Source: Candidatus Latescibacterota bacterium
GTDB taxonomy: Bacteria; Latescibacterota; UBA2968; UBA8231
Length of the DNA: 64,000 bases
Direction of reading: 5' to 3'
NCBI GenBank assembly: GCA_965217585.1
Contig: OZ244561.1
Span: forward strand, 6,304,001 to 6,368,000
Position numbers and translations under genes: made by a program. The notes beneath the pieces were generated by a model. The model was not told where the DNA came from and ran no database searches. It saw only the letters and a program-made list of their open reading frames with translations. Shown piece by piece: positions 1-64,000 of this stretch (within the stretch, counting starts at the first letter, position 1; each line of letters starts with the position of its first letter).

Positions 1-325
1 TGGGAAGCGATTTTGGAATACACGTGATCTCAATGCCTATCTCGACGCTATGGACCAAGGCTGGTCGCCGTGCGCAGGGGAAGAGACCATAGCCTCGGAC
101 ACGGCCCGCAGGGAACGTCTATGGTTGGGTTTGCGCACCATAGAGGGGATTGAATTGACCGAAGAAGAGGTCGGTCGCGTGCAGAGCAGCAGGCGCTTTG
201 CCGATTTGGCGAAAGTTGGATATGCTGTGCTCAAAGACCAGAGATTGAGTTTGACTCGGGCGGGGTTTTTGCTGGCTGACGCCCTGAGCTTGGAGTTGGA
301 CCGGATCGTGGAAGAGGGGCAATAG
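1..325 (+). CDS. hemW: Radical SAM heme chaperone HemW/HemN-like, C-terminal part (5' truncated by window edge)
   Basis: Frame is open from position 2: GKRFWNTRDLNAYL...RERLWLGLRTIEGI...LSLTRAGFLLADAL, typical of the HemN C-terminal domain. Confidence 0.8.
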   Translation, partial: GKRFWNTRDLNAYLDAMDQGWSPCAGEETIASDTARRERLWLGLRTIEGIELTEEEVGRVQSSRRFADLAKVGYAVLKDQRLSLTRAGFLLADALSLELDRIVEEGQ

Positions 326-350
326 GCCGTGCTTGGATCTGGTAAGAAAT

Positions 351-385
351 AAAAAGGCCGTATCCCAAAGGGAACGGCCTTTTTT
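351..385. terminator. Bidirectional intrinsic terminator between hemW and tRNA-Tyr
   Basis: AAAAAGGCCGT...ACGGCCTTTTTT hairpin with A and T tails between convergent genes. Confidence 0.8.
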
Positions 386-391
386 AGTTAG

Positions 392-477
392 TGGTGGGGG
401 GAGCAGGATTTGAACCTGCGAAGGCATAAGCCAACAGATTTACAGTCTGCCCCGTTTGACCGCTTCGGTATCCCCCC
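392..477 (-). tRNA. tRNA-Tyr(GTA)
   Basis: Reverse complement GGGGGGATACCGAAGCGGTCAAACGGGGCAGACTGTAAATCTG...GGTTCAAATCCTGCTCCCCCCACCA; long variable arm; CCA encoded. Confidence 0.97.
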
Positions 478-486
478 GGCAGATTC

Positions 487-1335
487 TCAGGTGCCGCTAG
501 CCAGCGTTTTAAGCACTTGGTGCCGCGAAGGATGGCGCAGCTTGCTGAGGGCCCGCTCTTTGAGCTGGCGGATGCGCTCACGCGTGAGATTCATCATGTC
601 GCCGATTTCCTCGAGCGTCAGGGCCTCGTTGCCGTCGAGGCCAAAATAGAGCCTGATAATGCGCAATTCGCGCTCCTCGAGGGTTTCCAAGGCCGTCTCG
701 AGCTGCTCCCGTGCCGATTCGCTCAAGATGTCGGCGTCCGGGGGTGCGGCCGTATTGTCGGCCAAGGTGTTGAGCAGGCTGCGCTCGTCGTCGTCGGTAA
801 AGGACTCATCGAGCGAACACACGGCGCGGGCGCTGAGGATGGTCTCTAGAACCTCTTCGGCTGGGACTTCGAGTTCAGCGGCGATTTCCTCTATGTCAGG
901 CTCACTAGCGCGATGTTGGCCCAATTTGCGCGAGGCTTTGGAAATATCCTTGAGTAAGCTGACTTTGTTGAGAGGAAGGCGCACGGTGCGCACGTGCTCG
1001 GCGAGAGTTTGGAGAATGGACTGGCGGATCCACCAAACCGCGTATGAAATGAATTTGTAACCCTTGGTGCCGTCGAAGCGGTCGGCCGCCGTGATGAGGC
1101 CGAGATTGCCGGCGCTAATCAGGTCGGATAGGGATAACCCGCGGTTTTGGTATTTCTTGGCTACATCGACGACAAACCGCAAATTGGCGCTGATCATTTC
1201 TTCGCGGGCATGCATATCACCATTTTTTATGCGATCGGCTAGTTCTACTTCGCGTTCCCTCGAAAGGGGCGTGGACTCAGCAATATCGTCGAAATAGAGT
1301 CGCAGGGTGTTTTCTTCGTCGTGCAGATTTTGCAT
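487..1335 (-). CDS. RNA polymerase sigma-70 factor, RpoD/SigA-like, lacking region 1.1
   Basis: ANLRFVVDVAKKY, DLISAGNLGLITAADRFD, YKFISYAVWWIRQ, LTLEEIG...TRERIRQ; AGAGG RBS before ATG 1335. Confidence 0.93.
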   Translation of the reverse strand: MQNLHDEENTLRLYFDDIAESTPLSREREVELADRIKNGDMHAREEMISANLRFVVDVAKKYQNRGLSLSDLISAGNLGLITAADRFDGTKGYKFISYAVWWIRQSILQTLAEHVRTVRLPLNKVSLLKDISKASRKLGQHRASEPDIEEIAAELEVPAEEVLETILSARAVCSLDESFTDDDERSLLNTLADNTAAPPDADILSESAREQLETALETLEERELRIIRLYFGLDGNEALTLEEIGDMMNLTRERIRQLKERALSKLRHPSRHQVLKTLASGT

Positions 1336-1457
1336 AGAGCCTCTCATCTTTGACGTACAAAGAGCTGCCTGCGCGGCAGGTCTTCCCCTACACCATAGCA
1401 CCGAAATGCTCTCGGTACAAATGGTAAGCGTAGCATAGTTATAGGCGAAACTAACTG

Positions 1458-1486
1458 ATTATACATAAGGAGCAGCGCTGCGTCAA
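1458..1486 (-). promoter_or_regulatory. Sigma70-type promoter for sigma factor and tRNA-Tyr
   Basis: Minus strand TTGACG-N17-TATAAT. Confidence 0.75.
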
Positions 1487-1512
1487 GTCGTTTGCAAGCG
1501 CACTTGCATGTC

Positions 1513-2673
1513 TTAAGCGAGATGGCGGTACTCGCCGGCTTCATCCCAATCCACTAGGCTGCGGCCGTTTAGGTCCCAGACGACGCGGCCTGCTCTCAGC
1601 GTTAGCTCGCATTCGAGTTTTTGCTGGCCCCGCATGCGTGCCCGGCCCGAATCGACAAAGGCAAAATCTCCTTCGTGCAGGGCGAAAGCCGCTAGATCGG
1701 CTTCGGCCCCGACACTGAGATGGCCTAGCTGCGGGTGCCTGATTACCTCGGCTGGTCTGTGCGTCGAGCGATAGACGACCTCTTGGAGGGGCATGCCGAG
1801 GCTCAGGAATTTGGACATGGTTATGGGCATGGTGGCGTTGGGCAGCATGCGGCTGGACTTGTGTAGATCCGTGCTGATGGTATCCGGGGGGAAGTTTTGG
1901 GCCATGGCGGGCACGGCAATGCGAAACCAAAAGGAGCCGCCGCCGTGGCCTGTATCAAAGACGATGCCGCGCTGTCGGGCTTGGCGTACGTAGTCTGCGA
2001 CTCGTTTGTCCGCGTCGAGCAGGGGAATGTGGGCGGCGTAGAGATGCGTGTGGATATCTCCTGGACTCATGCGCTCGAGCAATTCCTCGTACGAGCGAGT
2101 GGGCTGGGGGGCAAAGTCAATCATGGCGATGGAATTGCTCTGTCGCGCCGCCTCGATCGCGCCACCAGCCGACTCCCAACCTGGACCGCCGAAGTGGGCT
2201 GATTTGGAACCGACGACGTGCTCGCGGTATTGCTCGAGCGCCGCGGCACAGAGCGCGGGGTCCATTTCGCTAATGTCTTGTTCGGGTGGGCCGATCATGC
2301 CAGCACCGACTATATTGACAAAGGCCAAGACTCGGGTCTGGGCGGGATCGATGATGGAGTGCTTGAAGTCGGCAAAATCCTTCCACCCAGCGCCGCCTGT
2401 ATCTACTACAGTGGTCACGCCGTAGGGCAGGGCGTGTTGGTCGGGAAAGAGCCAACCCCCATACCCCCCATAGACATGGACGTGGATATCGATTAAGCCC
2501 GGGGTGACATAGAGGCCGGACACGTCGACAACCTTTGCTGAACTGCACTCGATCCGGTCGGCGACCGCAGCGACTAACCCGTCCTTGAGGGCAATATCGG
2601 CTGGGCCGTCGAGGTCGTTTTTGGGATCGATGAGGTGCCCCCCTTGGATGATGAGATCAAAGTCGCCGCTCAT
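1513..2673 (-). CDS. Amidohydrolase/deacetylase (dihydroorotase-like metallo-hydrolase)
   Basis: PGLIDIHVH, GVTTVVDTGGAG, GDIHTH, FDTGHGGGSF, DTISTDLH. Confidence 0.88.
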   Translation of the reverse strand: MSGDFDLIIQGGHLIDPKNDLDGPADIALKDGLVAAVADRIECSSAKVVDVSGLYVTPGLIDIHVHVYGGYGGWLFPDQHALPYGVTTVVDTGGAGWKDFADFKHSIIDPAQTRVLAFVNIVGAGMIGPPEQDISEMDPALCAAALEQYREHVVGSKSAHFGGPGWESAGGAIEAARQSNSIAMIDFAPQPTRSYEELLERMSPGDIHTHLYAAHIPLLDADKRVADYVRQARQRGIVFDTGHGGGSFWFRIAVPAMAQNFPPDTISTDLHKSSRMLPNATMPITMSKFLSLGMPLQEVVYRSTHRPAEVIRHPQLGHLSVGAEADLAAFALHEGDFAFVDSGRARMRGQQKLECELTLRAGRVVWDLNGRSLVDWDEAGEYRHLA

Positions 2674-2827
2674 AATGGCCGTCCTTTCGCCCGTGGGCCG
2701 TGTGTTGGAAGCAAAGCCGTAGAATAACCAGCGGGCCACGGTGGGATCAAGGGCTGGTCTCGCATTGCACAAAGAGAATTTTTTTGGCAGATTTTCTTTG
2801 TCTAAAAACTGCCTTTAGGAGGAATAC

Positions 2828-3817
2828 ATGGTACGCACTGTGAAAGTAGCCGTCACCGGGGCGGCTGGCCAGATCGGCTACGCTATTTTGCCGCGTTTAG
2901 CCTCGGGCGAGGTTTTCGGCCGCGACGTCCGGGTTTCGCTGCATTTGCTGGAGATTACTCCGGCGCTCAAAGCTCTAGAAGGCGTAGTTATGGAGCTCGA
3001 CGACTGCGCCTTTCCGCTTCTCGACGACATTGTGATCACCGATCAAGCCGAAGTGGCTTTTGACGGGATCAATTGGGGCCTGCTAATCGGCTCCAAGCCG
3101 CGTGGTCCCGGTATGGAGCGGGGCGACTTAATTCGGGAAAACGGCCCGATATTCGTCGGTCAAGGTCAGGCTCTCGCCCGAGCCGCCGCCGATGTGCGGG
3201 TCTTGGTGGTGGGCAATCCGGCCAATACCAATGGCTTGATTGCCATGAGCCACGGCCATAAGGCCGGCATCCCCCGCGACCGCTTCCACGCCATGACCCG
3301 ACTGGATCAAAATCGCGCCCAAGCCCAGCTCGCCAACAAGGCTGGAGTCAAGGTCGCAGCGGTGACCAATATGGCCATTTGGGGCAACCACAGCGCCACG
3401 CAGTACCCGGATGCCGAGAACGCGCGCATTGAGGGGCGCCCGGCGCATGATGTTATAGGCCACCACGCATGGTTGCGAGAGGAATTCATCCAGATCGTCC
3501 AGCAGCGGGGCGCGGCCGTCATCGACGCCCGTGGCTTATCGTCGGCCGCGTCGGCTGCCAATGCTGCGCTCGACCACATCGTCAGCGTGGAGAGCGTCAC
3601 GTCTGCGGGCGATTTTTTTTCGGCAGGCGTCTATTCGGACGGTAGCTACGGGATTGACGAGGGGTTGATGTTCTCCTTTCCCATTCGCAGCGACGGTCAA
3701 GGCCACTGGGAGATCGTGCAGGGCTTGGAGTTGAGCGATTTTGCCCGCGCGAAGATCAAGGCCACCGAAGACGAGCTCAAAGAGGAGCGCTCGATCATCG
3801 CCGACCTCTTGGGCTGA
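2828..3817 (+). CDS. mdh: Malate dehydrogenase
   Basis: [63 protein letters not shown]; AGGAGG RBS. Confidence 0.97.
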
Positions 3818-3818
3818 T

Positions 3819-4562
3819 ATGTTCCAAGATCCCAAGCGCTACCAAGCCAAACACCACTATGTCACCGCCGCAGGTACCGACTTGGTGGGGGTCTTGGACC
3901 CCCAAGCCGGCGAGCGCGTCCTCGACTTGGGATGCGGCACCGGTCAACTGAGTGCCCAGATCGCCGCAGCCGGGGCTGAGGTTGTGGGCATCGACTTGTC
4001 GGCCGAGATGATCGAGGTCGCCCGCGAGCAGTTCCCGGCCCTATCTTTTGTCGCCGCCGATGCGAGGGATTTCTTCTTTGCCGAGCCGTTCAATGCTGTC
4101 TTTTCCAACGCAGCTCTGCACTGGGTCAAGCCGCCGGAAGCGGCACTTGCGTGTATTGTCGCCTGTCTGGAGCAGGGCGGGCGTTTTGTCGCCGAGTTGG
4201 GCGGTGCTCGAAATGTGGCCACCATCCGCCGGGCGCTAACCGACCAGTTGGCCGCTCGGGGCTTTTATCCGCAATCGCCTTGGTATTTTCCCAGCTTGGG
4301 AGAGTACGCGCGGCTCGTGGAGCAGGCTGGGCTACGCGTTGCTTATGCCAGCCACTTTCCCCGTCCAACGCCCCTAGCGGGAGAGAGCGGGTTGCGCGAC
4401 TGGATGGAGATGTTCGCTGGGACGCTTACAAAGGGCGTCCCCCCGTCGATACGAGAAGAGCTATTCGCCGCGGTGGAGGACGCCGTTCGCTCGGCATTGT
4501 ACAGCGATGGGGTCTGGTGCGCCGACTACTGGCGTCTGCGCGTAGTCGCCTATAAAGAGTAA
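3819..4562 (+). CDS. Class I SAM-dependent methyltransferase (trans-aconitate methyltransferase-like)
   Basis: VLDLGCGTG, FSNAALHWV, ADYWRLRVVA. Confidence 0.88.
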   Translation: MFQDPKRYQAKHHYVTAAGTDLVGVLDPQAGERVLDLGCGTGQLSAQIAAAGAEVVGIDLSAEMIEVAREQFPALSFVAADARDFFFAEPFNAVFSNAALHWVKPPEAALACIVACLEQGGRFVAELGGARNVATIRRALTDQLAARGFYPQSPWYFPSLGEYARLVEQAGLRVAYASHFPRPTPLAGESGLRDWMEMFAGTLTKGVPPSIREELFAAVEDAVRSALYSDGVWCADYWRLRVVAYKE

Positions 4563-4578
4563 GTTTAGCCGCTATTTT

Positions 4579-5238
4579 ATGAAGTCGAGCCACGTGATTT
4601 GGGACTGGAACGGCACCTTGGTGGACGATGCTTGGCTGTGCGTCGAGATCGTCAATGAGCTGTTGGCGCACCGCGGACTAGCGCCGACCACGCCGTGCAA
4701 ATACAGCGAGGTCTTCGGGTTTCCCCTGCGGACCTACTACCAGCTCGTAGGCTTTGACTTAGAGCGCGAGGACTTTGCGGTCATGGGCGACGAATTCAAC
4801 ATCCTCTACAGCCAGCGCCGCCGCGAGTGCCGTTTGCGCGAGGGAACGCGCGAAGTGCTGGCCGCACTGGGCCGCAACGGGATCGGACAATCCCTCTTAT
4901 CCGCCTACGACCAAGTGTCCCTCGAAGAAATGGTCGCTCACTACGGGCTGCGCTCCCACTTTGCCGCAGCCGCCGGGGTGGATAATGGCTTGGGGGAGGG
5001 GAAAATCGAGCGCGCACATCGGCACCTTGCGGACCTCAACTGCCGGGGCGATGAAGTCTTGCTCGTCGGCGATACTCTACACGACATAGAGGTGGCCGCC
5101 GCGCTAGGAGTCCATTGCGTCCTGCTGCCTTCCGGCCACCAGAGTCGGCGTCGGTTGGAGCTGGGGGAGTGCGCCGTGGTGGATGGGCTTTTTGCAGTGG
5201 CCGCTTTGCTGGACCTAAAAGGAGATATCTATGACTGA
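4579..5238 (+). CDS. HAD-family hydrolase (phosphoglycolate phosphatase-like)
   Basis: IWDWNGTLVDD motif I; VGDTLHD motif IV. Confidence 0.88.
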   Translation: MKSSHVIWDWNGTLVDDAWLCVEIVNELLAHRGLAPTTPCKYSEVFGFPLRTYYQLVGFDLEREDFAVMGDEFNILYSQRRRECRLREGTREVLAALGRNGIGQSLLSAYDQVSLEEMVAHYGLRSHFAAAAGVDNGLGEGKIERAHRHLADLNCRGDEVLLVGDTLHDIEVAAALGVHCVLLPSGHQSRRRLELGECAVVDGLFAVAALLDLKGDIYD

Positions 5239-6130
5239 AACGTGGCGCGGAATTATGCCGATTGTGGTGACCCCCTTTACCGATAGCTATTCGCTGGATG
5301 AAGCGGCCTTGCGGGATTTGGTCGCCTTCAGTATTGAAGCGGGTGCCACGGGCTTGGTGGGGCCGGCTAATGCCAGCGAATTTTCGACCCTTTCCGATGA
5401 TGAACGCCGTCGCTGGATCGAGATTGTCGTCGCCGTGGCCGATGGCCGAGTACCGGTAGTGGCCTCGATTACCTCGGGCCACGCCGTGCCGGCCGTGGCT
5501 CTCGCTCAGTTTGCTCAAGCTACGGGAGCCGACGGGATCATGTCCATGCCGCCGCACGTATTGCGCGTTGACCAAGAAGGCTGCTACGCCTTTTACCAGC
5601 AGTTGGCGGCCGCGGTTGAGATCCCGATCTGCGTGCAGAATTTCGACGCGCCAGTCGGTACGCCCATGAGCGGCGAACTATTGGGGCGGATGTGCCGCGA
5701 GCTGACTGGCGTCGATTACATCAAGGAAGAGACCGTCCCCGAGCCTTGGCAGGTCAGCCGCACATTGGCGCTGGCTGGCGCGGCCTGCAAGGGCGTATTG
5801 GGTGGCAAAGGGGGAGTCTATTTGCTCGACGAATATCGACGCGGTGCCTGCGGCAATATGCCGGGCTGTCACATGACCGACGTCATGGCGGCGATCTGGG
5901 ATGCCCTTGAAGCAGGCGACGAGGCAACGGCGCGTGTGCGCTTCTATCAACTTCTGCCGCTGATGAATTACGAGCGGCTCTACGGGCTGGCGATCTACAA
6001 GTGGATTCTACAAAAGCGCGGGTTGATCCGCTCGGCGGTTTGCCGGGCACCCGTGCCCGTCCTCGACGGCGACGCACTGACCGAGTTGGAGATCATTTGG
6101 GACGGCGTTGAGCCACTTTTGCGGGGGTGA
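5231..6130 (+). CDS. Dihydrodipicolinate synthase family lyase (2-keto-3-deoxy-acid dehydratase/aldolase-like)
   Basis: GIMPIVVTPF, ANASEFSTLSDDER, YIKEE Schiff-base lysine. Confidence 0.85.
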   Translation: MTETWRGIMPIVVTPFTDSYSLDEAALRDLVAFSIEAGATGLVGPANASEFSTLSDDERRRWIEIVVAVADGRVPVVASITSGHAVPAVALAQFAQATGADGIMSMPPHVLRVDQEGCYAFYQQLAAAVEIPICVQNFDAPVGTPMSGELLGRMCRELTGVDYIKEETVPEPWQVSRTLALAGAACKGVLGGKGGVYLLDEYRRGACGNMPGCHMTDVMAAIWDALEAGDEATARVRFYQLLPLMNYERLYGLAIYKWILQKRGLIRSAVCRAPVPVLDGDALTELEIIWDGVEPLLRG

Positions 6131-6134
6131 AATA

Positions 6135-7004
6135 GTGGATACCTATCAACAGTGCATTGAGCGCGACGGCTTTTGCGTTATCGAGCAAGTGATTCCCGAG
6201 GCCGTGGTCGGGGAGATATGCGCCGAGCTGGCGGCCGAGGTCGAGCGCAATCGCCAACATTCCGAAGCCAAGTTGGCCGAAATTCGCCGCCGCGGCCACC
6301 GGATCGGCACCCCAGGCGTGGCCCAGCTCAAACAAGTCATCAATCAGGTGCAATCCTTTGCTCCGTACCTGGCCGACCGCCGGCTCCTAGCGGTAATCGA
6401 GTCTTTTTTCGGGGCTTGGGCGCGGATTTCCTGCACCGACTGCGTGATCAATCACCCGGGTAATGCTCGGGGCTATTGGCACGCCGATTGGCCCTACAAC
6501 TCAACCAACGCCTCGCACATCCCCGCGCCGTATCCAGACGCGGTTTTGCACCTTTCGACCATCTGGATGCTGACGCCGTTTGCCCCTGAGACAGGGGGGA
6601 CTCTCGTGGTGCCGGGCAGTCACCGCTGGCCGCGCAATCCAGCAGCCGGGGACATGCCCGAAATGGATCGGGACGCGCCCTATCCGACCGAGTGCCAGAT
6701 CGAAGGGGCGGCCGGCAGCGTCTTGGTGTACGACAGCCGGCTTTGGCACGCTGTGGCCCCCAACCGTAGCGCAAGCGATCGCGTCGCCCTCATCGTGCGC
6801 TACGCTCCGTGGTGGCTGAACCTGAATCCCACGCTCATCGGCCGGTCCGAACACGAGGCTATGGTGGTGGAGACCGGAGGCAAAAACTACGAGATGATGC
6901 CGCTTGAGCGGGAAGTTTTTGACCGGTTGCCCGCAGCCGTTAAGCCTCTATATCGCCATTGGGTTGCGCAATCTGCCCGGCCTGATGAAGTGCGCGGGCA
7001 CTGA
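6135..7004 (+). CDS. Phytanoyl-CoA dioxygenase (PhyH) family protein
   Basis: RDGFCVIEQV, WHADW, GGTLVVPGSH, DSRLWHA. Confidence 0.88.
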   Translation: MDTYQQCIERDGFCVIEQVIPEAVVGEICAELAAEVERNRQHSEAKLAEIRRRGHRIGTPGVAQLKQVINQVQSFAPYLADRRLLAVIESFFGAWARISCTDCVINHPGNARGYWHADWPYNSTNASHIPAPYPDAVLHLSTIWMLTPFAPETGGTLVVPGSHRWPRNPAAGDMPEMDRDAPYPTECQIEGAAGSVLVYDSRLWHAVAPNRSASDRVALIVRYAPWWLNLNPTLIGRSEHEAMVVETGGKNYEMMPLEREVFDRLPAAVKPLYRHWVAQSARPDEVRGH

Positions 7005-8199
7005 CTCCCAAGACGCCGAGGAAGCCTTCGGAGTCGCGGTGATCGAAGTCGCCGATGGCCTCCATGGAAGCGGTGTCCTCGCTGTAGAGCGAGTGGGGAG
7101 CGTCGCTGGCTGCGCAAAAGGCGACGTGGCCCTTGTAGAGCGAGACAGAGATGGTCCCAGTCGCCAATTGATTAAAATGCTCAATGACCTTCCAGCTCGC
7201 TTGGGTCGCCGTGTCAAACCAATAGCCTTGGTAGATTTGCTCGGCGATAAACTCGGAGGCAAAGGTGAAGATCCGCCGGGCACGGCGGTCGAGAATGAGC
7301 TGGAGCAAGTAATCGTAGCACTGGCCGAGTAGCTCTAGGGCCGGTGCCTCATAGACGCCGCGCGACTTGATGCCAACGAAGCGATTTTCCACTGCGTGTA
7401 AGCCAATGCCGACACCGTGCCGTCCGGCGATGGCGTTGCTCTGCTCGATGGCCTCGACCGGGCCCACAGGACGGCCATTGATGGAGATCGGGACACCTCG
7501 TTCAAAGCGCACGGTAAAAACCTCTGCTGCATCCGGGGCTTGCTGTGGGAAACAGCCCATGCCGGGTGCGATTAGGCTGGTCGCGGTGTCTAAGGCTTCG
7601 AGCTGGCCAGCTTCGTGCGTCAGCCCGAGCATGTTGGCGTCCGTGGAGTAGGGCTTGTCTGGGGTGGCGGTTATGGGTAGGCCATGCCCCTGACAGTAAG
7701 CGATCATTTCGCTGCGCCCACCGAAGTTTTGCAAGAACGCCGGGTCGCGCCAGGGAGCGTACACCTCGATGTGCGGCGCGAGCATCTGCGCCGCCAGTTG
7801 GAAGCGGACTTGGTCGTTGCCGCGCCCGGTGGCCCCATGCGCCATCACTTGGGTGCCGCGCTCCTGCATGTGGGGCAACATGCCGGCCACCGTCACGTGC
7901 CGGGCGATGCCGGTGGTGTTCCAATAGCCCCCCTCGTAGCGGGCTTGGGCTTGGACGAGTTGGATGCCGGCTTGGCAGATAGCCTCTCTGCGGTCGTCGA
8001 GGATCATTTCAGCGGCCCCACAGGCTTGCATCCGGCTCCGTATGTCTTCGATGCGCTCCTCGTCGGGCTGGCCCAGACCGGCGGTATAGGCGACGACCTC
8101 TAGGCCTTGGGATTGGAGCCAATGGGTGATGGTACAGCTATCGAGGCCACCCGACGCGGCCAGCATGACCTTCTGGCCCTTTAGATCTGCGATATTCAT
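6940..8199 (-). CDS. argG: Argininosuccinate synthase
   Basis: ASGGLDS, HGATGRGNDQVRF, YSTDANMLG, ENRFVGIKSRGVYEAP. Confidence 0.95.
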   Translation of the reverse strand: MNIADLKGQKVMLAASGGLDSCTITHWLQSQGLEVVAYTAGLGQPDEERIEDIRSRMQACGAAEMILDDRREAICQAGIQLVQAQARYEGGYWNTTGIARHVTVAGMLPHMQERGTQVMAHGATGRGNDQVRFQLAAQMLAPHIEVYAPWRDPAFLQNFGGRSEMIAYCQGHGLPITATPDKPYSTDANMLGLTHEAGQLEALDTATSLIAPGMGCFPQQAPDAAEVFTVRFERGVPISINGRPVGPVEAIEQSNAIAGRHGVGIGLHAVENRFVGIKSRGVYEAPALELLGQCYDYLLQLILDRRARRIFTFASEFIAEQIYQGYWFDTATQASWKVIEHFNQLATGTISVSLYKGHVAFCAASDAPHSLYSEDTASMEAIGDFDHRDSEGFLGVLGVSARALHQAGQIAQPNGDIEA

Positions 8200-8297
8200 G
8201 GTTGCTCCTTTTGTAGGTAGAGAAAATAATATAATAAATAAAAATTCTTAATCAAGAATAATTATCATTAAATATAGCAAATAAGCCGTGCTTTATC

Positions 8298-8326
8298 TTG
8301 ACAGTTTTCACCCGCGAGAATATCAT
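8298..8326 (+). promoter_or_regulatory. Sigma70-type promoter, probably giving a leaderless mRNA
   Basis: TTGACA-N17-TATCAT with the ATG 6 nt downstream and no Shine-Dalgarno sequence. Confidence 0.65.
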
Positions 8327-8332
8327 TAGCAA

Positions 8333-9205
8333 ATGCTCATTGACGCGCATAATCACCCCAATTGGCACGGGTTTAACGCCGCCAAAATCCTGCGCAACAT
8401 GGACGAGCAGGGCATCGACCAGATGTGGCTTTTCTCGTGGGAGGTCCCTGCAGATGAATACTCGCCTTCGTATCACTCGGTGTTGCCCCCTACGGGCTTG
8501 GGGATTCCCTTAGAAGACGTACTGGCCGTCGGCAGAGAAGCGCCCGAGCGCTTTGTCCTTGGCTATATGCCTCATCCCAAGCGGCCCGACGCCATAGATC
8601 GGCTCAAGGCCGCGGTCGAAATCCACGGCGTGCAGGTCGCCTCCGAGCTGAAGGTGCGCCTGACGTTTGACGATCCAGACGCGCTGCGCCTGTACGAGGC
8701 TTGCGGCGCGATGCGCTTGCCCATTACGATCCATCTCGACTATCCAATCGACCACGGCCGCGGTGGTTATCCGCGCCCCAACTGGTGGTACGGCGGCAGC
8801 CTCGACGCGCTTGAACGCGCAGTTGCGGCCTGCCCACAGACGGTCTTTATCGGCCATGCCCCCGGGTTCTGGGCCCATATTTCCGGGGACGATCGCTACG
8901 CCAAGGAGAGCTACCCGAGCGGCCCAGTGCTGCCGAATGGACGCTTGGCCCCGATGATGCGCCAGTACCGCAATCTATATGCCGATCTGTCGGCCGGGTC
9001 AGGGTTGCGCGCGCTGCAAAGGGACCGGCGCTTCGGGCGCGATTTTCTCCTCGAATTTCAGGACAAATTGCTCTTTGGTCGGGACTACTTTGACACCCAA
9101 TTGATGGATTTTCTGCGCACCCTTGAGCTGCCTGCGGAAGCCTTTGACAAGATCGCCTACCAAAACGCCGAGCGCCTCTTGTCTTCCTACTTAGACGCGC
9201 CGTGA
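8333..9205 (+). CDS. Amidohydrolase_2 family metal-dependent hydrolase
   Basis: IDAHNH, LPITIHLD, FIGHAPGFW, LYADLSAGSG, LLFGRD. Confidence 0.85.
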   Translation: MLIDAHNHPNWHGFNAAKILRNMDEQGIDQMWLFSWEVPADEYSPSYHSVLPPTGLGIPLEDVLAVGREAPERFVLGYMPHPKRPDAIDRLKAAVEIHGVQVASELKVRLTFDDPDALRLYEACGAMRLPITIHLDYPIDHGRGGYPRPNWWYGGSLDALERAVAACPQTVFIGHAPGFWAHISGDDRYAKESYPSGPVLPNGRLAPMMRQYRNLYADLSAGSGLRALQRDRRFGRDFLLEFQDKLLFGRDYFDTQLMDFLRTLELPAEAFDKIAYQNAERLLSSYLDAP

Positions 9206-9227
9206 AAACGGCCACGAGCTAAAAGTC

Positions 9228-10214
9228 ATGGGGGTATGGGAGGCAGCGGGCCTGATGGCCCTATCCTTCGCGCTGTTGGCCAAATGTGCCGACTATCTAG
9301 TGGAGGGAGCCATTGATATTGCGCACTACCTCCGCGCTCCGCCGATCTTGATCGGCATCGTCATCGTCGGCATCGGCACCACCGCGCCTGAGCTGGCGGT
9401 CTCTGTGACCGCCGCCCTTGGGGACAAACCCGAAGTGGCGCTGGGCAATGCCGTGGGGTCAGTCATTTACGACGATGGCTTGGCCCTGCCCATGGCCGCG
9501 CTTTTTGCCACTGCGGCCATTGCCATCGACCGCGTCGTGCTGCGCTCGGCGGCGATTTTTCTTATCACCGTAGATCTGGTCGCTTGGTACATGGCCTCCG
9601 ACGGGACGCTGGCTCGGGTAGAAGGCGGCGCGTTGGTGGGTCTTTTTATCCTATACCTAATATATTCGTTCTGGGAGCAGAAGCGGCGGCCGCGTGCCGA
9701 GACCAGCGAGGATGAGGCCCCCCCCCGCAGCCTCTGGGTGGTAGCGTTGCTATTCGGCGGCGGCTTGGTCGGTGTGGTCGTCAGTAGCCACTTTATCGTC
9801 GAGGCGACCCCGGTGGTGGCGATGGCGTTGGGGCTGCCAGACGTGGTCATCGGCTTGGTAGTCGTGGCTTTGGGTACTTCGATACCCGAGATCGCCACCT
9901 GCATTGTCGCCGCCCGCAAGGGCCAAGGGGCTTTGGCGGTGGGCAACATCCTCGGGGCCGACATCCTCAATATCTGCTGGATCGCCGGTGCCTCGGCCTT
10001 GGCTAATCCGCTGGTGGTTCCGGCCGACGTGGTCAATTTCATGTTCCCGTGGATGCTGGTAATCGTGCTGGCGATGCTCGGGTTGATGCGCTTTGGTTAC
10101 GAGTTAAACCGCTGGAAGGGCTTGGTGTTGTTGGCGTTGTGCATTGCTTATTTGATCGCGCTTTTCGCGAATAACCCCGGTGCGCTGGCTCCGGGCATTG
10201 AGAAAGGAGTGTAG
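9228..10214 (+). CDS. Calcium/sodium antiporter (YrbG/CaCA family)
   Basis: Alpha repeats GTTAPELAVS...GNAVGS and GTSIPEIAT...GNILGA; about 10 hydrophobic segments. Confidence 0.9.
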   Translation: MGVWEAAGLMALSFALLAKCADYLVEGAIDIAHYLRAPPILIGIVIVGIGTTAPELAVSVTAALGDKPEVALGNAVGSVIYDDGLALPMAALFATAAIAIDRVVLRSAAIFLITVDLVAWYMASDGTLARVEGGALVGLFILYLIYSFWEQKRRPRAETSEDEAPPRSLWVVALLFGGGLVGVVVSSHFIVEATPVVAMALGLPDVVIGLVVVALGTSIPEIATCIVAARKGQGALAVGNILGADILNICWIAGASALANPLVVPADVVNFMFPWMLVIVLAMLGLMRFGYELNRWKGLVLLALCIAYLIALFANNPGALAPGIEKGV

Positions 10215-10215
10215 T

Positions 10216-10986
10216 TTGGATCTGGAACTCAAAGACAAAGTCGCCTTGGTTACTGGGGCTAGCCGCGGCATTGGCAAGCGCATTGCCTCGGCCTTGGCCA
10301 CCGAGGGTGCGCGGCTCTGTATCTGCGCCCGCGGTGCCGACGCGCTGGCGGAAGCGGCCGCCGAATTAACAAGTGGAGGTGCGCAGGTGGAGGCCACCGC
10401 GCAAGATGTGACGACGCCGGAGGGCGCGATCGCCGTGGTGGAGGCTGCGAAAAATCGCTTTGGTGGGCTCGACATTCTCGTAAACAATGTCGGCGGGGCG
10501 AAGTGGACCCCCTTTGTCGAAATCGACGATGCCGAGTGGAACGACAGCATCAACTTGAGCTTCCTCTCAGCCGTGCGGGTGAGCCGTGCGGCGATCCCCG
10601 TGATGGAAGCGCGTGGGGGTGGCAGCATCGTCCACATCTCTTCGATTTTTGGCCGCGAAACCGGCGGGCCTATCGCCTATAATGCCGCCAAAGCGGCGCT
10701 GATCAGCCTAGGGGCCAACTTGGCCATTGAGGCGGCCAAAAAGAACATCCGCGTCAATACTGTGGCCCCAGGCTCCATTCTCTTTCCCGGAGGAAGCTGG
10801 GAGCGGCGGATGAAGGAAAATCCAGCGCAAATCCAGGCCTTTATCGACGCCAATATACCCTTTGGCCGCTTTGGCACCCCGGAGGAGGTCGCCGATGTAG
10901 TGGCCTTCTTGGCGTCCGACCGGTCGCAATGGGTGACCGGTGCCTGTATCAATGTCGATGGGGGGCAATCCAAGTCCAATATATGA
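10216..10986 (+). CDS. SDR family oxidoreductase
   Basis: TGASRGIG, LVNNVG, YNAAK, VTGACINVDGG; TTG start after AAGGAG. Confidence 0.9.
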   Translation: MDLELKDKVALVTGASRGIGKRIASALATEGARLCICARGADALAEAAAELTSGGAQVEATAQDVTTPEGAIAVVEAAKNRFGGLDILVNNVGGAKWTPFVEIDDAEWNDSINLSFLSAVRVSRAAIPVMEARGGGSIVHISSIFGRETGGPIAYNAAKAALISLGANLAIEAAKKNIRVNTVAPGSILFPGGSWERRMKENPAQIQAFIDANIPFGRFGTPEEVADVVAFLASDRSQWVTGACINVDGGQSKSNI

Positions 10987-12197
10987 GCGGCTATGCGCGA
11001 TGGATGCGTTGGTTGGCTTGGGCGGCGTGCGGGGTCGGCTGGGCCGCGGCCGCTACGGCTGATGACGTGGTGGCACTCAGGCAACAGTACAACCAAGTAT
11101 CCGCCAGCATCGACACCTTGGTCCGCCTCTATGGGGGGGACAAGCTGCGCGAATTGGCAAAGCAAAAAGAAAACAACCGGCTATTGCCGGCCAATTCCAA
11201 ACTAGTGCTGATTTTTTGGGCCGACGACGAAGCCGAGCTGTACCTCAATGGGCACCGGATCGGGGAGACACGCTTGACCCCGACTCGAGTCGAAATTCCC
11301 GTCGTGTACCTGCGCAAGTCCAATGTTTTGCGCGCCCATTGCTGGGACACCGACCGGGTCGAGAGCGGCTTTATGGCCGGTTTGTACCTGCAAGACGGCC
11401 GTGGCCGCTTGCGCAAGGTGCTGGCTACCGGCGACGGTCGCTGGTGGGTGGCCGGCCAGCGGGCCGAGCCGCGTTTTTACAACCACAGCCTGCCCGACAT
11501 TCCCGGGGCCGAGGTCATCTGGGGGACGGCGCTTTTTGGCGAGGTCGAATTAGAGGCCCGCTTTGACGCCGCGCAATTGGCCCGAGCTGCGCGCCGCCGC
11601 CCGCTCTCCGGCGCGGCCGGTGCTACGCGACACCAGCCCCAGCCTATGGAGACGCATATGGTCGTCAGCCGTCTGGTGCATCTGCAAAAGCAACGCGATG
11701 AATTGGCGCAAAAACTTCAAGCTCGCCGCAGCGCGACACAGGACGTGCTTTATCAGGGGTTTGTCCGTGGGCGGCTGGCTTTTTCCCTCGGGAAAGCGAG
11801 TAGATTGGCCGAAGTCGAAAGCATAGACGCGGCGAAAAAACTGCTCGCTTGGACCGAGGAACTGCCCGCCGCGCAACGCGAGTTGGTTTTCCCGAAAAAA
11901 CAGGCCCTCAAAGGTGCGAGCCACGTCGTGCCGCAGCGCACCTTGACCGGCGCGGCGAGCGGGGAAGCAGACCGCCGCCGAGACTACGCACCCCCGGCCG
12001 CACGCGGCTCAGCCAAAGGCGAAGGTCGCTCTACTGGATCGGGGGGTACGGGTGTACAGGAATCGTCCGCTCGGGGTATCCGCGTCGGCCTCAGTGCGCC
12101 GTGGAAACTGTGGGGGATTGCGACCGGCCTGCTGTTCTATCTGGGGGTGGCAAGTCGGCAGTGGTGGAAGCTCTTCAGCGCGAAGGAATGGACGTAG
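10983..12197 (+). CDS. Hypothetical exported protein with putative jelly-roll domain and C-terminal membrane anchor
   Basis: Signal-like N-terminus; WADDEAELYLNG...NVLRAHCWD; Gly/Ser linker then hydrophobic helix and basic/Trp tail; overlaps the SDR stop. Confidence 0.7.
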   Translation: MSGYARWMRWLAWAACGVGWAAAATADDVVALRQQYNQVSASIDTLVRLYGGDKLRELAKQKENNRLLPANSKLVLIFWADDEAELYLNGHRIGETRLTPTRVEIPVVYLRKSNVLRAHCWDTDRVESGFMAGLYLQDGRGRLRKVLATGDGRWWVAGQRAEPRFYNHSLPDIPGAEVIWGTALFGEVELEARFDAAQLARAARRRPLSGAAGATRHQPQPMETHMVVSRLVHLQKQRDELAQKLQARRSATQDVLYQGFVRGRLAFSLGKASRLAEVESIDAAKKLLAWTEELPAAQRELVFPKKQALKGASHVVPQRTLTGAASGEADRRRDYAPPAARGSAKGEGRSTGSGGTGVQESSARGIRVGLSAPWKLWGIATGLLFYLGVASRQWWKLFSAKEWT

Positions 12198-12200
12198 GGA

Positions 12201-12986
12201 ATGGGCCTCTTGAACGACGAATTAGTATTAGTCAGCAGCATCCTGTTGGTACTGGCCGGTGGAGTCAGCGTTAGCTGTTTGCACTTGCGACGAGCCCGGC
12301 GCATGCGCCGGCACGACGCAGCGTACTCTCTGTACCTGCATCGCTTGCAGCTCATCGGCAGCGGCATGGGCGTGCTGACCGGGTTTACCGTCGGGGCGCT
12401 GGCTGCTTATTACCTATTTATCAACCCGCAGCCGGCCAGTGTCTTTGCGTGGATTGGCCGCTTCTCATACGTGCTGATCGCTTGGTCGGCTGGCGGCCAT
12501 CTGTTGAGCTTGGCACACATTAATTTGCATCTTCGTCGCGAGGAACGGGCTTGGCAGCGGGGAGGAGGTCCCGGCCCTAATACCTTAGGCCGCAGGAGAA
12601 TGGAGAAGCTAGCAGAGTTGCAGCGCCAACCCGGCAACTACAGCGACCGCAAGGACAGGGACGAGGAACTGGTGGACGAGCTTGTGGGTATTATCGGCGA
12701 CCCTTTGACGCACGTGCGCCGCGATCTGGCGAGGATACCCCTGTACGGCTATTTGGGCACGGTCTGCGGCATCCTGCTGACCGCGCAGGAATTGAGTCAG
12801 ATCGACGAAGCGACCCAGACCTTTAAGGCACTCAGCGCCATGGCCGAAGGCTTGGTTTTGGCCTTTAAGACCACGCTCGTCGGCCTCTTGGCCTACTTGC
12901 CGCTGCGCAAGATAGCCGACTACTTGGTCCAGCGGCTCGCCCGGCAGGAGGACGCTTGGGTCCGAGAGAGGAATAGAAGATTGTGA
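12201..12986 (+). CDS. MotA/TolQ/ExbB proton-channel family protein (divergent)
   Basis: IPLYGYLGTVCGI and MAEGLVLAFKTTLVGL match the ExbB/TolQ TM hairpin signatures; three N-terminal hydrophobic segments. Confidence 0.75.
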   Translation: MGLLNDELVLVSSILLVLAGGVSVSCLHLRRARRMRRHDAAYSLYLHRLQLIGSGMGVLTGFTVGALAAYYLFINPQPASVFAWIGRFSYVLIAWSAGGHLLSLAHINLHLRREERAWQRGGGPGPNTLGRRRMEKLAELQRQPGNYSDRKDRDEELVDELVGIIGDPLTHVRRDLARIPLYGYLGTVCGILLTAQELSQIDEATQTFKALSAMAEGLVLAFKTTLVGLLAYLPLRKIADYLVQRLARQEDAWVRERNRRL

Positions 12987-13402
12987 GCCGCTATCTCAAG
13001 CGCCAAGCCGCCGAGTTCGAAGAACACGATATTAGCAAGGAACTCTTCTTGGGGATTATGATGCTGATGCTGTGCTTGGGTATTATGATTCTCAACGCGA
13101 CGCAACCGGTCTGGCGGGTACATCGCCACGACCCACAGCATGGGGATCGGGTCGTGCTATACACGAGCGCGGGCATGGGGCTGTCGCGCGATGGCTACAC
13201 TATCGACAGCCCCTTGAGCGAGTGGGAGTTCCGCCGGATGGTGCGCCGCCTCGCGGCCGAACCCGAAGCCAACTTGCACTTATTTCTCAAAGGAGGCAGC
13301 CGCGAGCGGCTGGCCAAACACGCGTCGTTTGCCGACTCGCTGCTTTCGACCGACCAAGCCGGAGAAAAGGTGCGCTCGGCGGTCTATGTCCATACTTGGT
13401 GA
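12983..13402 (+). CDS. Single-TM partner protein (ExbD/TolR/MotB-like topology)
   Basis: GTGA overlap with upstream gene; short N-terminus, one TM (ELFLGIMMLMLCLGIMIL), about 100 aa soluble domain. Confidence 0.6.
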   Translation: MSRYLKRQAAEFEEHDISKELFLGIMMLMLCLGIMILNATQPVWRVHRHDPQHGDRVVLYTSAGMGLSRDGYTIDSPLSEWEFRRMVRRLAAEPEANLHLFLKGGSRERLAKHASFADSLLSTDQAGEKVRSAVYVHTW

Positions 13403-13410
13403 ATGCCGAG

Positions 13411-14229
13411 CTATTCCTTGAGTATCGCCAAGACGCCCGTGCCACCGGCCAACTCGTTGAGGAACGTGACCTGCACTCCAGCTTCGCCGCGCTTAATTTC
13501 GTAGTCATCTCCCTTCCTAAGCTTGCCGTAGTGATCAACGAGGGCCTTGACCTCGCCTGCTAGCGCGATGGTTTGGCCGATGGGCGCGACTTGGGTGCCT
13601 GGGCTGTCGCGGCGGATCTGTTTAGCCAACTCGTATTGCTTGCGGAACCCGCTGCCAAAGGGCCGGTGGGTTTTGAGATAGCCCAGCTCTATGAGCTGTG
13701 TCTCGTTGGCAGCGTAGAGGTACACTGCGTTTTGCGCTGCGGCTTGGGCCTCGTCCAGTTCGGCCTTGGTCTGGGCCAACTCTTGCTCTAGGCGACGGAT
13801 GTGATCGCTCTGGCGGCGGATGCTACTATGGGTTTCCAGCAGTTCGCCATTGAGGCGGTCGGTCTCGGCACGCAACTGGGAAATGGTGTAGCGGTCCGCT
13901 TGCTTTTCCCTTCTTAGCTGCTCGATTTCGAGCTTTAACCGCGCATTGCTCTGCTTGTATTCGGTGGCCAGTTTACTCCAGTGCCGTAGCTCCTTGTTGA
14001 GCTTTTGCACGTTTTTGAGGAGCTTGTCGTTGACTTGTTGGGTGCTGTCAACCTGCGCCCGCATGTTGTCGAGCAAGCGGTTGGAGTCGTCGAGCGAGTA
14101 GGTAAGCGAGTCAATGGCGGCGTTGGCCCGGCCTATGTCGCTTTGTAATTGGAGGAGGAGCATCTCCTGCTCCTTATCGGTGCAGGCGGCGAGAAACAGG
14201 GCGATGAAAGGGATGAGGGTGCGTTTCAT
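13411..14229 (-). CDS. Coiled-coil lipoprotein
   Basis: MKRTLIPFIALFLAAC lipobox; long Q/E/K/L-rich heptad region; AAGGAG RBS. Confidence 0.8.
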   Translation of the reverse strand: MKRTLIPFIALFLAACTDKEQEMLLLQLQSDIGRANAAIDSLTYSLDDSNRLLDNMRAQVDSTQQVNDKLLKNVQKLNKELRHWSKLATEYKQSNARLKLEIEQLRREKQADRYTISQLRAETDRLNGELLETHSSIRRQSDHIRRLEQELAQTKAELDEAQAAAQNAVYLYAANETQLIELGYLKTHRPFGSGFRKQYELAKQIRRDSPGTQVAPIGQTIALAGEVKALVDHYGKLRKGDDYEIKRGEAGVQVTFLNELAGGTGVLAILKE

Positions 14230-14239
14230 TGTCGGCTCC

Positions 14240-15007
14240 TTAAGGCGTTAGGGATGTTCCACTATATAGGCTATCAACTTGGGCCATGGTTTGGTTGAAG
14301 TCGTTGTGCAGGGCGCTCAGGCTGCGGGCGAGTGCGTCGAGTTTTTGGACCGAGAACTTTTGGGTCTCGCGGGCGGCGGCGATTTTGTCTATGATCGCCT
14401 GCTGATTGCGCTGAAAAGTCGCGGTTTGCTCTTGCAGGCGGGCCAACTTGCTGTTGAGGGGGCCGAGCTGCGCCTGCACGCTCGCCAAGGAGAGCTTGTG
14501 GGTATCGGCGAGGTTTTGGTAGCGCAGGTCTTCCTCTTGGAAGCGTTCTTCGAGCTTGCGGTCGGTATCGGATTGATAGCGCAGCCGCTCCTTGCGCTCG
14601 GCGTCCGTTTTGTTTTGCAGCGCGTTGTTGTGATCGATTTGGTTCGCTAGTTGGTTGCGGGTGCGCTTGTGGTGATCCTTTTCGTTTTGCAGGAGGGAGC
14701 GGATCTCGAATTCAGAGGCGGTCAGATTGGCTTTTTCCTCTAGCTGGCCAATGAGCCGAGTGCTCAGCTCGGAGAGGCGAGTGGAGAAGTTCTCCATTTG
14801 CGTGTCTAGCTGATGGCGGTGCTCCTTTTGCCGCTCGTGATTGATAAAGAGCACCAAGCCCATGACACAGCCGACGACGACAGTGGTGTACACGGCGAGG
14901 ATCAGCACGTGTTTGCGCTCGAAGGGATCCGCGATTCGGAGCAGGCCCAAAAACCCGCCCCAAACCAAGAGGACGCCTCCTAAAATTGCCGCGATGATAA
15001 CGTTCAC
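14240..15007 (-). CDS. Hypothetical membrane protein, two TM helices plus long coiled coil
   Basis: GTG start after GAGG; two N-terminal hydrophobic helices then about 190 aa of helical Q/E/K/R-rich sequence. Confidence 0.75.
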   Translation of the reverse strand: MNVIIAAILGGVLLVWGGFLGLLRIADPFERKHVLILAVYTTVVVGCVMGLVLFINHERQKEHRHQLDTQMENFSTRLSELSTRLIGQLEEKANLTASEFEIRSLLQNEKDHHKRTRNQLANQIDHNNALQNKTDAERKERLRYQSDTDRKLEERFQEEDLRYQNLADTHKLSLASVQAQLGPLNSKLARLQEQTATFQRNQQAIIDKIAAARETQKFSVQKLDALARSLSALHNDFNQTMAQVDSLYSGTSLTP

Positions 15008-15111
15008 GAGGCCTCGAATGGCGCGATAAAGAAAAAAAGAATAACTAAATATAAGTATATAAGTAATACAGCAGCCCATGGAGGCGCAACCATCACGAGA
15101 AGGAGGTGCTT

Positions 15112-16161
15112 ATGCAGCGGAAAGTTGCCGCTATTGACGGCCGCGGTCAGGGGGTATGCCTAGAGGAAGCCATGCCCGCACTCGGCCCCGGCGAGGTAAA
15201 AGTGCGGGTGGAGGCTTCGTTGATCAGCCCGGGGACCGAGTTGGGGAGGGTTGGGGCGATGCGGGAAACCCCCCAACCCCACAGGCCACCGCGTCCCTTT
15301 GGCTACACCAACGCCGGCGTCGTCGAAGAGGTCGGGGCCGAGGTAGAGCAATTCGAGGTGGGGCAGGGCGTGGCCTGCATGGGGGGTGGGTATGCCCTGC
15401 ACGCCGATTGGGCCTGTGTGCCGCAGAACTTGTGCGCGGCCATACCCGAGGGCGTTGGCTTTGCCGAGGCCGCGTCTGTGCATCTGGCGGCGACCGGATT
15501 ACACGCAGTGCGCCGCATAGCTCCTTTGTACGGGGAAAATGGGGTCGTCGTTGGGTTGGGTTTGGTCGGCCAGTTCGCTGCCCAATTCGCCCAGTTAAGC
15601 GGCTGCCACGTCTCGGGGGTCGATCGCTTTGCGCGCCGTCGAGACATTGCCCGGCAGGTAGGCATCGAGTGCGTCGTCGATCCGACCGTGCAAGACGTGA
15701 TCGAGCAGGCCGGGAAATTCACCCGAGGGTATGGCATGGATTTCGGCGTCATTGCCTTTGGCGGCGAGGCTAGCGATGCCTTTGCCACCATCTATCAGAG
15801 CCTAAAGCAAGCGCCAGATACGCATCGCATGGGGCGCATTGTCCTCGTGGGAGGAGCACAGGTAACGCATGGCTTTGGATCCGCGCTGGGCAACGTAGAT
15901 GTGCGGAGTGCGGCACGCACCGGTCCCGGCTATCACGACCCAGCGTACGAGCGCGGCCAAGCGTATCCCGAGGTCTTCGTCGAGTGGCCGACGCAGCGCA
16001 ACCTAGCCGAGTGCCTGCGCGCCATGGCCGCTGGGAAGCTGCGCGTCCAACCGCTCTATACCCACGAGTTTGCCCTTGAAGAAATCGCCGCGGCCGTAGA
16101 TGTACTCGTCGAGTCGCCGGCCGAGGCGCTGGGGGTCGTGCTCAAACCGGCTCGCCGGTGA
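15112..16161 (+). CDS. Zinc-binding alcohol dehydrogenase (MDR) family protein
   Basis: SLISPGTE, FGYTNAGVV, GLGLVGQ; AGGAGG RBS. Confidence 0.87.
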   Translation: MQRKVAAIDGRGQGVCLEEAMPALGPGEVKVRVEASLISPGTELGRVGAMRETPQPHRPPRPFGYTNAGVVEEVGAEVEQFEVGQGVACMGGGYALHADWACVPQNLCAAIPEGVGFAEAASVHLAATGLHAVRRIAPLYGENGVVVGLGLVGQFAAQFAQLSGCHVSGVDRFARRRDIARQVGIECVVDPTVQDVIEQAGKFTRGYGMDFGVIAFGGEASDAFATIYQSLKQAPDTHRMGRIVLVGGAQVTHGFGSALGNVDVRSAARTGPGYHDPAYERGQAYPEVFVEWPTQRNLAECLRAMAAGKLRVQPLYTHEFALEEIAAAVDVLVESPAEALGVVLKPARR

Positions 16162-16885
16162 CGAGGTTGCGCTTGCCCTCTGGATAGAAGGTCACCGGCG
16201 GCAGGTCGATCTCCTCGCCGGCGATCATTTGCTCCAGCAGAGCGGCGACCCCGTCCACGGCTGGCCCCACTAGGGCTTCGCCCTTGGCGCGCGTGCCCAA
16301 GGCGGCGGCCGGGTTGTCGATGGCTCCGGTCTGCACGCGCTCCGGCGCTAAATAGAGCATGGTCGATGTCTCGAATTCGTCGGCGTGCCCAGGCAGGCGT
16401 CCCCGCTCCATGTGTTGCTGCACGTGGTCGGGGTCATATACGTCCCAATAGGACTGGAAGCGGAGATTGACGCCGAGTTTGTCCTGGTATTCGTCGATAC
16501 GACGCATCATGGGTTTGACATTGCCGCCGTGGCCGTTGAGCACCAAGATGTTCTCAACGCCAGCCCGCGCGAGTGAATGGCAGACGTCGAAGACGTATTC
16601 GCAGAAAATTTCCGGCCGCACGGTCAGGGTGCCGATGTGCGCCATCCAGTGCTCGGAAACGCCGATACCCACTGGTGTGGCCACCACCACTTGGGGCAGG
16701 AGCTTTTTGGCCGCGTGCTCAGCCATATAGCTGGCGTGGAAGGTGTCGTGGATCATGTGCAGGTGTTCGTTGTGCTGTTCGGTGGCGGCCGTGGGCACGA
16801 TGGCGGCCTTGATCGTACCCGCTTGGATGCGCTCGCGGAATTCCTTGCGGGTCAGGTCGCCAATAAAGACGCGTTCGTCGGCCAT
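16142..16885 (-). CDS. Creatininase family protein
   Basis: TEQHNEHL, GVSEHW, LNGHGGN, HADEFETS. Confidence 0.9.
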   Translation of the reverse strand: MADERVFIGDLTRKEFRERIQAGTIKAAIVPTAATEQHNEHLHMIHDTFHASYMAEHAAKKLLPQVVVATPVGIGVSEHWMAHIGTLTVRPEIFCEYVFDVCHSLARAGVENILVLNGHGGNVKPMMRRIDEYQDKLGVNLRFQSYWDVYDPDHVQQHMERGRLPGHADEFETSTMLYLAPERVQTGAIDNPAAALGTRAKGEALVGPAVDGVAALLEQMIAGEEIDLPPVTFYPEGKRNLVTGEPV

Positions 16886-17023
16886 GATTGTGCTCCTTGT
16901 CAATGGGGAAGGGTAGGGGCCGGTAGCTTAACGGCTGTCCATCCGTGCGTCAAGTGGCTGGACGCTCGGTTGACCGGGAGGGAAAAGCACACTTGAATTC
17001 ACTGCATCAACAAGGGGGCCGTC

Positions 17024-18178
17024 ATCGCCAATCCTTTCGCAGAGTGGAATAAAAACTTCGCGCTCTTGGCCGTGGCCGTGGCCGGGACGGGGGTGTTCTT
17101 CGGGGTGCAGTTGACCCTGTTCAACAACTTCATCGTCGAGCGGCTGGGCATTGAGCCACACGAATTGGGCTACGTCGAGGCCCTGCGCGAAGTCCCCGGT
17201 TTTCTCAACGCGTTCTTTCTGGCCCTGATCGTCCGCTGCGCCCCGCCGAAAGTCGCCGCCGTTGCGCTGGTGGTGATGGGCATTGGGCTTGCCGCGTACT
17301 CGGAGGTATCCTCGGTCTTCATGTTGGCCTCGTTCTCACTGGTGTGGAGCTTGGGCTTTCACTGCTGGCTCCCGCTAGAGCAGAGCATGGGCTTGGTCTA
17401 TAGCCCAACCGCGGACAAGGGTCGCTGGTTGGGGCAATTGCGCAGCATTAGTAGCTTGGCTTGGCTGGTGGCGATTGGCGTGTGCATGGTGGGGTTGGAT
17501 TTTTTGCGCTACGAGGGGGTCTTTGTCTTGGCTGGGGTGTGTACGGCCGCGGGTGGCTTGGCCCTGTTTTGGGTCGATAACAAGGACGCGCCCGCAGGTG
17601 AGAAGCGCTTGGTGCTCAAGCGGCGCTATCTGCTCTTCTACGCCCTGAATTTCCTCCAAGGCCTGCGCAAGCAGATGTTTATAACCTTCGCCATTTTCGC
17701 CCTGGTGAAAGTACACGAGATGCCGGTGGAGACGACCATGGTCTTAGTGATGATCAACCAAATGCTCATCTCCTTGACGGCTTCGTGGATGGGCCGTTTG
17801 GTCGATCGCTTTGGCGAGCGGTGGATGCTCACTCTAAGTTATAGCGTGTTGACCTTCGTCTTTTTGGGCTACGCGATCGTGGAGCACCGGCCGAGTCTAT
17901 ACGCGCTTTATTGCCTCGACAACCTCATTTTCTTCGGCGGGATCGCGCTGACGACCTACGCGCACAAGATTGCCCCCCCAGACGAACTCAAACCCACCCT
18001 CTCGATGGGGGTGACCATGAACCACGTGGCATCCGTGGCCGCGCCTCTAGTTGGCGGATACGCCTGGCTCTTTTTTGGCTACGAGGTCATTTTTATTAGC
18101 GGCGCGCTCTTGGCCTTTGTCTCGCTGATAGTAACCCAGTGGCTCGATCCAGCAAAGCAGAGCCTCATACCTATTTAA
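17024..18178 (+). CDS. MFS transporter (start uncertain: ATC 17024 or TTG 17066)
   Basis: About 12 hydrophobic segments; GRLVDRFGER motif A. Confidence 0.85.
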   Translation: MANPFAEWNKNFALLAVAVAGTGVFFGVQLTLFNNFIVERLGIEPHELGYVEALREVPGFLNAFFLALIVRCAPPKVAAVALVVMGIGLAAYSEVSSVFMLASFSLVWSLGFHCWLPLEQSMGLVYSPTADKGRWLGQLRSISSLAWLVAIGVCMVGLDFLRYEGVFVLAGVCTAAGGLALFWVDNKDAPAGEKRLVLKRRYLLFYALNFLQGLRKQMFITFAIFALVKVHEMPVETTMVLVMINQMLISLTASWMGRLVDRFGERWMLTLSYSVLTFVFLGYAIVEHRPSLYALYCLDNLIFFGGIALTTYAHKIAPPDELKPTLSMGVTMNHVASVAAPLVGGYAWLFFGYEVIFISGALLAFVSLIVTQWLDPAKQSLIPI

Positions 18179-18199
18179 TCCAACCCAATAGAAGGGAAC

Positions 18200-19066
18200 A
18201 TGACCATGAAAATCGGCACCCGCATGCCCCCGTTTTCCCACCAGATCGGCTTTGACGCCTATGCCGCGTGGTTGGCCGAGAACGGTTTTGGCGCGGTCGA
18301 TACCCCGCCTTTGACCCGTCCAATCGCCCGCACCTGCGAGCAACTAGGCTTGACCCTCGGCACCTCGGACGGTGGCGGCCAAGTCCTCACCCGCGACGCG
18401 GCCAAGCGCCGCAAGGGTTTAAGCGAGATCAAGAAGAGCTTGAGCGCGACCGCCCGGCACGGCGGCCACACGCTCTTTACCGTGCTCGGCCCGGACGACC
18501 CCAGCATGTCCAAAGCCGAGACCTTTGAGATCTTTGCCAAGGTCTACCCCCGGGTCGTGGCCCACGCCGAGAAGGTGGGCGTCAATATCGCCATCGAACC
18601 GTGGCCGGGCGGCCGGCCACACTACGCCAATCTGGGCTGCTCGCCCGAGAGCCTGCGCTTGATTTTTGCGGCGTGCCCATCGCCACGGCTGGGCATTTGC
18701 TACGATCCGTCTCACTTCGTGCGCTTGCAGATCGACTATCAGCGGCTCTTGCACGAATTTGGCGACCGCGTGCGGCACGTCCATCTCAAGGACACCGAGA
18801 TCATGCCGGAAAGGCTCTACGAATCCGGCAACCTAGGAGAGGCATACAGCTCGACCTACGTGTGTGGCGAGGGTTGGTGGCGCTATACCATCCCCGGGGA
18901 GGGCGAGGTGGATTGGAACTTTGTGGTGCGCCGGCTCGAAGACGTGGGCTACGACGGCGTGCTCTCAGTGGAACTCGAAGACCACTACTTCTGGCAGACG
19001 CCTGAGCTGCAACAGGAGGGCTTGTTGCGCGCCAAAGACCATATTGAGCCGCTGCTCAGGGGATAA
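18200..19066 (+). CDS. Sugar phosphate isomerase/epimerase (xylose isomerase-like TIM barrel)
   Basis: IAIEPW, YDPSH, HVHLKD, PGEGEVDW, LSVELED. Confidence 0.88.
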   Translation: MTMKIGTRMPPFSHQIGFDAYAAWLAENGFGAVDTPPLTRPIARTCEQLGLTLGTSDGGGQVLTRDAAKRRKGLSEIKKSLSATARHGGHTLFTVLGPDDPSMSKAETFEIFAKVYPRVVAHAEKVGVNIAIEPWPGGRPHYANLGCSPESLRLIFAACPSPRLGICYDPSHFVRLQIDYQRLLHEFGDRVRHVHLKDTEIMPERLYESGNLGEAYSSTYVCGEGWWRYTIPGEGEVDWNFVVRRLEDVGYDGVLSVELEDHYFWQTPELQQEGLLRAKDHIEPLLRG

Positions 19067-19069
19067 GCA

Positions 19070-20674
19070 GTGGGTGCCCTGCTTCTGGTGCTCCTGCTGT
19101 CGGCAGCCAGCTATGGACAGAGCCACTTCGTCGAGGTAGCGCGCGAATTAGGGATCGACTTCGTCCACCACAATGGGGCCTCTGCCGAGAAAAATTTGCC
19201 TGAAACCAATGGCGCTGGCAGTGCTTTTCTCGACTACGACGATGACGGAGATTGGGATTTGTACTTGGTCAACAGCGGGGACATGGAGCAGGGGCGGGGC
19301 ACAGCCTCTAACCAGCTCTTTCGCAACGACGGGAACGCCTTTGTCCGAGTGGACGGCGCAGCGGGCGCATCCGGTGCCTCCTATGGCATGGGGGTGACCG
19401 CGGCCGACTACGATGGCGACGGCGGCCCAGATCTCTACCTGACGGCGTGGGGGCCGGACCAGTTCTACCGGCGCGAAAGGGGTGGCTATGTCGATGCGAC
19501 GGACGCGACCGGTCTCGGTCACGCGGGATGGACCACCAGCGCCGTTGCGTTCGACTACGATCTCGACGGCGACCTCGATCTCTTCGCCGCGCAATACGTC
19601 CGCTTTGCCTTGGGTGAACAGCCTTGGTGCGGACGCGCAGACATGGGGCTGCGCTTCTACTGCGATCCGAGGGTCTTTGCGTCCACTGCGGACATCCTCT
19701 ATCGCAATGAGGGCCACGGCGTCTTTTCCGAGGTTGGCCGCCAAGCGGGTATCGAGCGCGAGGGCAATGGGTTGGGCGCAGTGGCTGGCGACTTCGATGG
19801 GGACGGCGACCCAGATCTGTACGTGGCCAACGACTTAACGCCCAATTTCCACTACGTCAACCAAGGCGACGGCACTTTTGCCGAGACCGGCTTGCTGGCC
19901 GGGACCGCGCTAAGCGCAGACGGGGCTAGCCAAGCGGGCATGGGCGTCGATGCCGGCGACATAGACCAAGACGGCGACCTCGACCTCTTCGTCACCAATT
20001 ACCAGTTGGAAAACAACGGGCTGTATCGCAACGACGGCTCGTTTTACTCAGAGATTAGCTTCAAGGCCGGCCTCGGCGACCTCAGCCTGAACCACCTTGG
20101 TTTTGGCACGGGTTTCTTCGACTCCGACAACGACGGGTACCTCGACCTGTTCGTGGGCAATGGCCACGTCCACGACAACATTGAATCGTACGATGAATTG
20201 GTGACCTACGCGCAGCGGGCACAGCTATTTCGCAATGGGGGGGCGGGCGTCTTCCGCGAAGTGACCGCTGAGAGCGGCCCGGCTTTCGCAGCCGCCTACG
20301 TGGTGCGTGGCTCCTCCTTTGGGGACATTGACCAAGATGGCGACTTGGACATTGCCCTCGTCAACAACGGCCGCCGCTTTGCCCTGCTGCGCAACGACGG
20401 TGTTGGGGGCAACTACCTCGCGGTCTCGCTGGAAGGCCGGCAGAGCAATCGCGACGGCATCGGCACCCGCCTGTACCTATGGGCCGGCGGACGTCGGCAG
20501 TTCAGGGAAGTAAAGGCGGGATCGGGTTTCCTCTCGACCAGTCAGCGCGACCCCGTGTTCGGATTGGGAACGGCCGAGCGCATCGAGCGACTGGAAATTC
20601 ACTGGCCGGCCGGGGGGGTACAAGTGCTCGAAGACCTAGCAGCGAACCAGCGGTTGCACGTAGTGGAAAATTGA
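19070..20674 (+). CDS. CRTAC1/ASPIC-UnbV protein with FG-GAP repeats
   Basis: Repeated DYDxDGDxDL motifs; C-terminal NRDGIG...VFGLG...IHWP UnbV domain; signal peptide. Confidence 0.9.
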   Translation: MGALLLVLLLSAASYGQSHFVEVARELGIDFVHHNGASAEKNLPETNGAGSAFLDYDDDGDWDLYLVNSGDMEQGRGTASNQLFRNDGNAFVRVDGAAGASGASYGMGVTAADYDGDGGPDLYLTAWGPDQFYRRERGGYVDATDATGLGHAGWTTSAVAFDYDLDGDLDLFAAQYVRFALGEQPWCGRADMGLRFYCDPRVFASTADILYRNEGHGVFSEVGRQAGIEREGNGLGAVAGDFDGDGDPDLYVANDLTPNFHYVNQGDGTFAETGLLAGTALSADGASQAGMGVDAGDIDQDGDLDLFVTNYQLENNGLYRNDGSFYSEISFKAGLGDLSLNHLGFGTGFFDSDNDGYLDLFVGNGHVHDNIESYDELVTYAQRAQLFRNGGAGVFREVTAESGPAFAAAYVVRGSSFGDIDQDGDLDIALVNNGRRFALLRNDGVGGNYLAVSLEGRQSNRDGIGTRLYLWAGGRRQFREVKAGSGFLSTSQRDPVFGLGTAERIERLEIHWPAGGVQVLEDLAANQRLHVVEN

Positions 20675-20740
20675 CGATCACCGTGCTCCCGTCTATTATT
20701 CAGCCGAATTCAGCCGACCAATCAAAGAGGAGCGAGCGAT

Positions 20741-21727
20741 ATGACCGGATTTGCTGTTGTAGGGTTGGGCATGGGGCGCAATCGCGCCCGGCAAGTGGCC
20801 GAGACCGCAGGGGCCGAGTTGTGTGTGGTCGTCGATCTCAACGAGGACTTGGCTCGCCAAGTAGGCGAGGAAATGGGTTGCTCGTGGTGTACGGCCCTCG
20901 AAGACGCCTTGGGGCGGGGCGATGTGGATGTCGTGCTGGTGATGACCCCGAGCGGGCTGCACGCGTCCATAGGCGTCGAGGCGCTCAGAGCCGGCAAGCA
21001 CGTAATCACCACCAAGCCGATGGACGTCAGCACGAAAGCTTGCGACGAGCTGATCGCCGCGGCTGACGAGGGCGGCCTCTTGCTCGGCGTCGATTACCAA
21101 AGCCGCTACGTTGACAACAACTACCGCGTCGCCGCGGCCCTCAAGCAGGGCCTGTTGGGCAAGCCCATCCTCGGCGAGGTGCGCTTTAAGTGGTTTCGTT
21201 CACAGGAGTACTTTGAACACGGCGGCGGCTGGCGCGGCACTTGGGCGATGGACGGGGGAGGGTCGCTGGCCAACCAGGGGTCGCACCTGATCGATCTCCT
21301 ACTGTGGTTCATGGGCGTGCCCAAAACCGTCTATGGCGAGACGGCGATCATGAACCACGACATTGAGACTGAGGATATTGGCCAGGCCATTTTGAATTTC
21401 GAGAGCGGTGCCAAGGGGGGCATCTTGGGCACGACGACCTTCCCGGCAAGCCCCTACTTTAGCGCAGAGGTCCACGGCAGCGCAGGAGGGGTGTTGCTGG
21501 ATGCCGCGCTGTCGGGCGAGATGCGCGTCTTTGGCGACGGCTTGGAGGAGAAGCTGCACGCCATAGACAACCCGCTGGCCAATGTCGTCGAGGACGTGGT
21601 CTCGGCCCTAGAAAACGGAACCGACCTGCGGGTGGATGGCCGCGAGGGCCGCCACACAGTGGCGCTGTTGGAAAACATCTACCGCTCGGCGCGGGAGGGA
21701 AAGGTGCTGGATTACCATGACGGATAA
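20741..21727 (+). CDS. Gfo/Idh/MocA oxidoreductase
   Basis: VVGLGMG, TPSGLH, GKHVITTKPM, WRGTWAMDGGGSLANQGSHLID. Confidence 0.9.
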   Translation: MTGFAVVGLGMGRNRARQVAETAGAELCVVVDLNEDLARQVGEEMGCSWCTALEDALGRGDVDVVLVMTPSGLHASIGVEALRAGKHVITTKPMDVSTKACDELIAAADEGGLLLGVDYQSRYVDNNYRVAAALKQGLLGKPILGEVRFKWFRSQEYFEHGGGWRGTWAMDGGGSLANQGSHLIDLLLWFMGVPKTVYGETAIMNHDIETEDIGQAILNFESGAKGGILGTTTFPASPYFSAEVHGSAGGVLLDAALSGEMRVFGDGLEEKLHAIDNPLANVVEDVVSALENGTDLRVDGREGRHTVALLENIYRSAREGKVLDYHDG

Positions 21728-22754
21728 AGTGTACGCGGCCCTCGTCGGGTTGGACAATCCCCACAGTCGCGGATGGCTGACCTCGCTGCAGCACTGCGAG
21801 GCCGTGGGTCGGTTGGTCGTCTGCGCGACCGAAGAATGCACTGGCGTCGATCAGGTGTATGGCAGCCTAGACGCGCTGCTGGCGGACGAGAAGCTGGGAT
21901 TAGCGATAGTCTGTACGCGCAACGACCAAGCGCCAGACCTCATCGCGCAGCTTTTGCAGGCCGGCGTGCCGGTCATTGCCGAGAAACCGGTCGCACGCAC
22001 GGCCGCTGACATCGCCCGCCTCAACGAAATCGCTGCCGCGCAGCAGGTCTTGTGGGCGACGGCCTTTTTGAACCGCTGTCACCCGATTGCCGGCAAGATG
22101 CGTGAACTTGTCGCTGCCGGCGTCTTGGGCCGCATCGTCTCCATTGAGGGTCGGATGGTCACTAGCACCGTCCAGCAGCGCAACCCGGACCACTGGCTCT
22201 TTGACCGTGCACAGGCGGGCGGGGGGATTCTGCATTGGCTGGCGATCCATACGGTCGATTTGGTCCGCTATATCAGCGGCTTGGAGTACGAAAGCGTCAG
22301 CGCGTACAAGGCGACGCTGAGCGGTACCGGCATCGACGTCGAGGACGTGCTCGCCGCTTCGTTCCGCATGGACAACGGCGCGCTGGGGAGCCTTCACGCG
22401 GGCTATGTCCTGCCGCGCCGCTACGGCGATATCTACTTGTGTTTCAGGGGGACCGCAGGGGATGCGACTTGGGTGATGCAAGATTGGACCGGGCGGACCG
22501 GGCGCGGCGACCGGCTCATCGTCCAGAGCCAAGCCGAGGGCTGGGCCGAGGACGAGTACCGCCAATTCGACCTGTCCGTCGGCGCGGCCCCCGGGTACGG
22601 TGGGGCGGCCGGATTGGGTTTTATCGCCGACTTCGTCGCCGCCAGCCGTGGGCAGGGTACTTTTATCACCAATGGCGACGATGCCTGGCAGGCCATGCAC
22701 TTTGTCGAGGCGGCGTACGCTGCGGCTGAGCGAGGCTGCCAACTCGAACTGTAA
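21717..22754 (+). CDS. Gfo/Idh/MocA oxidoreductase
   Basis: VIAEKPVA, GGGILHWLAIHTVD. Confidence 0.87.
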   Translation: MTDKVYAALVGLDNPHSRGWLTSLQHCEAVGRLVVCATEECTGVDQVYGSLDALLADEKLGLAIVCTRNDQAPDLIAQLLQAGVPVIAEKPVARTAADIARLNEIAAAQQVLWATAFLNRCHPIAGKMRELVAAGVLGRIVSIEGRMVTSTVQQRNPDHWLFDRAQAGGGILHWLAIHTVDLVRYISGLEYESVSAYKATLSGTGIDVEDVLAASFRMDNGALGSLHAGYVLPRRYGDIYLCFRGTAGDATWVMQDWTGRTGRGDRLIVQSQAEGWAEDEYRQFDLSVGAAPGYGGAAGLGFIADFVAASRGQGTFITNGDDAWQAMHFVEAAYAAAERGCQLEL

Positions 22755-22796
22755 GAGTCAGATAGACGCACCAACCTAACTTCAGGAGGCAGACCT

Positions 22797-24068
22797 GTGA
22801 AAGTCGTAGATGTCGAGCGGATCGTAGTCGAGGTGCCCTTTACGCAACGCCAGCAAAAAATCACGGCCCGAGAAGTGTACAACTGGTGTATCCTAGAGCT
22901 GTGCCGCGTTACAACCGATAGCGGCCACGTGGGCTGGGGGGAGACGGTCATCCACTACACTTGGGCCAGGGTATCTGATGAGGCGGTCGAGCGGGTTGTG
23001 GGCCAAAGCCCGGCGGCCCTGATGCACGACGACTCCTTGGGGGCAGGGTTGCAGATGGCGCTTTTCGACGTAGTCGGCAAGGCCCTTGAAGTGCCCGTGT
23101 ACCAGCTTATGGGCAATAAGTGCCGCGATTGGGTGCCCTTGTCTTGGTGGTCCATCGATGCCTCGCCGCAGGATTGGGCTGCCGAGGCCAAAGATGCGGT
23201 GGAAGCCGGCTATACCAGCTTTAAGCTCAAACCGCGGCCTTGGTGGGACATAGTGGCCCAGATCGACACAATCTGCCAGGTCGTGCCTCCGCATTTCAAG
23301 TTGGACCTCGATCCCAATGCTACTTGGCAAAACGCCGCCACCGCGATCCCTATTATCAAAAGGCTCGAAGCCTACGACAACGTGGCCATCTACGAATCCC
23401 CCATTCCCCAGGACGACATACTCGGCAACCGGCAGATCCGCGCGACCAGCAACCGGCCCATTGCCATGCATTTTGGCTCGCCGCCGTACGTAACTCAGGT
23501 TAGGGAGGAGGTCTGCGACGGCTATGTGCTCTGCGCTGGCCAGTCGCAGCTCATGCGCCAAGCCGAGCTCAGTGCCGAGGCCGCCATGCCCTTCTGGCTG
23601 CAACTGGTCGGCAATGGTTTGACGACGACGTGGGCCGCGCATTTGGGGGCCGTGCTCACTCACGCCACTTGGCCGGCCATAACCTGCATCAATCTGTACA
23701 GCCACCAGCTTCTCAAAGAGGCAATCGACGTGGTTGGGGGGTATCACCGGGTGCCCGAGGGACCGGGTTTGGGCGTGGAAATCGACGAGCCGGCCATCGC
23801 CCGCTACCGGGTGCCGGAGGAGACGCTCAAGTCGCTGCAGGGCGCACCCTACACGCTGCCGGAGCCGAGGATCATCCGCTCGGTCGTCTATCCCGACGGC
23901 AGTTGCGTACATCTGGCCCATTCGGGCCAGGGCTACAGTTACTTCGGTGGCGGAAACGGCCCGGCCCAAGCCGAAGGCGTACGGCTCGAAACGTGGGCCG
24001 ACGATGGTTCCAAGGAGTGGCAGCAGCTATTTGCTCGGGCGCAGGAACATCCGGTGCGCGATCGCTAG
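22797..24068 (+). CDS. Mandelate racemase/muconate lactonizing enzyme family protein with C-terminal extension
   Basis: GWGE, MALFDVVGK, FKLK, LDLDPN, YESP, PEGPGLGVEID. Confidence 0.87.
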   Translation: MKVVDVERIVVEVPFTQRQQKITAREVYNWCILELCRVTTDSGHVGWGETVIHYTWARVSDEAVERVVGQSPAALMHDDSLGAGLQMALFDVVGKALEVPVYQLMGNKCRDWVPLSWWSIDASPQDWAAEAKDAVEAGYTSFKLKPRPWWDIVAQIDTICQVVPPHFKLDLDPNATWQNAATAIPIIKRLEAYDNVAIYESPIPQDDILGNRQIRATSNRPIAMHFGSPPYVTQVREEVCDGYVLCAGQSQLMRQAELSAEAAMPFWLQLVGNGLTTTWAAHLGAVLTHATWPAITCINLYSHQLLKEAIDVVGGYHRVPEGPGLGVEIDEPAIARYRVPEETLKSLQGAPYTLPEPRIIRSVVYPDGSCVHLAHSGQGYSYFGGGNGPAQAEGVRLETWADDGSKEWQQLFARAQEHPVRDR

Positions 24069-24121
24069 CAGCAGCGTTGATTTTCAATTCGTTTTGATTA
24101 TCACTTTCTATAGATAACATT

Positions 24122-25324
24122 ATGTGCGCCAAGAAAATAGCTGCTATCCAAACCTTTGAATTGTCGCCCCCGCCCCCGAGCGAGGAAGGCACCCGACCGC
24201 TGCGCGAGCAGGCGTGGCTTTGGGCACCTGAGCAGGCCACGCCGATGGATAAATTCGCGCCCGAGGAGCGGATCATGCCCAAGCCGGGTGGGGTGATTTG
24301 GGTCAAGGTCATCGCCGAGGACGGCACCTTTGGCTTGGGCCGTACGGATTCGGCCCATGCCACCCAGCCGATCATCGCCGAGTGCCTAGCCCCCCTAGTC
24401 GTCGGGCAGGAGGTGGGGGCCATTGATCGGTGCAATGATCGCATGTGGCGGGGGACGCTCTCCTTTGGCAACGAAGGGCTTACGGCGCGGGCGGTCGCCG
24501 GAGTCGATCTGGCGCTGTGGGATCTGTGGGGCAAAACCCTGGACCAGCCTGTCTATCGGCTGGCCGGAGGCCCGCAGCGCACCCAGATGGAAGTCTATGC
24601 CACCGGCAACGACGTCGATTGGTACTTGGAGTTGGGCTTCAAAAAGTTCAAGCTGGCCCGTCCGCACGGACCCGTTGATGGCCAAGCCGGAATCGACGGC
24701 ACGGTCGAACTGATAGCTAAGTGCCGCGAGTTAATCGGCCCAGACGCCGACTTGATGCTCGATTGCTGGATGACCTTTGACCTCGACTTTGCCGTGCGCC
24801 TCTGCGAGGCGCTCAAGCCGTATCGGATGCGCTGGATGGAGGAAATGCTGATGCCCCACGACTGGGAGGGGCACCGGGCCCTGCGCCAGCGCGTCCCTTG
24901 GCAGACGCTGGCCGACGGCGAGCACTGGTCCACTCGCCATCCAGGTATGAGGGCCGTTCAAGAGCGGCTCGTCGATTTGATCCAGGCCGATATCTACTGG
25001 ATAGGGGGCTTTACCGAGGCGATGAAGCTGGCCCACTACGCCGATTCGCAAGGCATCCAGATGTGCCTACACACTGGGGGCAACGACCCGTATGGCCAGC
25101 ATTGGACGGCGGCGATGCCCAATACCCCGCTGATCGAGTTTTTCATCGGCTCTCTGCCCGGGGTGCCGTTGGCTGAGTGCTATATCGGCACGCCTTCAAA
25201 GTGGGGGCAACGACACTACAAAGTTCCACCGGGGACCAACGTGCCACAAAACGGCCTGCTCGGTCTGCCCAAAGGCCCCGGCTTTGGGCTCGACATCCCC
25301 GAGGACTGGCTAAAGGAGGTGTAA
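24122..25324 (+). CDS. Enolase-superfamily acid-sugar dehydratase (L-rhamnonate dehydratase-like)
   Basis: DLALWDLWGK, YATGND, LMLDCWM, WMEE, DGEHWST, PGFG. Confidence 0.85.
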   Translation: MCAKKIAAIQTFELSPPPPSEEGTRPLREQAWLWAPEQATPMDKFAPEERIMPKPGGVIWVKVIAEDGTFGLGRTDSAHATQPIIAECLAPLVVGQEVGAIDRCNDRMWRGTLSFGNEGLTARAVAGVDLALWDLWGKTLDQPVYRLAGGPQRTQMEVYATGNDVDWYLELGFKKFKLARPHGPVDGQAGIDGTVELIAKCRELIGPDADLMLDCWMTFDLDFAVRLCEALKPYRMRWMEEMLMPHDWEGHRALRQRVPWQTLADGEHWSTRHPGMRAVQERLVDLIQADIYWIGGFTEAMKLAHYADSQGIQMCLHTGGNDPYGQHWTAAMPNTPLIEFFIGSLPGVPLAECYIGTPSKWGQRHYKVPPGTNVPQNGLLGLPKGPGFGLDIPEDWLKEV

Positions 25325-25326
25325 TC

Positions 25327-26337
25327 GTGAAAATCACCCAGATCGAAGAGTTTGTCACCGCGGTGCCGCATATCCCCGCAATTGAAAAGAGTCGTCCCGG
25401 CCATTACTTGGAACAGCCCATCAGCCTGATTAAGGTGCATACCGACGAGGGTATCTGCGGAGTGGGCGAAGGGGGGCGCGGCGGCTCATTGGCCAGCTTG
25501 GAGGCCGAGTGGGTCGGCGTTGATCCCATGCAGGTCAACTTGGGCGATAAAGGAGGGGCGATGATCATGGCCCTGTACGACATCGTCGGCAAGGCCCTCG
25601 GGGTGCCGGCCTGGAAGCTGATGGGGTCCAAGCATTGGGACCGGGTGCCGGTGGGCTGGTGGTCGCCGCCGCTGGAGCCGCGCGAATTCGCCGCCATGGC
25701 CGAGGAAGGGGCCAAGCGAGGGTTCAAGACCCACAAGCTCAAGGCGCGGCCTTGGAACATCGTCGAGACCGTCAAGCTGATGACTAAAGCCGCCGGCCCG
25801 GACTACGGCATTATCGTCGATCCGAATTTTGCCTTTGGCGATTTGAGCACCAGTCTGCGGCTGGCCGAGTCCCTGGAGCCGTATAACATCGAGGCATTTG
25901 AGGATCCCTTCCAGTACTTGCCGGGCTGGTATCAGTACCGCGATTTTCGCCGGCACACCCGCATCCGGCTCGCGCCCCATTTAGGCGATCCGCAGATGGT
26001 GCTGAGCGCGATCCGCGCCGAGGCGGCCGATTGCTTCAATCTGGGCGGCAACGTCGAGAGCGCCCAGATCTGCGCCGGAATGGCCGCGGCGGCCGGGATG
26101 CCGGTCTGGTTGCAGGTCGTGGGGTTGGGTCTAGGCGTGTCGGGTGCCTACGGCACGCACGTCCACGCGACCATTCCCAACGCGACCATCCCCTCCGACA
26201 GCCTGCACTTCACGCGCGAGAACGACCTAATCGGCGGTGCGTTGACGCCGGTCGATGGCTTCGTCACCGTGCCGGATGCACCCGGGCTGGGCGTTGAGTT
26301 GGATATGGAGGCCGTGGAGAAGTATCGCGTGGGGTAG
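25327..26337 (+). CDS. Mandelate racemase/muconate lactonizing enzyme family protein
   Basis: TDEGICGVGE, MALYDIVGK, HKLK, VDPN, FEDP, PDAPGLGVELD. Confidence 0.87.
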   Translation: MKITQIEEFVTAVPHIPAIEKSRPGHYLEQPISLIKVHTDEGICGVGEGGRGGSLASLEAEWVGVDPMQVNLGDKGGAMIMALYDIVGKALGVPAWKLMGSKHWDRVPVGWWSPPLEPREFAAMAEEGAKRGFKTHKLKARPWNIVETVKLMTKAAGPDYGIIVDPNFAFGDLSTSLRLAESLEPYNIEAFEDPFQYLPGWYQYRDFRRHTRIRLAPHLGDPQMVLSAIRAEAADCFNLGGNVESAQICAGMAAAAGMPVWLQVVGLGLGVSGAYGTHVHATIPNATIPSDSLHFTRENDLIGGALTPVDGFVTVPDAPGLGVELDMEAVEKYRVG

Positions 26338-26392
26338 CGGTCTTGCGATGGATACGCAAACCGCGTATTTTTAATTAGATACAGCCCTGATA

Positions 26393-26468
26393 GAGCCTAT
26401 AGCTCAGCTGGTAGAGCACCGGACTTTTAATCCGTAGGTCCTGGGTTCGACTCCCAGTGGGCTCACCA
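26393..26468 (+). tRNA. tRNA-Lys(TTT)
   Basis: GAGCCTATAGCTCAGCTGGTAGAGCACCGGACTTTTAATCCGTAGGTCCTGGGTTCGACTCCCAGTGGGCTCACCA. Confidence 0.97.
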
Positions 26469-26470
26469 AA

Positions 26471-26508
26471 AAAACGGGCACTTGCGACCCATCGCAGGTG
26501 CCCGTTTT
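26471..26508. terminator. Bidirectional intrinsic terminator
   Basis: AAAACGGGCACTTGCGA-loop-TCGCAGGTGCCCGTTTT. Confidence 0.8.
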
Positions 26509-26526
26509 GCTTGATTTTGCTTTTGT

Positions 26527-27327
26527 TTAAGTAAGCCGCACTACGTCCTCCTTGACGATCTCCTTGACATGGGTGTAGTGGGCCGGGGCCATCAGCTCTA
26601 TAGTCTGCGGTGACAAGCGGTCATAGAGGACTTCTGGGACCGCAGCTTGGCCCTTGAATTGGGGCCGGTAGCGCAACACCAAGGTGCGGCGCAGGCGATC
26701 TTTGGGCTTCCATTGTAAGGTCCCGTGGGCCAGCATTTCCGTCATTACCACGGCGTCTCCGGCCCGCGGCGTCACATTGACGACCCCAACAGGCAGGTCT
26801 TCCCGATGGGCGGTGACGCCGCCGTTGAACAGGCTGGGCGGCCGCGCAAACGCCGCCTTGTGCGAGCCTGGGACCACCAACAAGCCGCCGTCGCTTGGGA
26901 AGACGTCGTCGAAATAGGGGAAGATGACGAAATCGTCGCAGAAGATGCGGTCCTCGCGGGTGTCGTAGCGCGTGCTTTGCCAGCCAAAGTCCTCGCGGGC
27001 ACAATGCAGGCGCAGTGGCTCGTGCTGGTGGCTATCTACCAACAGGGTTCCCCGGCTAAAAGCGGGCCGGTCGTGGGTGAACTCTTTGATGAGGGGCCAC
27101 AGGATGGGGTGAAAGATCAGGGATTCGAGCGCCTTGTCGAAAGCAAAGCCGTTGGCGTAGGACTTGCCGTCGTCGGAGCGGGAAAAGCCCTCGGGTAGCT
27201 CGTCGTCGGGGGTGGCTGTATAGCGGTCCACAGCCGCTCGGGCGGCCGCTAGTTCGCTGTCGCTGAGCACATTGGGAAGGTGCAGATAGCCGTTGATGTC
27301 GAACAGATAGCGCTGTTCGGGGGTCAT
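26527..27327 (-). CDS. Phytanoyl-CoA dioxygenase (PhyH) family protein
   Basis: YLFDINGYLHLPNVLS, GGLLVVPGSHK, EMLAHGT. Confidence 0.85.
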   Translation of the reverse strand: MTPEQRYLFDINGYLHLPNVLSDSELAAARAAVDRYTATPDDELPEGFSRSDDGKSYANGFAFDKALESLIFHPILWPLIKEFTHDRPAFSRGTLLVDSHQHEPLRLHCAREDFGWQSTRYDTREDRIFCDDFVIFPYFDDVFPSDGGLLVVPGSHKAAFARPPSLFNGGVTAHREDLPVGVVNVTPRAGDAVVMTEMLAHGTLQWKPKDRLRRTLVLRYRPQFKGQAAVPEVLYDRLSPQTIELMAPAHYTHVKEIVKEDVVRLT

Positions 27328-28155
27328 TTACGCATCCGCTTCCATCGGCAACATGGTCTCCAGGGTAAAAGCCGCCGCGTGTTTGTGCCCACCGCCGCCG
27401 TAATCGCGCGCTATGCGGCCCACATCCGCGGCCGCGTCCCCCTTGGAGCGCAGATTGTACACGACCCTGCTGTCGGGGCGGATAAAGAACACGGCGGAAA
27501 AGGGATGGCCATCGGCGAGGGCATTGCCGATTTCAGAGGTCAGAAACGTGGCATTGGTAATGGGGACGCGAAACCCGCTGATGGTGGTCCAACCATGGTA
27601 GCGGACGCGCGGCCGGATGAGCCGGTGTTGGAAGCGGAGAATGGCTTGGCCTTCCACGGCGAGGGCTTGCGGCCCTTTTTCGGCGATTTCGTCCCACACC
27701 GCAAAGTCGCGCGGGTACGAGGCGAGGGCGGCGTTGACGGCCTTGGAATCGGGTAAGTCCCACCGCCATAGGTCTCGGTCTTCGGTATAGGCCACCAGCC
27801 AGGGGACGTCGTCGGCACTGACCTGAGAGCGGGGATCAAAAAAGTGTTCCCAAGTCATGCGCGCCCCGGACTTGTCCTCGGCGAATACGCAGTAGTCGAG
27901 CCCAGCTAAGGCCTGCGCGGCCGTTTCGTGATGGTCCAAAACCAAGAGCGAGCGGGCGTGGTCGTGCATTTCCATGAGCTGTCCCCGCTCGTAGCTGAAG
28001 TCGAGGATGACGACGTCGCGGTCGGCCGTAGCCGGCGGGTCGGTGTTGTATTGAACCGCCTTAAACTCGGTTTGCGGATTGACGTAGCGGCGATAGATCC
28101 ACGCGGCACAGAAGCCGTCGTTGCAGCCTCCGTGGAACAGGACCAGAGGTTTCAT
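27328..28155 (-). CDS. DHH/DHHA1 phosphoesterase
   Basis: FHGGCNDG, ILDFSY, LDHH, DRDLW, YNLRS, GGGGHKHAAAF. Confidence 0.9.
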   Translation of the reverse strand: MKPLVLFHGGCNDGFCAAWIYRRYVNPQTEFKAVQYNTDPPATADRDVVILDFSYERGQLMEMHDHARSLLVLDHHETAAQALAGLDYCVFAEDKSGARMTWEHFFDPRSQVSADDVPWLVAYTEDRDLWRWDLPDSKAVNAALASYPRDFAVWDEIAEKGPQALAVEGQAILRFQHRLIRPRVRYHGWTTISGFRVPITNATFLTSEIGNALADGHPFSAVFFIRPDSRVVYNLRSKGDAAADVGRIARDYGGGGHKHAAAFTLETMLPMEADA

Positions 28156-28245
28156 GAATTAGAGGCCCCTTCCTTGACAGGGATGAGAGGCGGGCGATAT
28201 GTTTTTCTCAATATATCGCGTCCCCTGTACATCGGAAAGGCCAAA

Positions 28246-28506
28246 GTGGAAGACACTACTCCTGTAATAAAAGCCTATCTCAATCCGTATTGTCCTTGGA
28301 GTCCGGGAGTGCGGGCGGTACTCGATAGGGCCGGGTTACAATACGAGGAATTGGATACAACCAACGACCGCAAAGCCTTTGAGGAAATGGTCGCCAAGAG
28401 CCGACAGTACGCCTCTCCCTGCGTGGAAATCGACGGCGTTATGCTGGCCGATGTGGGGGGAGAGGAGGTTGCGGCGTGGTTGCGGCAGCGCGGCTTGCTA
28501 TGTTGA
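28246..28506 (+). CDS. Glutaredoxin-like protein (CPWS)
   Basis: YLNPYCPWS, SPCVEIDG; TTGACA-N18-TATGTT upstream at about 28174. Confidence 0.8.
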   Translation: MEDTTPVIKAYLNPYCPWSPGVRAVLDRAGLQYEELDTTNDRKAFEEMVAKSRQYASPCVEIDGVMLADVGGEEVAAWLRQRGLLC

Positions 28507-29828
28507 TCAAGACCAGGGTGGGGATATTCTGCTTGGTGGTTTTGTACGCGGTCTCCAGTCGCCCAGCCGCCGCAGAGGCCAAGCCTCTGATCCTCGACTT
28601 GCAGACCGGGTTGACTTTGGTGCAAGAAAACAACGAACGCCTGTTGCAAGCCCGCATTGACCTGCTGCGCGGTCGCGAGGAACTCCGCGTGGCGCGAGCG
28701 GCAGGTCTGCCGCAGGTCGATGCCTCCTTCACGTATAGCCGCAACTGGCTGCTGCCTTCTTTTGTTTTTGCCGGCAATGCCGTCAGGATCGGTACGGAAA
28801 ACAACCTCACGGGCGTCGTGAGCATGCGCCAGCCGCTCTATGCCGGAGGCCGCATTCGCGCTACCGAGGACATGGCCCGCCGCCAATTTGCCATGCTTGG
28901 CGAGACCAAGAGGCAGACAACACAGCTCGTGGCAGCCGAGGTGGAGGAGCGCTTTTACGATCTGCTCCTAGCAGCGGAATTGCGCACGGTGTCGCATCTA
29001 GCGCTTGCATGGGCCAAGCACAATCTATCCCAGGTGGAGGCATGGGCGCAGGCTGGCCGGGCCGCTGAGCTCGACCAGTTGCGCGCTCAGGTGCAGGTCT
29101 CGAACATGCGCGCCGACTCCATCCGCGCCGAAAACAACCTGCGGCTGGCCACTATGGCCCTCAAGGATGTCGTTGGTTTAGACTTGGATCGGGCCATAGA
29201 AGTGCGGGGAACGTTTCGCACCGAGACGGCGCTCGATCTCAATGATCTGGACGCCCTCGTCGCCTTGGGGCTAGCGAAGCGGCCAGAACTGGGGCAAGTC
29301 GAGCAAGAAATAGGATGGTACGAGCGAAAGATCACCGCCGATCAGGCGTCCACCCGGCCTAGGGTGGAACTAGTAGCCACTGGGCAAACCCAGTTCCAGA
29401 GCGATGGGTTCGACCTAGCCGATCGGGAGTGGCGCAAGAGTTGGAACACCGGGTTGGTAGTGCAAATACCGCTTTTCGACGGGCGGCTCACCGGGGCGCG
29501 AGTAGCGCAGGCGCGGCAGGACCTGCGCCGGATAGAGTACGACCATCAACGGATCGCAAGACAGGTGCGGCTGCAAATCCAGCAGGCCTATTATGCCGTC
29601 GAGGAAGCCAGCGAGCGCATTGAGGCCCACCGCGATGCGGTATTGCAGGCCGAGAAGGGGCTGGAAGTCGCCGAGTTACGCTATGCGAGCGGGGTCGGCA
29701 CGCAATTGGAAAATCTGGACGCGCAATTGGCCCTAGTAGAGACCCGCACCCAAAGCGCTGTCGCTCGCCGCGACAAGGCGCTTGCCCTGATGCGGCTCGA
29801 ACAGACCGTGGGCGTCCTCGGTGAGTAG
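28500..29828 (+). CDS. TolC family outer membrane protein
   Basis: Signal peptide; LPQVDA, QPLYAGG, IPLFDG, YASGVGTQLE outer-membrane efflux repeats. Confidence 0.9.
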   Translation: MLIKTRVGIFCLVVLYAVSSRPAAAEAKPLILDLQTGLTLVQENNERLLQARIDLLRGREELRVARAAGLPQVDASFTYSRNWLLPSFVFAGNAVRIGTENNLTGVVSMRQPLYAGGRIRATEDMARRQFAMLGETKRQTTQLVAAEVEERFYDLLLAAELRTVSHLALAWAKHNLSQVEAWAQAGRAAELDQLRAQVQVSNMRADSIRAENNLRLATMALKDVVGLDLDRAIEVRGTFRTETALDLNDLDALVALGLAKRPELGQVEQEIGWYERKITADQASTRPRVELVATGQTQFQSDGFDLADREWRKSWNTGLVVQIPLFDGRLTGARVAQARQDLRRIEYDHQRIARQVRLQIQQAYYAVEEASERIEAHRDAVLQAEKGLEVAELRYASGVGTQLENLDAQLALVETRTQSAVARRDKALALMRLEQTVGVLGE

Positions 29829-29865
29829 TAAACCACAAACACTTAACAGGAAAGGGAAGACCGCC

Positions 29866-31080
29866 ATGGGCGATAGACAATACACGGTTAGAGCCTCGCA
29901 TTGCCACCATCGGGCGAGTGAGGAAGAGATATACGAGGTCCTCAAACGGACTACCGATCCGCTGGAGCGCTCTTGGAAGAAGCTGGAAAAAGCGCGGCGG
30001 ATCGCATTAAAATTCAATATGATCAAGCCGCCGGAGCGCATAGAGTACTTCGCTGGCCGCCGGAGGGAGTTGGTCGATGATGCCGTGGCCCGCGCGGTGC
30101 TGCGCCTGCTGCGAGAGCGGACGACAGCCGAGCTAATCGCCACCGACACCTACCCCTACGGCAACGGCCATGTAACGCCCGACGACTTCAACTACCGCTA
30201 TATATTGGACGATTTTGACGTTCGCTACGTGGACTCGAATTTGCCTCCCTTTGCCACATACGATGTGCCCGGTGGCGGCTGCATGTTCGACCGCTACCTG
30301 CTCAATGCCATCTTTGCCGAGGCCGACGAGGTGGTATCCATCGCCAAGATGAAGAATCACGCCTTTATGGGCATTACATTGACCCTGAAAAACCTCTTTG
30401 GCCTGCCTCCGATGATTCCGCCGGAAGGACGGACGCGGTCGTATTACCACCATCTAATCCGGCTTTCTTACGTCCTACCGGACTTGGGCATGATTACCAA
30501 ACCCTGCCTCAATATCGTCGAGGCCCTCACCGGCCAATGGGGCCGCGAATGGGGTGGCGAGGGCCGGATTTGCAACGCGTTGATGGCCGGCGATCATCCG
30601 GTGGCGACCGATGCTTGCGGCATGACCTTGATGGGCCACGATCCCCACTCCGATTGGCCGACCCCGCCTTTCCGCCGCGATCGCAATCACCTGCTGATAG
30701 CTGCCGAGCACGGCTTTGGCACAGTGGATTTGAACGAGATCGACTTTGCGAGTGAGGTCGAGGCCCCGTTGGCCGAATTTGACTCCGTATCTACGGACCC
30801 AGACGCCACGGTGGCCAATTGGCGGTGCACCACCTGTGAGCAGGGGCTGATCTACCAAGACGAACAGCGGAAGCTAACCGACCGCTATCGAGGGGAGTTC
30901 ATCTATATGCAGGACGGCCAAGTGGTGTGGAACGGGGCCGACCCGAGCAACCTCGGCAGCCGCCGCAAACTCAGCGGCGACAGGAAGGACAGCGCCCTTT
31001 GGCTCAAGTACGTCGATCCGGAAGAGGGGGAAGGGGAGCGCTTCGAGCGCTACAGCGAGTGTTTGCGGCTGGCGTCTTAA
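29866..31080 (+). CDS. DUF362 domain protein with C-terminal extension
   Basis: LKFN, VSIAKMKNH, TLTLKNLFG, GDHPVATD. Confidence 0.8.
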   Translation: MGDRQYTVRASHCHHRASEEEIYEVLKRTTDPLERSWKKLEKARRIALKFNMIKPPERIEYFAGRRRELVDDAVARAVLRLLRERTTAELIATDTYPYGNGHVTPDDFNYRYILDDFDVRYVDSNLPPFATYDVPGGGCMFDRYLLNAIFAEADEVVSIAKMKNHAFMGITLTLKNLFGLPPMIPPEGRTRSYYHHLIRLSYVLPDLGMITKPCLNIVEALTGQWGREWGGEGRICNALMAGDHPVATDACGMTLMGHDPHSDWPTPPFRRDRNHLLIAAEHGFGTVDLNEIDFASEVEAPLAEFDSVSTDPDATVANWRCTTCEQGLIYQDEQRKLTDRYRGEFIYMQDGQVVWNGADPSNLGSRRKLSGDRKDSALWLKYVDPEEGEGERFERYSECLRLAS

Positions 31081-31094
31081 CGCAGGAGGAGCAG

Positions 31095-31457
31095 ATGATT
31101 AGGGGCGACAAGGAACTGTATGTAGTCGGCGACCGCGTGCTCATCCGGATTGACGACATGGAAGAGCGCACGGCCGTAGGGCTTTATTTGCCGCCGACCG
31201 CCTTGGAAAAGGAGAATGTGCAAAGCGGGCGCATCGAAGAAGTGGGGCCGGGCGTTCCCCTGCCGCCGAAAACCGATGACGACGGTGCACCTTGGGAAGA
31301 GGGGGGCGAGCAGATGCGCTACATCGGCCTCCAGGCCAAAAAAGGCGACCACGCCATTTTCTTGCGCAAAGATGCGGTGGAAATCAAGTTCGACAACGAG
31401 AAGTTTATCGTCGTGCCGCAGGCGGCGATCTTGGTGCTCGTCCGGGACATTGCTTGA
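31095..31457 (+). CDS. groES: Co-chaperonin GroES family protein (no adjacent groEL)
   Basis: VVGDRVLIR, GLYLP, GRIEEVGPG, AKKGD, AILVLVRD. Confidence 0.85.
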   Translation: MIRGDKELYVVGDRVLIRIDDMEERTAVGLYLPPTALEKENVQSGRIEEVGPGVPLPPKTDDDGAPWEEGGEQMRYIGLQAKKGDHAIFLRKDAVEIKFDNEKFIVVPQAAILVLVRDIA

Positions 31458-31459
31458 GG
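31407..31459 (+). repeat. groES 3' end, resident copy (pairs with 34890-34943)
   Basis: atcgtcgtgccgca...gcgatcttggtgctcgtcc...ttgcttgagg is shared with 34890-34943. Confidence 0.85.
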
Positions 31460-31494
31460 GCCGTTTGGGACCGTATGCAGGAAAGGAGAAGGAA

Positions 31495-31824
31495 ATGGGC
31501 GTTGCTGATCTGATTCAAAAATTCCAGTTTGTCGTGGACTCTAATGGCGAGAAGCAATCAGTGCTAATCGACTATGCGGTTTGGGAAGAGCTGTTGAACT
31601 TGCTGGAGGACCTTGAAGACTCAGAGGAAATCAGTCGCCTACGCGACGCGGCAGAAGAATCCATTCCATGGGATCAGGCTAAGGTGGAACCGCTATCTGA
31701 TGATAAATTCGAGGCCCTAGCCGATCAGTTGGCCGACGTTTTTATGGATTATGTTGATCCCGATTGCCCCCCATTATCCGATTACGCGGTTAGCCGCAAA
31801 GGACTTTACGAGGATCATTTATAG
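31495..31824 (+). CDS. Chimeric antitoxin-like protein
   Basis: N-half QFVVDSNGEKQSVLID...LEDLEDS...SIPWDQAK and C-half FEALADQLAD...PPLSDYAVSRKGLYEDHL each resemble small type II antitoxins. Confidence 0.6.
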   Translation: MGVADLIQKFQFVVDSNGEKQSVLIDYAVWEELLNLLEDLEDSEEISRLRDAAEESIPWDQAKVEPLSDDKFEALADQLADVFMDYVDPDCPPLSDYAVSRKGLYEDHL

Positions 31825-31826
31825 TC

Positions 31827-31856
31827 GTGATTTATCTGGTCGATTGTGGCCGTTGA
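31827..31856 (+). pseudogene. Possible PIN/VapC toxin N-terminal stub
   Basis: GTG ATT TAT CTG GTC GAT (MIYLVD) starts 2 nt after the antitoxin stop and reaches a stop three codons later. Confidence 0.4.
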
Positions 31857-31872
31857 CCCCGAGACGGTTTAG

Positions 31873-32472
31873 ATGATCCATCGTGCCGCTGCCCTCAGTC
31901 AAGGTCCGCTCCTCTGGTCTGGCGAACACTGGATTCTCTATCTGAGTCTGCCTGGAGCCAAAGCTGACAGCGGACAACTTAGTCTGTACAACGCGGCCTA
32001 CAGTTCCGCCGGCCGGGGCACCGTGGCCTATATCGACATTCCCGGCTCTGAGGGCCTGGCTGCCGTCTGCACCGACAACTCCGACTTGGCCGATTTTATT
32101 ACTGCCACCATGATTCGCGGCAGCAATAATCCATTCGACCGCGATCTGCCCCAATGGCCAGCCACCTTCAGCCGCGCTGGTCACATTGACCGCAATCCTT
32201 CTTGGACCATCCAAAGTGAGCACCACACCCTGACCGCCACTTGGGAGCAATTGGAAAGCCCCCTAGTCGGCCCGCCTACCATCAACCCCCAGATCGTCTT
32301 CACAGTGCTGGTTTTTGCGGCCGCCGGCCAGATGCAACTCGACGGCATGGCCGTACCCGGCCGCCCCTATCCCCGTGATGCCTGGAGCAAAAGTCTAGGT
32401 CAAGCCCGCAGTTCCTGCTGTTTTGCGCTGGCCGAAACCATGGTGGCCGGCCATTCGAGTGGTGGGATTTGA
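31873..32472 (+). CDS. Hypothetical protein
   Basis: 199-aa ORF with coding-like composition; no recognised family. Confidence 0.65.
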   Translation: MIHRAAALSQGPLLWSGEHWILYLSLPGAKADSGQLSLYNAAYSSAGRGTVAYIDIPGSEGLAAVCTDNSDLADFITATMIRGSNNPFDRDLPQWPATFSRAGHIDRNPSWTIQSEHHTLTATWEQLESPLVGPPTINPQIVFTVLVFAAAGQMQLDGMAVPGRPYPRDAWSKSLGQARSSCCFALAETMVAGHSSGGI

Positions 32473-32496
32473 CGGGTAGTAGGGGAAGGCGATAAG

Positions 32497-32796
32497 TTGG
32501 ACATCGAATACCAACTTCAAGACATCAGGTTTCAGTGGGATGAGAACAAAGCCCAAAGCAACGTGCTGAAGCATGGCATCGCTTTTGAAGAAGCAGCCGA
32601 AGTCTTTTTCGATCCCTTTCATCAAACAGGGGATGCCTCCATTGATGATGAACATGAACAACGGGATTTCATCCTTGGTTACTCGTCTCGGCGACGTATT
32701 TTGCTAGTCGTTTATGTAGAGCGAGACAAACTGACACGCATCATATCTGTGCGCCGTGCGACGCGGCGTGAAAGGAAGTCATATGGAGACCCGTGA
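32497..32796 (+). CDS. BrnT family toxin (DUF497)
   Basis: FQWDENKAQSNVLKHGIAFEEAAEVFFDP...RIISVRRATRRERKSY. Confidence 0.92.
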   Translation: MDIEYQLQDIRFQWDENKAQSNVLKHGIAFEEAAEVFFDPFHQTGDASIDDEHEQRDFILGYSSRRRILLVVYVERDKLTRIISVRRATRRERKSYGDP

Positions 32797-33550
32797 AGTC
32801 GATCTTGCGTTCCGTCCTCGTGCGACGGAAAAAGTATCCATAGAGATACCAAAGGATGTGCTCAATTCCCTCAAGCAGGTCGCCGCCAACCGAGACATGT
32901 CGGTCCAGGCATTAATCAAGTCCTATATTGGGCAAGGGGCGCGACAAATGACGTCCTTAATGTGGGCCGCCCAAGACGGCTATTTAGCGTTGGTGCGTTT
33001 TTTGGTGTCTGAGGGGGCTGATATCCACGTGCGCGATGAAAACGGCTGGACCGCCTTGATGTGGGCTGCCCAAGGCGGCCATTTAGCGGTGATGCGCTTT
33101 TTGGTGTCTGAGGGGGCTGATATCCACGTGCGCGATGAAAACGGCTGGACCGCCTTGATGTGGGCTGCCCAAGGCGGCCATTTAGCGGTGATGCGCTTTT
33201 TGACAGAGCAGTTTGCCGATATCCACGCCCGAAATAACTTCGGCGATACGGCCTTGGTGTTGGCTGCCCAAGGCGGTCATTTAGCGGTAGTACGTTTTTT
33301 GGTGTCTGAGGGGGCTGATATCCACGTGCGCGATGAAAACGGCTGGACCGCCTTGATGAAGGCCACCGTTGGCGGCTATTTAGCGGTGGTGCGCTTTTTG
33401 GTGGACCGCGGGGTTGATGTCAATACCCGAAATGAGTCCGGCGATACGGCCTTGACATGGGCTGTCCGGGGTTCCCACATCGAGGACGGCGAAAAGAAAA
33501 AGTGCTACGAGGAGGTGGTAGCCTTTCTCAGAGCGGCTGAAGCTGTCTGA
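32783..33550 (+). CDS. RHH/CopG-type antitoxin fused to about 6 ankyrin repeats
   Basis: N-terminal TEKVSIEIPKDVLNSLKQVAANRDMSVQALIKSYIGQG, then in-frame 33-aa ankyrin repeats (GWTALMWAAQGGHLAVMRFLVSEGADIHVRD); overlaps the brnT stop. Confidence 0.85.
   Translation: METREVDLAFRPRATEKVSIEIPKDVLNSLKQVAANRDMSVQALIKSYIGQGARQMTSLMWAAQDGYLALVRFLVSEGADIHVRDENGWTALMWAAQGGHLAVMRFLVSEGADIHVRDENGWTALMWAAQGGHLAVMRFLTEQFADIHARNNFGDTALVLAAQGGHLAVVRFLVSEGADIHVRDENGWTALMKATVGGYLAVVRFLVDRGVDVNTRNESGDTALTWAVRGSHIEDGEKKKCYEEVVAFLRAAEAV
32948..33442 (+). repeat. 99-bp tandem repeat array encoding ankyrin repeats
   Basis: Five 99-nt units; 32999-33097 is identical to 33098-33196. Confidence 0.93.
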
Positions 33551-33577
33551 GTAGGGTGGGAAAGCGTATAGGACGAA

Positions 33578-33606
33578 AGCCCAAGCCGTGTAAAGTGGCT
33601 TGGGCT
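33578..33606. terminator. Hairpin between the convergent ankyrin and nuclease genes
   Basis: AGCCCAAGCC-N9-GGCTTGGGCT perfect stem; short T-tract on the minus strand. Confidence 0.55.
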
Positions 33607-33655
33607 GGGGATACCTTGATAAGATAAATTCACCAATAACGCTGAAAACAACACA

Positions 33656-34849
33656 TCATAAGTCCTTAACAGCATCCCACACCGGCTTCAGGTGGTGTGC
33701 AATTCCTTTCACATACTCCTTCCTCGCTTTCTCGTTGAACAGCAGCTTGGACACTAATTTAAGGTTCTTGGAGGTGGGATTTCGCAGATCCAGTCCTCCA
33801 TCGGCACATCGATACCAGGGCCACCACTGATTTGATTTACCACCGTTCACGTTTTCTAACGCTTCCCTGAGTCTGTTGTACTGATCTTCGTCTTCTCCTT
33901 TGTAATAATGGACGCCGAAGTTAATATCGCTGCCAAACTCAACGCTAATCTGGGCGTCTCCGCTGCCAAACGGATAGAATAGGCCGTAATACATGCTCCC
34001 TTTCGTACCCCTGACGTATTTCTCCATCGTCTCCTCAGAGAATTCGCGGTCCTTGTTCTTGTCAGCAGGCTTCTTTGAAATCAGTTCTGTCAGTGAGGAG
34101 TCAATTTCACCGTACAGTTTTTTCAGCAACGAAATTCTGACACGAATTACAGCCTCATTCAAGTCGTGGATGAGAGTGAGATTCTTGCCCTGTAAACAAA
34201 GTTTCTCTAAGTCTTTCATATATGCCTCACTGAAATCCGTACCTGTCAGCTTGCGAACGAGCTGTAGGTACTGAGCGATTGATTCCCGCAACGCGGGTTC
34301 GTCGTAAGCGCGTTTTTGACACCCTTCCAGCCAAGGAGGAAGGTCGTCCCGGTAGGAAATACTTTGGTAATAGAGATTGCCGACGCTATCCTCGGAAGGA
34401 GCGTAGCCATCAAGCGTCAGATACAGCAGAGATATGTCGTCGAATCCCCCTTTTTTTAATCTATCGTGGTATCTCTGTAATTGCTGAGGTTGATCTCCGG
34501 CCCCAATCTTGTTCTCGATCACAACCGCTTGTCCGACATCATTGGTAATCAAGATGTCGATGTTATCGCGCTCCCGATCTACTTTGATGCCGCTCTGATA
34601 AAAGTCCTTCTTGGCAACACGTCGCAAGAACTTCGTCAGGTTTTGTCGTGGTGCATCGGGCGACTTCTGGTAGTTGAGCAGCCCGTAAAGAAACCGGGAG
34701 TGGAGATTTACCTCATCGCGTTCTCCACGCAGAGTGGAGAAAATGTTGAAGGGATCCTCTCGTCCAGCCTCATACTTCTCGTATAAGTGATCTGCCCGTT
34801 CTAACAGCAATGCTGCCTGTTCCAACCGCGATTGGTCGTCGTTGTTCAT
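33656..34849 (-). CDS. PD-(D/E)XK nuclease family protein (PDDEXK_4-like)
   Basis: FNIF...EVNLHSRFL, NIDILI...VIENKI..DQPQQLQRY, YLTLDG; visibly lower GC than the flanks. Confidence 0.85.
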   Translation of the reverse strand: MNNDDQSRLEQAALLLERADHLYEKYEAGREDPFNIFSTLRGERDEVNLHSRFLYGLLNYQKSPDAPRQNLTKFLRRVAKKDFYQSGIKVDRERDNIDILITNDVGQAVVIENKIGAGDQPQQLQRYHDRLKKGGFDDISLLYLTLDGYAPSEDSVGNLYYQSISYRDDLPPWLEGCQKRAYDEPALRESIAQYLQLVRKLTGTDFSEAYMKDLEKLCLQGKNLTLIHDLNEAVIRVRISLLKKLYGEIDSSLTELISKKPADKNKDREFSEETMEKYVRGTKGSMYYGLFYPFGSGDAQISVEFGSDINFGVHYYKGEDEDQYNRLREALENVNGGKSNQWWPWYRCADGGLDLRNPTSKNLKLVSKLLFNEKARKEYVKGIAHHLKPVWDAVKDL

Positions 34850-34889
34850 GGATGCCCCTTATCAAGCTTAGTGAATAGGCAGACCAAAC

Positions 34890-34943
34890 ATCGTCGTGCC
34901 GCAAACAGCGATCTTGGTGCTCGTCCTCGACCCTTGCTTGAGG
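34890..34943 (+). pseudogene. Displaced, diverged copy of the groES 3' end
   Basis: 47 of 54 aligned positions identical to 31407-31459; encodes IVVPQTAILVLVLD versus resident IVVPQAAILVLVRD; one 1-nt insertion before the stop. Confidence 0.85.
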
Positions 34944-34991
34944 ACTTGCTCAACCAGCTCTCTACTGCCCGTGTAAAAATCTTTCCCACCG

Positions 34992-35108
34992 TTAGAAGAA
35001 CGACCTTTGTTTGAGAAACTCCACTGGCGCTTCCTCGCCCCAGCCGCGCGTGTAGTAGTCCTGCATGGTCAAGGCCAGCAGGATGCATAGCGAGAAGAAG
35101 CCGGCGAC
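34992..35108 (-). pseudogene. Displaced, diverged copy of the ctaF 3' end
   Basis: 117 bp with 11 mismatches to 35951-36067; encodes VAGFFSLCILLALTMQDYYTRGWGEEAPVEFLKQRSFF then stop. Confidence 0.92.
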
Positions 35109-35128
35109 GGGTTTAGCAGGTGGTGAAC

Positions 35129-35512
35129 TCATATTGGCAGTCCCAAACTAGCGCGAATAGCTCGGCGAACCTGAGCACAGATTTGCATAGCATGAAGAGT
35201 ATCGCTGGCCGTTGCTGACTTTCCGGGATAGCGAAAATCCACTGCATGCGCGGTAAGGACTTGAAAGTCAGCCTGCCAAGAGTGCCAATCCGGCACAGTT
35301 TGCACGATCAGATCCAGCAATTCTTCCAGATCGTGAGTTCGCGGAAAAGGAAGGTTTGCTTCTTGAAGCCAAGCTTTTAGATACTTTTCGATACACTGCT
35401 GGGCATGGAAGCAGATGGCATCATGCGTCGGATTGGGTGCCTGCTGAAGCCACTGAGCCGAAGCATAATCGCCTTCGGCCTTTTGCGTCCATTCCAGCGT
35501 CAACGGATTCAT
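35129..35512 (-). CDS. HEPN domain protein
   Basis: EWTQKAEGDY, CFHAQQCIEKYLKA, RTHDL, FRYPG. Confidence 0.9.
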   Translation of the reverse strand: MNPLTLEWTQKAEGDYASAQWLQQAPNPTHDAICFHAQQCIEKYLKAWLQEANLPFPRTHDLEELLDLIVQTVPDWHSWQADFQVLTAHAVDFRYPGKSATASDTLHAMQICAQVRRAIRASLGLPI

Positions 35513-35816
35513 AGAGTACTTGCCCTTTTTGCATAATTTCCCGAAGAAACCAGTCGTTATGCGAGACTCGGTAAGCAATTTCTTCCGGGGAACGGACGAG
35601 CAAATCCATGCGGAAGCGGCGGGGGATACGCTGCCGAATCGCCACGGCTTGGCGACGAGTCTGCGATTCTGGGATCGCCATGACCACGCACAGATCGACA
35701 TCCGAGTCTTCCGTGGGGGTGCCGTAAGCATAGGAGCCGAAGAGAATAATTTTCAGGGGGGCAAATTCTCGGGCTATGTCATCACAGGTCGCCTGAATGT
35801 CTTTCGGGTCAACCAT
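35421..35816 (-). CDS. Minimal nucleotidyltransferase (MNT)
   Basis: IILFGSYAYGTPTEDSDVDL (GSx10DxD); overlaps the HEPN gene. Confidence 0.9.
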   Translation of the reverse strand: MVDPKDIQATCDDIAREFAPLKIILFGSYAYGTPTEDSDVDLCVVMAIPESQTRRQAVAIRQRIPRRFRMDLLVRSPEEIAYRVSHNDWFLREIMQKGQVLYESVDAGMDAKGRRRLCFGSVASAGTQSDA

Positions 35817-35950
35817 GCTTGCCAGTCCGTATAATAAAGAAAAAGGCTTGGGATCGAGGGCGGGACGTCTCCGATCCCAAGGACGCAATTCAAGATACGA
35901 GGGTCTCTCGCCTGCGACAACTCGACAATCCTCGAAGGCCCGGCGTGGGT

Positions 35951-36292
35951 TCAGAAAAACGATCCTTGCTTGAGAAACTCTACCGGCGCTTCCTCGCCCC
36001 AGCCGCGCGTGTAGTAGTCCTGCATGGTCAAGGACAGCAGGATGCACAGCCAGAAGAATCCGGCGACCGCAAAAAGCCCGACCAGCTTGGGGCTGTATTT
36101 CACGTGCATGAAGAACAAGATGACCAGCGATGCCTTTATCAAAGCGATGACCAAGGCGACGGGCGTATTCAAAAAGCCCATGTTGACGAAGGCGGCGGCC
36201 ACCGTGAGGGTCGTGCCGAGCATCAGGGAGAAGAAGATCAGAAAGTAGATCTTGAGCGGGACGACGTGATGTTCAGAGTGATGTTCAGACAT
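35951..36292 (-). CDS. ctaF: Cytochrome c oxidase subunit IV (caa3-type)
   Basis: Three TM helices; KASLVILFFMHVKY; last gene of the oxidase operon. Confidence 0.88.
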   Translation of the reverse strand: MSEHHSEHHVVPLKIYFLIFFSLMLGTTLTVAAAFVNMGFLNTPVALVIALIKASLVILFFMHVKYSPKLVGLFAVAGFFWLCILLSLTMQDYYTRGWGEEAPVEFLKQGSFF

Positions 36293-36951
36293 TAGTGACG
36301 GCCGATCAGATAGAGCAGTGGGAAGAGGAAAATCCACACGATATCCACGAAGTGCCAATAGAGGCCGCTAAGCTCGATCGGCGTAAAGTACTGGGCCGAA
36401 ATCTCGTTGCGCCGGACTTTGGCGATCATCCACAACATGATACCGACGCCGATGACCATGTGCAGCGCGTGCATCCCGGTCATCACGAAGTAAAACGAGA
36501 AGAAAATTTTGGCGTTGCCAAGCGAGACTGTGGGGTCGTTCCACTGGAACATGCTTCCGGGGATGAGGTGCTCGTGCCACTTGTGGCTGTACTCGATGTA
36601 CTTGACGCCTAAGAAGGTACATCCGAGAATAATCGTGGCGATGAGCCACCCCGTAATCGCGTTGCGACCGGCGTTGGTCTGCGCGGCACGGACGGCCAGC
36701 GCCATGGTCAGGCTGCTGGCGATCAGCACAATGGTGTTGAAGGTGCCCCAGGAGATATCTAGGTGGTGCGAGCCAGCGGTAAAGGCTTCGATATATTTGT
36801 AGCGATACACGGTGTAGGCACCGAACAACCCCCCGAAGAACAGAATTTCCTGAATGATGAACGCCCACATGCCGAGACTGGCGGTTTCGTATTGCTGCTG
36901 CGCTGTCTCGAACTGGTGTAGGTGGTGGGCGCTATGTGCGTGATCAGACAA
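36292..36951 (-). CDS. ctaE: Cytochrome c oxidase subunit III
   Basis: [44 protein letters not shown]; TTG start after AGGAGG. Confidence 0.93.
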
Positions 36952-38611
36952 CTTCATCCTCCTTAGCGCGTTCAGGTACGGCCTCGGTGCTTGGTGCCGC
37001 TGGTTCCTCCTCGCCGTAGGGATAGGCTTCCCAAGTAACTATCGGGATGGCTTCAAAGTTGTGGGCTATGGGAGGCGAGGGAATGTCCCATTCGAGACCC
37101 TTGGCTTGGAACGGATTGGCGGGGGCCTTTTCCCCCTTGAACAGGGACCAGAGGAGATAGACGATGGTCAGCGAGAAGCCCAGCCCGAGGACCGTGGCAC
37201 CCGCGGTGGACATGATGTTGAGGGCTTGCCATTCCTCGGGATAGGCGTGATAGCGCCGAGGCATTCCCAAGTAACCCAAGATAAATTGCGGAAAGAAGGT
37301 CAAGTTGAACCCGGCGAAGACGAACATGACGCCGAGCTTGGCCGCCCCTTCTGAATACATGCGCCCGGTCATTTTAGGCCACCAAAAATGCAGGCCACAG
37401 AGGAACCCCATGACCATGCCGCCCACCATGACATAGTGAAAGTGGGCGACCACGAAGTAGGTATCGTGGAGATGGACGTCTATGCCCAAGGTGGAGAGGA
37501 ACAGGCCCGTCAGGCCGCCGATAGTGAAAAGGCCGATAAAGCCCATCACGTAGAGCATAGGCGAGTCTAGCTTAACCGAGGCTTTGTGGAGGGTGAAAGA
37601 CCAGTTGAAAATTTTGATGGCCGTGGGTACGGCGATGAAGAAGGTGATGAAGGAAAAGACCATGCTGGCATAGGTGGATTGGCCCGATACGAACAAATGG
37701 TGGCCCCAGACGAGAAAGCCGAGGACGGCGATGGCCAGCGAGGAAAAAGCGACAAAGGAATAGCCGAAGACGCGCTTGCGCGAGAAGCAAGCTATGACTT
37801 CGCTGACGACGGCAAAGCCCGGCAGGATCATGATATATACGGCTGGATGCGAGTAAAACCAGAACATGTGCTGAAAGAGCACGGGGTCGCCGCCGTAATT
37901 GGGATCGAAAATGCCGATCTTGAAGAGGCGCTCGAAGCAGACCAGCAACAAGGTGATGGCGACCACCGGGGTGCCTAGGACCTGAATCAGGCTGGTCGCG
38001 TAGTGCCCCCAAATAAAAAGCGGCAAGCGGAACCACGTCATACCCGGGGCCCGCATCTTGTGGATGGTGACCATGAAGTTGACCCCGGTGAGGATCGAAG
38101 AGAAGCCGTTGACAAAAACGCCGACTAAGGCTAAGGAAACGAACGAAGTGGAGTACGTACTGCTATAAGGAGTGTAAAAAGTCCAACCCGTATCAATGCC
38201 CCCCATGATGATGGCCAGCACGGCGAAGGCTCCGCCGGCGACGTAGAGGTAGTAGCTCAGGAGATTCAGGCGGGGGAAGGCCACATCGCGGGCACCGATT
38301 TGCAGCGGGATGAAAAAGTTGCCCAACACCGCCGGGATCGAGGGGATCAGAAAGAAGAAGATCATCACCACCCCGTGCATGGTGAAGAGCTTGTTGTAGG
38401 TCTCGGCCTCGACCAAATCGCCTTTGGGCGTCATCAGCTCAAAGCGGATCATACTGGCGAAAAGGCTGCCGGCCAAGAAGAAGACCGCCAGCGTTATCAA
38501 GTAGAGGATACCGATGCGCTTGTGGTCTAGGGTCAGGAGCCAAGATTTGATCCCATACGTTTCGTTGAGATAGTTTCTCGGCTCGCCGTTGGCGCTCGCT
38601 GCGTGGCTCAT
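36944..38611 (-). CDS. ctaD: Cytochrome c oxidase subunit I (type A2)
   Basis: [20 protein letters not shown] (YS motif of type A2), VWGHH, VVAHFHY, GMPRRY. Confidence 0.97.
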
Positions 38612-39552
38612 GGCTGGGTAACCTCGGATTCGCTCAGGGATTTGATATAGGATGCGATTTGCAACAGCGACTGCTCACTGATCTGCCCCTCAAAGACGGG
38701 CATAATCGACTCGTACCCAGCGACGATCTTGGCCCTGGGCTGGAGTATGGACTCGCGGATATAGTCGCTATCGACGACGATCTCCTGCCCATTGCTGAGC
38801 GTTACCGGTTTGTCGTAAAGCCCGACCAGCGAAGGGCCGCGTCCCGTGGCCGTGGATTTGTGGCAGGTCTCGCAGCCGAGTTTCTGGAACTGGCGTTCGC
38901 CCGCCTCGACCATGGATTCGCCGCTGGACGCTCCCATCAGCCAGTCGTGGTAATCCGCTGGCTCTAAGACGATCACCTTGCCGATCATACCCGAATGTTG
39001 GGTGCCGCAATACTCAGCGCAAAACAAGTGGAACTCGCCCGTCTGCGTGGCCTCGAACCACAGGGTCGTGTAGCGCCCGGGCAACACGTCGTTTTTGACG
39101 CGGAAGGCCGGGATGAAAAAGTCGTGGATTACATCCTCTGAAGTCATGGTCAGGCGGACGGGCTGGCCCTTGGGCACGTGCAGGGTATTGATCTCGCGCT
39201 TGCCCGATTCGTGTTGGATTTTCCACATCCACTGCTTGCCGACCGCGTAGATCTCCAAAGGATCGGACGGAGGCCGCTGGAGCCGGAAGAAGACATCGGC
39301 CCCGAGCAAAAAGACAAAAAGCGAGAGGAAGAGCGGGATGATGGTCCAAGACAGTTCGAGGACGAGATTGCCGTGAGTTTGCTCGGGCTGTTCGTCTTCA
39401 GAGCGGCGGCGGTACTTGATGGCGAAGATGATTACCATGCCGAAGACGAGCAGGCAGAAGACCACAGTCAAGACGAGCAAGAATGCGTACAGAGCATCTA
39501 CTTGCCAGGCGATGGTGGAGGCTTGGGCGGGAAAAAGTGGAAAGTCGGACAT
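38608..39552 (-). CDS. ctaC: Cytochrome c oxidase subunit II with fused cytochrome c
   Basis: DVIHDFFIP; [12 protein letters not shown] CuA site; C-terminal CETCH. Confidence 0.95.
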
Positions 39553-39570
39553 GCGGTTCAAGGCTCCGAA

Positions 39571-40410
39571 CTAGTTGAGCTGAGGCTGGTGCAGATTGTT
39601 GCGGCGCTCCCGCTTGAGCATGGCGATGATAAAGATCGCGAGAGCCAGCACAGTAATCAGCCCACCGATGCGCAGGGAATTGCGGATGTAGAGACCGTAT
39701 TTACCGGTCATTGGGTCGTAGCTATAGCAAAGCAGCAGCAGTTGATCGACCGGATTGCCGATGGCACCGTCGGCCGCTTCGACGAGACCCCAGCGCAAGT
39801 CGCGCGGGGGGTAGTCAATGCCGTAGAAATAGCGCGCCAGTTTGCCTTCCGGCGTCAGTACCATCAAGCCGCTGGCGTGGATGTACTGGTCGGTGTCTTC
39901 GTCGTATTCGTAGCGAAAGCCGACGGCTGCGGCTAGCTGTTCGATCTGGTCCTGCTCGCCGGTGAGGAAGTGCCAGCCCGTAGAACCATCGCGGCCGCGG
40001 TAGTTTTTGCTGTACTCGGCTTTTTTGGCCGCGGCCAATTCTGGTGTTTCCCCGGGATCGATGCTGATAGTCAAGACGTCGAAATCCGTTCCAATGCCAA
40101 AACTCAGCACGTTCATCGCCCGCAAGAGGCTGTTCAGCACTTGGGTGCAGAGCATGGGGCACTCGTAGTACGCCAAGGTGAGTACGACGGGCTTTTTGCC
40201 GAAGTATTGGCGCAGCGAGGTGCGCTTGCCGCTAGAGTCGGTGAATTCGAGATCCAAGGGGATCTGGTCGCCCAATTTCTGGTCGATGCCGATGCGCTGT
40301 TGTAGCTGCTGGGTATAACTCTGCGCCCCGGTCTGGCCGGCTAGCAAAAGCGGCAGAGTCAACGCCAAAAAGATCGCGCTCCGAGCGAATTTCGTTGTAT
40401 ATCTGCTCAT
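39571..40410 (-). CDS. SCO family protein
   Basis: YYECPMLC, WHFLTG, YIHASG. Confidence 0.9.
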   Translation of the reverse strand: MSRYTTKFARSAIFLALTLPLLLAGQTGAQSYTQQLQQRIGIDQKLGDQIPLDLEFTDSSGKRTSLRQYFGKKPVVLTLAYYECPMLCTQVLNSLLRAMNVLSFGIGTDFDVLTISIDPGETPELAAAKKAEYSKNYRGRDGSTGWHFLTGEQDQIEQLAAAVGFRYEYDEDTDQYIHASGLMVLTPEGKLARYFYGIDYPPRDLRWGLVEAADGAIGNPVDQLLLLCYSYDPMTGKYGLYIRNSLRIGGLITVLALAIFIIAMLKRERRNNLHQPQLN

Positions 40411-40799
40411 GGTGCCGCTGGCGCGATGAGCGGCATTTTGCCCTCGCTCACCAGATCAATTGCTCGCTCGATGGGAATGTGTACTACCTTCACTTGTTGG
40501 TCGATCCAACCATAGGAATTGAGGATCGCGGCTTCGTTTTGGGCCAGCTCGAACTTTTGCTTTGGTGGGTCCACCTGTAGCCGCGGCGCGTCGCTGGCAA
40601 TGCGGTTGTCGGCGAGCGGCGGGATCGGATCGTCGAAGAGCGGCTGGTAATAGGCAAAAACCTTGAATAAGACGATCATGCTGATAAAGGAAACGATGAC
40701 TAACGCGGCAATAAAAAGGCCGGTCTGTGCCAGCGGCGTTACCCGCGCATCCGTCGTCTCGTAGCCGGAGTTGGTTTGATTGTGTGCTTGTTCAGCCAT
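40407..40799 (-). CDS. Alternative complex III accessory subunit (ActG-like)
   Basis: Single TM; PRLQ...LNSYGWID...HIPIERAIDL; position between actF and sco. Confidence 0.65.
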   Translation of the reverse strand: MAEQAHNQTNSGYETTDARVTPLAQTGLFIAALVIVSFISMIVLFKVFAYYQPLFDDPIPPLADNRIASDAPRLQVDPPKQKFELAQNEAAILNSYGWIDQQVKVVHIPIERAIDLVSEGKMPLIAPAAP

Positions 40800-42027
40800 G
40801 ATTGCTTTCGCCGCGGTAGAGGTCTGCAAAGCGGGGGTCGTTTTGTGCGATCAGGGAGCGCTTTTTTAGTTGCGCGAAGAAAAGCGCAATGACGATGCCG
40901 CCGATGCCTATTGGAATGGCTAGGTCGAGCCAGTGTAGGGTGATCCCGGTGCTGTGGAAACTCGGACCCTTTTCGGCGTGGACCTTGGTGAAGGCCGGTG
41001 CCGTGATCCAGTACAAATCGACCAAGCGCATGAAGATCAAGCCGGCGGCAATGGTGCCGAGTAGCTTGGTTTTGGACTTCATGGTGCTGGATATGAGAAA
41101 CAGAAAGGGGACGGCAAAGTGAAACAGCAGCAGCCCATAGCCGACATATTGCCAGCCGCCTTCTAAACGGGTCATGTACCAGGTGATCTCCTCGGGCAAA
41201 TTAGCCGACCAGATGATGATCAACTGGGAAAACGAGGTGTATGCCCAGAGCATGACGCAGGCTAGCATAAAGGTGCCCAAGTCGCGCAGGTGCTGCTCGG
41301 TGATCACGCCCTGTAGCGGTTCCTGCCGCGAGAGGGGAACGGCGATGAGGTACGTGAACCCCCAAGCCATCAGTCCCATGCCTATGATGTAGATGATGCC
41401 GAAGATCGTCGAGAACCAATGCGGCTCGAGCGACATCAGCCAATCAACGGAGGCCAGCGTCGCGGTAAGAAAGAAAATGACGATGCCCGGACCGCTCAGG
41501 ACCTGCATGCGATGGGTCGGGTGGGTTGCCGTCGTTTGGTCCTGCTGTAGCGACCAGCGGTTGAGCAGGAAGGCGAACAGGCCCCAGATGGCGAAGTAGA
41601 GCACGGTGCGCACGATAAAGAAAGGCTCGTTGAGAAAGGGAGCCTTTTGCTGGAGGATGCTGTCTTCTTGCACTACGCCCTGGTGCGTCCACTCGTAGAG
41701 GTCGTGCAGGCCGAAGAAGAGGATCGGCAGCGACAGTAGAAACATCAGCGGCAAGGTGCGGGTCCCGGCTTCGAGCAAGCGCCGAATCGAAAACCCCCAA
41801 GTGCCACCGCCGACGTGGTGGATCATGAGGATGCCCATGCAGCCCAAGGGCAGGCCGATCCAGAAGGTAAAGGCCAGCAAATAAGAGCGGAAGAACTGCT
41901 CCTCGGCGGTGAAGTAGCCGACCGCAGTGGCGGCCAAGCCGACCAAGCCCACGACCAGCGCGCGACGCTGGAGGTTGTCTAAATAAGGATGTAGGGCAGC
42001 GGACTGTTGGGTAATCGACTCGTTCAT
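40792..42027 (-). CDS. actF: Alternative complex III subunit ActF
   Basis: About 10 TM; DWLMSLEPHWFSTIFG, SQLIIIWSANLPEE. Confidence 0.88.
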   Translation of the reverse strand: MNESITQQSAALHPYLDNLQRRALVVGLVGLAATAVGYFTAEEQFFRSYLLAFTFWIGLPLGCMGILMIHHVGGGTWGFSIRRLLEAGTRTLPLMFLLSLPILFFGLHDLYEWTHQGVVQEDSILQQKAPFLNEPFFIVRTVLYFAIWGLFAFLLNRWSLQQDQTTATHPTHRMQVLSGPGIVIFFLTATLASVDWLMSLEPHWFSTIFGIIYIIGMGLMAWGFTYLIAVPLSRQEPLQGVITEQHLRDLGTFMLACVMLWAYTSFSQLIIIWSANLPEEITWYMTRLEGGWQYVGYGLLLFHFAVPFLFLISSTMKSKTKLLGTIAAGLIFMRLVDLYWITAPAFTKVHAEKGPSFHSTGITLHWLDLAIPIGIGGIVIALFFAQLKKRSLIAQNDPRFADLYRGESNHG

Positions 42028-42608
42028 TGAAGTTGCCTTTGGTCCTCGGCTGGCAATTGGTCGAATTCGAGGTTCTGACTTAGCTGTAACACCTTGATAT
42101 AGGCGGCGATGGCCCAACGGTCGGCCACGGGAATGCGGGAGGCATAGCTATACATGACGCCAAAGCCGTTGGTCATGACATCGAAAAAGTGGCCGACGGG
42201 GACCTCGCGCAGCCGCTCTTGGTGATAACTTGGCGGCTGCTTAAGCCCCCGCTGGACGATCATGCCGTTACCCGAGCCGGTCTTGTCGTGGCAGGGGGAG
42301 CAGAAAATGTTGAAGCGCTCCCGGCCGCGTTCTAGTAGCTGGCGGTCAACTACCATCGGCAAGGTTTCAGCGAGTTGGCCTTGTATTTTGCCTTGGTAGA
42401 AGTGCTCGTCGAGCATTAATTGGCCCTGTGCCACGGTGCCGTCAACCTGCGAGCGGAAAGACATACCGTCGGCGAAGAAGGCTGAGGCCTCTAGCGGCTC
42501 GTATTTTTCTTGGTCGTACATGGCCTGCCGCAGCTCGCAACCGGCGGTGCCAATCAGCAACAGCACCGCTCCGAACAGGGCAACGGGCCGTCGGCTAGCG
42601 ATGGTCAT
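42024..42608 (-). CDS. actE: Alternative complex III monoheme cytochrome c lipoprotein ActE
   Basis: Lipobox TAGC; MYDQEKYEP; CSPCH; DRWAIAAYI. Confidence 0.88.
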   Translation of the reverse strand: MTIASRRPVALFGAVLLLIGTAGCELRQAMYDQEKYEPLEASAFFADGMSFRSQVDGTVAQGQLMLDEHFYQGKIQGQLAETLPMVVDRQLLERGRERFNIFCSPCHDKTGSGNGMIVQRGLKQPPSYHQERLREVPVGHFFDVMTNGFGVMYSYASRIPVADRWAIAAYIKVLQLSQNLEFDQLPAEDQRQLQ

Positions 42609-42609
42609 T

Positions 42610-43155
42610 TCACTTTTCAACTTCGACAACCTCATGCGGATTCAGGCCGCGCAGAAAGTCCTCGGTTTTTTGGCGGTCGAACAGGGGATCCTCGGCCTCG
42701 ATGCTGAGAAAGAAGCGATCTTGGCTGGCGCGGGCGAAATTGGGCGCGTTGAAGACCGGGTGATAGGGCTGGGGCAGACCGTTGGCGATGAACATGCCAA
42801 AGGCCGAACTAAGCGCGGCAAAGAGGATGGTCAGCTCAAAGGTCACCGGGATGAACATCGGCCCGCTGTGCAAGGGCTTGCCGGCGATATTGAGCGGATA
42901 GTCTACGGCCGAGACCCAATAACACAGGGAGTAGCCCGTGATGGCACCGAGCAGGCCAAAGGCGAAAACCAGCCAGGGTAACTTGGTGCGTGGAAAGCCG
43001 ATGGCCTCGCCCAAGCCGTGGATGGGCATGGGCGAATAGCCGTCGATCTTGCGATAGCCAGCGGCGAAGGTCGCCTTGGCCGCGGCCAGCAAGTCGTCGG
43101 GGGATTCAAATTCGGCCAGCAGGCCGTAGGGCGTTGATTCTTCGTGCTGCAGCAT
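42610..43155 (-). CDS. actD: Alternative complex III subunit ActD (DUF3341)
   Basis: YSPMPIHGL, YPLNIAGKP, FELTILFAA. Confidence 0.88.
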   Translation of the reverse strand: MLQHEESTPYGLLAEFESPDDLLAAAKATFAAGYRKIDGYSPMPIHGLGEAIGFPRTKLPWLVFAFGLLGAITGYSLCYWVSAVDYPLNIAGKPLHSGPMFIPVTFELTILFAALSSAFGMFIANGLPQPYHPVFNAPNFARASQDRFFLSIEAEDPLFDRQKTEDFLRGLNPHEVVEVEK

Positions 43156-43167
43156 AAGTTCAATGGC

Positions 43168-44541
43168 TCACTTGTGGTCTCCAGCGGCCAGCAGATTGCG
43201 GATCTCGTGGATGGAAATCATCGGTAGGCCGCGGACGAACAGAAAAAACAGGACGATGAATAGGCCGATGGTCCCCGCGTAGATGGCGATGTCCCAGATT
43301 GTCGGGTGGAACATGTCCCAAGAAGAGGGCATAAAATCCCGGTGTAGACTCGTGACGACGATGATAAAGCGCTCCAACCACATGCCGACGTTGATGAACT
43401 GGGAAATGAAAAATAGCCAGAACATGCTCGTGCGGAAGTGCCTAAACCACAGGAGCTGCGGCACGATTATGTTGCAGACAATCAAGGCCCAATAGAAGGG
43501 GCCGTACGGGCCATGCATGCGGTTTTGCATCATATAGCCCTCGAAGGCACTAGCGCTGTACCAGGATATGAGTTGTTCCATGAAGTAGCCATATCCCACA
43601 ATCAGCCCGGAAGCCAGCATAACTTTGCCCATGTTGTTTAGATGGCGCTCGGTTATGAAGTCGTCCAAGCCATAGATGAGGCGCATGGGGATCATCAAGG
43701 TCAGCACCATGGCAAAGCCCGCGTAGATTGCCCCGGCAACGAAATAGGGGGGGAATATGGTCGTGTGCCACCCGGGTATCAGGCTGACGGCAAAGTCGAG
43801 ACTGACGACGCTGTGGACAGAGAGCACGAGGGGCGTGGAGAGGCCGGCCAGCAGGAGAGACGCCATTTCGTAGCGCTCCCAGTGAATGGCCGAGCCGCGC
43901 CAGCCGAGCGCGAGCATGCCGTAAATGACTTGGGCGATGCGATTTTTGGCGCGGTCACGCAGGCTCGCTAAATCTGGGACCAAACCGACAAACCAAAAGA
44001 CCAGCGACACCGTCAAATAGGTCGAGACCGCGAAGACGTCCCAGATCAGCGGGCTGCGGAACTGTGGCCAGATGTCCATGGAGTTGGGATAGGGCAACAG
44101 CCAGTAGCAGGCCAACCAGGGCCGCCCCGTGTGAAAGAGCGGAAACTGCGCGGCGCAGAGCACGGCAAAGATGGTCATGGCCTCTGCCGCGCGGTTTATT
44201 GAGGTGCGCCACCGCTGCCGGAACAGCAGTAGAATCGCCGAGATCAGGGTACCGGCGTGACCGATACCGATCCACCAGACAAAATTGATGATGGCCCAAC
44301 CCCAGCCCACCGGGTTGTTGAGGCCCCAGATGCCCACGCCCTCAAAGAGCAGATAGGGAACGCCTATCATGAACCCGTGCAGCAGCAGAAAGCCCACAGC
44401 AAAGCAGATGAACCACGCCAGCGGGGTGTTTCTGGTGAGGACGATCCCACTAATCTTGTCGGTGATCGAGGTGTACGAGGTCTGGCTCGGGCCGAGTTCC
44501 GACACTGGGGGGCGATAAGGCGTTTTCGCAGTTTCGGACAT
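43168..44541 (-). CDS. actC: Alternative complex III subunit ActC (NrfD/PsrC family)
   Basis: [48 protein letters not shown]. Confidence 0.93.
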
Positions 44542-44542
44542 C

Positions 44543-47524
44543 CTAAGCCTCAGCAATTTTTGGATTGGGGTTTTTGATACCTGCTAAATAGGTGGTGCGA
44601 GGCCGCGTGTTTAACTCGGTTAGGATGCCGTAGTTGAGCGGGGACTCCTTGAGGGCGGTGACCCGGCTCTCGGGGTCGTTGATGTCTCCGAAGACGATGG
44701 CTTCGGTGGGGCAGGCCTGTTCGCAGGCGGTGGTGATCTCACCATCGCCTATGGTGCGACTGGCCTTTTTAGCCTCAATCCGCGCTTGATTGATGCGCTG
44801 GACGCAGTACGTGCATTTTTCCATTACGCCGCGGGAGCGCGTGGTGACATCCGGGTTGCGCTGTAGTTTTAAGCTCTCGGTATCACGGTCGGCGTATTGG
44901 AGGAAGTTGAAGCGCCGAACCTTGTAGGGGCAGTTGTTGGCGCAATAGCGGGTGCCGACGCAGCGATTGTAAACCATGTCGTTGAGGCCCTCGTCGCTAT
45001 GAGTTGTCGCCGCGACCGGGCAAACCAATTCGCAAGGGGCGTTTTCACACTGCATGCACGGCACGGGCTGGTGCACGATCTGGGGGTTGTCGAGCGAACC
45101 CTTGTAGTAGCGATCGACGCGAATCCAGGGCATTTCGCGGCCGTTGAGGACCTCGTCCTTGCCCACGATGGGGATGTTGTTTTCGGCTTGGCAGGCCGTC
45201 GCACACGCATTGCAGCCAGTGCAGGCCCCTAGATCAATCACCATACCCCAGGCGTAGCCCGTGTATTGGTGATCTGTGCGGTTGTGCAGCGTCAAGTCAT
45301 CGGGCGGGTCGTGGGCACCCTCGTGGGCAAAGTGCGGATGCTCCTTATAGTAGTCCAGCGAGGCTTGGCGTACGAAGTTGCGGCCCTCCATGGTCTGGTG
45401 ATCTTGGGTGCAGGCGAGGCGATAGCCGTCGTACGAGCCGCTGACCTGTAAGCCGACGCCGCTCCACAAGGCCGCTGTAGGCCGCAGAGCATAGGCATTG
45501 AATCCCGTGTCGCGCCCGACTCGGCCACTGCGCTGCTGGCCGTAGCCCAAGTGCAAGGTGACGACGCCGTCGGCTTGGCCGGGCACGATCCAAACCGCGG
45601 CATTGATCGCGCGCCCATCAAAGCGCAGCTCGGCGAGGAATTCGCTCTTGAGCCGCAGGCGCTCGGCCGTGGCCGGGCTGACGAGGGCGGCGTTGTCCCA
45701 AGTTAGCTTCGTGATGGGCTTCGGGGTTTCCTGGAGCCAAGCGTTGTTGGCAAAGCGGCCGTCCCACAATAGAGGATCGGGCCGAAAGTGGATTTCAAGA
45801 TCTTCTTCGGCGGGAAGGTTTCCAGTCGTTGCCGGCAGGCGCAGCGGACCTAGCTGCACGGATTGGGCTTGGGGGCGTGCGCCTTCGACGAAGCCGTCGT
45901 GCAGTGCGCGGCGCCAAGCAATGGCGTCCAGCCCTTGGCCCTCCCAGTACTGGCGCACGATGTCGAGATCGGGGACTCCGGGCTGGCCGTTGAGCACCGC
46001 CAAGAGGTCGTGCGCTGATTTGCTCTTGTAGAGCGGGCGGATCAGCGGCTGGACGATCGTGGCGAGGCCGTCGTGGGCGCGGGTGTCGCTCCAAGCTTCG
46101 AGAAAGTGAGATTCTGGGATGTGCCAGTGGCAGAGTTCCGACGTTTCGTTGTCGTACAGGCCGAGGTGGACGCGGTAGCCGACCTTGTCGAGCGCCGCAG
46201 CAAAGTCGAGATCCACAGGCGCGTCGTACACTGGATTGCCGCCGAGGATGAACAGGGACTCGACTTGGCCAGCGTTCATGTCGGCGACTAAAGCGGATAG
46301 CGACTCGCGCTGGTCAACCGACTCGACTTCAAGGGGTTCGGTGTAGTGTACGGTTGCGCCTGCATTGCCTAGGGCGTGGTTGATCGCATGGGCCAACGCG
46401 TGTATGGCTGGGGCTTGCTGGTCTCCAGCGAGCACGAGGCTTTGGCCACGATGGGCCTTTAGGTCGTCGACTAGAGCTGAAATCCAGGCGTTGTGGGCGG
46501 AGAAGTCGGCGGGAACGCTCGGTCCCTCCCAGCCAATGCCAAGCCCTTGGGCCACTTTTAAGGCCAAGGCTTCTATGTGCGCTGTGCCTAGTGCCAAACG
46601 GTGATCGGCTACGCTGCCCGTGGCCGTTGGACTGCTCTCGACCGCGTAGAGTCGGTTGCTGGCCTTGGAGCCGTCGCGGACCCTGCGACCGGCCACGAAG
46701 TCCCGAGCGTGGCGGACATTGCCAGCACCGCTGTAGGTAAAATCCGCGTCCAGCGATAGAATGATCTTGGCTTTGGCTAAGTCGTAAAACGCATGGACCG
46801 GCTCGCCAAACGCCATTTGGGTCCCGGCGCGAGTGTTGTCGCGATTGACAGGTTCGTACTGGTGCCACTGGGCTTGGGGAAATTTGTCCCGCAGGACCTG
46901 CAACTGGTGCCCGAGGGTCGGAGAAGTCACCGTTTGGGTCAGGATGCGCAGGCCAGCACCGCCGTTGGCCTCATGCACGCTCAGCCGCTGCGCCAGATCG
47001 GCTAGGAAGATGCTCCAAGCGCTGATGCGACCGGCGTTTTTGACTGTTTGCGAGCGGTCGGGGTCGTAGAGGTCGAGGATCGAAGCCTGTACGAGCGCAT
47101 TAGAGCCTCTGCTGCCGGAGGGGTGCGCGGAGTTGCCTTCGATTTTGGTCGGCCGCCCCATGTGGCTCTCGACCAAAATGCCCATTCCAATACCCCCAAG
47201 CGAGGTGGCGGAAGCAAAGTACTGAGGCTTACCGGGAATGACGTCTTCGGGGGCCCGGACCTGGGGGACGATTTTTTCGCTGGGCTGAATCGTACAGCCC
47301 GAAAGCCCGCCCAGTGCCAGCGATGCACTCATGAGCTTGAGAAAATTCCGCCGACTTACCGGATCCTTCAACTCGGCAGCTTGCTCGGGGAACTCGCGCT
47401 GGACCATGGCGGCGAATTCTTCGGTTTGGGCCAATTGGTCCAAGCTGCGCCAGTACTCTTGCCCCTGTGCGTCTTCGAGGCGGGCGCGGATGGCCGAGAG
47501 ATCGATATTTTTTCTGGTTTCCAT
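44543..47524 (-). CDS. actB: Alternative complex III subunit ActB (molybdopterin-oxidoreductase-like domain plus Fe-S domain)
   Basis: YWRSL, Tat-like [18 protein letters not shown]; [33 protein letters not shown]. Confidence 0.93.
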
Positions 47525-47526
47525 GT

Positions 47527-48183
47527 TTAGCGATGGCAGATAGAGCAGTTGGTGAGTTGGCTGGTCTGCACGCCGTATTCGGCGACGAGTTGCGCACCCA
47601 AGCTTTCTTGGTCGGCTGGATACTGGTAGCTCATGTTAAAGACATGGTCGCGCGGGCGGATGTGCTGGGCGGGATCGCGGTGGCAATCGAGGCACCACTC
47701 CATATTTAGCGATTCGGCTTTCCACATCAGGGGCATTTGATCGACTTGGCCGTGGCACGACTGGCAGCCAATGCCTTGGTTGACGTGGATGCTGTGGTTG
47801 AAATAGACGAAGTCGGGCAAGTCGTGGACGCGATTCCACTCGAGGGGCACATTGTCGCGGAAGCTGGCACGCACGGGTTCGAGGATGGGGGCTTCGGTCC
47901 AGATCTGCGAGTGGCAGGTCATGCAGGTTTCGGTCGGGGGAATGCCGGCAAAAGCACTCACCTCGACGGTGGTATGGCAATAGCGGCAGTCGATGCCCAT
48001 GCCAGTGACGTGGTGTTTGTGGCTAAAGGGAACGGGCTGCTCGATGGCCACGTTGACTTGGTTGACGAAGTAAATGCGATTGATGTTGAGTACGATACCG
48101 AGGATACTGGCGACTAGGACAAGGCCGACGAGGATGCTGGCCTTAGAAGCCCAGTTAGCACTGCGCGGGAATACTTGAGCCAT
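47527..48183 (-). CDS. actA: Alternative complex III pentaheme cytochrome ActA
   Basis: One TM plus five CxxCH motifs (CRYCH, CMTCH, CQSCH, CLDCH, CSICH). Confidence 0.92.
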   Translation of the reverse strand: MAQVFPRSANWASKASILVGLVLVASILGIVLNINRIYFVNQVNVAIEQPVPFSHKHHVTGMGIDCRYCHTTVEVSAFAGIPPTETCMTCHSQIWTEAPILEPVRASFRDNVPLEWNRVHDLPDFVYFNHSIHVNQGIGCQSCHGQVDQMPLMWKAESLNMEWCLDCHRDPAQHIRPRDHVFNMSYQYPADQESLGAQLVAEYGVQTSQLTNCSICHR

Positions 48184-48305
48184 ATTTTTCAGTTTAGCTG
48201 AGGTTGTAGAAAGTCGGCCTTAGCTCTTCCGGCCAAAACAATCTTGTAAATTAGGCCAGTTTAATTTGGTGTCAACAGATGCGATAAAAAACCTAGGCTA
48301 GGCAT

Positions 48306-48334
48306 TTGACTTTGGGTCTCTCGCAGTATAATAT
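48306..48334 (+). promoter_or_regulatory. Promoter for tRNA-Arg
   Basis: TTGACT followed by overlapping TATAAT/TAATAT at 15-17 nt spacing. Confidence 0.55.
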
Positions 48335-48354
48335 GAACAGCGTCCCTTCCTATA

Positions 48355-48428
48355 ACCCCCGTAGCTCAGCAGGATAGAGCAACAGATTCCTAATCTGTGG
48401 GTCGGCGGTTCGAATCCGCCCGGGGGTA
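48355..48428 (+). tRNA. tRNA-Arg(CCT), CCA not encoded
   Basis: ACCCCCGTAGCTCAGCAGGATAGAGCAACAGATTCCTAATCTGTGGGTCGGCGGTTCGAATCCGCCCGGGGGTA. Confidence 0.95.
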
Positions 48429-48535
48429 GTTCATTTCTTCGCTACCGGCTGCTCCCTAGGCAGTTACGGCCGTGTAGCACATTCCCACCTAGCAGCGAAT
48501 TATATACAACTCAGGTCAATAGGTTGCGCATTGAA

Positions 48536-50008
48536 ATGACAAGGAGCGAAGAGACGCTACAAATCGCCGGCCAAGTCGAAGCCATGCTCGCGGCCTTGGA
48601 CCGGCTCTCTTCCTTCAGCCGGTTGCTCGAACCCGCCGAGAAGGATCCGTTGCGCTCCCTGCTGCGCTGTGCGCAGGCGTGTGCTGACAGGCTGGTGGCC
48701 GGTAAAGAGGCGCAGCGCACGGCGGACGAATTGGCCGCGCAACACCAGCGTTGCTCTGATGCGCTCCTCGCGGCAGCCCTCAACGGAGATTGGGGCGGTG
48801 GCGCGCCGGATTTACAAGGACTATTGCTCAATCGGCTCCTCGATGGCCAACACCCATTTTTGCGTGCTTGTGAAGAGCGATCTCCAGCAGAGGTTCCCGC
48901 CGCGCTACGTCAGGTTGCGTGCCGCGATTTGCAAAGTGCCGCGGCCTTGGCCCGTCCCCGCTGGGGGGTATGGTTGCGACTGATCGGCGGCGACGCGGAA
49001 CCTTTGGCCCCCATGCCCGGGGATGGGGTGGAACCCGCAGTCGTGGGTCAACTGAAAGAGCGTTTTACCCACAGCGAGGATTGGGCTGAGTTGGCTGGGG
49101 CGCTCGGATGCTTGATCCACGAGCACGGGCGGGGTACGCTGCGCCGATTCCCGGCCTTTCGCTTGGTCGGCAGGGGGGCCAAGCCCATCTTGGAACCCAT
49201 CCGCCACTTCGCGGAATTTCCCCTCGGCTGGCTGGAGGGCAACGAAGCGAGAATCCAAGTGCTTGAAGAAAACACGCGCCATCTTCTCGCTGGTTATCGG
49301 GCACACAACGCGCTGATCTGGGGACCGCGGGGTGGCGGTAAATCGACGCTGATACGGGCCTTAGTGGGGCAATTCTTTGATCGCGGCCTGCGTGCCATCG
49401 AAATCTCCCCGTCTTGCTACCATCTGTTGCCCGATCTCTTTGCCCTCGTCCGGGGGCGTCGCCAGCGCTTTGTGGGCGTGCTGGACAATGTGTCACTGGG
49501 CCGGGGCGACGACAGCCTGCACCTGCTTTCGCGGGTGCTCGACGGGGGGCTGGAAGCGTGCCCGGACAACTTGGTCTTCTATGCGACCTCCAACTACAAA
49601 GACCTAGTCGACCGGGAGGGTGAGCGCCCGCAAGGGCTGGGCCAAATGCAGCTAGACGACGAGCGCCCCAACCGAGTCAATCAAGGCATTCAGGCCGAAT
49701 TCTACGACCCCCAACAACTGCAACGCCTCGATCAGGAGCGGGCGCTCGACGACCGTTTTGCCCTCAAGGTCTTCCTCGATCTGCCTAGTAGGCAGCAATA
49801 TCGCGTTATGGTATTGTCCTATGCGCGCCGAGCGGGAATTGACCTGCCGGAAGAAGACTTATTGGCCGCTTTCGAGGTTTGGCGGATGCGACACAACCAC
49901 GATTTGATCGGTGGCCGGACGGCTCGGGACTTCATCGATGCGTACCTACCTCAGTATGTGCGCGGCAAGGAGAAGTTAAATCAACCTTCGAGTAGTTCGA
50001 TTTCGTAA
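48536..50008 (+). CDS. DUF815 family AAA+ ATPase
   Basis: NALIWGPRGGGKSTL, LDGGLEACPDNLVFYATSN, GRTARDF. Confidence 0.85.
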   Translation: MTRSEETLQIAGQVEAMLAALDRLSSFSRLLEPAEKDPLRSLLRCAQACADRLVAGKEAQRTADELAAQHQRCSDALLAAALNGDWGGGAPDLQGLLLNRLLDGQHPFLRACEERSPAEVPAALRQVACRDLQSAAALARPRWGVWLRLIGGDAEPLAPMPGDGVEPAVVGQLKERFTHSEDWAELAGALGCLIHEHGRGTLRRFPAFRLVGRGAKPILEPIRHFAEFPLGWLEGNEARIQVLEENTRHLLAGYRAHNALIWGPRGGGKSTLIRALVGQFFDRGLRAIEISPSCYHLLPDLFALVRGRRQRFVGVLDNVSLGRGDDSLHLLSRVLDGGLEACPDNLVFYATSNYKDLVDREGERPQGLGQMQLDDERPNRVNQGIQAEFYDPQQLQRLDQERALDDRFALKVFLDLPSRQQYRVMVLSYARRAGIDLPEEDLLAAFEVWRMRHNHDLIGGRTARDFIDAYLPQYVRGKEKLNQPSSSSIS

Positions 50009-50358
50009 CCGTCGGGATCGTCGATAAAGGCCATCTTGCGGCCGGTGGGGAAGGTCGTGCGCCAATCGCTAGGCCATATTTCGATCCCGTTGTTTTCCAA
50101 GGCGTCGCAAAAGCCGATCAAGTCGGGAACCGCGATCGCGAGGTGCATGAGATCTTCGGGGACGGCGAGCTGGTAATCGGCGGAATAGGTCAGCTCTAGG
50201 GTGTGTTCATTGCCGGGCAGTTCAAGATGGACGATTTGGTTGCCGGCGGGCGAGTTATCGGAGCGGCTCCGGACCTCAAAGCCGAGGTGGGTGCAATACC
50301 ACTCAATAGAGCGATCGAGATCACCGACGCGGATGCGGGTGTGCAAGAAGCGAGCCAT
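49981..50358 (-). CDS. VOC family protein (lactoylglutathione lyase-like)
   Basis: FLHTRIRVGDLDRSI, LELT, HLAI, DPDGYEIELL. Confidence 0.88.
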   Translation of the reverse strand: MARFLHTRIRVGDLDRSIEWYCTHLGFEVRSRSDNSPAGNQIVHLELPGNEHTLELTYSADYQLAVPEDLMHLAIAVPDLIGFCDALENNGIEIWPSDWRTTFPTGRKMAFIDDPDGYEIELLEG

Positions 50359-50478
50359 AGGGACATCCTTTCGCGGGTTGTTATAATTAAGGTAGGGGCT
50401 GCTGCGTGAACAGGCAGTCCCTTGCGCGGGTTGGAACGAGGCGTGTAGATTAAATCAGTCAGGGGTAGAAGCGAAAAG

Positions 50479-50565
50479 TGGTGCCGAAGAGAGGACTCGA
50501 ACCTCCACGGGGTTGCCCCCACATGGTCCTGAACCATGCGCGTCTACCAATTTCGCCACTTCGGC
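50479..50565 (-). tRNA. tRNA-Leu(CAG)
   Basis: Reverse complement GCCGAAGTGGCGAAATTGGTAGACGCGCATGGTTCAGGACCATGT...GGTTCGAGTCCTCTCTTCGGCACCA. Confidence 0.97.
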
Positions 50566-50637
50566 AAGTGAACGGCACAAATTAAGCGCAGGGCTTGCAG
50601 CCGTCAAGCCCGTTCCCTTCGTGAAAATAGGCGGGTT

Positions 50638-51117
50638 ATGGCCAAAACGGAAAATGGTGCCAAGCGCGAGTTAATCGCCGTGCAAAACCGCAAAGCCCGG
50701 CACGACTACGAGGTGATGGGCTGCTATGAGACCGGCATTGTCTTGCGCGGCACGGAAGTCAAGTCGCTGCGCAACGGGCGTGCCAACCTCAAGGACAGCT
50801 TCGCCTTAGTTGAACGAGGCGAAATTTTCCTGCACAATGTCCACATTGCCCAGTACGAGCGAGGGAACAATTTCAACCACGATCCAGAGCGCGTGCGCAA
50901 ATTGCTCTTGCACCGCAGTGAAATCCGGAGACTGACGGGGAGGACGCAACAACAGGGCCTTACCCTGGTGCCGCTAAAGATCTACTTCAAGCGCGGCAGA
51001 GCCAAGGTGGAATTGGCACTGGTCCGCGGCAAGAAGCAGTTCGACAAGCGCCAGGCTTTGGCCCAACGCCAGGCCGACCGAGACGTCGACCGGGCCCTCA
51101 AGGAGCGGCATCGGTGA
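50638..51117 (+). CDS. smpB: SsrA-binding protein SmpB
   Basis: [39 protein letters not shown]. Confidence 0.97.
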
Positions 51118-51941
51118 GCTTACCCGCGTCCAACCGGGAAGCGACGCGCTGTTCTAGGTGCGGCGGTGGAGGCCTGTACTACGACCCGATAGTCGAGGTG
51201 GGCCGCTATGGTACGCTTCGGCTTTGCGAGTGCGTCGAGTGCCGCTGTGGGGGGAGGGCACCCTACCAGTACTGGGATGACGATTCGCGCAACCAGTGGT
51301 GTCTCTGCCGTCCCTATCGCCGCAAAATGACGGAAACCAACCACCTGTTTCGCCAAGCCGATATCCCCGAGCGCTACAAGTGGAAGTTCGTCGACGACTT
51401 CCGAATGGCGGCACCAGACGGGACGCGCATCGACCTAGCGGCCACGGTCTATCTCCGCATTCACCAAGACCTGATCGAAGCAGAGGAAGAGCCTAAGCGC
51501 GGCTATCTTCTCCACGGAAATCCCGGCACGGGCAAGACCTTGATGGGATGCATTGCGCTCAACGAACTCATGTTGCGCTGGACCAAACCGGGCCGCTTTC
51601 TCAGTCTGTCGCGCACGTACTTTCAGAAGTTGCGCGATACCTATTCAGCCGACAGCGAGCGCTATGGCCACACTTGGCAAATTCTCGAAGAGTTGTGCAA
51701 TATGCCCTATCTCGTCCTAGACGATTTCGGCACCCAGCGGGGGACCGAGTGGGAAGAAGGAATGCTATACGATCTCGTAGATGCCCGCTACGGCGACCAG
51801 CGGTTCACGGTCGTGACCACCAACCAGCCCCTCGACGAACTCAAGGATCTCGCCAAGGGTCGCATCTACTCGCGCCTAGTAGAGATGTGCCAACCCATCT
51901 CCATGGATGGCCCTGATTATCGGATGCACCTCAATGAGTGA
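51114..51941 (+). CDS. DnaC/DnaI/IstB-like AAA+ ATPase with Cys-rich N-terminus
   Basis: [15 protein letters not shown]; IPERY; GNPGTGKT; LVLDDFG; TTN; RIYSRL. Confidence 0.85.
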
Positions 51942-52647
51942 GACAAGCTGGAAGCGCAGTGATGGACGCCGGCCCGCTCAATTGCGGCCGGTGCAGATTT
52001 CCCCAAGGTACCTGAAAACGGCTGCTGGATCGGCTCTGATCGAAATGGGCGATACAAAAGTGCTCTGCACGGTATCGCCCGTCGATGGAGTGCCGCCCTT
52101 TCTGGTGGGTACCGGCAAGGGGTGGTTGACTGCGGAGTACAGCATGCTGCCTGGCTCCTCTGCGCACCGAATAGCCCGCGAACCCAATAGCCGGGCGCGG
52201 GAAATTCAGCGCCTGATCGGCCGCTCGCTGCGAGCTGTAGTGAATTTGGAGCAAATAGGCGAGCGGACGCTGTATGTCGACTGCGATGTCATACAGGCGG
52301 ATGGCGGAACGCGTACAGCCTCAATAACAGGAGCTTATGTGGCCTTGGTAGAGGCGTTGCAGACATTGCAAGGCGATGTGCTCGTGGATCAGGTCGCCGC
52401 CGTTAGCGTTGGCGTAGTGGGGGATCAGCTCCTATTGGACCTGTGCTATAAAGAAGATAGTCGCGCCGAAACCGATATGAATGTCGTTATGACCGGCTCG
52501 GGAGGGATCGTCGAAGTCCAAGGCACGGCTGAGGGTTGTCCCTTTACCCGCGCTCAAGCCGTCGAGTTGCTCGACTTGGCGGCTGTGGGCATAGAGCGCC
52601 TACTGGCCGTGCAACAGTCTGTTTTAAGCGCACTTACAGAGGCGTAG
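51934..52647 (+). CDS. rph: Ribonuclease PH
   Basis: [54 protein letters not shown]. Confidence 0.96.
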
Positions 52648-52664
52648 AGGCTTGGAGAAATTGC

Positions 52665-52693
52665 TTGACAGGTTTTGTGACCCCGGCTAAGTT
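52665..52693 (+). promoter_or_regulatory. Putative promoter of the second sigma factor
   Basis: TTGACA-N17-TAAGTT. Confidence 0.5.
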
Positions 52694-52766
52694 AATAACA
52701 CATCTTTAGTTTAAAGCACGTGTAGCTTTCCTTTTCCTCCCCACTCTAAACGAAGAGGATGGTTCC

Positions 52767-53627
52767 ATGGCGGGAATGGCTAAAGCACCATTTTGGGATA
52801 TGGAAGATTGTCTCGGGAGCTATCTGGCCGAAATCGCTCATTCCAAGCCTCTCTCCCCGGCCGACGAGGTCAATCTGGCGCGAAAGATCAAACAAGGGGA
52901 TGAGCACGCCCGCAATAGATTAGTCGAAGCGAATCTGCGCTTTGTGGTCAGCGTGGCAAAGGAATACCAAAATCGCGGCGTCCCCCTCGCCGATTTGGTC
53001 AGTGCTGGCAACATGGGCTTGATCACAGCCGCCGAGCGATTTGACGAAGACAAGGGCTTCAAATTCATCTCCTATGCGGTTTGGTGGATCCGCCAGGCCA
53101 TCCTACAGACCTTGGCCGAGCAGTCGCGCACGGTCCGCCTGCCGCTGAACAAGATCGGCTTGCTCTACAAGATATCCAAGGCGTCCCGCATCTTGCAGCA
53201 AGAGCGCACCGACGATCCCCACCCGGAAGCCATCGCCGAGCAGCTCGATGTCCCGGTTGAAGAGGTCAAGGAGACCTTGATGTGCGGCCGCTCGATGCGG
53301 TCGCTCGACGCGGCCTTCCTCGGCGAAGAAGACCACAGTTTGCTCGACGTGCTGCCAGACGAGCGCCAAGAGTCCCCTGAAAACCAAGTGATGCGCGGCT
53401 GTCTGCGCGGGCAGATCGACTCGGCTCTGAGTCGGCTCATCGGGCGCGAGGCCGAAATTCTCCGCCTCTACTTTGGGTTGAACGGGGAAGAGCCTATGAC
53501 CTTGGACCAGATCGGCATGCGCTTTGGGCTTACGCGCGAGCGAGTCCGACAAATCAAGGAGAAAGCGCTGCACCGGTTGCGGCACCCCAGCCGCTGCGAT
53601 CATCTGCGCTCCTACAGCCGCGCTTGA
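52767..53627 (+). CDS. RNA polymerase sigma-70 factor, RpoD/SigA-like paralog lacking region 1.1
   Basis: ANLRFVVSVAKEYQNRG, FKFISYAVWWIRQ, MTLDQIG..FGLTRERVRQ. Confidence 0.93.
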   Translation: MAGMAKAPFWDMEDCLGSYLAEIAHSKPLSPADEVNLARKIKQGDEHARNRLVEANLRFVVSVAKEYQNRGVPLADLVSAGNMGLITAAERFDEDKGFKFISYAVWWIRQAILQTLAEQSRTVRLPLNKIGLLYKISKASRILQQERTDDPHPEAIAEQLDVPVEEVKETLMCGRSMRSLDAAFLGEEDHSLLDVLPDERQESPENQVMRGCLRGQIDSALSRLIGREAEILRLYFGLNGEEPMTLDQIGMRFGLTRERVRQIKEKALHRLRHPSRCDHLRSYSRA

Positions 53628-53678
53628 AGCTGACCCCCAACAGGCTCCCCTGCTCCCCAAAAGTCGCAGGAGTATGCC

Positions 53679-53834
53679 ATGTTAGAAGATGCAGTTGAGG
53701 AGGATCTGCTGAATTCCATAGACGAAGTCGACGATCAGATCAAAAATTTTCGCCAGCGGGTGCGGGCCGTTTTGGACGCTGCCCAGGCCGAGGGAACGCG
53801 GCGCAACGAAAAGGAAGAGCGCGCGAGGAGATAA
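53679..53834 (+). CDS. Small 51-aa helical protein (not in the ORF track)
   Basis: CAGGAG RBS, ATG 53679, MLEDAVEEDLLNSIDEVDDQIKNFRQRVRAVLDAAQAEGTRRNEKEERARR then stop, followed by a terminator. Confidence 0.65.
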   Translation: MLEDAVEEDLLNSIDEVDDQIKNFRQRVRAVLDAAQAEGTRRNEKEERARR

Positions 53835-53852
53835 GCGGCGCGTGGATTTACC

Positions 53853-53884
53853 AAAGAGGGGATGGCTTGGCTGTCCCCTCTTTT
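53853..53884 (+). terminator. Intrinsic terminator
   Basis: AAAGAGGGGA...TCCCCTCTTTT. Confidence 0.75.
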
Positions 53885-53916
53885 AATTTGTTTGCAACCA
53901 GATGGAGAGGACCGAA

Positions 53917-54753
53917 ATGGACAAATGGGCAACAGGCATATTTACCTCTATTGACGAGGGCTTGGGGGCCGGATTGGATTCGGTGAAGGAGCTAGGGGTC
54001 TCCACCGTGCATTTGCACGCGCCGGGCCGCGATTTTCGCACCGCAGAGAAAACCGCGGAAATTAAGGACCAGTTCGCCGCGGCTGGGATCGAAATCAGCG
54101 TGGTTTTCGCCGGTTTTCCCGACGACGATTACACCACGCCGGAAATCGCCCAGCAAACGGTCGGGCTCGTGCCTTTAGATCGCCGGGAGTACCGGCTCGA
54201 AGAGACCTTGGCCATCGCGGACTTTGCCGCGGCGCTAGGAGTAGATGCTGTCGGCATGCACTTGGGCTTCGTGCCGGAGGGGCCATTGGATCCGGATTTT
54301 GCCGCGGTCGTCGAGGTTGCGCGCACGGTGTGCGATCACTGTCGGGGACACGGCCAGTATTTTCACCTAGAAACCGGTCAGGAGACCCCTGACGAACTTC
54401 TCTCCTTTATCGAGGCCGTCGACCGCGAGAACCTCGCGGTCAATTTCGATCCTGCCAATATGATCCTCTACCAAGCCGGACCGCCCCTAGAAGCATTGGA
54501 TCAGGTGGGGCGCTTTGTCCGTAGCGTACACTGCAAAGATGCCGCGATCGAGCGCCGTCCGGGCCAGCCGTGGTACGAGGATGCACCGCTTGGCCAAGGT
54601 GACGTTGGCATCAGGGCATTCCTCTTGAAATTGCGCGATCTGGGATACGAGGGGCCGCTGACCATTGAGCGCGAATACGCCCCAGACCAAGTCGGGGATA
54701 TCCGCGCGGCTCTGCAGCTACTCACCGACCTACGCCGAGAGATTTTGGGTTGA
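53917..54753 (+). CDS. Sugar phosphate isomerase/epimerase
   Basis: HLETGQE, NFDPANMILY, VHCKD, LGQGDV, LTIERE. Confidence 0.88.
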   Translation: MDKWATGIFTSIDEGLGAGLDSVKELGVSTVHLHAPGRDFRTAEKTAEIKDQFAAAGIEISVVFAGFPDDDYTTPEIAQQTVGLVPLDRREYRLEETLAIADFAAALGVDAVGMHLGFVPEGPLDPDFAAVVEVARTVCDHCRGHGQYFHLETGQETPDELLSFIEAVDRENLAVNFDPANMILYQAGPPLEALDQVGRFVRSVHCKDAAIERRPGQPWYEDAPLGQGDVGIRAFLLKLRDLGYEGPLTIEREYAPDQVGDIRAALQLLTDLRREILG

Positions 54754-55526
54754 GTGCGTCGCTGCAGAGCTGTTTGGATTTTGCGGTAGATGCTGCTTGG
54801 CAAGCGGGCAAAGTCACCTTGCGCTACTTCCAGTCAGGCATCCAACCCGAGTGGAAGGAAGACCTATCGCCGGTGACCATCGCCGACCGCGAAGCCGAGG
54901 CCAAGATACGGGACTTGTTGGCCAAAGCCTATCCCAACGACGGGATTGTCGGTGAGGAATTTGGCCAGGTTGAGGGAAGCTCCGGCGCACGCTGGATTAT
55001 CGATCCCATAGACGGGACGAAATCCTTTGTCCAAGGGGTGCCGCTCTACGGAGTGCTCATCGCGCGGGAAGGGCCGGATGGGGTTGACGTAGGCTGTTGC
55101 TATGCGCCGGCCCTTGACGAGATGGTGTGGGCCGCTAGGGGCGAAGGGTGTTGGTGGAATGGCAGGCGGGCTGCGGTGTCCGCTGTGGCCGAGTTAGGCC
55201 AAGCCTGTATCTGCTATACGTCGTGGCCGAGCTTTGTCGAACAGGGCCGCGAGCAGGGGTGGCGGCAGCTAGTCGCCAGCACCCGCCAGCACCGGGGATG
55301 GGGCGATTTCTACGGCCATATACTCGTGGCCACCGGCCGGGCTGAGGCCAGCTTTGACCCCATTATGAACCCGTGGGATTGCGGACCATTGCTGCCAATT
55401 CTACAGGAAGCCGGAGGCACCTTTACCGATTGGCAGGGAGTGCCGACGATATACGGCAAAGACGCCTTCTCTTCCAATGGGCATCTCTTCGAGTCCATCA
55501 TGGGGCATCTGGGTCGGCCCCAGTGA
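54750..55526 (+). CDS. hisN: Histidinol-phosphatase, inositol monophosphatase family
   Basis: SPVTIADREAE, GEEFG, WIIDPIDGTKSF, GWGDFYG, WDCG. Confidence 0.8.
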   Translation: MSASLQSCLDFAVDAAWQAGKVTLRYFQSGIQPEWKEDLSPVTIADREAEAKIRDLLAKAYPNDGIVGEEFGQVEGSSGARWIIDPIDGTKSFVQGVPLYGVLIAREGPDGVDVGCCYAPALDEMVWAARGEGCWWNGRRAAVSAVAELGQACICYTSWPSFVEQGREQGWRQLVASTRQHRGWGDFYGHILVATGRAEASFDPIMNPWDCGPLLPILQEAGGTFTDWQGVPTIYGKDAFSSNGHLFESIMGHLGRPQ

Positions 55527-56386
55527 TAGACGCACTCAGGAGTCGGGTTGTCTTCTATCTAGGGGTCGGCCGCGATGCCGTGGTGGCAACGTACCGCCAC
55601 GATTGCACGACCGCGGCTCCAGCTATGGCCTTTGACTTTATATTTGCCATTTTCCCGGGCATTCTCGTTCTGACAGCCCTATTGGGCTTCTTGGGCATAT
55701 CGTCTGAGGATTTCATCCAAGTCCTCAAAATTTTGGGCATTGTCATCCCCGTCCCGCTGCTGGAGGCCGTCGAAGACAATATCAACTTTCTCTCCTCGCA
55801 AAGTTTGTTCGTCATCGGTTTCTTGGGTGTCATCTGGCCGGCGTCGGCCAGCATGTCCACTACGATGGTCGCTCTCAACCGAGCCTACGGCGTGCAAGAG
55901 CATCGGTCTTTCTACAAGCGGCGCGTTCTCTCGCTTGCCCTAATCGTGGTCTTGGGGATTTCTTTCGTCTTTTTCTTCAACCTCATCGTATTCGGCGAAC
56001 ACGTCGAGAGTTGGCTGCGGGAGTATTGGACTTTCTCGAATCATTTCTCTCCTTTAGTGGCCTTGTTGAGGCGCGCGGTGGTCGTGGTCGGCATGGTCAC
56101 CACAGCCGCCTGTATTTACTACATCATGCCCGCTGTGCGTCTGCGCTGGTTGGACGTGTTGCCTGGTAGTATAGTGTCTTCTGCGCTGTCTGGGGCCATT
56201 GCCTCTGGCTTGGATTACATCGAGCGGTTCAGCTATTACAATATCATCTATGGCGTGCTCGGGGCCGCCATCATCCTCTTATTATCCGCGTATTTGCTGG
56301 CTTTTACTTTGCTATTGGGCGGCGAACTGAACGCGGTGCTCTACCGCCGCCGCCATCCATTTGACGCGCGCCCGACAGATTATTAG
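55523..56386 (+). CDS. YihY/virulence factor BrkB family membrane protein
   Basis: AMAFDFIFAIFP, ALNRAYGV, YNIIYGVLGAAIILL, LLGGELNA. Confidence 0.87.
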   Translation: MIDALRSRVVFYLGVGRDAVVATYRHDCTTAAPAMAFDFIFAIFPGILVLTALLGFLGISSEDFIQVLKILGIVIPVPLLEAVEDNINFLSSQSLFVIGFLGVIWPASASMSTTMVALNRAYGVQEHRSFYKRRVLSLALIVVLGISFVFFFNLIVFGEHVESWLREYWTFSNHFSPLVALLRRAVVVVGMVTTAACIYYIMPAVRLRWLDVLPGSIVSSALSGAIASGLDYIERFSYYNIIYGVLGAAIILLLSAYLLAFTLLLGGELNAVLYRRRHPFDARPTDY

Positions 56387-56430
56387 GTTGGGACTTGTAG
56401 TGGTAATATCTTTGAAAAATGGAGGAGCCA

Positions 56431-56886
56431 ATGCACAAAATTTTAATCCTATTCGCACTCGTCAGCGGGCTTTTGGCCTGCGGGGGCGGCAAAAAAGATG
56501 AGCTAACCCCTTATATCCAGACCTTGCAGGGCTTGGATCACCATAGCCAACAGCTAATGCGCTATCAGGTGTACCTAACGACCGAGGGCATGACCAATCA
56601 GGCTCACGACGTCGAGCAGGTCATGCAGACCTTGCTCGACGAGTTGGAGAAGGTAGAGCCCGAAGACAAGCGCCTCCGGGCCTTGCACAACGCCATGAAG
56701 CGGTCCTTGAAGGCGGCGATGCGCAAGCTGGTCGAGCCGGACTTCCCGACGTTTGTGCCCAACGCCCAAAAGAGCATTTCGTTCGTCGAAGAAAAATTCA
56801 CCAATATATATGGCAACCTAGAGCTGATGTGGGAGAGGGCCGGCAAGACCGAACCCTTCCCGCTCAAGTGGCAAGCCGCAAAATAG
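56431..56886 (+). CDS. Hypothetical lipoprotein
   Basis: Lipobox LLAC; GGAGGAG RBS. Confidence 0.75.
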   Translation: MHKILILFALVSGLLACGGGKKDELTPYIQTLQGLDHHSQQLMRYQVYLTTEGMTNQAHDVEQVMQTLLDELEKVEPEDKRLRALHNAMKRSLKAAMRKLVEPDFPTFVPNAQKSISFVEEKFTNIYGNLELMWERAGKTEPFPLKWQAAK

Positions 56887-56913
56887 TTGCGTCGCCGCCC
56901 GCTGCACTGCGTA

Positions 56914-56943
56914 GAGCTCCCCCGGTAACAGGGGGAGCTTTTT
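56914..56943 (+). terminator. Intrinsic terminator
   Basis: AGCTCCCCC-loop-GGGGGAGCTTTTT. Confidence 0.8.
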
Positions 56944-56982
56944 GCGTTAAATTCCCGCGCAGAAAGAAGGGATGAACAAACC

Positions 56983-57177
56983 ATGTTGTTCTTGTTGTTC
57001 AAATTGCTGTTGGCGACGGCAATCGTGTTGCTGTGTTACGCCGTGTACCGGCAGCTAAGGGGCCGTCCCCGCAGCGGTGCGTCCAACCAGCGCGGCAGCA
57101 TCGATCCGAGCCAAGTCGCCGAGGCCGAATACTGCATATTGGACGAAGAAGAGGCCGAAAGCAAAGATCGTGGCTAA
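56983..57177 (+). CDS. Small single-TM protein
   Basis: N-terminal hydrophobic helix, basic then acidic tail (AEAEY); overlaps the holA start. Confidence 0.6.
   Translation: MLFLLFKLLLATAIVLLCYAVYRQLRGRPRSGASNQRGSIDPSQVAEAEYCILDEEEAESKDRG

Positions 57178-64000: not shown

Follow-up and report, generated by a model that had tools for sequence, protein, structure and literature searches.

How toxin-antitoxin (TA) and defence genes enter core-genome hotspots that bear no mobile-element marks is treated as an open question in published work on such hotspots (PMC10250203). The question is raised here by a Latescibacterota genome of 7.3 Mb, in which TA and defence genes sit between two conserved convergent genes, groES and ctaF. 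Within the 64,000-nucleotide stretch of DNA analysed (the window), they occupy a 4.5-kb island, which is a fast-changing hotspot between these conserved neighbours.

The left flank of the hotspot is a conserved DUF362 gene (29821..31080, + strand; Pfam PF04015), which adjoins groES in every congener locus that includes groES. The intact groES-like co-chaperonin gene (Cpn10; 31059..31457, +; PF00166, E 1.5e-11) is 74-95% identical to its congener counterparts, and its working 3' end (31407..31459, +; repeat D3) is fused to a first block, cargo A. An orphan Phd/RelB-type antitoxin gene follows (31495..31824, +), with RelB-like and PhdYeFM Pfam matches that are both below cut-off. The original prediction regarded it as an antitoxin chimera, a description that has to be replaced: this is an ordinary antitoxin, 95% identical to that of the congener G001, where a PIN toxin gene comes next, and it is orphaned because the PIN partner is deleted in this genome. 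The adjacent hypothetical gene (199 aa; 31873..32472, +) has no match in Pfam or PADLOC, and an Atlas search returned unnamed clusters only; it is widespread in the genus at this hotspot, behind groES in G001, G002, G003, G010, G011, G012 and G013 and in partial form in G005 and G014. It precedes a gene for a predicted BrnT ribonuclease toxin (32497..32796, +; PF04365, E 3.3e-26) and a gene (32756..33550, +; PADLOC PDC-M72A) in which a CopG/BrnA-like antitoxin head (CopG_antitoxin, residues 22-58, below cut-off) is fused to five ankyrin repeats (Ank_2, 4e-72; tandem period 99 nt). A PD-(D/E)XK nuclease gene (33656..34849, -; PF14281, 2.6e-27), a candidate single-gene defence system (PADLOC PDC-S26, 9.4e-91), is also present in G014.

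The other side of the island holds cargo B, a predicted MNT-HEPN pair composed of a HEPN toxin (35129..35518, -; PF05168, 1.4e-19) and an MNT nucleotidyltransferase antitoxin (35421..35804, -; PF01909, 2.8e-11). It is fused to the working 3' end (35951..36067, -) of the intact ctaF gene (cytochrome c oxidase subunit IV, COX4_pro; 35951..36358, -; PF03626, 4.6e-12), next to which lie two oxidase subunit genes (36292-36957 and 36944-38611) that are both conserved in congener loci. Judged by the adjacency of small genes, HEPN with NTP_transf_2 and BrnT with the CopG-like head would be the type II TA pairs of the island. Its cargo is made up of TA pairs and PDC-S26; a restriction-modification system is absent from the island, and restriction-modification cargo is present at other sites of the genome. 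Pfam agrees with the gene identities named beforehand (Cpn10, COX4_pro, BrnT, CopG-like plus ankyrin, PDDEXK_4, HEPN and NTP_transf_2).

Second, displaced copies of the 3' ends of both flanking genes lie inside the island, an observation that is confirmed. The groES copy (34890..34943, +) is a decaying relic with a 1-base frameshift; compared with the working end at 31407-31459, on the same strand, it is identical at 47 positions over 53/54 bases with one 1-base indel. The ctaF copy (34992..35108, -) has kept its frame open. It had been predicted to span 117 bases; aligned at 34994-35108 with 35953-36067, it is 91.3% identical over 115 bases, and at 117 bases the stops differ (TAA in the displaced copy, TGA in the working gene). 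As also predicted, the copies are convergent with a spacing of 48 bases (34944..34991), and similarity ends near the stops, 2 bases past the stop in groES and 2 bases short of the stop-codon end in ctaF. In a whole-genome self-BLAST each repeat segment matches only its partner (E = 1.0e-5 and 1.5e-37), so that both repeats are unique in the genome. The C-terminus encoded by the relic is the same as that of the working end apart from 3 amino-acid differences.

Which copy is native? An assignment by identity alone was dropped: the ctaF relic is 93.9% identical to the intact ctaF of other species as against 91.3% to the copy in its own genome, and both copies fall inside the range of the genus. 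The event is therefore polarised only by stop codon and junction sharing. The relic keeps the TAA of most congeners, and the working end, with TGA, abuts the MNT-HEPN cargo to which it is fused, which upholds the proposal that a new end was supplied and the old one displaced outward. The 5' boundary of the ctaF relic and the cargo end flanking it recur in G014 and G007. At groES, 78 bases together with the antitoxin leader downstream are 100% identical to G001. Both working ends would be imported alleles, and cargo A, rather than having been assembled in place, is a composite derived from a donor allele.

The state before loading can be seen in relatives. Among the 15 congeners whose groES-ctaF locus was fetched, the two genes are adjacent and convergent in four (G009, G015, G016 and G017), as had been proposed for their former arrangement; the gap between them is about 80-130 bases, with a hairpin terminator across it. 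The expectation of an empty allele across 34944-34991 holds as far as empty alleles exist, but the 48-base spacer is not recognisably ancestral. It does not align with the terminator of the empty alleles, and the idea that the relic pair represents an untouched empty allele was dropped for that reason. Empty, single and stacked states all occur among the relatives, and G014 keeps an 11-base remnant of the displaced groES end.

The same scar recurs at about 39 genes of the genome, including rpoN, dnaK and rhlE. In the genome-wide test that the original prediction suggested, truncated 3'-end copies are asymmetrically placed: 39 genes have 42 of them downstream, and the mirror control gives 4 upstream. 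Gene calling and repeat detection were crude, and some of the 39 sites may be of another nature. LRR and repeat-family regions and one 35-base repeat around 113 bases are examples of doubtful sites, and site 6618467 is entangled with a multicopy insertion sequence. Third codon positions account for 200/326 mismatches between copies, and the codon differences in 32 ungapped pairs are 124 synonymous against 77 non-synonymous. The first of these biases indicates that the incoming ends are alleles of relatives rather than in-situ duplications, and both together that each copy was a functioning allele of its own lineage while the two diverged. In 29 of the 42 pairs the limit of similarity falls between -2 and +6 bases relative to the end of the stop codon. 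Five of the 42 pairs are 100% identical, and about one third of the repeats are only 30-55 bases long. Mismatch density along the repeats is flat (7.5-10.8% over 42 pairs), at a resolution that could mask a core of 7-15 bases, and visual inspection of the left and right junctions of the 42 pairs showed no common motif. Relics of unequal length have been left by independent events at a single gene (54 and 35 bases at groES); at a second gene the matches are 136 against 135 and 75 bases, and relic lengths in arrays within this genome are 54/71, 66/45 and 134/51.

Genome-wide, TA, restriction and defence genes abound in the cargo (Pfam, PADLOC). The predicted association of displaced ends with TA and nuclease genes is borne out by defence models in 25/104 cargo ORFs versus 5/61. 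Nuclease-type cargo is common (PD-(D/E)XK, HNH, GmrSD, Uma2, NERD and restriction genes), and in many units the content is limited to RNA-targeting TA pairs (MNT-HEPN, MazF, PIN, DUF433/DUF5615) or to metabolic and surface genes. The smallest cargo is a single TA operon (844, 673 or 655 bases) or 113 bases.

Could the scars be an artefact, a metagenome-assembled genome having stitched together two strain alleles of a polymorphic site? The assembly does derive from metagenomes, and alternative alleles of the groES-ctaF locus co-occur in the same samples. This is nevertheless highly improbable: short-read contigs of three public runs, possibly the source samples, run across the two relics together with their junctions and show 0 differences (X20 33449-35055, X21 33449-35052 and X23 34345-35052, further contigs of these runs continuing from 35045 to 35414 or 35396). 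Moreover, the independently assembled G014 and G007 share the relic and its boundary, and mis-joins would not give the 42-to-4 asymmetry or the stop-codon register. True duplication of the target, with cargo entering at a break and the copies diverging later, is the model of insertion with long target duplication (Nobusato/Furuta/Kobayashi). It has been published for restriction-modification genes without mobility genes and with repeats longer than 30 bases (PMC2853133), and it would account for the identical pairs and for cargo rich in nucleases and restriction systems. We consider it improbable, since the third-position bias and synonymous excess are unlike the decay of a dead copy and since the ctaF relic is nearer to genes of other species than to its sister copy, the reverse of the published cases. 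Homing, in which a cargo nuclease would cut the empty allele near the gene end and repair would copy the recoded end of the donor with its cargo, draws on the same abundance of nucleases, and the many synonymous differences in imported ends would shield them from cutting. The units without any nuclease, limited to RNA-targeting pairs or metabolic and surface genes, speak against it, as does the lack of any LAGLIDADG or GIY-YIG family reported in the cargo scans; homing appears more doubtful still.

The most serious competitor explains the scars as attL/attR remains of classical integrative elements that carried the 3' end of the target in their attP, the integrase having been deleted or acting in trans, as with CIME-like cis-mobilisable units, and addictive TA and useful defence genes being left over. 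Integrative elements that restore the 3' end of a protein gene include e14 and phage 21 in icd and ICESt1/3 in fda (CIMEs, accretion), and elements that have persisted for long typically show a sharp functional boundary at the stop, such as the tight one seen here. Their architecture cannot be told apart from the present one: direct repeats of the target 3' end at both edges of the island, a new gene end that differs from the old one mainly at synonymous sites, a pseudo-end displaced to the far side, and units stacked in tandem. One array holds a classical integrase element. Behind the gene at 3373880-3375298 of this genome (G000) lie three relics; a tyrosine integrase gene (3359222-3360226) adjoins the middle one, and two units that lack an integrase are stacked ahead of it, so that site-specific integration gives the same scar in this genome. 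Against this, a recombinase is absent from the other 38 of the 39 arrays. No tyrosine/serine recombinase or rve-type integrase domain was detected by Pfam in 112 cargo ORFs and 7 island ORFs (8 further in-window ORFs being left out as picked) or in 41 hotspot ORFs of 9 congener loci, and none occurs at the groES-ctaF hotspot in 10 genomes. The predicted absence of integrase, transposase and terminal inverted repeat also stands, with the window free of PF00589 and PF00239 matches in a six-frame search reading through stops, no transposase domain in the island (Pfam) and no inverted repeat at the cargo edges. The same kind of HMM search over all 7.3 Mb gave 5 PF00589 matches, of which 3 are conserved across the genus, and 0 PF00239 matches; as it reads through stops, pseudogene remnants are thereby excluded. 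Close congeners have 3-8 tyrosine recombinase matches each, three being conserved housekeeping types. Furthermore, 39 unrelated targets would demand 39 specificities, the repeats show no visible conserved core, and many units, some comprising a single TA operon, are too short to hold an integrase gene. Taken with the boundary and the one integrase array, this leaves an origin from integrase-bearing elements unlikely.

The explanation that we favour, with modest confidence, is homology-anchored, integrase-independent additive insertion. Two "gene-end replacement" events of this kind would have loaded the island. In each, DNA from a related lineage would have borne the final 54 or 117 bases of the target in allelic form, with cargo directly after them, and would have recombined with the chromosome through this short end homology. 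The gene would then end in the imported copy and read into the cargo, leaving the resident end downstream as a 5'-truncated stub. Joining would be the work of host homologous recombination rather than of a site-specific integrase, either through one crossover with a circle, the Campbell-type route that has been suggested for rhs tips, or through a one-sided homologous crossover, the heterologous tail being joined illegitimately within the end of the gene. The unequal relic lengths, the small size of some cargo and the co-occurrence of alternative alleles of the groES-ctaF locus in the same metagenomes count in favour of this explanation. Ku is absent from the genome, making classical end joining unavailable for such an illegitimate step. 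The presence of ComEC and DprA is weak evidence, both being near-universal, and all three of these findings are too unspecific to carry much weight. No excision or circle joint between repeat copies was found in the contigs of 4 runs, in which rare forms are lost. Two further points count against homology-anchored insertion: stretches of 30-55 bases that differ by about 10% recombine inefficiently by homology, and the sharp limit of similarity at the stop codon is explained by none of the models considered. Between homology-facilitated recombination and a trans-acting recombinase, the alternatives left by the original prediction, the evidence leans to the former without settling the matter.

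Variable content between core genes without mobile-element marks is also a feature of the minimal mobile elements of Neisseria. The likeness of the island to such sites lies in their variable defence or TA content, and transfer by flanking homology has been proposed for them. Johnson et al. (2023, PMC10250203) term integrase-free core defence hotspots enigmatic. Models of this kind predict scar-free replacement, whereas here displaced ends record an additive, one-sided event. A closer parallel is C-terminal displacement in rhs loci, where 5'-truncated copies of the conserved end lie behind an intact gene, separated by cargo, and no integrase is present. In the account of Jackson et al. (2009, PMC2935791), excision and insertion are proposed to proceed by homologous recombination via a circular intermediate, and exchange is confined to close relatives. 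The rhs piece brings a non-homologous C-terminal toxin tip (PMC2935791); here the same C-terminus is encoded, cargo is placed beyond the stop codon, and it is ordinary genes that are targeted (groES, ctaF, rpoN and dnaK). The long target duplications of Furuta, Abe and Kobayashi (2010, PMC2853133) likewise involve inserts of <20 kb without mobility genes, direct repeats >30 bases that are single-copy in an empty relative, and defence cargo. According to their Table 3, similarity is greater between the two repeats than with the empty target, and the mechanism was not known to the authors. The published repeats are near-identical and overlap the gene 3' end by 2-15 bases with no tie to the stop codon in the cases described (PMC2853133); those reported here are diverged alleles, bounded by the stop codon, at dozens of sites in one genome and often with TA pairs. 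No description of stop-codon-bounded displaced ends at many housekeeping genes was found in the open-access literature, which does not prove that none exists.

A broader generalisation can be offered tentatively, as a possibility: that gene-end-addressed cassettes form a general class of integrase-independent mobile units, recombined by the host behind a conserved gene and stacking with the newest innermost. As its "address label", each cassette would bear the final 30-230 bases of a conserved gene in functional form, cut off at the stop codon; the sharp boundary would then be an adaptation of the unit rather than a by-product. Since loading would always take place beside the gene, arrays would stack with the newest unit next to it. 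The scars make loading readable at dozens of sites in one complete genome, and allow the direction of events, the relatedness of donors (congeners 5-15% diverged), the size of units and their stacking order to be worked out. If the route is recombinase-free, a short piece of a housekeeping gene would suffice to make any cassette transferable within a genus, and the same scan could date and count such events across genomes. If the addressed-cassette reading is true, it would describe the principal route by which integrase-poor lineages acquire TA and defence genes in core-genome hotspots.

In the genome of this Candidatus Latescibacterota bacterium (G000; 7,323,734 bases, 59.5% G+C, one contig; window at 6304001-6368000), the interval between groES and ctaF contains a second, displaced 3' end of each gene. 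As the original prediction stated, the groES pair (31407-31459 and 34890-34943) shares 47 identical positions with one indel, and the ctaF pair (34994-35108 and 35953-36067) is 91.3% identical over 115 bases. In a whole-genome self-BLAST the partner is the sole other match of each groES and ctaF segment (E values of 1.0e-5 and 1.5e-37). The displaced, 5'-truncated copies, here called relics, both reach the stop-codon position and converge with 48 bases between them. The frame of the ctaF relic is open and ends in TAA; that of the groES relic is shifted by 1 base. Short-read contigs from three public runs, which may be the source samples, cross the relics and junctions with zero differences.

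According to Pfam and PADLOC, the cargo behind the groES-like Cpn10 gene (31460-34889) includes an antitoxin (31495-31824), a hypothetical gene of 199 aa, BrnT, a CopG-like head fused to five ankyrin repeats (32756-33550; PADLOC candidate PDC-M72A) and a PDDEXK_4 nuclease (PADLOC candidate PDC-S26), and the cargo behind ctaF (35109-35950) consists of HEPN and MNT. The predicted lack of mobility genes was borne out: neither Pfam and PADLOC nor the genome-wide recombinase search detected a recombinase or transposase domain in the island, and a search of the cargo edges for inverted repeats found none. A weak 27-nt inverted repeat (33615-33641/34840-34866, 70% complementary), which may be due to chance, brackets the PDC-S26 nuclease gene. 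The fusion gene, which overlaps the stop region of BrnT, joins a CopG/BrnA antitoxin-like head to five near-identical 99-nt ankyrin repeats, on sequence grounds an unusual architecture for a putative antitoxin. The "antitoxin chimera" of the original prediction (gene at 31495-31824) is instead the antitoxin of congener G001 with its PIN partner deleted: the G001 counterpart is followed by a PIN toxin, and about 400 toxin-bearing bases are missing in G000, leaving an orphan. In G002, an insert of the same size as the G001 PIN stretch lies behind the antitoxin, and its ORF is without a Pfam match.

The locus was obtained from 15 congeners, as 16 stretches. The predicted empty allele exists: groES and ctaF are convergent and approximately 80-130 bases apart in G009, G015, G016 and G017, with a hairpin terminator spanning the spacer. 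The 48 bases at 34944-34991 do not match this terminator and are not recognisable as the ancestral spacer. Other congeners carry different loads at this hotspot: the hypothetical gene only (G010, G012), antitoxin, PIN and hypothetical gene (G001 and G002, the latter with its unmatched ORF at the PIN position), ParE (G003), a WG-repeat gene (G004), or a pentapeptide gene and an IS4/5 transposase (G011). Among 41 hotspot ORFs from 9 congener loci, none matched a recombinase domain. G005 has its own 35-base groES relic, behind the antitoxin only, and G014 resembles G000 in having MNT-HEPN and the PDDEXK gene, together with a ctaF relic, here worn, and a groES relic reduced to 11 bases. In G007 the hotspot is split, with groES and the ctaF relic 320 kb from the intact ctaF and in inverted orientation; the break point lies inside the MNT-HEPN unit (loci L021, G007:C2:513000-528300, and L028, 840000-852000).

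The intact ctaF of G000 ends in TGA followed by the cargo leader, and the same junction occurs in G007 (TGA) and G014 (TAA). The relic ends in TAA, as does ctaF in most congeners, and shares 93.9% identity with intact ctaF from G001, G007 and G010, against 91.3% with the copy of its own genome. Two alleles from the pool of the genus are thus represented, of which the relic seems to be the resident. The cargo behind groES is composite and, judging from the immediate proximity of the two relics, was probably acquired as a single piece from a donor whose hotspot already comprised antitoxin, hypothetical gene, BrnT and nuclease. Alternative alleles occur on contigs assembled from the same metagenomes (runs X20-X24; window 31460-35953): some are without the antitoxin, others without BrnT, and in others again the hypothetical gene is joined directly to a ctaF end. 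The same samples thus harbour several lineages that differ in their loads and could be recombination partners.

The genome-wide scan for displaced gene ends was also positive. It was based on a self-BLAST of G000 (word size 12) and a simple codon-model gene caller (5,878 genes, 90.6% of the genome covered), and was restricted to isolated direct repeats 30-400 bases long whose copies lie within 20 kb of each other; once dense repeat regions had been removed, 497 of 3,102 pairs remained. Copies of gene 3' ends with the truncated partner downstream numbered 42, in 39 genes, against 4 in the mirror arrangement with the partner upstream. Caller and scan are crude, diverged or short relics are missed, and the 39 sites include a few doubtful cases (LRR or repeat-family regions, a 35-base repeat around 113 bases, a target that is hsdM). 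The repeats have a median length of 90.5 bases (range 30-230) and a median identity of 91.6%, five pairs being 100% identical, and enclose a median of 1,877 bases of cargo (113-16,540). Three genes in this list carry two stacked relics; a fourth stacked gene, at 3373880, has three once relics outside the list are counted. Targets include rpoN, dnaK, rhlE, thiamine diphosphokinase, fdhD, and argE-, sufS- and xdhC-like genes, an NCBIfam name being assigned to 18 of 37 scanned targets.

In 29 of the 42 pairs, similarity between the relic and the working end, that of the intact gene, stops -2 to +6 bases from the end of the stop codon. Among all repeats starting in a gene and ending at -20 to +400, this 9-base bin holds 46 of 87 with the partner downstream and 9 of 36 with the partner upstream. 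Mirror scars at 5' ends are weaker and less clean: 19 truncated copies lie upstream of the intact gene and 7 downstream, some entries being mis-calls of 3' events, with boundaries spread over 0-150 bases before the start (for example G000:C1:5076000-5077787 and 5028872-5031984).

The cargo was characterised by a Pfam scan of 112 of 120 script-picked ORFs, leaving out 8 picks within the window; seven island genes were scanned separately with Pfam at their own coordinates. It comprises defence and restriction genes (Hachiman, with HamA and helicase, GmrSD, a type I system, a type II pair, two Uma2, HNH, YhcG and Schlafen/AlbA), toxin-antitoxin genes (PIN/HicB, three DUF433/DUF5615, MazF, FitA, UPF0175 and an HI1420-type antidote), and larger defence-like sets (nSTAND3 with kinase and NERD, and a PD-Lambda-2-like set). 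Non-defence cargo includes an oxidoreductase, beta-propellers, radical SAM, SusD/TonB, LRR, and a two-component system with an ABC exporter. With the island genes included and the largest cargo (15 ORFs, non-defence) set aside, 25 of 104 cargo ORFs have PADLOC matches at E <=1e-10, against 5 of 61 non-island window genes, whose matches are to generic domains. The 112 ORFs contain no tyrosine or serine recombinase or rve-type integrase domain by Pfam, and one IS630 DDE transposase. The first cargo gene of many units reads in the same direction as the target gene, beginning 9-40 bases past the stop of the latter. A gene family with AAA-ATPase_like and PDDEXK_9 domains has at least eight copies of 76-87% identity (G000:C1:5058620-5060347 and seven other places), one of which makes up the entire cargo of a displaced-end unit. 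Next to a 53-base relic of a TonB-dependent receptor gene end lies a roughly 940-base insertion sequence (locus L063:514-1455; G000:C1:6616971-6617912), which recurs as 100% identical copies in two further parts of G000 and has many copies in congeners.

Other targets have a comparable history in relatives. The gene at 4808579-4811545, with DUF433/DUF5615 cargo in G000, is an empty site in G007, carries two independent relics with other cargo in G009 and has stacked units in G013. The cargo gene found behind rpoN abuts rpoN in G013 only; in G012, G002, G010, G001 and G031 the gap holds a further 0.4-12 kb, a spacing that fits the entry of new units always next to the gene.

In all models that fit these data, congener DNA consisting of an allelic gene end and its cargo would join through the gene end, leaving the resident end behind. 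Joining by host homologous recombination is favoured, if by no wide measure of confidence. It could proceed by a single crossover with a circle, as proposed for rhs tips by Jackson et al. (PMC2935791), or by a crossover on one side only, the other side being joined illegitimately within the end of the gene. A true long target duplication at insertion is improbable in view of how the copies differ: mismatches between relic and working end fall 77/49/200 on codon positions 1/2/3, and differing codons in 32 ungapped pairs are 124 synonymous and 77 not (indels occur in 10 of the 42 pairs). If one copy had decayed as a non-functional remnant next to a constrained one, third positions should be far less over-represented, so that most of the divergence dates from a time when each copy was the functional gene end in a lineage of its own. 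An assembly artefact is barely credible, since contigs of three runs bridge the relics without differences and the ctaF relic recurs, with identical 5' boundary and adjoining cargo end, in the separately assembled G014 and G007. Nuclease-driven homing is accorded little probability.

Integrase elements, decayed or mobilised in trans, are a possible but distinctly less probable source of the scars. In the array at G000:C1:3343762-3375298, the target gene (3373880-3375298, minus strand) has three relics of 167, 103 and 75 bases, the second of which adjoins a tyrosine integrase gene (3359222-3360226), and two integrase-less units, one of them a PD-Lambda-2-like set, are stacked in front of the integrase. 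Site-specific integration has thus made the same scar in G000 at least once. However, a six-frame search reading through stops gave only five PF00589 and no PF00239 matches in G000, which excludes recombinase pseudogenes in the arrays; three of the five are conserved across the genus, and close congeners have 3-8 matches each. Mismatch density along the repeats is flat (7.5-10.8% per bin), with no sign of a conserved crossover core in this profile, in which one of 7-15 bases could nevertheless be masked. Relic lengths are unequal between independent events at one gene.

So sharp an edge at the stop codon is predicted by none of the models considered. Our best guess is that the copy of the gene end is under selection in both lineages, everything past the stop being free to be replaced. 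Promoter-less cargo may, in addition, depend on read-through from the target gene.

Related systems include e14 and phage 21 in icd, CIMEs and accretion, tycheposons, the minimal mobile elements of Neisseria, and homology-facilitated illegitimate recombination. Furuta, Abe and Kobayashi (2010, PMC2853133) reported restriction-modification genes inserted with long target duplications, without mobility genes and by an unknown mechanism. In those cases the repeats scarcely differ from one another and have no fixed relation to a stop codon, whereas those of G000 are diverged alleles in stop-codon register. Johnson et al. (2023, PMC10250203) regard the way in which core defence hotspots without integrases come about as an open question. 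What is new here is the toxin-antitoxin and defence cargo, the near absence of recombinases, the scale of the phenomenon, with about 39 ordinary genes affected in one genome, and the nature of the imported ends, which are allelic and in register with the stop codon.
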